Source: Narcine bancroftii (Eukaryota). From it: a DNA stretch of 64,000 nucleotides. Numbering within the stretch: the stretch's first letter is position 1; each line of letters begins with the position of its first letter. A program made the translations under genes and the position numbers. Positions 1 to 64,000 of this stretch are shown here, piece by piece. Under the pieces are notes generated by a model that worked only from the letters and a program-made list of their open reading frames with translations, was not told where the DNA came from and made no database searches. The DNA lies in NCBI RefSeq assembly GCF_036971445.1, contig NC_091474.1, positions 178,250,001 through 178,314,000 of the forward strand, in the 5' to 3' direction.

Positions 1-12585: not shown

Positions 12586-13239
12586 GTGAGTATCAATGAG
12601 ATCTTAGAGTTAATTCTAAAGTACTCCCAACATTTTGGAGAAAATATGATTCACTATTTTTTAAAAATTCTGAATAAACCATTTTTTTTACCCAAACAGA
12701 ATAATCTAGACAGATAGGCATACATGATAGTCTGTTCGGTGATGTGACAAGAGGAATCAGACACTTAAAATAATGAATATCATGAAGAATAAACAGGAAA
12801 ACACATTGTTTTGTTACCATGCTTTTGATTATAATTTGTGAATAATTATCCATTTCTGATTTTTAAGTTATTTTAAAAACATTGAATTTCAAGTGAAATT
12901 ATCTCAACTCTTGCAATAATAGAAGAGAACTTTGATTGTGCAATGCAGAAAGCTGCCATTTGGCTCATCCTATCTATGCCAACTTCCGGCAGCACAATCT
13001 CATCAGTCCCACTCTCCATCTCCTTATTTCTGTTTCCCCACCTCAACTTAATCCCTCTCACAAGCTCCTCAACTCACTTTTGACTCCTTGTCACTTGTAC
13101 TACATACACTAGAGGTAATTTATAGTCTTCAATTAACCTACCAACGCATCTTTAAGACATTTGGAGTAAAGTCATCTTAGTGTGGATGTAAAATGAGCAA
13201 CATGGTTGCAAAATCATAGGGGAAAAAAATCAGGCTGGT

Positions 13240-13560
13240 CCAACATGTAGTTAAAAAGAAAAGCTGCAAGTTGGCCTTTATTGCAAATGGGTTGGTTTCA
13301 AAGTAGAAAGATTTTGATACTGTTGCTTAGGGTGTTGATAGGGCCATACCTAGAATACTATGTGCACTTCAGTTCCCCTTACCTAAAATGGATATAGTAG
13401 CATTCGAGGTAGTCCAAAAGAGATTCAACAGGCTAATTCCTTGGAAGGGAGGGTTTAACTATCAAATGAGATTGGATAGTTTGGGTCTGTATTCTTTGGA
13501 GCGTAGATGAATGAGGGGTAATTTTATTCAAAAATATGAGATCTGAAGGGGCTTCCCACA
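13240..13560 (+). mobile_element. CR1 fragment
   Basis: LIGPYLEYYVHF...EVVQKRFNRLIP. Confidence 0.65.
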
Positions 13561-14789
13561 GCAAATAAGAGGTAAATAAAGAAATCTGCAGATGCTGGGG
13601 TCTAGTTTGGGGATCAAAACTTCGACTGATTTTTGCTTTCTATGACCTGCTAAATTTCTTCAGCCCTTTACTTCACAGGACAGATGTTGAGATGTTCAGA
13701 TGTTGTAAGCTACCTGACCTATTGAATCCCTCCAGCCTCTCAATGTTCACTCAGGTTTCCAGCATCTGCAGCCTGTCTGTTTTTCTTTCTGTGGCGGCCT
13801 GGCTTCAGATTAACCAAGATATGACACCCAAGAATAGTACAAAAAAATACTCTTTCAAGTAATAGTTAGATACTCATGAGACTCAAAATGTTAATTCGCC
13901 CATACACAAACAGTTGCCAAATATCATTATTCATATAAAATCCAACCGATTTCTTGCAAGTGGGTCTCAAGGCTCAACATTTTCCTGGGAAATGCATTGA
14001 GCAGTTACACAAACTTTGATTTGTGAGGAGGCCAAAAATCAGCTTGTGCATATCAAAGCATTACTGAACTCTGCACTTCAATGTTTCAATCCAATTGTGT
14101 TTAAGTCAGCAGAATGGAATCATTCTGTATCTGAAATTGCATCTCTGTCATATTTGAGCTACAAACGGTGGGGGGGGGAGTAATTTATCAATTCATGGCA
14201 ATTTTTTTAAAACTCTGTACTGGCATATTTGTAGAAACCTTTCAAGAAGCAACCATAAGATAACTTGAAAGAATTGTGGTGGATCTGAATCATGTGTTTT
14301 TTAAATAAGAGTGTGATTCCGCACCACATAAGGAATTATCACAAAGTTAAGGGCCAGGGATTTCAGGGAAAGTTGAAAATAAACAGATTTCTTGGATTGA
14401 TAAAACATGGTGCTGCAGATTGGTTAATGTTGAGGTCATAATTATTTTTTTCTAAATAGGAGGTTGATATTTTTTAATATGTAGATCTTAAAAGGGGTAG
14501 AAATCAAGGGTATCAAATAAATCTTTAACTCTTACAATCCTATTTCTACAATGTTAAGAAATCATCTTTCGCCAACCAGACTCCTACTCCTGTTCTCCAC
14601 CACATTCATCTTCTTGGGTACCAGCCCCTGAATCTCATTACTTTGAACTATGTTTCTTTTATTTTAAGATTTACTATACCATTCCTTAACAGGAATTGCC
14701 ATGTTGCAATGTGATGGTGAACTTTGTTAAATGAGAATATGGAACATAAAATCTGAATTTGCATTTCTTTAGAATGTAAAAGAGCCATA

Positions 14790-15120
14790 GAATCATAGAG
14801 CATTACAGCACAGAACAAGGCCTTTCCACCTCATCCCATCAACCTGCATTTGATCTATATCCGTCCATTTTCCTTCCATTCATGTACCTATACAAATTTT
14901 CTCTTAAATGTCGATATTGAACCCGCATCCAATCTTTCTATGGAAACACATTCCACACTCTCACGACCCTCTGATTGAAGAAGATCACCCTTATGTTCCA
15001 CTTAAATATTTCACCTTTCACTCTTAACCCATATCCTCCAGTTCTTGTCTTATCCAACCTCAGTAGAAAAGGCCTGCTGGCATTTACCCTATCTATCAAC
15101 CTGGTAATTTTGTAAACCAC
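14790..15120 (-). mobile_element. CR1 3' end fragment
   Basis: VYKITRLIDRVN...FFNQRVVRVWN ORF plus catagaatcatag tail. Confidence 0.8.
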
Positions 15121-15567
15121 TCACAATCTCTGGCATATTTTATAAAAAATTATAAACACATATAATAACATGCATATTTACTTGATGATTATTATCATAT
15201 TATCAGGGACAATTTAAAAAAATATCATTATACTCAATTTATTTATCTAATAATTAACTGACTTGAGGTTGTAAAAATAATTCAGATATGTTTCTGAATC
15301 TCAGGATTAGCTCAGTGTTACATGTCACAAGTTGATGAATTTTAAGACAGAAAACAAAGTACTCAAGTTCAAAATCAGTGCAATTAGAATTAATGGTGAA
15401 ATTTTAATCGAAATTCCAGACTGAAATTTTATATGACATCCTATTTATACATTGTAAACCATGTTGAATATATTGCTCCTGTCGAATTTGACATGACAAA
15501 GATAATATCACAGGTAGTGAAAAAAGCACACATGTATCTTAGTGTACATTTATAAATCATTTTTCAG

Positions 15568-15701
15568 CCTGATATCTTCACTCTTGCATTGGATAATGGT
15601 GGTGTAATTTTCAAAGTTAAAGATACAACAATGCGATCTACAATGAACCAATATAATGATGGACATAATCATTTTCTCAGAGCGACTGTCACACCATCAA
15701 G
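15568..15701 (+). CDS. LAMA4: LAMA4 exon 8/18 (LG3)
   Basis: cag|CCT...AG|gtgag; PDIFTLALDNGGVIFKVKD...QYNDGHNHFLRATVTPS. Confidence 0.95.
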
Positions 15702-18700
15702 GTGAGTATCCTCTGCATACTTAGCAAAGTAATGAAAGGTGTTGTCAACTGTGCTACCAAATGATACAATGACATTTATTGTATGTCACATATTGCCTCT
15801 GTACCTGGTGAATCATCCTCCTGAACAACTACAGCCCTTCCAGTAAAGCTTCCAGTGAAAATCTCATTTATATATTGCTGGGGTTTCATCAGGATTACTC
15901 AACTATAAACTTTCCATCATGAAGTCAGAAAGTGAGGATGTTCACAAGTGTTTGTGCCAATGTTCAATTCCATTCACAACTCTTCAGCTAATGAAGCAAT
16001 TAATTCCTCCCTCCATGCTGCAAGCAGGTACTGATGGGGCAAGTCATATCCAGCCCACATAGTACTATATCATGACCATCTCCAACAAGAGCAAGACCAA
16101 TCATCTCCCTTCTCATTCAATGGCATCATCATTAGTTAATCCACTACTATCAATTTATGGGGGGGGGGGGTGAGGGGGGGGGTTACCATTGATCAGAATT
16201 TCAACTATATCAACCATCAAGATTCAATGTTGCTCTATCATCATGTTCATAAATACTCAAAATTTGCTTATGTATGTTTGCCATAAAAATACACAAAGAG
16301 GCACCACTAGCCTGGCACTCTGGCCAATTAGAGAAAGAGAAGCAAGAGAGTCCTGTCAGAAACACTTGCACTCCCATAATCTCTGTAACCACACAGTCTC
16401 CTTCTCATTCCAGTTCCAAGCTTTCAATATGATCAGGAAGCTGATAACACCCAAGGCCCTTCAGGAGCATTGCTCACCATCAGCACCCTCACAAATCCCG
16501 GCCCTGGTATCTGGTTCTCAAGAGCTAGACACTGGCAGCCCACAGCCTGGTGTGAGACGCTTGGTATCCCGAGCTCCTTGCTGGTCCTCTACTATAATTA
16601 CCTTCCATGTAGGATCCTCTCCCAGGCTTCTCCTTGTTGCTGGGAGATGAAGGGGGTGTTCTCTGACTCTGATGCCTCATGCTAGTCCATTGAATCCCTT
16701 GAAGCCCGCAACCCGTGTGGTCTGCTGCCAACCATGGGCACTGCCATTCTAGGCACATACCTCCATGGTTTGGCTGATGTAAAGCATCACCAGCTCCTAC
16801 TACAGTCATGTAAAACATGTACTGTGCTGTCAGCATCATGACTTCACAGAAGGACCCTGTGGAGGAGTTCGGTCTCCACACCTTGCTTTCCCAGGTTTGC
16901 ACCAGCAGCAGCGCTGTTGTAACTGCATTATAGCTTATGAATAACATGGCTGCAGGAGATCGTCAGGAACTCAGTATCATCCAGCATTTGGACTGACTTT
17001 CTTTGGCCTGGGAATCAACATATGGCTCATATTTCAAAGACCATATATTGTCACTCAAAAGCCTTCGCACTGTTTTCAAGGTTTAAATCAGAATTGTGAC
17101 TAAATTGGATGCGTGCATTTCCAACAATAATCAAAGCACTCAATTCTACTCGGGTCAAAGTAGTCTATCTTATTGATGCCCTGTCTATCTCCTTGAGCAT
17201 TCCTTCCCTCCACCACTGTCACACCATTGCTGCAGTGTCTACCATTTGCAAAACATTCTGCACAAAATTGGCTTGGCAACTCTGATGGCTTCTCTCAAAT
17301 ACTTGATCACTGCTTCCATGAAGCATAAATGTAGCAAGCACATAGGAATACAGTTGCTTGAAAGCTCCCTGTTAATCACACATGATCCTGCAATGGAAGG
17401 AAATCAGCATTCCTTCATCATTGCAATTAATTCATGAATCTCTTGCCCCAGCAGTGTAGTGGTAGTGCTTTCATCAGAGGTTTGGCAGCAGTCCAAGGTG
17501 CTGGCTTACCATCAGCTTCCCATATGCGGTCAGCGGTGGGGACCAAATATTAGCCCTGCCAATGAAGACCTCATCCTGAACAGTGAATAAATAAAACATT
17601 CTCATTAATATTTGATCAAGGGTTAGTTCTAACAAAATGTTAAGCACAAAAAACTTGATCGCTGTTTCAAAATGAAAAATGAACTGTGTTGGGACCAGTC
17701 AGTCAAAGGTCCAGCTCTGGATGGATGTTCAAGTCCATTGCTCATGCACACATTTGTTGGTTTTGATTTACAGCTCTAGTAGCCTCAAGAGAAAGAATAA
17801 AAGTTCACATTGTTAAAATCTTTCATTTCAACTGTTCCTGTTTTCAGAACACAGAACAATCTTAACTTTATTCTCCTCACAATCTTTTATTCTCTTATAA
17901 TCTTACCCATAGGAAATTAAAACTGATGACTTTAACAAATACAACCAGATGGCAGTCCCAGTCCTCTCTAACTAAATCTATATTCTCATGTTATTTTGGT
18001 CAACAAAGAGCAAGGGTGTTCCCAGTGAGACAACTGATAGCAATTGGTAAGCATGTCTTAGAACTCACGAAAATATTTTCCTCAATGACGCTAATTTAAC
18101 TTCTCCATGAACAACCTGGAAGAATGAATCACTGGGGTTTCTGGCCAATTCTTCAGCTGGACTGTGATTCTCATCCTTGAAAGCCCCACTTCTGACTCCC
18201 TTCTCAACCTAGCCCTGTGGGATACCTATTGCCTATTTCATCTGTGACTTCCTCATAAAAATGTTGTAAATGGAGTGAAATAGATCCTCAAGGAGTGTTC
18301 TTATTTTATTCAATTGGGAACAATTATCCAATCTCAATTTTGACAGAAGTGGTGATGAGTCCATAAAATGTGGCAACTGCTCTGAAACAATCTAGCCATG
18401 TTGTTCCACTCTCTACAATTAATTTACTAAAGAGCCTGGTCACTTCATCATGGCTTGGCTTTGAAGCTTTATTTTGTGGCCTTTTCACAGCACCATTGGC
18501 AGGATTCTCTATTTATACTGGCAGGCTCTCTTGACAGGAGAATACTCCTTGCCAGCTGTTGGCACATAAAGATGAGGGTGAATAGTGAAGATTGGGTACA
18601 CATATTGAACACACATATTTTCAGGCTGGAGCTAACCTACGAATGGAGGAATGTGACCAACTATGACAGCAGGAAGTTCCAGTTAGATTAAAGCTTTGGC

Positions 18701-19402
18701 AAATGTGGCAATTCATCAGGCAGAATCATATTTTTAACTGGACTTTTATGATTCCTCGAGGCAAATTATTTGAACCCCACATGTTGATGCAAAAGCTTCC
18801 TCTAAAATTTCTTCTGTGAATCATGTGCATTTTACTGGTAATTCCACATAATTCAGTTTCATTTGGATCTTCTCAGATTATGAAATTATATTTACCTGTT
18901 GCCAGCAAGACCTAATGATATTGTCTAATAAGTCACAAATAATATGTGTGCAAACTAAGTGTTAAGGAATGAGCATCTCTCCAATAGATAATCTAATTAG
19001 CTGCACTAGTTATTTAATTGCTGTTATCATTGAATATTCACCGATGATCACTGAGCACAAATGTAAATCAAAGCTGTGATTGTAAAAGCAGGTCAGAGAC
19101 TGATATCCTGTGGCGGGTGAATCAACAATTGAAGCCTTTGATCATCTGCAAGACATACAAGGATTGTGTTGGAATACTTTCCACTTGCTTGGATGACAAT
19201 AAGACTAAAGTATTCAAATAGTGTGACAATATTCAACCCATTCAATTGACACCCTATCTACCAGCATAAATATTCATTCCTTCCATATCTGGCACATAAT
19301 GGCTGCAGTGTGTATGAGCTACAAGATGAACTGCTGCAATTAACGAGGGCTTCTTCAATAGCATCTGCCAAAAACCTATTTCCTTTTTCTTCTTTTCTTC
19401 AG

Positions 19403-19555
19403 TTGCCAGTTAATAGTAGATGATAAAGACTCAACAACAAAAGCTTGCTCCTCAAGAAAACCAGGCCAAACCAAAGGAAAATTCTACTTTGGAGGTTCCC
19501 GGTACAGCCAACATGCCAACTTCACAGGTTGCATAAACAATGCTTATCTGAGCAG
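19403..19555 (+). CDS. LAMA4: LAMA4 exon 9/18 (LG3)
   Basis: long polypyrimidine tract, cag|T...AG|gtagg; CQLIVDDKD...KFYFGGSRYSQHANFTGCINNAYLS. Confidence 0.95.
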
Positions 19556-20072
19556 GTAGGATGTTTTCTACTTATCTTGCATAGTTGTGGTAAAAAAAAT
19601 GGAAAGTGTATTTTTTTCATATATTCCTATACACCATAGAAGGAGTCCATTTAGTCCATCGGGTCTTTGTTAGTAAAAAGAAAATGCTCAGTTCCCCAGT
19701 AATTTACCCCTAATTCCCATCTACTCCCCTAAATTATACGACCAACTAGTCATAAGATAAACTTGGAGTGGCCAATTATCTAATCAATCTGCTTGTCTTT
19801 GGGATGTGAAAGGAAATCAGAATACATGAAGGAAAGCACATATAGTCACAAGGAGAAAGGACAAACACTACATAGAGTTATAAGTGTGGAAAGAAAAAAA
19901 AATGAATATTGTCAAAAAAATTCCCACCAAAACAAAACAAAATTTATATCAGAGCAGAGGTCTGGGAAGTAACTTGAGGCCTTCAGCTGATACCCCCCCC
20001 CCCCCACCCCCCCCATTACCAGCAATAGTTCTTAGTTTATTATGGTTGGTCTACAGTAAGTAAAGGACTTTT

Positions 20073-20905
20073 CAGTGGTTTTCAAACTTTTTCTATCCAC
20101 TTACATATAATCTTAAATAATCCCTATGCCAGAAGTGCTCTATGATTGGTAAAAGATTGCTTAAGATAGTATGTGAGTGGGAAGGGAAGGTTGAGAATTA
20201 CTGCTCTAGACCCAATTGTTACTGAAATATTTTGCTTGAGTAAAATTGCCATTGGCCCATTTCCTTTGGAATTATGAAACTGTGCACATAACGAGTCAAT
20301 TCGATACGATTAAAACAGTGGTTTTCAAACTTTTTCTATCCACTTACATACAATCTTAAATAATCCCTAAGCCAGAAGTGCTCTGTGATTAGTAAAGGAT
20401 TGTTTAAGATAGTATGTGAGTGGGAAGGGAAGGTTGAGTATTACTGCTCTAGACCCAATTGTTACTGAAATATTTTGCTTGAGTAAAATTGCCATTGGCC
20501 CATTTCCTTTGGGATTATGAAACTGTGCACATAACGAGTCAATTTGATATGATTAAAACAGTGGTTTTCAAACTTTTTCTATCCACTTACATACAATCTT
20601 AAATAATCCCTATGCCAGAAGTGCTCTGTGATTAGTAAAGGATTGTTTAAGATAGTATGCGAGTGGGAAGGGAAGGTTGAGTATTACTGCTCTAGACCCA
20701 ATTGTTACTGAAATATTTTGCTTGAGTAAAATTGCCATTGGCCCATTTCCTTTGGGATTATGAAACTGTGCACATAATGAGTCAATTCGATACGATTAAA
20801 ACAGTGGTTTTCAAACTTTTTCTTTCCACCCACATATCACCTTAAGCAATCCCTTACTAATCACAGAGCACCTGTAAGTGGAAAGAAAAAGTTTGAAAGC
20901 CACTA
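20073..20905. repeat. Tandem array of 243-bp units built from an hAT(Charlie)-like MITE
   Basis: CAGTGGTTTTCAAACTTTTT starts at 20073, 20316, 20559 and 20802; closing TIR AAAAAGTTTGAAAGCCACT at about 20886-20904. Confidence 0.92.
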
Positions 20906-21277
20906 ACTTAGATGGCCTATGAATGAAAAAAGCTTTAGAACCTGACTCTATAGGATTTAAGACATGTCGAGTTATAATATTAATGAATAAACAAAAACTA
21001 TCAAGTTGCACAAAAATCTATGAAATGGGAAAATAACAAAAATATTATAATATATAAATCAGCACCAACAGAAGTTACCAAATGTAACAAAAAAAAGATT
21101 AATCTCACAACCTCGTGAGATTCCGAAAGGGGCAGAGTCTTTTCATTCCCTCATAACATGACTTCTTTATTGAATGTGAAATGATTTCCATTAGGGGTGT
21201 GCAATAACTTGAACAAATTTAGCAAGCATATTGTGAATTGAAACAGATATTTTATGTTCCTTCCACAAATGTAACAG

Positions 21278-21431
21278 ACTTGACAAGGATATTGAAGTGG
21301 AAGATTTCCAGACATTCACTGAGAAAGTACAAGCCTCCCTACAAGGCTGCCCAGTCGAAACTCTGCCAGCTGCAATTTTTCATAAACATGAAAAGAACTT
21401 TGCAAAAGCTAAGAGAGGGCGCAATAGAAAG
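21278..21431 (+). CDS. LAMA4: LAMA4 exon 10/18 (end of LG3 and linker)
   Basis: cag|A...AAG|gtaac; LDKDIEVEDFQTFTEKVQASLQGCPVE...KAKRGRNRK (human VDRDVEVEDFQRYTEKV). Confidence 0.93.
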
Positions 21432-22904
21432 GTAACCAATTTCTGAAACTTTGAATTTGATAGCAATGTTTATTTGCGAGGGATAGAAGCTACCTTTATT
21501 GGTTGTTTCAGTGATGTTGATCCATAATTTTCTCTTCCACGATAGATGAAAAGAGCAGAAACAGTACTTGGCATCTTGTATTCAGCTGTGGATTTAAAAC
21601 AGTTGTTATCAAAATTGTATATCTTTATTGCTAACCTCTTTGCTTCCTCATTTACCAAATAGATATTTGAAATTTATGTTCAAAATATACAAATTAAGAA
21701 TATTTGAATGTTCATTAACAATGTTTGAAACAATGTAGCAATACTGAAGTTAGCAATCTAAATATGAAGACATTAAACTGAAATCAGTGATCTTCTGAAA
21801 GTAATAGATAAAAAACTTCAAAAGAACGTGAATATTTCTCTGAACATTTCATAACATGAAAGCGCATATAGTTGGGTGAATCAGATAGACAAAAAATGAT
21901 GTAAATTTACTGTTCTTTTACAAGAAGGAAACGGAAATGCTATTGGTAGGAACCACACACATAGCTTGGCAGGAATGAAGAAGTACCATGATTAAATTGA
22001 CTGCAGTTAAGACTGGTCAGTGAACTGGAATTCACTGTTCATGTATTATTCTGATGGCTGGCTCTACCCTTAACTATCCCAATATGAATCCTGGTTTTCC
22101 CACCTTACCTTAGATTCACCTGAGGACTATTGTGTCTACCAGCCATTGATTGTCAGCTATTAAAAGCATATTTGTACTCCTCACTTGTCTCTGAGTGCAA
22201 TCTGTTGTTACAGCCCAATAACAGGTTTTCTCAGGACTCTGATGGTGCCAAATTGGTTGATTTTGCAGACTATTGGGTGATGATAAATACTGTCAAACCA
22301 GAAAAATATGAATGGAATTCAGAAAATGGGGCTTGTGTTCAGGGATGGACTGCAAGAAACCAGTACTCTGGTGAATGCAAGTGACCATGGGACTTGGGAC
22401 TCAGTGAGCAAAAAAAGAGAGTGAAGGAACTAGGTCCACAGTAAGTGGGAAATGAGCATAAGAACCAGGGTCTTGATGAATGAGAAGAAAGTACAGGAAT
22501 TAAGATATCACCAAGTTGAAAGGAAGCAAGGGAACCTGGGTTCCAGCAAGTCAGAAGCTGAGTGAGAAAGGAGAAAGACAAACATTGCATGGTGCCAAAT
22601 CATTTGATTATCAGACCCTTACAGTACACATTTTGCCTTTTGCATCTCTAGCCATTAGATCACCTGACCACAGAACAAATATGAGATGAATACATACAGG
22701 TAAGTCGTAAACTACTGATCTGTTACACTATGATGGTGATCTCTTGAAAAGACTGGATAACATCAGGATGCACATCACCACCTTTTAGACCTGACTGTGG
22801 CTCATGGGATGATGGTTCACCATATGGGAATGTAGTATGCAAAATCAGCTGCCTTTCTGACCTGATGAGCCTCCATGCCAATAGCAGTTTCACAAAATTA
22901 TAGA

Positions 22905-23360
22905 TAGAATCAGAATTTATTGTCATGAACAAGTGACAAAATTTGTTGTATCATGGTAGCCTCACAGTGCAATCATTCGGATAAACCACCTTATAAAAAT
23001 AGTGCATGAAAAGTCAAAGTAAGGCAGTGTCTTTTGTTCATTGATCATTCAGGAATCTGATAGCAGAGGGGAAGAAACTGTCCTTGTGCCATTGAGTGCT
23101 CGTCTTCAGGCTCCTGTACCTTTTTCCCAATGGTAACAGAGTGAAGAGGGCATGGCCTGGGTAATGGGGATCCTTGATGATAAAGGCTGCTTTCTTAAGA
23201 CACCTCCTCTTCCAGATGTCCTTGATGAAGTGAAACCTGGTGTCCATGATGTCGCAGGTCAAGTTTACAATCCTCTGGAGTTTTCTTCTTGTCCTGCGCA
23301 TTGGCACCTCCATACAGACAGTAATTAAACCATCCAGAATGTTCTCCACAGTACACCTGA
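22905..23360 (-). mobile_element. Rex-Babar/L2-like LINE 3' fragment
   Basis: ENILDGLIT...IIKDPHYPGHALFTLLPLGKRYRS...KDSFFPSAIRFLN. Confidence 0.8.
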
Positions 23361-23755
23361 AGATAAGATCATTAATAAAATCTATTAATGCATTCTGACA
23401 AAGGGTCTTGAATTAAAATGTTAACTCTGTTTCTCTTACCATAGATATTGCTTGACTGAATTTTTCCAGCATTTTATCTTTCTATTTCAGATTTTGAGCA
23501 ACTTCAATTTTCTTTTTTGATTTTCAAATCCTCAGCATATTATAGCATCATCATGTTGTATTCTGGCCCTGAAATTCATTGTATTTTGGAGACAGAGCAC
23601 CATTTGTTTACATTACCAAAATGGAATGAATTCTTAAGCACTGTATCTTTGTAAGAAAAGTTAAACTTCACCTCATAGCATATTTCCAGATACAATAAAC
23701 CACTGTCATTGTGCTGTTCTTTTCTGACTGTGTTATTTATATTCTTTTGGGAAAG

Positions 23756-23949
23756 CTGGAAGCAGATAAAGAAGGATTAGAAACACTTCCAATAGCCCGT
23801 GATGCAAAGACTGGAGGAAACAATCTGCATGAAGGTGTATACTGCCATCAAACAAACAATCTCAAAACAGTCTACCAAGCACATCGGTATGGAGGTTTTC
23901 CCAACAGCAGACAGGAGATTAATGGAATGTCTAATTTTTTCAATCGTAG
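23756..23949 (+). CDS. LAMA4: LAMA4 exon 11/18 (LG3-LG4 linker and start of LG4)
   Basis: aag|CTG...AG|gtaag; ...YCHQTNNLKTVYQAHRYGGFPNSRQE (human AYQYGGTANSRQE). Acceptor chosen by phase; the nearby cag gives an early stop. Confidence 0.85.
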
Positions 23950-24479
23950 GTAAGTTCATAATACTGAGATACGTCTGTTTTGAGTGTCATGTGCCAGTAA
24001 TAAAACGTCCAAAGGAAAGTACAAACTTTTGAATCACATTCCTTCAGTATTATGCAAATGACTGTGCCTCCTGTCCTCAGATGCATTCAATGCATCTGGC
24101 CAGTGCAATGGAATGGAAAGTGTTTGGTAACTTTAGCAGATGGATTAGAGTTGAAGTATCACCTGCCTACATTTTTTTCTCTGTTTCTTTATAATGGAAG
24201 AACAGTGAAATACTTATATTTATTTTCATAGATCCATGCCACAATCATGACAAGGGTGTCTGGGTGGTTTACATTGATAACCCTTGGATGTAACCTCATG
24301 CTTTGTCTCTATGAAGGCCAAGGATTCTAGAGCTACAAAATAAAAGGGTTCTTTCTCTATTTCCCTCACTTGCCCACCACTCAACACTTTATATTGCAGT
24401 TCCTGAGTAGACTAAGTGGGAACTCCCTTGTTTCCATGGCCTACCTTAATATGTGAATTCATGCAGTGTAGTACATTAT

Positions 24480-25515
24480 TAGCCCCTCAAAACTAATTAG
24501 CAAACTCTAAGACCTGGGCCTCAATACCCTACTGTGCAATTGGATCCTGGATTGTCTCACCTCCAGACCCCAATCAGTGTAGATTGGCAAAAACATCTCC
24601 TCCATAATCTCCATCAACACCAGTACATCTTGGGGATGTGTACTTAGTCCCCTGCTCCACTCACTTTATAACACCACTAGTGATACAACAGTAGTGGGCT
24701 GCATAAAAGGGGGCAATGAATAAGCAGACAGGAAGGAGATTAAAAAATGACTGAATGGTGTACTAATAACTGCTCATTTGATGTCACCAAGACCTACAAT
24801 GTGGCTGTAGACTTTAGGAAAGGAAAACCAGAGGTATATAATCCTTGGGGAATTAGAGGTGGAGAGGATGAGCAACTTGGTGGTTGTTATCCTGGGGATC
24901 AATATCTCAGAGGATTTGTCCTGGATCCATCATATTAATGTCACTGTGAAGAAAGCATATCAGCACCATTACTTCCTAAGGGGTTTGTGGAGGTTTGGTA
25001 TGTCATCAGGTACTTGGAAAACTTTTACAGATGTGTAATGGAAAGTGTGCTGACTGGCTGCATCATAACCTAGTATGGGTGCACAATACCCTTGAGTGAA
25101 AAATCCTCAAAAAGGTCGTGGAATTGGCCCAGTATATCACCAGCAAAACTCTTCCCACCATCTAATGGAAGATGGCTGTCAAAGAGCGGCAGCAAGTATC
25201 AAGGATTCACACCATCCAGAACATGCTGTGTTTTCTCTGTTGCTATCAGAAAGGAGATACAGGTATCACAAGACCTCCCGGTTCAAGAATCATTGGTACT
25301 GCTCAACTAACTTACTCCTGAACAAAAAAACTCATTCAGAAACTGAATGTTTATATTTCTGTATTTGCGCAGTCCGTTTGTTTACAGTTCTTTCTTACTT
25401 TGTGTAGTTTACAGCAAACGGTAATTAGAAATTCTGCGTGGCCCGCATTAAAAAAATCTCAAGGTTGTATGTAATGTCATGTATGTACTTTGGCAATAAA
25501 CCTGAACTTTGAACA
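24480..25515 (+). mobile_element. Rex-Babar/L2-like LINE, decayed RT 3' half
   Basis: LCNWILDCLTSRPQSV, GCVLSPLL and IKDSHHPEHAVFSLL motifs; aataaacctgaac tail. Confidence 0.8.
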
Positions 25516-25623
25516 AAGGAAATAACATTAAAGATTGAATTGAAATTGCTTCTGTCAATGGAAATAGTAATCTTTTAGTGTGAATTCATCTTATTAAAGG
25601 ATATAATAAATTTGTATTTTCAG

Positions 25624-25813
25624 ATCTCATTTCTCTGTCAATGTGAGAACTCCATCTTCTCATGGACTTGTATTTTATGTGGCTAATAAGGATGAGGATC
25701 ACTTCATGGCACTTTTCATTTCCCGTGGTCATTTTATTTACACATTCAGCAATGGTCATGAGAAACTGAAAATAAAGAGCATTGAGAAATATAATGATGG
25801 TCTCTGGCACAAT
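25624..25813 (+). CDS. LAMA4: LAMA4 exon 12/18 (LG4)
   Basis: cag|A...AAT|gtaag; SHFSVNVRTPSSHGLVFYV...KIKSIEKYNDGLWHN. Confidence 0.95.
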
Positions 25814-26807
25814 GTAAGTGAGACTGAAATACTCTAAAAAATGCTTTCTAGGTCTTTACTCTTTAGAAGGACACAAGACAAGTGCTTGATTGTGTTTTAC
25901 TTGCATGATGTTTTTGTATATATATCTATATGTGTGTTGATATCCAATAACCCTTTAATACTCATGCTATTTGTATCTTGCAATCTATTACCTTCCAAAT
26001 TACTTATTTCATCAAGAAAAGTCACAGTATTACTATGTTTAGAAAGACTATTTCAGAATTCAATATATGTTTTAACTCATTTATTGTATTGTATTCATGC
26101 ACAAAGTGTATCAGTTAAATATTTTTTTTTAATTATCTTTCTGATTTCTGTCTTTTATATTCTGGAGGACTACAAATTGACACTTCAATTAAACAAAAAA
26201 AAAATACATAAATACTCACTCTCATAATGCCATATTCTTACTGGCCAGATTCATTAATCTATTTGAGGCACCAAAAAGACTGCCAACATTACAAAAGAGA
26301 AAGCAATATCTGACCATTATTACATTGCTCTTTGTAAAATTTCACTTAAAAATTAGTTTGCATTTGAACAGAGTCCATATTTCAGAAGTATTTTGTTCTC
26401 CATAAAGCATTTTGATTAGGTGGTTATGGAAAGAGCTGGGAAATAGCAACTTTTTTTCATTTTTTTAATATATGTTGGCAATGCACTGGCCAGTATAGAT
26501 TAACATGCTTCTGTTCCCAACTGCAATGATATCTTATTACTGAAAAATAAAGGTTAGCAATGAAAATACTGAAGACATTTGTTCATAAGCTGATTAACCA
26601 TGACTGTTTTAGGCACCTAGTCCCGAAGACATTAACATTGATCTTGTAGAGTTACAAAAGAGAATTCAATATTTTAATACATAGTTTAAAACAATTCATG
26701 AATAATTTTAAAGTTGTATAATATTTATTGATGATAGGTTAGAATAACATTAGTCTCCCAAACTCTGGTCACAATACAGAATAGGTATCGCTCCCAAAAT
26801 TATTCAA

Positions 26808-27081
26808 TACAGTAGAAGACCTAAAATCCAGATTTTTTTGGATTATCCGTATTCTCAGCAGTACATCTGTGGCACTTATGCAATGCATGCACACAATGTA
26901 CACACACAATGCATGCATGCAATGCCCACATACAATACATACATGTAATGCAAGCAAAGCCAAAAGTTTTTGAGAAGTCTTGATCCTCGGGTGGTCTGAA
27001 TTTCAGGTGAGAGTTTTTGAGAAGTTCAAATTATCAGGTGATCTGGATTTTTGGCATTCCAGTTTTTGGAATTTTATTGTT
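26808..27081. mobile_element. Possible Tc1/mariner-like MITE
   Basis: TA-CAGTAGAA...TTTTATTG-T ends, internal inverted aaaatccaga/tctggatttt, simple-repeat core. Confidence 0.45.
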
Positions 27082-27820
27082 ATTATGCAAGACTGATTTC
27101 TAGAGGATCCAGGAAATCTTAGCCTAGTCTCTCCCCTCTAAATTCCCATTTATCCAGTTAGGAAATGTATTACATCTACTTAGGCTTCCTAGATGTTGCA
27201 AATGTCATTAAGAATGAAGTGTACTGTGATCTATATTTAGCTATGTTTCATAGTGAATATTCAGTAATTCCACTCCACTTGAATAGCCAAAAATTTGTCC
27301 TGATTTAATATTGCCAGGTCATGTCATTTCCTTAATTCCTTTTGAGCTGTAATACTGTGACAAAAAGACCATTGACAAATGAACTGCTGATTAAGGGATC
27401 CAGTTCTGACAAAAATTCTTGATCAGTTCTCAGTGTGGAATCTGGGCCAAATATTAAGGCCTGAAGAAAAAGAATTTTATCTATTTAATTTTGTCTTCTG
27501 ATAAAGAGAACAATGTTGGGGTACTTTGGCATTGGTTCTATGTTTCATATTGGTTCTATTTCTGCTTCTGAATGTAGCTGCTGTCTCAGCTTTAAAACTC
27601 ATGTTCACCTTCAAAGCACTGGTCAAGAAACCATTGATAGAGTCAGCAGTAAAAAAATATATTTGGTTGATCTAGGTATTCTAAATGTGCAGCCTTTCCA
27701 CTGCCCAATGAAGAAGTTTAAATTCAAATTATATCTCATAATTGTTAACAGCAAATTGAAAATCAATGTCTTCAAATAATATAATTTAACTCGACAAAAA
27801 ATATTTTTTTTTCCATTCAG

Positions 27821-27976
27821 GTAATCTTTACACATGAAAATAACAAAGGGCGTTTGGTAATAGATGGTCTCCATGCTCTGGAGAACAGTCTCGATATTCC
27901 CATTTTTCCATGGCAGGTAAATGAACCATTCTACATAGGTGGTGTGCCCCTAGGAAAAGCCACCAAAAATATTCAG
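27821..27976 (+). CDS. LAMA4: LAMA4 exon 13/18 (LG4)
   Basis: cag|GTA...CAG|gtgag; VIFTHENNKGRLVIDGL...FYIGGVPLGKATKNIQ. Confidence 0.95.
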
Positions 27977-29017
27977 GTGAGTTGCTCTATTTACCTAATT
28001 TTATTGCACCAATGAATAGTTGTGGCATTGGGTGTTTTTACTTTGAGCACATTTTTATTTTTGCCTTGGGAAGATCTAAAAAATGATCTGTCCTCTGTGT
28101 GCTTTTAAGATCAAAGCTTTTTATTTAAAGTGCCATAGCAATATGTTAAAATGTAATATTGTAAAATGGGAATAATTTGTACTTTTGACAACAGAAAATA
28201 AATTGGCATCTTCATATTGAATATGCTATCCCATTGGCTTAAATGTGGTAATTTTTTAAATGTTACCAAATTTCAGATAACAAATCTCTGAAATTACCAA
28301 AGGTCAATTGGTTAATTTGGTCATTGCCAGCATTTTTCTTGCAAATAGTGCATTTATTTATTACTGCTTTATTGCCCTCCAGTTATGCATTTTAGTATTA
28401 TTTATTTCAAACAAGTCTTGCACTTTGTTTTATCAGTCTCTTTCTTTAATAGTTGATAACAGACAATTTCCCATTGTTGTGCTTAGGGAGGGAAGATTAG
28501 GGGAACATTTGGTAGAGTAGTTCGTCATTTTCATTGCCTGTGAGCTGAAAGGATTCCTTTATGTCTAAAAGGGAATATCAGTATTGTGCTGTAGGTTAAG
28601 AGTATTCTGATTATCCAGCCATCTTACTGGAATTCACATGTCATGACTTGATCTGGCAAAATTGAATGAACCATCAAACACCATCAATAATGAATGTATT
28701 GAGCTCAGTCTTGTGCCATTTTCTGAGAATTGGTATCATTCCTATCACTGTGGTCTATCAACAAAATGGAGTCTAATCGATTAATATCAATAATATCCAG
28801 GAGAATTTATTATTCACCCATTCTTTACTGCAACCAGGCTTAGGGGAAAAATGCTACATTATGCTAAAACAAAGATGTATTCAGGAACTCCTCCACTAAA
28901 CTCTGCCAAAACCGTACCACAAGTATTATAGAATGCGACATGTTCATTTGAAAATTTGATGACTGCATGAATAATTTTGAGTTAATTATTTAATTATGAC
29001 ATCTTTCTTTTTGTCAG

Positions 29018-29177
29018 GTCAAATCGGTCCAAAGCTTCAATGGTTGCCTTCAAAATTTTCAGCTAGATGGACAGTCTCTTCCACCAGCTGCTCACACATT
29101 TGGTGTTACACCTTGCTTTGAAGGTCCAGCAGAATTTGGGACATACTTTTCTCCAGAAGGAGGATATGTGATATTGG
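29018..29177 (+). CDS. LAMA4: LAMA4 exon 14/18 (LG4/LG5 boundary)
   Basis: cag|GTC...G|gtaag; VKSVQSFNGCLQNFQLDG...FGVTPCFEGPAEFGTYFSPEGGYVIL. Confidence 0.95.
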
Positions 29178-29489
29178 GTAAGTAAGACAGACATAGCATG
29201 TCACTCATCAACTGCAACGGGGCATCTAAACAGTTGATGGGCTTATTTCAAAGTATAGGGGATCCCAGGATTATGGAAGCCCTGACTTTATGCAAATTCT
29301 CCTAGACATTGTTCTCAGATATGGTGCTCGTATCTCTTCACCAAGAAGTAATGTAGAGATCAAAAGAAAAAAAATCAATGTTCTCCAGTCTCTTCTTCAG
29401 ATAAAGTCAAACATGATGAACCTTAAATCATCTCTTATTAATATAAATATTATTTTATGGCTTTGTAGACTGTAATAGAATAGAACAAT

Positions 29490-30275
29490 TTGGGATACAG
29501 GTGCTTAGTTCCATGAAAGGGGGTGACACAAGTAGAAATTATGGTGAAGAAGGCATTTGGGACATTGGTCTTCATTGGTCAGTACTTTGAGTACAGCAGC
29601 TGTAACATCATACTACAACAGTACAAACAATTAATGAAACCACATGGAGTATTATGCACAATTATGGTCACACAGTGATAGAAAATGTATCATTAATGTG
29701 GAAAGGGTGCAAAAAAAAGATATGGGATCCAAGAAAACTTAGCTGCCGGATTCAGAATTTGTTTCCCCACAGAAGGCAAAGGGTGGTAGTAGATGGAGTG
29801 TATTCTGCATGGAGGTCTGTGACTGGCATGTACTCCACAGATCAGATGTGGATCCCTGCTCTTTGTGATTTTTATAAATGACTTGTTCAAAGAAGTAGAT
29901 GGGTGGGTCAGTAAGAACGCAGATGACACGAAAATAGGAGGTATTGTGGATAGTTACAGCAAGATACAAACAGGATGTAGAATTGCATGAAGTGACAGAT
30001 GGGATTTCAATCTGTATAATATGAAGTGATGTACTTTGGAAGGTTGAACACAGGCAGAGAATGTTGTTAGTAGCAGAATTTTTAGCAGTGTGGAGGAGCA
30101 GAAGTATTTTTGGGTCCAAGTCCCTCAAAGTTGTTGTGAAAGTTGATAGGGTGGTTAAGACAGCATATGGTGTACTGATCTTCATTAGTCATGAGTTCAA
30201 GGGACACAAGATAATGTTGCAGATCTATAATGCTCTGGGCAGATTACATCTAAATTATTGTGTTCAGTTCAGAGA
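29490..30275 (+). mobile_element. CR1 fragments (at least two)
   Basis: RRQRVVVDG..SAWRSVT, ADDTK and KVDRVVKTAYG motifs. Confidence 0.75.
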
Positions 30276-30699
30276 TGTTGCAGAGGATATAGAACATGTC
30301 TTGCAAAAAAAAGTTTAAGTTTACATTTATTGTCAAAGTACATGCATGGCATTACATAAATTCTGAGATTCTTTTACCTGTGAGAGGCAGAATTTGTATT
30401 ATCAGTAGTGTAAACTGTACTCAAGAAAAAGATACAAATAAAAAGAGAGAAATATTAACAAAGAAAGAAATGGAAAACTAACTGCAAATACAAAAAGAAA
30501 TATTCAGTATTAAATAATATGCAAAGTAAGATTCCTTAAATGAGTCTCTGATTGACTCTATTGTTTAGGAGTCTGACGGTGGATGGGTAGCACCTGCTCC
30601 GGATCCTGGTGGCACAAGTCTTGTGGCCACTATACCTCTTCCCTGATGGCAGCAGTGAGAACAGGCCATGTCCTGGTGGTGTGGATATTTGATAATTGG

Positions 30700-30900
30700 G
30701 TAACACGATTGGTGTAGCAGTTAGTGCAATGCCTTTACAGCACCAGAAATGGGGATCAGGATTCAAATCCTGCACTGTTTGCTTGGGTTTTCTCCGGGGG
30801 GTTCCTGTTTCCTCTAACTGTTTGAAACATGCCAGGGGTGTAGGTTAATTCGATATAAATTGAGCGGCACTGACTCATGGGCTGAAGTGACTTGTATATC
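30700..30900 (+). mobile_element. tRNA-derived SINE
   Basis: A-box-like TGGTGTAGCAG and B-box-like GGATTCAAATCC. Confidence 0.65.
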
Positions 30901-31379
30901 TACATAAATAAAAGAAAAGAAAGGTTGACTGAGCTAGAGCTTTATAGAGCTTTATAAAATCAGGAACAGTAAATAGTCATGGGTAGGGGAGTTGCATTGA
31001 TGAAGATGAGAGAGAAAAGATTTAAAAAGAACCTGAGGGGCACCTTCTTTCCCTAGATGTTGGTGGGTACATGTTATGAGCTGTCAGTGGAAGTGGTAGA
31101 GGCAAATTTAAAATATATTGAGACAATAAACTGAAGAGAGGGTAAAATGTAGACACATGGGAATAGCTTGGATAGCCAACTTGGTCAACATGGACAAGTT
31201 GGATTATGGGGCTTGTTTCCATGTTGTAAAATCTATGACTCTATATAAATGGAAATTGAACTTTTTGACGCTGGAGAAATTGGAAAAAATATGGTTTTAT
31301 GGATTCAGATTTATTTGTGTTTTCGATGTGGAATACAAAAAGGGACTTTTATACATTCTATTTGGTTATACGACAAAGT

Positions 31380-31925
31380 GTAAAGTTTCTGGTTAAAAGT
31401 TAGACAAATTTTGGAATGTTTGTATAATATACAGTTGTTACTTGATCCTTCATTATTCTTCTTGCATTCTATGAAGGTTTAAGGGATTTGAAATTAGATA
31501 AATTTCAAACTGCATTTATTCATTTGGCTTTGGCTGTGGCGAGAAAATGTGTAGCAGTAACATGGAAGGATGATGTAGTAATTAATATTCAAAGATGGCA
31601 TAATGAATTGAAGTCATGTATTCATTTAGAAAAAATAACTTATAATTTGCATAACATTTTTTTAACTTAAATGAGGGAACCATATTTAAAATGTATGGCT
31701 ACTTCTATATCTTAAATATTATATATATTTTTTGTAAAAGGATCTATTATAATAATATGTAGTGTAGGAGTAGATAGGGTATTTTGGGGGAGAGGGGGTT
31801 GGGATAAATATACTACTAATTTACTAATGTACGGTTAAGTACTTTATTAATATATCTTTGTAATAAGGGACTTTTTTTATAATTGTCTGCATATTTTTAA
31901 TAATATAAATAAAGCTGTTAAAAAT
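31380..31925 (+). mobile_element. L1/Tx1-like LINE 3' end
   Basis: LAVARKCVAVTWK...WHNELKSCIHLEKITY, AT-rich UTR, AATAAA at about 31908. Confidence 0.65.
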
Positions 31926-32532
31926 AACATCTATGACTCTATAGTTTTCCCACTTGCCATCAGATCAGATCCCTCTATCATTCCACTCAGGCTGCATTCA
32001 AACATGTGTCACTGTTCACTTTCTACTCTGCAAATCAATCCCCAAAGGCTGCTGAGGCTAAAGATCTTGCATTGCAACTTTGGGGAAATGGTACATTTTC
32101 GACTGTTTTTGTAAAAAAAAATTTGTTTCAGACCATTTTCAAAAACAGAACACTTTCTCAACCCAAGGAACCACTGCACTTAAGAAATTATAAAATCAAT
32201 GTCAATCTAGGTGCATAGAAGAGAAGGAATTACTTAAAATTAAATAATCTAAATAAGTGATTTATCTGGCTGTTACATCTCAAACCCGATGGTCATGAAT
32301 GCAACCTGATTTGAAACTAATAAAAGAAATATAAAGATTAAAACTGAACTGGTTCAATCGATTCAATTCAATTGCTTTTTGGGTTTTTTTGTTATTGGTT
32401 TTTCTGTTATTTTGGTATTATCAGTTGAATTCAGCCATTAACTCATCTGGTTGTTTTTTTTGGAAATTTTAATTGTTCTATGTTTAAATGTTTTATTATT
32501 GTGTAATAATTGGATTTTTCCTTGAATTTTAG

Positions 32533-32663
32533 ATGATTCATTCAATGTAGGATTACAATTTGAGGTTGTTTTTGAAATTCGTGCTAGAAATCATTCAGGA
32601 ATCCTACTACACGTTCACAGTTCCATCCACAAATACCTGAATGTCTTCATGGAATATGGACAG
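32533..32663 (+). CDS. LAMA4: LAMA4 exon 15/18 (LG5)
   Basis: tag|AT...CAG|gtgag; DDSFNVGLQFEVVFEIRARNHSG...YLNVFMEYGQ. Confidence 0.95.
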
Positions 32664-32848
32664 GTGAGGGAGTTAAGAACAAATGCTGAAGTAAATTCTG
32701 CTTTTACTGCACACATTGGATCAGTTAAGTAAAGAGTAGACAAATCTGACTGAAAATGTTAGCTGGCAGTTAAGGACACAGCCTTTTGATTTAAAACCTG
32801 TTTGTGCACATGAGGCAAGTTTCTATTATCAATTTTATTTCTGTGCAG

Positions 32849-32942
32849 ATCACATTAAAAGTTAGTAATGGAACTACAGAATTTGAAACTTCAGTCACTC
32901 CGAAGCAAAGTCTCTGCGATGGTCGATGGCACAGAATAGCAG
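32849..32942 (+). CDS. LAMA4: LAMA4 exon 16/18 (LG5)
   Basis: cag|ATC...G|gtaaag; ITLKVSNGTTEFETSVTPKQSLCDGRWHRIA. Confidence 0.96.
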
Positions 32943-33460
32943 GTAAAGATTATTCTAATTACCCCACTAATACTTACAAGCATTGTATTGCATTATTTAC
33001 TCAAGAGCCTAAAGCATTCCATGATAACTTCAAGATGTAACGATCAGAATTTGGTGCAGTCTTATTTTTGTTATTTTATCAAATCCAAATGAATTAATTT
33101 ATTAAAATATCGACTTCTTTTGTGATTAAATTTCATCCTAACAAATTGAATCTATTCCACAACTACTATGTAATAACATTTTAGTATGTTTTTTTCAATG
33201 GAAGGAACTTTGATTCGATGAATTTTACAATTATTATTTAAGGCAGCAAAATCTGGAATCAAGCTTTCTCAAGCTAATATAGTTTAAATAATGTGGCCTT
33301 ATTCAGTATTTACAGAACAATCCAGATACTTGAACTTGAACTTGATACATGCATAACACTTTTCATATTAAGGAAGACTTTGTATAATATATCAACATCT
33401 CTTTGTTTGGCTAGGTTGTATTAGGACACACTATTGACCTAATTAGGTCAAGAATGATGT

Positions 33461-34651
33461 CTTCTCTTTGGCTTGGCTTCGCGGACGAAGATTTATGGAG
33501 GGGGTAAAAAGTCCACGTCAGCTGCAGGCTCGTTTGTGGCTGACAAGTCCGATGCGGGACAGGCAGACATGATTGCAGCGGTTGCAAGGGAAAATTGGTT
33601 GGTTGGGGTTGGGTGTTGGGTTTTTCCTCCTTTGCCTTTTGTCAGTGAGGTGGGCTCTGCGGTCTTCTTCAAAGGAGGTTGCTGCCCGCCAAACTGTGAG
33701 GCGCCAAGATGCACGGTTTGAGGCGTTATCAGCCCACTGGCGGTGGTCAATGTGGCAGGCACCAAGAGATTTCTTTAGGCAGTCCTTGTACCTTTTCTTT
33801 GGTGCACCTCTGTCACGGTGGCCAGTGGAGAGCTCGCCATATAACACGATCTTGGGAAGGCGATGGTCCTCCATTCTGGAGACGTGACCCATCCAGCACA
33901 GCTGGATCTTCAGCAGCGTGGACTCGATGCTGTCGACCTCTGCCATCTCGAGTACCTCGACGTTAGGGGTGTAAGCGCTCCAATGGATGTTGAGGATGGA
34001 GCGGAGACAACGCTGGTGGAAGCGTTCTAGGAGCCGTAGGTGGTGCCGGTAGAGGACCCATGATTCGGAGCCGAACAGGAGTGTGGGTATGACAACGGCT
34101 CTGTATACGCTTATCTTTGTGAGGTTTTTCAGTTGGTTGTTTTTCCAGACTCTTTTGTGTAGTCTTCCAAAGGCGCTATTTGCCTTGGCGAGTCTGTTGT
34201 CTATCTCATTGTCGATCCTTGCATCTGATGAAATGGTGCAGCCGAGATAGGTAAACTGGTTGACCGTTTTGAGTTTTGTGTGCCCGATGGAGATGTGGGG
34301 GGGCTGGTAGTCATGGTGGGGAGCTGGCTGATGGAGGACCTCAGTTTTCTTCAGGCTGACTTCCAGGCCAAACATTTTGGCAGTTTCCGCAAAGCAGGAC
34401 GTCAAGTGCTGAAGAGCTGGCTCTGAATGGGCAACTAAAGCGGCATCATCTGCAAAGAGTAGTTCACGGACAAGTTTCTCTTGTGTCTTGGTGTGAGCTT
34501 GCAGGCGCCTCAGATTGAAGAGACTGCCATCCGTGCGGTACCGGATGTAAACAGCGTCTTCATTGTTGGGGTCTTTCATGGCTTGGTTCAGCATCATGCT
34601 GAAGAAGATTGAAAAGAGGGTTGGTGCGAGAACACAGCCTTGCTGTGTACA
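33461..34651 (-). mobile_element. RTE-clade LINE, 5'-truncated copy 2 (young, open frame)
   Basis: 359-aa uninterrupted ORF with LLFADD RT motif and C-terminal Cys/His finger; perfect 13-bp TSD TCAAGAATGATGT (33448-33460 / 34652-34664). Confidence 0.96.
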
Positions 34652-34724
34652 TCAAGAATGATGTATACTTACAATGAACAACAATTCTATTAGCTTTAAG
34701 ATAGTTATTATTTTTTTTCAAATT

Positions 34725-34950
34725 TAGTACAGTAACAGGCCCTTCCTACTCATGAGCCTGTTCCACCTAAATACACCCAATTAACCTAATAACCCTGTAC
34801 ACCTTTAGAATGTAGGAGGGAACCAGATCCCCTGGAGAAAACAAATACAGATATGGGAAGAATCTACAAACTCCTTAAAGACAGCACCTGATTTGAACCT
34901 AGGTCGCTGGTGCTGTCGAAGCATTGTGCTAACCACTACACTACAATGCC
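34725..34950 (-). mobile_element. tRNA-derived SINE with LINE-like tail
   Basis: Minus strand A-box TAGTGTAGTGG and B-box GGTTCAAATC. Confidence 0.75.
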
Positions 34951-35149
34951 ATTTTGTAGAAAAGAATAACAGTGGTCCTCAATTTAGTATCCTAAATTGA
35001 GCCAAAGCCAATTTTAACATGAAAAGGCAGGAGTTGGCAACAGATGACTGGATGCAAATGTTAGAGATTAAGTGCACAATTGCCAAATGGGAGATGTTTA
35101 AGAGTGTGATGAGGAAGGCTCAGGACATACATGGATTCTTAACAGTGTG

Positions 35150-35765
35150 ACAAAACAGAGGGGTCTTGGGGTCCAAATCTATAGTTATCTCAAGGTTGCT
35201 GCACAGATTGATAGGGTAGTTAAGAAGGCTTTATGGTATGCTAACCTTCAGTAGTCAGGGGATTGTGTTCAAGAATCATGCAGTAATGTGGCAGCTCTAT
35301 AAAACACTGGCTAGACCACACTTGGAATATTGTGTTCAGTTCTGGTTGCTTCATTACAGGAAGGATGTGGAAGCTATGGAAAGGGTAGCAGAGGAGCTTT
35401 ATGAGGATGATGCCTGGATTAGAGAATGTGTCTTACGAGGCTAGGTTAAAAAAGCTAGAGCTTTTTTCTTTGGAGTAAAGAAGGTTGAGAGGTGACTTAA
35501 TTAAGGTCTACAAGATTATGAAAGGCCTAGATAAGGTGGACAGCAAGCACTTTTTTTTTTCCCTGGGGCAAGAGTAGCAAACACTAGAGGACATCTGTAC
35601 AAGCTGAGGTGAGAAAAGTTTAGGGGAGATTCTTGGGGTAAGATTTTTTTTCACACAGAGTAGTGGATACTTGGAATATATTGCCAGGGGTGGTGGTGGA
35701 GGCTGGTAGAATTGGTACATTTAAAAGACTTTTAGACAGGCACATGGATACAAGAAAAATAAAAG
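35150..35765 (+). mobile_element. CR1 3' fragment
   Basis: QLYKTLARPHLEYCVQFW...YRKDVEAMERV. Confidence 0.85.
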
Positions 35766-35866
35766 CTGATGGTTCTGTCCTACATGGTACTTGCCATGGA
35801 AGGTTAGATCACATAGAATAGGATTCCAATTAGCAAATGTGATTTTTTTTTAAATGGCTTCGTGAT

Positions 35867-38800
35867 TGTTTCATCTTGCATTCAACACATGGATGAAAGT
35901 AAAGGATCTTAACATTAAAGCTGATGTAAACAGAATGAGGCATGACATAAGGCTGCAAGTCTCCATTACAGATCCGCATACTGTGTGTCAAAATTAGACT
36001 GCTGTGGCAGCCAAGTCTAATCAAACAGTAAGGCATTGCAACCACGATCGCTATTGTTACGTCTCCCTTTCTTAAAACAAAAGTAGCCTACTTTTAACTA
36101 ACATATTTTCCTTGTATAACTGTGCAATTTTAACTTTAATACCAAGAACTTATATATTCATTATTATCAACATTGTTAACATTTTTTTTGTGTGTTCATA
36201 TTGGATAATTGGGTGAACAAGATAGCACGACTTCATTCTATAATAGGAGTCTTTAAATTTGCTCTATGAGCCTCTTAGAAGGATTCATGTGTCTTGATGA
36301 TCTCCTGATTGATTGTCCTTGAATTTGAGTTGTTGCCTCAGATGATGTCTTCTCAGCTGTGCATTCAGGTTGTTCAACTGTATCTGTCATTCCATCTTCT
36401 GTGGCTGGTCCCATTTGAAGATCTCGACCATTTATTTGCAGAACAGCACCTTTATTTGTCTGAATGGTGTATGATCTTGGTTGGACTTCACTAGGGACAG
36501 TTCCCTTCTGAATCCATAAGGTTATCTTACTGGTGACAGTGTAGAGTTCCAGTAGGTTTTTTGTTCATCTGTCAAAGTAATACTTTTCCTTTTCTTTCTG
36601 TTGTTCTTTGAATTTCCTCACTTTCTCCCCTCTTTTGTTTTTAGGAGATTCTCCTCAATGGGTAGGTTTGATCTTAGCCTATGTCACATAAGGAGTTGTG
36701 CTGGTGACAGACCACACTTGAGCTGTGTTGTGTAGAATAGTAGTATGCTCTGGTAGAAATCTGTTCCACTGTCTTTTGCCTTGTTCATCAGTCTTTTCAT
36801 TGCCTGTACTGACTTTTTTTCCACTAGACCATTGGACTGTGGAAAATGAGGACGTGATGTGGTGTGTACAAAGACCCACTCTTTTACAAACTGTCGGAAA
36901 TTTAAATTGCAAAACTGGGCTCCATTGTCTGTAAAGACCTCGCTTGCCACGCCATGTCTGGAGAATATGGCCTTCATACCTGTTATTACAGCATCTGCAG
37001 TGGTGGTGTACAGTTTATACACTGGATACAGGGAGTAATAGTCTGTGAGTACAAGATAGTCCTTCCCTTGACATTCAAATAGGTCAGCACCTACCTTCTG
37101 GTAAGGTCTGTATGGTGCTGGGTGTGGCTTTAGTGGTTCTGCAGGATTTATGGCACTTCATTTGTTATATCATTGTTGATTCTTGACCTCTTGTGCTCTT
37201 TTCTTACATTTTTCGATTCTGAGATGTCCTCCATGGATCCTTTTTAGCATCTCCTTTCTCAGACTCTTTGGGATAAGGATTTTGCTTCCTTTGTAGATGA
37301 TGTCTTCAACCACTGATAGTTCGGCCCTGCAGTTCCAGTACTCTGAAACGTCAGGTGAGCAGTCCTGCTTCATGTTGGGCCATCCATCCAAGAAGGGATT
37401 TTTTTCTCAGTTGTCTCAGTTGTTTGTCTCTGACTTTATGAGCTCCATTTTTGCATCTGATATGGGCAGTGCACTTGTGATCATATCCATGAAGGCATTC
37501 ACATCTTCATCCATTTTGTTTATAGGCTCTTGTGTCAACAGCTCTAGACAACATGTCTGCTGTGTACATTAGCCCTACCCAGAGTGTATGCCAGTATATA
37601 ACATTGCATTAATTCTTTATATTCTAAGTGGACATTCATTTAATGGCTTTTGGAACAATGCAATCAAGGGCTTATGGTCAGTCTCTACATTGATTGCTTG
37701 TCCAGACACAAACTGATGAAATCTTTCACAGGCGTATGTAATGCTGAGCAGATCCATTTCAATTTAAGTGTATCATGTCTCTGCGCCTGTCATTGAGAGT
37801 GATGCATATGCAATGGGTTCCCAGTCATTGTATTTTTGCAGAAGAACAGCACTGAGCCCACTATGTGATGCATCTGATGATATCTTGATGGGTCTCACTG
37901 GGTCGTAAAACCTCAGAACTGGTTCCTCTGTGAGCAGTTTCTTTAGTTCCCTCCATGACTTTTCATTGTCATGATCCCACTCCGATTCAATGTTCTTTTC
38001 TGTTCATCTTCTCAATGGAGCAGTCTTTTCTGAGAGGTTGGATATGAATTTACCCATATAGTTGACCATTCCATTAAACATCTGTATGTCCTTTTTGCAT
38101 TGTGGCCTTGGCATGTTCTCAATGGCGGACACCTTTCTGGGATCTGGTCCAATACCCTCAATGCCAATAATATCTCCTACAAATGTTAGTTCTGTCACCC
38201 TGAGCTGGCATTTCTCTCTATTCAGCTTCAGTTTTGCTTTCCTTGTTGCTTCCAGCACTTTCCTTTGTTTCTCATCATGCTCTATTCCTGTGGTTCCCCA
38301 TACTATGATGTCATCCATTGAGGTGTTAACTCCATCCATATGGACCATATGGATAGTTTTGTGATACACTTCAGGAGCTGAGGCAATCCCAAATGGTAAC
38401 CTTAGGAATCTGTATCTGCCAAATGAACATGCACAGTCTTGAACTTGCTTCATCCAATTTCAACCGCCAAAATCCTAATGATGCATCTAACTTGCTGAAA
38501 AACTTTGAATTTGAAAACTTTGAATTTGAAAACTGTGTCAGAAGCTTAAACTGTTTTCTTTGTTGCTCTGTTTAGATCTCTTGGATCCAGGCAAATTCTA
38601 AGCTTTCCATTCTTTTTGGCCACAACAGCAAGTGAACTCACCCATTCTGTTAGCACATCTATCTTCTGAATCATGTGCAGGCTTTTCATCCTGTCCAACT
38701 CTGCTTTTAGTTGCTTTTGAAGCGCAAATAGAACTTTTTTGCATGGAGGTATCATCGGTGGCACACGTTTATCCACTCTGTTCGTATGTTCTCCTGGAAG

Positions 38801-40299
38801 GCAGCCTAGACCCTGAAAAAGGTCACTGTATTCTTTCATGAGTTCATCATAGACTGTCTTTCCTTTGCTTTCCACAACGAGGACTCATTTTGCCATGTTC
38901 AGTTTCTCACAGCTGTTAAACCTAGTATAGCCTGTACATGATGAATGTTACCATGTGCTCTTTGTCCTTGTGTTTCACTTTGACGATGCATTCTCCTTGC
39001 ACTGGTATATCAGTACCTGAATATTCTGTAACCTTCACTTTTGTTCCATACATCTTTGGACTCAGTCTAATCTTCTTAAAATCAGTCTCTGATATTACAT
39101 TAATTTGTGCTCCAGTATCAAATTTAACTGAAATGTATATGTCATTCACTTTTAATCTCAGCATCCAGTCTGTTTTCTTTCTTGTTTTCAGTCACATCTA
39201 CATAGAATTCCTCTATCCCCCTTTCAACTACTGCATGAACCTTGCTTTGTTGCATTTGATTCCAACAGCAGTGGGCATAATCGTTCCTTTAGTTGCACAT
39301 ATTGTATGTTTTACCATATGCTGGACACTTTTTTGGTAGGTGTTGTGTACCGCATCAACGACATGGCTTTCAATTGTCCCTTTCATCTTTGTTCGCTGGC
39401 TACACCTTTCTTTCCACTTTTGTGTGCTTTTTCTTGAACGGTTTATGTCAGTTCTTGCCTACTGCATCCACATTGCAGCTAATTTCACTGAACAGCTCTT
39501 CTGCCTGCATTTTTACAGTTTCTGGCTTTTTCCAGGTCGAGATTTGCTCTCTTAGCAGTCTTTTCCTTAGTCAGGAATACCACACTCAAGTCTATCTTTT
39601 ATCAGCAAGTCGGTCAGTCCACCAAATTCACAAGTTTTGCTTCTGTTTCTCAATTCAGTAACATACTGATAAATACTTTCTTCCACTTTCTGTACACGTA
39701 AAAAATCTGTGCCTCTCAAATGCCATGTTACGTTTGGGTATAGAGTAAGCCTCAAACTTTTCCATTATTTTTTTCCAATTTCATTTTGTCTCCTTCAGCA
39801 GCATTATTATTATACACCTCCAGGGCTTCATCACATGTAAGAAAACTGACATTTTTACTTTATCGCTTTTTTCATCAGCTCCGACTTCCAATAAATATAA
39901 TCCAAAATGCTATTTAAATCTGTTCCAATCTTCAGCCACATGACCTGTCAGCTGAAGTTTCGCTGGTGGATGTAATCCTTCCATTTTTTTAACTGTGTTA
40001 GCTTCTCTTCACCAATCTGTGGCTGACTTTAGATTTTACCTTCAAAATATGTCCTTTTAATTTCCTTCATCCCAGTTCTGATACCATGTTTCATCTTGTA
40101 TTCGTATGTGTGAGTTCTTAGACAATACATGGATGAAGGAAAAGGTTCTTTATTTTAAAGTTGATGTAAACAGCACATGAGGCATGCCATGAGGCATTAC
40201 AGGTCTGCATACTGTGTATTATCCCTCTGCTGGTAGCCAAGTCTAATCAAACAGTAAGGCACTGCTAGTTGCATTGCAACCATGATCTCTATCATTACA
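35867..40299 (-). mobile_element. Decayed full-length Gypsy LTR retrotransposon (Mag-like)
   Basis: LTRs 40299-40087 and 36061-35867; PBS TGGTATCAGAACTGGGA (40086-40070, tRNA-Leu-like); PPT AAGAAAGGGAGA; gag ATG at 39984, protease FDTGA, RT RLPFG/MDDIIVWG, integrase TDNG; many stops and frameshifts. Confidence 0.93.
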
Positions 40300-41399
40300 G
40301 AGTTCATTACAGGTTCAGAGTCGGTTTTAGTTTTTTTCAGACTAGAAGACCTTATGTTTCTGTACTAGGACCCTTAAATTTTTTAATATATATGTAAATA
40401 GGATTTTTGGGCTAAGGTGAATAAATTTGCTGATGGCATAAACATATGTGCTACAGTGGACAATGAAGAAGGTTGATAGCGTTTACAATGGGTTCTAAAT
40501 TGGATGGGACTATGGTAATGAATGCCAGATGCAGTTCAACCCAGAGAAGTGTGAGGTGTCACAATTCCATCAAATGAACCTGGCAAGACTTTTTCTGCTA
40601 ATGGCAATACCCTAAACACTGTTATGGAGCAGGGGGACCAAGCATGCAGGTGCTTAGCACTTTAAAGAGCACAGGTAGACAAATAGTGAAGGATATCATG
40701 TGGATATCCTGCGAGGTATTGATGAGACCACACTTGCAATAATGTGCACAGTTTTGTTCACCTAGTGATTAAAAAGATATGATTAAGTTAGAAAGTGTCA
40801 GAACTGGTTTTTGAATGTTATTGCCAAGATTAGGGAAGCTATTGTGAGAGACTGGAAAAACTAGGCCTATTTTCCTTAAAGGAAATATTCTCAATTTGAG
40901 AAACTATCTCATTGACAAATCATTGGTGATACAAATACAGAAAAAAAAATCTTTCTGCATCAAATTATGATTATGTGAAATGAACTGCCTGATAGAAAGG
41001 TAGAAGTAGGTTCAATATTATAAGCATTTAACAAAAATAATCTCAGTGGAAACATTTCAGGGATATGTGGAAAAGGACATTGAGCTCATGGATGGCACAT
41101 CGAATGGAAAAGCTTGGATGGCTTCTTCCATGCCACATTGTTCCATGATTTTATGAAACATAATCCCAAAGATGAGATAAGGGATGGGGGAAAATGAAAA
41201 TATGGCCATTGTCAAAAAGTATGAAATCAACACAGAATTTAAATACATACTGAAAACCACAAAATATACAACACACAACACTGTACCAAAATCTAACCTT
41301 CAGGATCTTCTGTGATTTCTTCCTTTGTGCCCTTTCCTCAAACTCAGGCCATTTTCTACCCTTCTTATAAAACCATCTAATCTTAGAATAAAATAGAAT

Positions 41400-44300
41400 A
41401 ATAGAACAGGCTTGGAGATTAAGGAAGAGAAAGTGTTGGATCTTCTTAAAAACTTCAAATTGATAAGTCCCTGGGGCTGGATGCAATATATCCCAGGTTG
41501 CTGTGGGAAGTGAGGGAAGAGATTGCTGGGGCAGTAACAATGATCTTTGAGTCCTCTTTGCTGCAGGGGAGGTGCCAGAGGATTTAAGAATGGCAAATGT
41601 AGACCCCTTGTTTAAGAAAAGCAATAAAGAGAATATTGGAAATTTGTAGACTGGTGAGTCTTATGTCAATGGTGTGCAAATATTGGAGAGGATTCTTAAG
41701 GATAGGATCTATGAGAATCTGGAGAAGCACAGTCTACTCAAGGATAGTTACCATAGTTTTGTGAAGGGAAGATCGTGCCTCATGAGCCTTATTGAGCTTT
41801 TTGAGGAGGTAACAAAATAAATTGTTAAGGCTAGGGTGATAGATGTGGTTTACCTATATTTTAGTAAGGCATTTGACAAGGTCCCCCATGAGAGACTCAT
41901 TCAGAAAATGATGAGGAATGGGATCCATGAAACCTTGGCTGTATGGATTTTTTTTAATGGCTTGCAGGTAGAAAGCAGAGAGTAGTAATGAAAGGAAAGT
42001 ATTCTGCCTGGAGGTTGATGACTAGTGGAGTTCCCCTGCTCTTTGTGATTTTTATAAGTGACATGGATGAAGAGGCAGAAGAATCAGTCAGTAAGTTTGC
42101 AGGAAGGTTGGAGGAGTTGTGGATGGAGCTGAAGTTTGTTGAAACTTACAAGAGGATAGAGACAGGATGCAGAGATGGGCAGAAAAGTGGCAGATAGATT
42201 TCAATCCAGATAAGTGTGAGGTAATGCATTTTGGAAAGACAAATCAGAATGCTGAATACAGGGTTAATGGTAAGTTACTTGAGAGAGTAGATGAACAGAA
42301 GGACCTTGAGGTCCAAATCCATACATCCCTCAAAGTTGCCGCACAGATAGGATAGTTAAGAAGGCCTATGAGATGCTGGGCTTCATTTATAGGGGGATTA
42401 AGTTCAAGAGTAGAGAGATGTTGGGCACTATCGGTAGCACCAATAATGATGCAGACAGAAGACTCAGGCGAAAAATAGGCTTTATTGAGCTAGAGACTGC
42501 TGGCCCAGGTCTAGGCTAGGAAAATGAATGGGAAGGAGAGGGGACTTGAGCTTTATGGCCCGGGGTCACATGGGCAGGACTAAGGGAGGAGCTAAGGCAG
42601 GAGGCCGGGCCAGCCAGTGCATATAATCATATCACCACATTCACCCCCTTTTTTAAAAAAGGACCCACTGGTAAACAACAAAACTGTGGGCGAAAACAGC
42701 ACCAATTCAACAATGCAGCAGTATTTAACAATTATTAACCAAAGTGGTGGGAGAAGCGGATGCCTCCCACTGGCTAGAGGTTGAGCCGCACAGGCGGCCT
42801 CTTCTGTCTGCCGGACTGCCAGGGAATTGGTGTGTCCATACAGTGCTCCTCTGGAGAGGGGGCCGACGGGGGAGTATCCTCTACAGGAACTGTGAGAGTT
42901 GGGGTGCTGGCGGTGGACTCCAGGAGTGCTGGGGGATTCTCCACGAGGGATAGAAGCCTGGACGTCCGCTGGCAAGACAGGCAGCTTGGACTCCAGGGTC
43001 ATGCTCAGATGTAGCTCCATCGGGTCCATGGCGTGGTCAGCAGCTGGCAAGACAGTCTCGGGGTCTCCAACCCTTGCCAGGTCTTGTATGGGCACAGTGT
43101 CCTCGTGGCCATCCAGGTACCTCATAAATGCGTATTGGCCTCTGACTTGCTTCCGAAGGAGAACTAGTCCTGGGGTTGTCAGCCAGGGAGGGAGGGATGG
43201 AAGAATCATTCACCGACCTCCTAGGAAAAGCAGAGAGGTGTTCATGCGGGGTGGTGTTAGTAGTGGTGCACAGTAATGACCGGATGGCGGGGAGAGCTTC
43301 AGGAAAGATGTCCTGCCAGTGGGACACTGGCAAATGTTTGGACCTAAGGGCCAGGAGCACTGCCTTCCAGATGGTGCCATTCTCCCTTTCCACCTGGCCA
43401 TTACCTCTGGGGTTATAGCTGGTGGTCCTGCTGGTGGCTATGCCTCTGGTCAAAAAGTACTGAAGCAGCTCGTCACTCATGAACAAGGTCCCCCAGTCAC
43501 TATGAATATAGTCGGGGTACCCGAACATAGTGAAGATACTGCTCAGGGCCTTGATGACTGTAGCTAAGGTCATATCCGGGCAGCGGATTGCAAAGAGGAA
43601 CCTGGAAAATTCGTCCACCTCTGTCAGGTCGTAGGCGTTCCTATTTGTGGACGGGAAGGAGGCCCTAGAAATCGATGCTGAGTTGTTTAAAAGGGCGGGT
43701 GGCCTTGATGAGGTGTGCCTTTTCTGGCCGGTAGAACTGGGGCTTACACTCGGCACAGATCTGGCAGCTTCTGGTCATGGATGGACATTCTTGACTTGAT
43801 AAAGTGATACAACCTCGTGTCTCTGGGATGGCACAGATCATGTTGCAACTCTACAAATCTCTGATGAGACCACACCTAGAATATTATATTCAGTTCTGGT
43901 CACTTCTGCATAGGGAGGATGTGGAAGTTATGGAGAGGGTGCAGAGGAGATTTACCAGGATGTAATATGGATTGAAAAATGTCTTATGAGGCAAGGTTAT
44001 CAGAGCTGGAACTTATCTCTTTGGAGCATAGAAGGATGGGAGGAGACTTAATAGAGGTCTTCAAGATTATGAGAGGCATAGATAGGGTGGACAGCCAGCA
44101 CCTGTTTCGCAGGGCAGGAATAGCAAACACCAGAGGATAAATATACAAAGCGAAGGGAGAGAAGTTTAGGGGAGACATCAGGGGTAATTTTTAAAAAAAT
44201 ATTTTTACACAGAGTTGTGTGTGCTTAGAATGCCTTGTGAGGGATGGTGGTGGAGGTGGTAACAGAAGGGACATTTAAGAGACTTTTAGACAGGCACATG

Positions 44301-44420
44301 GATGGAAGTAAAATAGAGGATTACAGGGTAGGAAGGGTCTAGTACTTTTTTAAGGAATATATGGGTCAGCACAACATCAAGGGCCAAAGGGCCTGAACTG
44401 TTCTCTAGTGTTCTATACTC
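41400..44420 (+). mobile_element. CR1 ORF2 3' half, interrupted at 42419-43837
   Basis: EN-RT linker and RT motifs (FSKAFDKVPH; WAEKWQIDFNPDKCEVMHFG); continues past the insert as MLQLYKSLMRPHLEY. Confidence 0.88.
42419..43837 (-). mobile_element. One-ended Gypsy fragment: integrase + PPT + 3' LTR
   Basis: Integrase LCHP...DEFSRF...IHSDWG...GNGQVER; PPT AAAAAAGGGGGTGAA; LTR 42639-42419 (TGTGGTGA...CA). Confidence 0.88.
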
Positions 44421-45034
44421 TATGTTCAGAGGGAATATTAATGAAGTCTATAAAATCATGAGGGTGATACACAAGGTGAACAGTGACAGACCCTCTCTAT
44501 GAAGTAAACTATCTGAAGGTGAGTGGTGGTATTTGGAAGGGATGGAAGGGGACATTTCAGTCAGAGGTTGAAAATAAGATTTAATATTTATCTATCAAAA
44601 AGGAAACAGTGTATTAAAAGATCTTACTAAACTTCAAGAAGACTGTCAGGAAGAAATGAAATGAAGTTGGCTGGACTTGATAAGTCACAAGTATCTAGCA
44701 CACTAATGTGACCATGCTCTGCTTTCTCTGAGTGAAATTACCATCTTACAACAATCTGTACTGTGCCTCCCTAAATAGTGGGAACTGGGCTAAACCTGAC
44801 AAAAGCAGAGTTATGGGTCTGCTCTAACTCATGTCCAAGAGTTGAAAATGCAGCAATTATCATCTGCCAGTTACCCAATCCATCTGCTCATTTAATTGAT
44901 GACATTCTACAGCACATTCCAATCATTTCACATTTGACTCTGAAAACAGAACTTGATGCATTGACCATTTGTGAGCAATGTCAGATGGCAAACATTATAC
45001 ATTCAATTGGTAATTTATCTTTCTGATCATTCAG

Positions 45035-45154
45035 TCATCAGAGATTCCAATGTTGTGCAGCTGGACGTAGATTCTGAAGTAAATCATGTTGTGGGACCTC
45101 TGACATCACTTGCTTTCAACACCAAGATGCCTGTGTTTGTTGGAGGAGTGCCAG
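45035..45154 (+). CDS. LAMA4: LAMA4 exon 17/18 (LG5)
   Basis: cag|TC...G|gtaaat; VIRDSNVVQLDVDSEVNHVVGPL...PVFVGGVP, N-terminal part identical to recalled human sequence. Confidence 0.96.
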
Positions 45155-46185
45155 GTAAATGAAGTGATTAAACCTGTGTGCAAAAATGGAAAATGTTGCA
45201 AATGTATTATTTCAAGCAAGAATTATTTGAGATACAGTTTTTAGCTTGGAGGTCATTCTATATTGCATTTGCTACTTTATCAATAACAGAATGGAATGAG
45301 GGGAAATATAAACTTGATATAGATTAATACCCCTGGTATCCGGCACTAATGGAGATTAGTAGATGCAGGATGTGTAAATTTTCATCTTGCTGGAAATTGT
45401 GTATTACGTGACTGGTGAGTTGCACCAATTTTAAACTTCATTATTTTTTTTTAACCAATTTATTTTCTGTGATTCCCCCCCCCCGGAGTTGCTTGAGGCT
45501 GCCAGTTGATTGAATTCCAGATAACGGGTTTTACTGGATCATGAAAGACTCAGATTTGTGATCTTTGCCTTTCATATACAACCACTTTAGGAACAAGGAA
45601 TTCCTTTTCACACAAACCTAGCTTGTGTTCTTAATCGAGCTGAAATTAAACCGGTCAGAGAAACATGAGAACATATATTTCTGACCTTTTTCTGCAAGCA
45701 AATTTAAAAGAAAATAAGCTCAGGAAAAGGTGGACAGTTGCTGACAAAACATTTTTTTACTGGTGTTTACTCAGGGAAGTGAGATAAGTGCAAGCACATT
45801 GGGGTGTTTACGTCGATTCTCCAGGCTGTTGACTGGAACTGCAGCAATGAAACATGTAAAGCAGCAGGTTGAAAACCAAAATCATCTGCTATTGTGTATA
45901 TTGTATATTGGTAATATTCATACTTTTCCTAATATGAGGGAACTTAGCTTATTACTTTTTAGTCAAAAGTAAAGTAGTGCAGATGGCATAAATCTGAAAT
46001 AAAAGCCAAACATTACATAAACATTTAATGGATTAAGTAGCATCTGGGAGAAGAGTAACAAAGAAATGTGAATGTGAAATGGTATCGACCCAGAAAAATT
46101 TAAGTTGGGATTGTTTGTTCTAGCTTATAGATATTAATTTGCATTGAAACAGTTTGAAGAATAATTTTCTGTTCTATTTACTTAG

Positions 46186-46337
46186 GGTCACTGCTTAGCC
46201 CAAAACTGAGCATACGGCAATCATTCGCTGGCTGCATGAGAAACTTCAACATCAATGGAATTCCTGTCACCTTCAGCAAAGCAGCACTTGTCAGTGGAGG
46301 AGTCAGCATCAATTCATGCCCAAGCCCAGCAGCTTAG
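46186..46337 (+). CDS. LAMA4: LAMA4 terminal coding exon 18/18
   Basis: tag|GG...TAG; SLLSPKL...FAGCMRNFNINGIPVTFSKAALVSGGVSINSCPSPAA* (human ...SKAALVSGAVSINSCPAA*). Confidence 0.96.
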
Positions 46338-46849
46338 TGCTTGCCAACTCTGCTTCTCCAAACCATATGTAAGAATACGAAGGAAAGCCGAGCCAAATTA
46401 AATTCTCATATAATTTTATGGGGCAGGGTCAGTAATTTATCTCTTTTGTATTGATTTGGTTACTTCACTACTTTTATCTCACCAGTTTTCAGTTTGTCAT
46501 ACGTTTATTGCACTTGCTACCAGTTAAATCTATTTAGATCCAACAATGTTCTGTTCACTTCTTCAGTCTTAAAGGTTCAAAAGCTCTAGGCCACTATCAT
46601 TAATGACTGTGGAGGAACAGGAGTGGCTAAGACTTACCAGATCCATTAGGATCATCTTACATCAATATAATGGCCACATTTTTCCACAGGATAATAATTT
46701 AAAAAAGTCTCAATTTTTTTCAAACTTCACACAATGCTATGAAGAAAACAATACAATTCCAGCAATCACCCCATCTGTGTCAACTCACTTGATATCTACA
46801 AAAACTATCAATCCCCACCTTCAATACTGAGCAACTGAATTACACACCT

Positions 46850-47520
46850 GCCTTGGGCAGTGAATCCCAAAGATTCAATTCTTTGGATGAAGAGAATCAT
46901 TTTCCAAATAGCTCATTCCTTTTTTAAAAATAGATTGTGACTCATATTTCTAGACACCCCAGCAGGAGGAAACTGTCCCTACATCCAAGTTGTCAAACTT
47001 AATTGGATTTCAATGAGACCAACTCATTCTACTGAGCTCAACAGAGCACAGGCCCAGTCTGGTTAACCTCCCTTCATATGTCGAGATCACCATTCCCAAG
47101 AATCAATCCAGTGAACTCTTGTTGTATATTCCTCTCATTAATACTTCCTTTTTCAGATTAAGGGACCAAACCAGGGCATAGTATACTTGATTTGGTCTCA
47201 CCAGGGTTTATATATTGCAGTGAGGCATTGGTACTCAAATCCTCTTACAATAGAATACAACATGCCTTTTACTTTCCTGGTCACTGGATGAACTGCAAGT
47301 TAACTTTCAATAATTCATGTGCAAATATATCCAAGTCCCTTTGAGCTCCCACATCTTTGATATCCTACCAGGTTAAAAAAAAACTTTTCTACCTTTTATA
47401 TCTTTTCTACCTGGGTGGTCACCTCACATTTTTCGGCATAATATTCACCAACCATATCTTCTCCTACTAATTTATCTTGTCAGCACTCAACTTCAGCCTC
47501 AAATTCAGCTCACAACCCAA
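46850..47520 (-). mobile_element. Old CR1 fragment downstream of the LAMA4 stop
   Basis: Reverse of 'tataaaccctggtgagaccaaatcaagtatac...tggtttggtccc' (LVRP.LEY..FWSP). Confidence 0.6.
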
Positions 47521-49626
47521 ATTGCCATTCTGCTTTGTAGCATCACCAAATTGGCATTTGACCCTTCATCTGAATCTTAGATTGTGACCCAGCTGGAAAG
47601 AACAAATATGCTAACAGAAAGTAGGAAAACACCAAAACAGGGTTGTGTACAATCTGCTTTCAAGTTCATATAGCCCAAATTTTAAGCCTGTACCTTTCAT
47701 AATATTACAAATTGATAAGATTTCAAAATTAAGATTACATTTTGGAAATCTTCCAAGTGTGATGGTACATTTGTGCAAAGTAAACCAATTAAGAAACTGA
47801 GATAAGGAAATTATAGATATTCTGCATGCAGATATTAAATGTTAATTAAGAACCTATTGATCTTATGTATTCAAACTTTTTTTAAACAATTCAGTTTTCA
47901 TTTAAATCACAATTAACTTTTAACACCATGGGCTAAGTTTTTGAAAATGTGGCTGAATAAAATAGAGTTCCCATAAATATTCCACCATGTATGGAACAAA
48001 ATGCTGAAAAGTTAGAATGAAAATAGAGGTAATCTTCCTTCCCTAGTCAAAAAATGAAATGACACAGTTTTGAGATAGAAGATCAACTTGATCTGGAAAA
48101 TGGGATATAATTGCATTTTTCTAGTCACAAGCTAAATTTTGAACCAACACGCAATGTTTTAAGGTCATTATTCTCAAAGCTCCAAGTGGCTCATACGTTT
48201 AAGTTTGAAGTCTGGAAGAATATAGAATCCTGTGAGGCCCTCTGGTGGTGGGCATATACTGCTGCATAGTCAAAATAGTCACATTTTGTAACAGAATAAA
48301 ATTTTATTTTTCCCCAATTAAGGGATTTTTAAACAAAAATTTGAAAGTAGTAAATTTTTACCTTCATTTTCAACATTCTATGAAACTCCTCATTTCCATT
48401 TATCTCTCGACATTTTGTGTTGGTGTTTTAAGAGGAATTTGCAGTCTCTAATGCTTTATAATTAAAGATGGATTTGGAAATATTGCATTAAAAACAACAT
48501 AGATCTTCACATGACATCCAAGTTTCAGACACCTGTTAATATTTTGAATAGTTTTTTTTTTAAATAGTTCATTTTCTATCTGATCCATCTATTTTTGCCA
48601 AGGAAAACAAGTTTACATGGTCAGATTTGTGTCGGGTGGATTTCTTGAGGTAGTATTTCTAATAATCCTTGCAGCAACATAAACACATTAAAAATGTTAA
48701 ATTCCTTTTAAAATTCCAGCCTTCCCAATAACATGATTAATTAATGCTTTTCTGTCGATAAATAATTGCAGAGCCTGAGTATGTACTTTATACAGTGTTT
48801 TATACAGGTTCCTTTAAACATTGAATAATAGATCAATAAGTTTTACATTCTTGAAAATTTAGCAAAGGGAAAATACTTGTGGGGAGGGGGAACGTAACTA
48901 ATCTATTGGTTGGTCTAATTCAGCATGTACCACATATTATGGATAATATCTATACTGTACATAAAAAGATACAATAATTATAGAACTGTTTGGTATTAGG
49001 TATGTCCACAGCACAGTAATTTATCTCTGTTGTAATTGATTCCATAAGCACAAAGTAATGTAAATAGGAACAAAAAAAAGCTTATAAACAATTCAGTGAA
49101 AGCTTTTCTTTGGCTATTTAATTACTTGCCTCAATGCTGACACTGTTCATATTTTAATCCTGCAGCTTCTATGGTTTCATAAATAGGTTCAACTAGAGGG
49201 AGATTGAAATCAGCTTATTACGAGAATATCTGTACTTCCTGTGTGTAAATTTAGTGTATTTTTTAATTGTGATGTCATTAAAATCTGGTCAACTACGTAA
49301 CAATTCATTGGGAAAACAAGGATCAGAATGAAAGCTAGCAAAGATTTACCTGACTAGGTGAACAGAACATTTGAGGAAGGAACGATCAGGCTAAAGTATC
49401 CAAAGATGAGACGACACAAAATGTGTACCAAAACAAAAAAAAAACCTCAAAATTTTAGGGACAACCTGTTCATTTAATGGTATTGACCTTTGCTCCTTCA
49501 CATACACAAGAATACAGACAATTTTTATCCAAGTTAAAAAAAATGACTTTAGGACTCTTGGGAAATGTACAAATCAACAGTTATGCTTTGAATTGCTGCC
49601 TGTGAAGCTAATTGCATCACTGTACT

Positions 49627-49715
49627 AATAAATTGCAAAACCTGATGAGCAAATTTTTCACTGTAAGCTTTTCATTAATAAACATTGAATGTCAGAAGAA
49701 TGTGGCATAAATAAA
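49627..49715 (+). promoter_or_regulatory. Candidate LAMA4 polyadenylation signal cluster
   Basis: Three AATAAA at 49627, 49677 and 49710 at the end of an AT-rich stretch, just before repeats resume; earlier AATAAA at 47956 and 48295. Confidence 0.45.
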
Positions 49716-50389
49716 ATTTTCACGTATTTTGGAATTACTATTCTTTCCACTTTCTAGCCAAGGGCTCAGAGTATGCTGAGATATGCCAGTGATTTTTTTT
49801 TAGAGCAAGCATCAAGAATTGCAGGATTCCTGCATGAATTCTGAAAATGATAATGATATGATTTTATTGTCATTAACATACAAAAATGTAAAGATGCACC
49901 AAAATTCATACTTGTTGCAGTCACTTGGGTATGTAAGATAAACCAATAACAAGAATATAAATTACCACAATTAGTACAAAAAAAAGTGATGATTCAATAG
50001 CACACAGATCCTTTTGAGGTCTTAGGGTAGTTTAAGGTTAGTGTACTATGGCGAGGTTCATGATCCTGATGGCTGTTGAAAAGACTATTCCTGAACAGAG
50101 AGGTAGTAGTTTTATGGCATCTGTTCCTTCTGCCTGAAAGTAGCAATGAGAAGATGTTGAGACTAAGTTGATGTGGTTCTTTCATGAAAGCGACAACCTT
50201 CTTGAGATAATCAGTGCCCTGAGGGGGTTGGGTAGGTATGCCACTTATTCCAGCCTTCTGAGTTCCTTAAGTTTTCAAACCAGACTGTGATGCAACCAAT
50301 CAGTATACATTGTACAGTACAACTGAAAAAGTTGGATATAGTTTTTGAATCTACTCAGAATGAGGAGACATTTGCAGTTGTCTCGATGT

Positions 50390-51110
50390 GCTGGCTCAGA
50401 AGAGGATCTCTGATATGTGGACACCCAGGGATTTGAAGAGAGAAAAGTTCAGGGAAATGGACAAAGTGAATTTCAGGAAGTTGGTGGCAAAATTGGCAAG
50501 CTCATCATGGGTACAGGAGGCAGCACCGATGCTGTCATGGTAGTGAAGGAAGAGCTGAGGAGACCTGCCTGTGTAGGTTTGCAACATGGACTGTTCTATC
50601 TAATCAGCAGAGGCAGGTATAGCTGGAACCTATACTAATAGCTTTTGCTACACCTTTGATCTGGATCATGTGGAATGAGACCAAAAGAGAAGTTATTCTG
50701 GGTGAGTACAAGTTCTGCCAGTCAGAGAAGGATGGTGGTGGAGGATGACTGGTTGTGTCTGTTATCCACAAAGAAGCCGAGAGCCTTGAGGCCTTCCTTT
50801 AGGGGATGGAAGTGTACAGGGACCGGACATCCATGTTGAAAATCAGATGGTCCAGGCCAGGGAAGTAAAAGCTGCTGAAGTGGAGAGCATGCAAGGTGTC
50901 CCTGATATAGGTGGAGAAGGTCTGAACCAAGGGAGAAAAAAAAATGTAGTTGAGATGTAATGATACAGATTTGGTGGGGCAGCTGTACGTGGAGACAATG
51001 TACCTATCAAAGATGTTGGATTTGTGGATCTTGGATAGCAGTTATAACCAGACAGTTCAGGCTTAGGAAACAATGAGGTTAGAGGCTGTGGAAGGGAGAT
51101 CTCTGGAAGC
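50390..51110 (-). mobile_element. Penelope-like element RT fragment
   Basis: LFLHYHDSIGAASCTHDELANFATNF..KFT (degenerate RYIDD region). Confidence 0.7.
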
Positions 51111-52421
51111 TCATCTTTGGATGAGCAGGTTTTGTGCCATAAAACATTGTACCAGAAGACATGGTATTACAAGCACAGCAATCTGCATTTTATAACATCT
51201 TTATAATGAAATTTGTGTCTTCTCTCAATGGAATATTGCCAAACAAAATATTACAGATAACTAATGTAAGGTGATATCAAGCTAACAACAGAATGAAAGG
51301 AATAAAGGGCAAAACAAAAGCAGAAGGGTTTAGGACAATTTGATTTTAAGACCAATCTGAAGGTTTTTAAAAAAAATTTAATTTTTCACACTATGAACCA
51401 TATTGACCAAAATACACATAAACATTTCACTCTTGAATATACACAGTGTCATTTTCTCCCTTTTTACCCCCTCCCTTCCCACTCAACGTTCAACGCATTG
51501 ATGCGATGTGCTCTAATTAAAGACGGAGATGAACAGAGGACATAATTGGAATGAGCCAGATAGAATTGGTTAAGTCTGCAGGAGGCTGAAGAGAACAGGA
51601 AAGAATGTCATGAAGAATTGGAGGCCAAAAAGGTGCTTAAATTCATACTTTCCTCAACTAGAACTCAATGAAACTCATTTAGTGTCACAGTCCCAGCATC
51701 CTGGATTCGGTTCTGACATCCACTGTTCTCTGTATAGAGATTACACATTCTTCTTATGAGCATGTGGTTTTCTCTTCATATTCAAAATATGTGGATTGGT
51801 TTAGTTAATTGACTGGTATAAATTACCCCTGGCTTGCAGGTGCATGTTAGAATTTTGGGGTAGTCGACAGGAATATGGGAAGAATAGAATGAGTACAGGT
51901 GGGAGTTGTGATCAGTGTGGTCTTACTGTCTCTCTTAATGACCAACTTCAACAGTGAGTGAAAAGGAATTATAAAACATAAGATTAAGAATGGAGTTGAA
52001 TGATGCAAATATGGCCAAGAGTGCAATGAAATAGTCATTGTATGGAACCTACACATCTCAGAGATAATACTTGATAAATACATTTCATATACCTTCACTA
52101 CAGTTTAAGGGTGGGTAAGGAATTGTTCCAGAATTTTGGAGGCACAGTGAACAATGTCAAATCTATCCTTGCCTTGAACTTGCAACAGTTACTGAATCAT
52201 TAATTAATTGTAGAAATAATGAGTCTGAAGTTAATATGTCAGATGTTTTACTGACACAAATAGACTAGCAACCTCAACTGAAGATCACCAGTTATGAAAC
52301 AACTTTTCAGATGCAATGAAGAAACGACGACCCTCAGTGTCGCGCATCATCTCCGAGATTTCATTTGCTGAAACTGAATGAAAGGTGCTGATGCGATGAG
52401 TTGTTAGGAAGTCTGTCCTCG

Positions 52422-52515
52422 TTACAAGTTTGAAGGTCTTCCCATGGTAACATAGACGTCAACAGGCACATTCGTAATCGTCAGGCAGTGACTCCCATTA
52501 CATCTTCTAAGTTGC
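52422..52515 (-). CDS. FAM229B: FAM229-family protein, last coding exon
   Basis: Minus strand cacag|G CAA CTT AGA...TTG TAA = (R)QLRRCNGSHCLTITNVPVDVYVTMGRPSNL*; matches recalled human FAM229B RQLRRCPGSHCLTITDVPVTVY; convergent with LAMA4 as in human. Confidence 0.9.
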
Positions 52516-55500
52516 CTGTGCAATCCAATAATTCCAGTTAATGTATGTGTATATTGCCATAAAAAGTAATAAAACATTAACAATGAAATTGGCACATTTT
52601 AATGCAATTACACAAATTATCAGGAGAAACCAATGACCACCGTCAGAATTATTTTCTCTTTGCTCCGTTCATTGCACCATGAAGACTACTTTTGAAAACT
52701 GGTCTCAAAAATTGGGACAATATTTTTATGTTTCAATGCTCTTCCAGATTAGTTCATTAATGAATGGGGAAGTAGTTCTGGATAGGGGAAATGCTTGCAA
52801 TTGAATACAAAAGTTAAGATTGGGAATCTGAATGTAGGTAGTGTAGGAGTACTCACTATGCTTTGCATATATCTAGAAAACTATCATATGCTTACATGGC
52901 TCCAAGTTAAGCACTTGAGGAATCTGCAACCACCAGCCAGCTTTGTATATGTTCAATACGTGGGCAAATTCTTTCTTGCATCCAGATGACTAATTCCCGA
53001 GACATAAGCAAAGTGTAGGAGCAGCCACATTGAAGGGTTCCAAAATGCAAACAAGGATACTGTTATTTTACCACATAAAGTGAACTATAGTTTCTTCATG
53101 GTGCTTGTTTAAACCGAGGCAACATTTTGGGTTGAGACCCTTGCTTCTGATACAGATGCTCAACCTGAAGCATCAACTTCCTCGGTCTCCACTGATGCTG
53201 CGAGTCCCACTGGGTTAATCCATACATTGGTTTTTGACTCCTACTGACAGGTCCATCATTCATAAATTAGAATGTCCAATTAGTTGCCAACAGTGCCAGA
53301 CTGATTCAGGGATTTGATGCTTGCATCCATTAGTGTGGTCATCTGGTTTGCAACTTGCACTCCATTAAGTTTCAAGGAAAGAGGAGATGCTACTTGTGGC
53401 TCACTGGGTTGAATCATCAGGATTCAGTCCACTTCTAGGACCTGCTGTCCACGGTGCCTTGCCTTCTTCAAATGCAGAGGGCTGACTGAACAAACACCAT
53501 ACAACAGAGAAGCCTCCCAAGAGCATGCCTGCAGAGCATCATGAGCACAGGGCCTGGAGATAAACAACTTGCAAATTTCTTTTTGCATTTCTGATAATGA
53601 GGTTATCCCTATTAGAGTGGGGTCACAATTTGTTAATAAGTCATCCCAGGTGCAGTCTGACCATCTTTTTCCATTGTGTCACTGCTCTCTTGCTACTCAG
53701 TGATGAGTCCACCAATGCAGTGAAACTTGCCAGCTCCTGACCTCAAGTTCAACTCAGCCTTGCAAAAAGCATGTGTGGCAAGCTGAAGATGTTAAAACTC
53801 AAATACCTGAGAGCCAAGTGTTCAAAAGGGGAAACATGAACTGTCATTCAGCAAAATCAGGCCATTTTATGAAATTAAGTAGAGGGCCTACATTCGTCAC
53901 ACATGTTCAAAGCTGCTTCTTTGCACAGCATGTTAAAACAAAGTTAATAAAATACCGTCTTACCTAAAATAGACACTTAACAAAGAAATACAAAATAAAA
54001 ACAAATGTTTTTTTTTATGGATGGTACAATCATGTTTCATATTTTACTGTTGGAAAGCAGAATCCACTACATAGTGAAAAAAGGACCAAATATTGATAAA
54101 TTCATCATAAGAGATGAATTACTTTAAAAAAAATGAATGGTATATTCTGTTTTCAAAAAGCCACCAAAGAGCTTCTCAAATAAGTTATTTTGAAGTCTCT
54201 TCTCTGTTGCAATGGAGAGAAACACAGTCAATCTGCATTCAGCAAGATACCACAAAAAGCAATGAGTTATGTGACCATTTATTTTGTTTTTTTAATTTGT
54301 TAGTTTTTACATTTAAATGTTTAAAATTTTAGACATACAGCATGGTAACATGCCCTCTCGATCCACAAGCCTGTGTTATTATGTGTGTCTAATAAAGAAC
54401 TACATTCCACAGAAGGTAATGCACGCAGTCTGTGCTGGAACAAAAAGTAGACCACGACAGAAGTTGAGTGAGCTGTTGGTTCAAGCAGCTCAAAAATTAA
54501 AATTGTTTAAGAGTAAAAACCACACACATTTGTTCTTCTTCAAGGAAAATATAACATGGTGTCAGAAGTGTGTGAGTAAATAAGAAAATACAATAGTTCC
54601 TGTCACACCAATGCAGCTTACTAGCAATCTAACCGATAATTGGAAACAATTCAAACAGCAATTCAACATTTAGAGGCTGGTGGTGCAGGAGTGATTAATG
54701 AAAAACAGATAGCATCTATATTTCTACACGTGATGGGTGAAGATGCCTTGGACATCTATAATGGTTTTCATTTCACATTGGACACTCTGATGACAAATTT
54801 GAGGAGCATTTTTTCCCCAAGTTTCCCCTGTGACCAGAAACAAGGTATGAGCTTCAACTAGTACTTAGCCTTGCTTCACACCCTGAGTAAGTCCTGTGAA
54901 TTTGGAGATTTGAAAAATTCACTCATTAGAGACAGAATAGTTTGCAGAATCCCAGATAGTGGACTTAGAGAAGGACTGTTGCTTGAAATCGATTTGACAC
55001 TGGAAAATGTTGCGATTATGTGCAGGGCAGCAGAGACCACACAACCGCAAACTAAGGAGCTGCACAGGATAAACACAAAAGTGCATGCAATGAAAACAGA
55101 GAAGCAGAGCACCAGGAGTTTCCCAAAGCTAAAGCAAAGAGCAAATGCTCAGACAGCAAATGCAGCAGGTATGGGGGGTGGGGGGAAGGGGTAGGCATAT
55201 TCCAAAGATGTGTCCTGTCTATGGAAAGTCCTGCAATAAATGTGGAAAAGTGCAAGTGTGCAAAGTGCCGCAAAGCAGAGCTACCAAGGGAAAGGTGCAC
55301 GCAATGAATGAAGAAATGGAGGAATTTTCAGTTGATACATGACAGACAGCTGCTGGTAAAAAGCAATGAATTTATCCAGCGATTGTGAATGAGACAGTAT
55401 TCCATTTAAGATCAACACTGGATCTCAGATGAATCTGTTATCTATGGATGATTACAAGACCCTCACCGTAAAGAGCAAGATTTATCCAGTGAAGTTCAAA

Positions 55501-55754
55501 GTGACGGGCCATACAGGAGAAAATGTTCCAGTAAAAGGGGGTTGTATGGTGATCTTCATACACAAAGGGCAGCACCTAAAGTCACAGCTACTAATTGTAG
55601 AAAAAAATAGTTCAGCCAATATTAGGTCTGAGTGCATGTGAAGAGTTCAAGCTGGTGAAGAGTTTTTCATTGTGGCTTCACGGACCGAAGATGAGCACAC
55701 AATGCTCAAGAAAGAATATACAGATGTCTTTGAGGGGTTTGGATGTTTATCTGG

Positions 55755-57360
55755 TGTACAAAAACAAAGGCGAGAAATCAGACTGCTCAAACTGCAGGGG
55801 AATCACGCTGCTCTCCATTGCAGGCAAAATCTTCGCTAGGATTCTCCTAAATAGAATAATACCTAGTGTCGCCGAGAATATTCTCCCAGAATCACAGTGC
55901 GGCTTTCGCGCAAACAGAGGAACTACTGATATGGTCTTTGCCCTCAGACAGCTCCAAGAAAAGTGCAGAGAACAAAACAAAGGACTCTACATCACCTTTG
56001 TTGACCTCACCAAAGCCTTCGACACCGTGAGCAGGAAAGGGCTTTGGCAAATACTAGAGCGCATCGGATGCCCCCAAAGTTCCTCAACATGGTTATCCAA
56101 CTGCACGAAAACCAACAAGGTCGGGTCAGATACAGCAATGAGCTCTCTGAACCCTTCTCCATTAACAATGGCGTGAAGCAAGGCTGCGTTCTCGCACCAA
56201 CCCTCTTTTCAATCTTCTTCAGCATGATGCTGAACCAAGCCATGAAAGACCTCAACAATGAAGACGCTGTTTACATCCGGTACCGCACGGATGGCAGTCT
56301 CTTCAATCTGAGGCGCCTGCAAGCTCACACCAAGACACAAGAGCAACTTGTCCGTGAACTACTCTTTGTAGACGATGCCGCTTTAGTTGCCCATTCAGAG
56401 TCAGCTCTTCAGCGCTTGACGTCCTGTTTTGCGGAAACTGCCAAAATGTTTGGCCTGGAAGTCAGCCTGAAGAAAACTGAGGTCCTCCATCAGCCAGCTC
56501 CCCACCATGACTACCAGCCCCTCCACATCTCCATTGGGCACACAAAACTCAAAACGGTCAACCAGTTTACCTATCTCGGCTGCACCATTTCATCAGCTGC
56601 AAGGATCGACAATGAGATAGACAACAGACTCGCCAAGGCAAATAGCGCCTTTGGAAGACTACACAAAAGAGTCTGGAAAAACAACCAACTGAAAAACCTC
56701 ACAAAGATAAGCGTATACAGAGCCGTTGTCATACCCACACTCCTGTTCGGCTCCGAATCATGGGTCCTCTACCGGCATCACCTACGGCTCCTAGAACGCT
56801 TCCACCAGCGCTGTCTTCGCTCCATCCTCAACATTCATTGGACCGACTTCATCCTTAACATCGAAGTACTCAAGATGGCAGAGGCCAACAGCATCGAGTC
56901 CACGCTGCTGAAGATCCAGCTGCGCTGGGTGGGTCACGTCTCCAGAATGGAGGACCATCGCCTTCCCAAGATCGTGTTATATGGCGAGCTCTCCACTGGC
57001 CACCGTGACAGAGGTGCACCAAAGAAGAGGTACAAGAACTGCCTAAAGAAATCTCTTGGTGCCTGCCACATTGACCACCGCCAGTGGGCTGATATCGCCT
57101 CAAACCGTACATCTTGGCGCCTCACAGTTCGGCGGGCAGCAACCTCCTTTGAAGAAGACCACAGAGCCCACCTCACTGACAAAAGACAAAGGAGGAAAAA
57201 CCCAACACCCAACCCCAACCAACCAATTTTCCCCTGCAACCGTGTCTGCCTGTCCCGCATTGGACTTGTCAGCCACAAACGAGCCTGCAGCTGATGTGGA
57301 CATTTACCCCCTCCATAAATCTTCGTCCGCGAAGCCAAGCCAAAGAAAGAAAGAAGAAGA
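55755..57360 (+). mobile_element. RTE-clade LINE copy 3 (complete RT domain, 5'-truncated), nested in Gypsy pol
   Basis: YKNKGEKSDCSNCRGITLL...FVDLTKAFD...KQGCVLAP...LFVDD; 1-bp frameshift in a C-run at about 56070; (GAA)n tail. Confidence 0.95.
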
Positions 57361-57847
57361 AACAAGATCCACATAGATCAGACAGTGGCTCCTGTCATTC
57401 ATGCATGCAGGAAAGTTCTGTTTCCACATAGACACAAACTTAAACAAGAACTAGCGTGCATGGAACAGATGAAAGTCATACAAAAAATTTAAGAACCTAC
57501 AGATTGTTCAGCTCACTGGTCATTGTGCAAAAGAAAAATGGAGCACTGTGTTTTTGTCTAGACCCAAGAGATCTTAATAAAGCCATCAAGAGAGAGCATT
57601 TTAAATTGCCGACATGGGAGGAAATCATGACCCAGTTTGCAGTGCCAAGTTTAGCAAGCTCAACTCGTCATTTTTGGCAGATGAAGCTCGATGAGACTCA
57701 CTTTCAATACTCCACAAGGAAGATACCATTTTCTCTGGCTATTATATGGGGTCTTGTCTGTACCAGGTCTACCATAAATCTATCCACATGATTTTTAAAA
57801 GTATACCTGGATTTGAGACCATGATAGATGACATCATTGTATGGGGG

Positions 57848-58536
57848 TGTAATGAGTGAGAAAATAGATTTGATGGGTCCCAAAAGCAAGGATTCTGAGT
57901 GCAATGTTGTAGTAAATGATTTTATTTACAAAAGATAAACATAGGAAATGGCAATGGGGATAGCACACACACGTGCAGGAAAATCACACCGGCAATGAAA
58001 GGCATGTGCACAATCTACAGATGAATGTGGGGGAAAAAACTGCAGCAAGGATGAAATACACGCACACACAATTAACTGGGTACATATAATAATCAAAGAA
58101 AAACTAATACGATACCCACCACCCCTTGGCTCAGTGCAGGTGTGGCTTTATGCTACAAGGGACACTAATTAAACACTCCCAACCTATAAGAATCCACACA
58201 TTACTAACAACTTCTCCAGCACTGTTCCACAGTTCTAGACCTGGAGTGAACCAGGATTGTCCCAAGGTGGAAAAGAGAAATAACCAAGCACCTGTGGTGC
58301 ACTTTATAGCACTGGAAGGGTGGGGGATGCATCCCAGATAGTCAATAGCTCGGTGCTAACAAGGATATTCTAATTACAATAGCCAATGGCCTAAGGCCAA
58401 GTACAATGGAATTTAAATTTTACAAGATGTGCACTAATGGGTGGGGTGGGGACAAACCTTGATTGGCAGATGGTGTGTCTTCTGACAAGGTGGTGAGCAA
58501 TGCTGTTAAGTGAAAGCCACGACATTTCACAATACA
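57848..58536 (-). mobile_element. Long solo LTR (689 bp) nested in Gypsy RT
   Basis: TGTA...TACA ends, TSD GGGGG/GGTGG; splits DDIIVWG|SIKNEHD; AATAAA and TATA-like motifs on - strand. Confidence 0.8.
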
Positions 58537-61019
58537 GGTGGTCCATCAAGAATGAACACGATACACAATTATGGCAAGTGCTTGACATGACACAGAATGT
58601 TAATTTGAGATTAAATAAAGAGAAATGTGAGTTTGGCATAAAGACACTGACCTTTATAGGAGATTCATATCTGAACAGGGAGTGAAGCCTGATCCAAGAA
58701 AGACATCAGTCATTGAGAATTTTGTGAGGCCCCAAAACAAAGAGGAGGGGAGATGTTTCTTGGGGATGATGACTTAACTGGTTGAGTTAATCCCTTGCCT
58801 GTCAACTGTGTCAGCACCACTTAGGTCACTCCTTTAGCAGAAAAATGAGTGGATCTGGTCACTTAAACAAGAAAAGTGCTTTCAGGCATTCAAAAAAGTC
58901 TTAAGAGAAGAGCTTGTACTAAAATTTTTTGATCCAGATAGGTGCACCAGGATCTCAGCTGATGCATCCCGACATTGTCTTGGAACAGTACTACTGCAGC
59001 AGCGTGAAGACAAATGCAACCTGTGGCCTGTGCATCAAGGGATTTAAGAAGTGTAGAAGCCAACTATGTAAAAATAGAGACAGAGCTTCTTGCCAGCACT
59101 TATGCATGCAAAAAGTTCCATCAATACATTTATGGACAAGCTCTTGAAGGGGACACAAATAAACCAGTGGTATCAACTATGTCCAAACCACTGAATGACT
59201 GTCCCTTGAAAGTACAATGCATGCTGATAAGGCTGCAGAAATATGATGTGAAAACTATCTACATGCTAGGAAAACATTGGTTTGCAGCTGATGCACTGTC
59301 TTGAGCAGTTGACAAGAAAGAAAAGGGTAATCAAGAGGATAATGTGTAGATTATCACTTCATTTCCAGTATCCTGGGATAGAACAGAGCAGATCAGGGAA
59401 ACAACAGAGACAGATGAAACAATGAAATGAAATAACTCAAAGAATGACTGTCCAATGGGTATTTGGAATTATTGGACATGCAGAGATGAACTGTTGGTCT
59501 TCAAGAGGGAACAGGTTTGTGATTCCAGTGTTGCCATACAAGAAAATGCTCCAGAAGATACATGAAGGACATAGTGGTGCAAAAATGCAAAAGTAGAGAT
59601 CGAGAAGTATTGTACTAGCCAAGAATGAACCCAGACCATTGCTTCATGCAAAATATGCCTTACCTATAGACCAAAGCAGCAAACAGAACTGCTTACACCA
59701 CACCCTGTACCAGACAGACTGTATTTTAAAATTGGAGTAGATTTGTTTGACTGTAATTAGAAGAAATATAGTAGTAATAGCCTAATTTTCCAATTACCCA
59801 GAGGTAACAACACCGCAGTCAATGTGCAGAAAGCGATTATTGTTTTCATGAAAAATGTGTTTGCAAGACATGGAGTTTGCTATGAAATATTATCAAACAG
59901 TGGTCCACAATTTTCGAGCAGTGAATTTGAGTTCTTTGCCAATACTTGGGGGTTTTGGCATACAACTTCAAGCCCACATTTAATAGCATAGCAGAGTTGG
60001 GTCAAGGTGGTGTGATTGGCTGGTGTTTCAATGTAAAGTGACCCTCTAATAAGAGGGTCACTACAGAACGGCCTTTCTCCTGTCCAAATGCTGATGGGTC
60101 GACACATACAGTATGTACCAACCTTCCAATGCGTGAAAATCTGTTGACACCTAAAGGAGCACACAAGGTCAAACAGGCTAAAATGGAAGAGAAAGTAAAA
60201 CAAACAGTTTCATGATAAGACTGCAAAATGCCTACCAGTTCTGTAGCCTGGAGTTCAAGTGGGAATCCAAGATCACAATTCTGGCACATGGTCCACGCAA
60301 GGATATGTGCAAGAGGAAATAGATCCACATTCCTACCAGATCCAGACAGAAGGAGGACACATCTGAGAAGGAACCACGTGGATCTTCAATTTCAAACTCC
60401 AAACCATGATCATGACCCATCACCTGAAAGGGAACAGCACATGTAGAAAAGGAACATGCTGTTCGTGGTTCACAGAAAGACACAAGGACTAACGCAGCAA
60501 ATGCAAGCAATACACCAGTGGAAACACATACCAGACCAAAACGGACTGTTAAACCATCTGAGAGACTGATTGAAAGCTGCGGAGTGGAAAGAGACTGGCC
60601 ATGGAATGTAGATACCCTTGTTATATAGACATAATATTGTGTTTTTCTTTTAAAAAAAGGGGGAAAGATTGTTATTATGTTGGGTTGGGCATGGGGGGAA
60701 AATAAATTAGAAGTGAAACTAAAAGCTATTGAATTTTGGCTTGTTTTGAAAAGAAATCTTGAAACAGTTCACAAACTTAAATGAAATTCAACCTTTTCTT
60801 GCATCCAAGAGCCTGTCCAAAATTATTTTAAATGTTCCTATTGTACCAGCTGCTACCATCAGCAAATAAATTATTCTCTTTCTGTGCAACAAATATTTAT
60901 TATTGTGCATTATTAATCATCTAATTAAGACCTTTTGATCACTGACTTAAATTTTCTAGCTTTGCTTCTCAATAAACTTGTGCATGATACATTAACTTTT
61001 GGAATTTCTTGATGTTACA

Positions 61020-61470
61020 AAGTTCACCAGGATGTGGCCTTGATCGGAAAACAAGTCTTATGAGGCAAGGTTAACGCAACTAGGGCTTTTCTCTTTGGAG
61101 CAAAGAAGAATAAGAGAAGACTTAATAGAGGTCTATAAGATTATAAGGCATAGATAGGATGGACAGCCAACAGCTTTTTCCCAGGGTGACAGAAGCAAAT
61201 ACCAGAGGACATCTGTATAAGGTGAGGGGAGCAAAGTTTATGGGAAATGTCAGGGTAAGTTTTATTTTGTGCACAGAGAGTAGTGGGTGCCTGGAATGGT
61301 GATGGTAGAGGCTGGTACAATATGAACATTTAAAAGACTCTTGGACACCTACATGGATGGAAGAAAAATAGAGGTGGATATTAGGTAGGAAAGGAGTTTG
61401 TTGAATAGGTTTATAAACGTTGGCACAACATCTTGGGCTGAAAAGCCTGTACTGTGCTATAATGTTCTAC
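61020..61470 (+). mobile_element. CR1 3' fragment
   Basis: SYEARL..LGLFSLEQRRIREDLIEVYKII. Confidence 0.8.
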
Positions 61471-61726
61471 TTTATTAAAAAAAACAATATACTACATGGA
61501 GTGCTGTCATAAAACATAAACTACCCCCATACTTTTAAAATATAATAAGGTGATCAGAAATTATGTTTTGTTAACAAGTCTTCACAACTGCCTACTGGCT
61601 ATTGGGAGTAGATGGCTGTCAATTGAGACGCTCTAGCCATTAGCCTGTGATACCTTTGAATGTCAATAAGAGCGGTTAAGCCAAACACACAAAATGAGAT
61701 ACTGTGAAGTGTGTGTAATATCTTAC

Positions 61727-61893
61727 CGTCCATGATAGGGTGAAGGGAATACCTCAGTGCATACCTCCCAGTCTGAAGTGGAACCAAAGCGTTGCTGCAT
61801 GGCTCCCGTTTCACCCCGACTTTCCACCGACATCAAACTGTCTCCTGCCTCCAGAAATCTCCTGGACTGCATAGCCGTCAATTCACCCGTCAT
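61727..61893 (-). CDS. FAM229B: FAM229-family protein, first coding exon
   Basis: aacaatATG (A at -3); MTGELTAMQSRRFLEAGDS...FPSPYHG + CG|gtaaga donor, phase 2, which completes CGG with the next exon; RRF..EAGD family motif; acceptor candidates at about 61904-61918. Confidence 0.85.
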
Positions 61894-61964
61894 ATTGTTG
61901 GCTTCTGAGCTGCAGCTAGGTTGGTGGGTGGTTGAAGTAGAACAGAACATTTCAATAAAGAATA

Positions 61965-62450
61965 ATAAAGAAACACAAAAGCTGCAGATGCTGGAATCTT
62001 GAGCAGAAACAGATATGCCGGAGGATCTCAGCGGGTCGGGTAGCATTTATGGGTAGAAATGGTCAGTCAACATTTCAGGTCTGAATCCTTTATTAAGACT
62101 AAGAATGAGGTGAAATTACATTTATAAAGGGGGGAATAATCTGGGAGAGAGGCTGAAGCATAGGATAGAAGATGTTAGAGGTGGAGAGATAGGGAGAGGG
62201 AGAAACCATTAGGAGGGGTGAGAGAGAGAGCGAGAAGTAAGTACAGGAGTAGTTAACGAGATGGAGAGATGGTAAGCCACAGTGAAATCAGATGGGGGAA
62301 GTTTACAAATTAGAAAACTCAACATTTGTACCATTGGGTTTAAGGCTGTCCATGAGGAAAATGATGTGTTGTTCCTCAAATTTACATTTGGCCTAAACTT
62401 GACAATGGAAGAGGCCAAGGACGAACTGTAGCAATGGTTGGGGAAAATTA
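61965..62450 (-). mobile_element. Penelope-like 3' end fragment
   Basis: Degenerate KFEEQHIIF..DSLKPNGTNVEFSN (GIY-YIG C-terminus) plus ctgcagatgctgg tail motif. Confidence 0.6.
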
Positions 62451-63799
62451 AAATGGTTGGCTGCAGGATGCTCAAGCTTAGACCCACACAGTGTAGGTAA
62501 GGCAGAGGTTTACCTGCACTTCATCAAACCTAATCTACTGCATTCAATGTACTACACTGGAGAGACCAAACGCTTGGCCAAACACATCTTGCTTCAAGTT
62601 CCTCCAGCAATTATTTGTCTGCTCGACAGAAAAGAATTCTGTCTCAACACATCTCTGCCCAAAGCCTGAAAATTGCCTATTTTAATATAAACAAGAACTA
62701 AAATATTTGATTTTGAAATGAACAAAATGAACAGTTTCTTGAAAGAAACAGGTTGTCTGAATTTCTCGTTGTGAATAGAATCTCATTAATTCACCATTTT
62801 GATGTTAACTATTCTAATGTTTATAAAACATTTGTGTTCAGTCTTGTACACATTTATCCCTCACCTGCCTTGCCTGTAATGTATTCTATTATTCCATCAA
62901 ATACACCCACAGCAGATAGCTCAACATGGTTATTTCTGCTAAGGAAATGGATTTCCTGAGAAGCCAAATTGATGTAGGCTGGAGATGCAAGACACAAAAG
63001 TGCTGAATGTACTCAGCAAGTCACTCCGCATCCATGGAAGGCAATGGGCACTTAATGCTTTGAGCTGGAACACTTCTTCAGGCATGCCAAATAGTAGGCA
63101 AATGCCACAAGAAGGGGGCAGGGGTATAGGGGGAGAAGCACAGCCTAGCAGGTGATGTGGACACAGGTGGGAGGGGAAGAGAAAGAACTTAAAGGGGACT
63201 GGATATGCTGGAACCTGAAACCACACAATCTGATGGAGGAACTCAGTGGATCAAGCAGCAATAGTAGGAGAAAAAGAATAATGGACATTTCGGAATGAAG
63301 AGTCTAGGTTTGAAACCTTGTTCATTTTATTTTTAATCCCACTGGTCCTACTTGACCCACTGAGCTTGACTGAAGTAGCCTGGGTTTATACTTAACGAGG
63401 TCCCAGCTCTTGAAATGAACAGCCAGTCCCAACCGTAAAACAATACTGCAAAGAGAAGGGGTAAAGCTTCCATGGAGATCCTTGCAAATGGGTCGTCCTC
63501 ATATTTTAAAAAAAGAACCAACATCAAGCGGAAATAAGCGCAGGCATTTAATAGCAGTTCCCAAAAGGAACCTCCAAGGGCACTGTATGACTCGCTTCAA
63601 GTCTTGCTTCTGCTTTCTGACAATCTTGCTGATTTTAATTACATCATTAGCGCCTCTCTTTCAAGGTCGAACGTTATAATAAAGAATCCATCAGTGAATA
63701 ACAGGAATAAAACGGACTGTCAATCTTGTTGAGACCCCACAGGGTTTTAAAAACGCCTCTTAACACATTTACAATGACAACTTTGTCCTGTTCCTACAT

Positions 63800-64000
63800 C
63801 CTGCTCAGATCGCAACGATGCGGGTGCTTAATATTTTGGGTCGGCCGGTAAGAGCTGCGTTACCATAAGAAGATCTCCCATCAATGATAATGAACAGCCA
63901 CACCGTTGCTTCTAGTCACCGTAGTCAGCCTTTGGCTTGAGATCTTCCCCGTTTTACTCCCGGGAGCGCGGCCGTGACGCCAAGTGTCACAAAGACGCTC
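63800..64000. promoter_or_regulatory. Edge of CpG-rich region, candidate promoter (FAM229B, possibly bidirectional with TUBE1)
   Basis: Sharp rise in CpG (tcggccgg, ccgggagcgcggccgtgacg); CRE-like TGACGCCA at 63975-63982; about 2 kb upstream of the FAM229 ATG. Confidence 0.5.

What the first reader, a model, noticed from the sequence alone, without database searches (positions are those of the whole stretch)
52422..61893. Hidden 86-aa FAM229-family micro-gene with mixed A/B paralog features
Seen: two minus-strand exons join in phase (CG|gt...ag|G) across a 9.2-kb intron. They give MTGELTAMQSRRFLEAGDS...YHGRQLRRCNGSHCLTITNVPVDVYVTMGRPSNL*. The conserved exon is below the ORF-track cutoff. Recalled knowledge: human FAM229B lies tail-to-tail with LAMA4 and is poorly characterised. 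Inference: QLRRC.GSHCLTIT is B-like while EAGD and DVY..MG are A-like, so this may preserve the pre-divergence state. The RRFP[IV]E motif appears shortened by one residue. The conserved C-x3-H-C could bind metal.
Basis: partly seen in the sequence, partly recalled or inferred. Interest (0 to 1): 0.7.

Follow-up and report, generated by a model that had tools for sequence, protein, structure and literature searches.

The report
Ordinary FAM229B gene of a ray
This is a real, spliced 86-amino-acid gene, the ray's counterpart of the little-studied mammalian testis and cilia gene FAM229B; the same genome holds a separate FAM229A in a matching block of neighbouring genes, so the two likely arose in an early vertebrate genome doubling and the 'mixed' residues are old states that sharks kept, not a pre-duplication gene.

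Summary
The gene is real: two coding exons join in phase to 86 aa, the last exon hits Pfam UPF0731/FAM229 (E 1.3e-12), and transcript contigs bridge the 9,211-nt intron in 3 of 4 runs. It is not a pre-divergence relic. The genome holds a second copy, FAM229A, on another chromosome, and four gene pairs (HDAC, MARCKS, FAM229, BSDC1) lie in the same order and relative orientation at both loci. The window copy sits beside LAMA4, is 76-84% identical to FAM229B of four other cartilaginous fishes, and groups with mammalian FAM229B (98/95). The 'A-like' residues (EAGD, DVY) are in all shark A and B proteins and were lost in mammalian B; much of the 'B-like' string is in shark and bird A. The shortened RRF-E motif is a derived mark of cartilaginous-fish FAM229B. 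Extras: a stop that trims six residues, a frameshifting alternative donor, and an overlapping upstream ORF. Function is likely that of a disordered two-motif adaptor in flagellated cells (inferred, about 35%). The scan earlier noted the neighbouring second BSDC1 in another shark; FAM229 itself was not reported.

The parts
63864..64000 (-). Non-coding 5' exon of FAM229B (5' end not determined; may run past the window edge); ends in ATG|GTAACG, CpG-rich
   Evidence: Joint 61915/63864 with intron ends CT..AC in 4 contigs of run X1 only; CpG obs/exp 0.95 at this place
61727..61915 (-). First coding exon: 22 nt of UTR, ATG at 61893, N-terminal RRF-L-EAGD motif and variable linker
   Evidence: Sequence and translation; contigs cover 61726-61917 in X2 and X3
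61759..61767 (-). Alternative 5' splice site GAG|GTATGC after 61765, 38 nt upstream of the main donor; shifts the frame, giving 45 aa without the conserved core
   Evidence: Joint skipping 9,249 bases in X1 and X4, 2 of 4 runs; translation
61883..63881 (-). Out-of-frame upstream ORF on the spliced RNA: ATGs at -40 (63881) and -25 (63866), stop at +8 (61885-61883), overlapping the main start
   Evidence: Reconstructed from the joint; translation not shown
52516..61726 (-). 9,211-nt GT-AG intron, phase 2, same position as in the FAM229A paralogue; holds retrotransposon remnants
   Evidence: ORFs at 55601-57294
52422..52515 (-). Last coding exon: conserved FAM229 core with C-x3-H-C, then stop TAA at 52424-52422
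   Evidence: PF14982 E 1.3e-12; 24 of 25 core residues identical to four other cartilaginous-fish FAM229B proteins
52404..52421 (-). Read-through remnant behind the stop (five codons and a second TAA) that matches the six-residue tail kept by relatives
   Evidence: Translation behind the stop against P0002-P0004, P0061; contigs of X2, X3, X4 show no other letters here
51377..52421 (-). 3' UTR; contigs reach 51431, candidate poly(A) signal ATTAAA at 51382-51377
   Evidence: the 3' end itself is not shown by contigs
271..46337 (+). Neighbour LAMA4, last 18 exons, tail-to-tail with FAM229B (stops about 6.1 kb apart)
   Evidence: tblastn of P0063, 94-100% per exon; names of hits

Best explanation
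The locus is the transcribed, spliced FAM229B orthologue of a ray, one of two FAM229 copies in this genome that likely arose in an early vertebrate whole-genome duplication, and its protein likely works as a small, mostly disordered adaptor in sperm-forming and ciliated cells. Shown: exon structure, splicing, family, second copy, colinear gene blocks, distribution of residues. Inferred (about 0.85): the duplication was a genome doubling before cartilaginous and bony fishes split. Inferred (about 0.35): two short conserved motifs (N-terminal RRF-x-E[AG]GD; C-terminal core with C-x3-H-C and an alternating hydrophobic stretch) joined by a free linker dock on a partner protein, the core folding only when bound, possibly sharing a zinc ion; FAM229A could stand in for it. 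The 'A-like' residues are ancestral states lost in mammalian FAM229B.
For: PF14982 hit. Junction in 3 of 4 runs. Exactly 2 PF14982 matches among 22 candidates scored in the genome; the second is a 73-aa two-exon gene with the same intron position, 84-86% identical to shark FAM229A-like. Window locus: LAMA4, BSD-domain gene, tubulin gene; second locus: BSD-domain gene and kinase; sheep and cattle papers list FAM229A with BSDC1, TSSK3, HDAC1, MARCKSL1 and FAM229B with LAMA4, TUBE1 (PMC11161479, PMC8454143; passages). The only two MARCKS-family loci found and two HDAC loci flank the two FAM229 genes in the same order and relative strand. Tree: window + shark B + bat B 98/95. Residue tally. For the mechanism: 11 invariant columns all in the core, linker varying from 22 to 38 residues in full-length shark proteins; AlphaFold2 of the skate orthologue pLDDT 50 overall, 70-78 in residues 61-80, no regular fold; mouse and human expression in late spermatocytes/early spermatids and fertile knockout (PMC7401351); ciliated-cell marker list (PMC10357887).
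Against: The tree is unrooted, rests on 82 columns, and warns that long branches meet at the B/A split; the AU test did not reject a clade of all cartilaginous-fish copies (p 0.11), so orthology leans on gene order. Mammalian B rows are bats (and one seal in the tally); no human, mouse, amphibian, coelacanth or cyclostome sequence was held. The runs are RNA only by the tool's guess, from one study, tissue not on record. No partner, structure or metal binding was shown; no PDB relative. A low-confidence model from 25 sequences does not prove disorder. This copy shows a shortened tail and a frameshifting splice form, which could mean relaxed constraint.
Confidence: 0.9

Rival explanations
1. The gene is a pre-duplication or mosaic FAM229 that preserves the state before A and B split.
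For: It carries EAGD and DVY like FAM229A and LTIT like FAM229B. In the unrooted tree the five cartilaginous-fish B rows form one side of a branch (52/66), so the tree alone cannot exclude a basal position.
Against: A separate FAM229A exists in the same genome in the mammalian A neighbourhood, and this gene lies in the mammalian B neighbourhood. Only two genome copies were found. It shares both true B marks (LT[IV]T 4/4 shark B and 16/16 mammal B, 0 in A; Y.T 4/4 and 15/16, 0 in A) and has derived features of its own (one-residue deletion, longer linker).
Confidence: 0.03
2. The two ray copies come from a duplication within cartilaginous fishes, or the A/B pair from a local block duplication rather than a genome doubling.
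For: AU test does not reject a clade of all cartilaginous-fish copies (p 0.11).
Against: Each copy keeps the neighbours of a different mammalian paralogue; four gene pairs are colinear over 0.35 and 1.7 Mb on two large chromosomes; the free tree splits the copies with starred support.
Confidence: 0.04
3. FAM229B is decaying in this ray: a transcribed gene under relaxed selection, on its way to a pseudogene.
For: A stop trims six residues kept in 4 of 4 other cartilaginous-fish species held; an alternative donor removes the core in 2 of 4 runs; out-of-frame upstream ATGs overlap the start; end branch 0.13 against 0.04 for skate; mouse knockout is fertile.
Against: The core is 24 of 25 identical to other sharks, the one change being I to V; the frame is intact; the FAM229A copy of the same genome has an equally long branch (0.14), and LAMA4 is more diverged from catshark (75%) than this gene (83%).
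Confidence: 0.03

Closest known systems
FAM229B(-like) of cartilaginous fishes (Leucoraja erinacea P0003, Scyliorhinus canicula P0061, Chiloscyllium punctatum P0002, Callorhinchus milii P0004)
   Same: 76-84% identity, same one-residue deletion in the N-terminal motif, same long linker, 24 of 25 core residues; in Chiloscyllium the locus tags of FAM229B and LAMA4 are consecutive
   Different: Six residues shorter at the C-terminus; I to V in the core; A to V in the linker at the alternative donor; V to M at residue 8
Mammalian FAM229B (bat sequences P0017, P0041-P0054; mouse/human from papers)
   Same: Pfam UPF0731; LT[IV]T and Y.T marks; LAMA4/TUBE1 neighbourhood; human 5'UTR also holds an upstream ORF (PMC5473865, passages)
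   Different: 44% identity to P0017; mammals have EGGD and [TN]VY; a BSDC1-like gene lies between FAM229B and the tubulin gene here; the human upstream ORF is described as very short, the ray's is 11-16 codons and overlaps the start
FAM229A (own genome C17; sharks, reptiles, birds, marsupials)
   Same: UPF0731 core, EAGD, DV[YF], same intron position and phase in the own-genome copy
   Different: 43% identity to the own copy; FP[IM]E motif full length; LT[IL][PL] instead of LT[IV]T; lies beside BSDC1 and a TSSK-type kinase

Membership tests
FAM229 / UPF0731 (Pfam PF14982) | Profile match above the curated cut-off | tested here: met
   48.2 bits against 27, E 1.3e-12, last exon alone
FAM229 / UPF0731 (Pfam PF14982) | Invariant core residues Q L . 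R C . G . H C L T | tested here: met
   Alignment A1, 25 rows
FAM229 / UPF0731 (Pfam PF14982) | N-terminal RRFP[IV]E[AG]GD motif | tested here: met
   Present, one residue shorter as in 4 of 4 other cartilaginous-fish B proteins
FAM229B orthologue group | Neighbourhood LAMA4 / TUBE1 / MARCKS / HDAC | tested here: met
   the tubulin gene is called epsilon-type from recall, Pfam gives only tubulin family
FAM229B orthologue group | Clade with mammalian FAM229B | tested here: met
   98/95 in a 22-row unrooted tree, with a long-branch warning; AU test of the shark-only alternative not significant
FAM229B orthologue group | B-only residues LT[IV]T and Y.T | tested here: met
FAM229B orthologue group | Testis / ciliated-cell expression | not testable with these tools
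   Tissue of runs X1-X4 not on record
FAM229A orthologue group | Neighbourhood BSDC1 + TSSK3 + MARCKSL1 + HDAC1 | tested here: not met
   That neighbourhood belongs to the C17 copy
Pre-duplication single FAM229 | Only one family member in the genome | tested here: not met
   Two loci
Zinc-binding Cys/His motif | Four conserved ligands and measured metal binding | tested here: inconclusive
   Three conserved candidates (C, H, C) in all but one protein scored; a fourth ligand is not conserved; binding itself not testable here

The most novel reading that the evidence does not exclude
FAM229A and FAM229B are an undescribed ohnologue pair in the HDAC-MARCKS-FAM229-BSDC1 block, intact on both sides in cartilaginous fishes; the residues common to shark A and B define the ancestral working surface of a vertebrate microprotein that docks, perhaps through a shared zinc site, on a flagellar or spermatid partner, is dosed by an upstream ORF in both ray and human, and hides its function in single knockouts because the paralogue stands in.
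Probability: 0.2. Interest if true: 0.55.

Novelty: new member of a known kind. Interest (0 to 1): 0.2.

Why it matters
Modestly. It adds a probably unannotated small gene to this ray's genome and corrects the reading of FAM229 residues: EAGD, DVY, QL and GSH are ancestral, and the mammalian paralogues each lost some. The colinear block dates the A/B split to before jawed vertebrates diverged and suggests a double knockout as the right test for a gene family whose single knockout is fertile. It does not reveal a new kind of gene.

Tried and rejected
Pre-duplication reading: rejected (second copy, gene order, tally). Gene-specific decay: unlikely (control branches equally long). Heme-type CxxCH motif: present only in reptile and mammal FAM229A (GCH 29 of 29 scored), absent in shark, bird and all B rows, so not a family feature. 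PDB sequence search with alignment A1: 0 hits up to E 10. ESM Atlas: no usable hit for skate FAM229B or catshark FAM229A. AlphaFold2 model too weak (pTM 0.15) for a fold search, so none was run. Homodimer of the core with zinc: no verdict, score 0.02, no evidence either way. All-against-all ORF comparison of the two loci was swamped by repeats and was redone strand-specifically. P0021 and P0023 were left out as long repeat proteins matching only the linker. No listed run is on record as RNA; contig depth was far higher in X1 than in the other three runs but cannot rank expression. The start of transcription and any read-through from the BSDC1-like gene could not be examined. Literature searches for FAM229 evolution gave no paper on it; supplements were not read and subscription journals are not covered.
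Full report
Observation. 61893-61727 and 52515-52422 on the minus strand join in phase 2 across a 9,211-nt GT..AG intron and give 86 codons and a stop. The last exon matches Pfam PF14982 (UPF0731, the FAM229 family) at E 1.3e-12; the first coding exon alone matches nothing. Four public runs of one study hold the locus; none is on record as RNA. Their contigs skip exactly this intron in 3 of 4 runs, with 192 letters on the shorter side in two of them. A processed copy in DNA is an unlikely source, since the genome search gave only two FAM229 loci, both with the intron.

Organism and neighbours. The plus strand holds the last 18 exons of laminin alpha-4; one exon is 100% identical to a protein named LAMA4 of Narcine bancroftii and 81-93% to those of other sharks and rays, so the window is likely from an electric ray. 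FAM229B and LAMA4 are tail-to-tail, their stops about 6.1 kb apart. Beyond the window's right edge lie a BSD-domain gene on the minus strand and a tubulin-family gene on the plus strand (the label epsilon-tubulin is from recall).

Close relatives are already annotated. A search with the last exon found 4 proteins among 4 candidates, all from cartilaginous fishes and named FAM229B or FAM229B-like where named; a catshark one came from cluster look-up. Identity to the window protein is 76-84%, and 24 of 25 residues in the core. No protein from this locus itself appeared in these searches, so it may be unannotated; that is not proven.

A second copy in the same genome. The family search found 2 matches among 22 candidates: this gene and one on contig C17. 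The C17 gene has two coding exons, 73 codons, the full FPIEAGD motif and the same intron position and phase, and is 84-86% identical to shark FAM229A-like proteins. Upstream of it lie a TSSK-type kinase (Pfam kinase; subtype from recall) and a BSD-domain gene. Five exon segments of the BSD gene next to the window match the C17 BSD gene in order. The only two MARCKS-family loci found and two HDAC loci flank the two FAM229 genes. On C15 the order is HDAC(+) 176.63 Mb, MARCKS(-) 176.75, FAM229(-) 178.30, BSD(-) 178.32-178.34; on C17, read backwards, HDAC 140.61, MARCKS-like 140.59, FAM229 140.29-140.30, BSD 140.25-140.28, with the same relative strands. Passages of two livestock papers list FAM229A with BSDC1, TSSK3, HDAC1 and MARCKSL1 in sheep (PMC11161479) and FAM229B with LAMA4 and TUBE1 in cattle (PMC8454143). 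Each ray copy thus sits where a different mammalian paralogue sits, and the two blocks look like products of one large duplication before cartilaginous and bony fishes split; a whole-genome duplication is the inference.

Tree. 22 rows (the two own copies and 20 of the 60 FAM229 proteins held; 82 columns) put the window gene with shark B and bat B against all A rows at 98/95, and the C17 gene with shark A at 97/93. Against this: the tree is unrooted, warns that long branches meet, gives only 52/66 for the five shark-B rows, and an AU test does not reject a clade of all cartilaginous-fish copies (p 0.11). Orthology therefore rests on tree and gene order together.

The 'mixed' residues. A tally over 58 of the 60 proteins (two partial ones left out; one reptile row lacked the core) shows: EAGD and D-V-[YF] in every A row scored and in 4 of 4 shark B, but 0 of 15 and 0 of 16 mammalian B; Q-L-R in all rows but the 9 mammalian A; GSH in shark A, sturgeon, bird A and all B. 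These are best read as ancestral states lost in one or other mammalian paralogue. Only LT[IV]T and Y.T separate B from A, and the window gene has both. The one-residue deletion is in 4 of 4 shark B including the chimaera and in no other group, so it is a derived mark of that lineage.

Peculiarities of this copy. (a) The stop falls where relatives have a Gln; behind it five codons and a second stop match their tail, so six residues were lost; contigs of three runs agree with the genome there. (b) A donor 38 nt upstream is used in 2 of 4 runs and gives 45 aa without the core; skate, catshark and bamboo shark have Ala at that codon, which cannot begin with GT, so the donor is likely new (inferred from protein only). 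(c) A non-coding exon ending at 63864 is spliced to 61915 in run X1; two out-of-frame ATGs (-40, -25, weak contexts) open a frame that stops at +8, across the main start. Human FAM229B has a 5'UTR with a very short upstream ORF that responds mildly to DENR-MCTS1 knockdown (PMC5473865, passages); homology of the two is not shown. Decay is not supported: FAM229A of the same genome has an equally long branch, and LAMA4 is more diverged than this gene.

How it likely works. Nothing here shows function. All 11 invariant columns lie in the 20-residue core, the N-terminal motif is the second conserved patch, and the linker varies freely. AlphaFold2 on the skate orthologue gives mean pLDDT 50, pTM 0.15, with 70-78 only over the core and no regular secondary structure; there is no PDB relative. 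[quoted passage not shown] I commit, at about 0.35, to a disordered two-motif adaptor that folds on a partner in flagellated cells, with FAM229A as possible stand-in. C-x3-H-C offers three ligands only; a zinc site would need a partner, and is untested.

Novelty. A new member of a known family with annotated orthologues in four cartilaginous fishes. Seven searches found no paper on FAM229 evolution; other hits were seen as listings only, and no supplements were read. Interest 0.2.

Noticed in passing
G000:C15:178318641-178337737 (-), just beyond the window (L003-L005): A second BSDC1-like gene between FAM229B and the tubulin gene; five exon segments colinear with the C17 BSDC1 at 48-71% identity, BSD domain over the Pfam cut-off. 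Full exon set and expression not checked.
   Followed up: partly
G000:C17:140292225-140303499 (+) (L008, L013): FAM229A of this genome, 73 aa, 11,054-nt intron, beside a TSSK-type kinase on the opposite strand inside a long CpG-rich stretch.
   Followed up: yes
P0020, P0025: Records named FAM229B(-like) from a sturgeon and a cat group with FAM229A in the tree and lack the B marks; probably misnamed.
   Followed up: partly
Hits: B-type proteins came only from cartilaginous fishes and mammals; none from birds, reptiles or ray-finned fishes among 23 representatives. May mean repeated losses or only thin sampling.
   Followed up: no
window 55601-57294 (+), 33518-34651 (-), 2606-3088 (-): Near-identical copies of a reverse-transcriptase-encoding LINE-like repeat (label recalled), also on C17 at 92-100% protein identity and very abundant in the runs; one copy lies inside the FAM229B intron.
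   Followed up: no
window 36253-39661, 42592-43774, 54862-55194, 57444-57791: Broken LTR-retrotransposon-like ORFs (integrase- and RT-like, labels recalled) in LAMA4 and FAM229B introns.
   Followed up: no
window 20127-20795: Three tandem copies of a unit of about 243 bases in a LAMA4 intron, with a relative on C17.
   Followed up: no
window 61872-61870 (-): Second in-frame ATG (Met8, Val in relatives) 10 nt behind the stop of the upstream ORF; could allow a 79-aa form.
   Followed up: no
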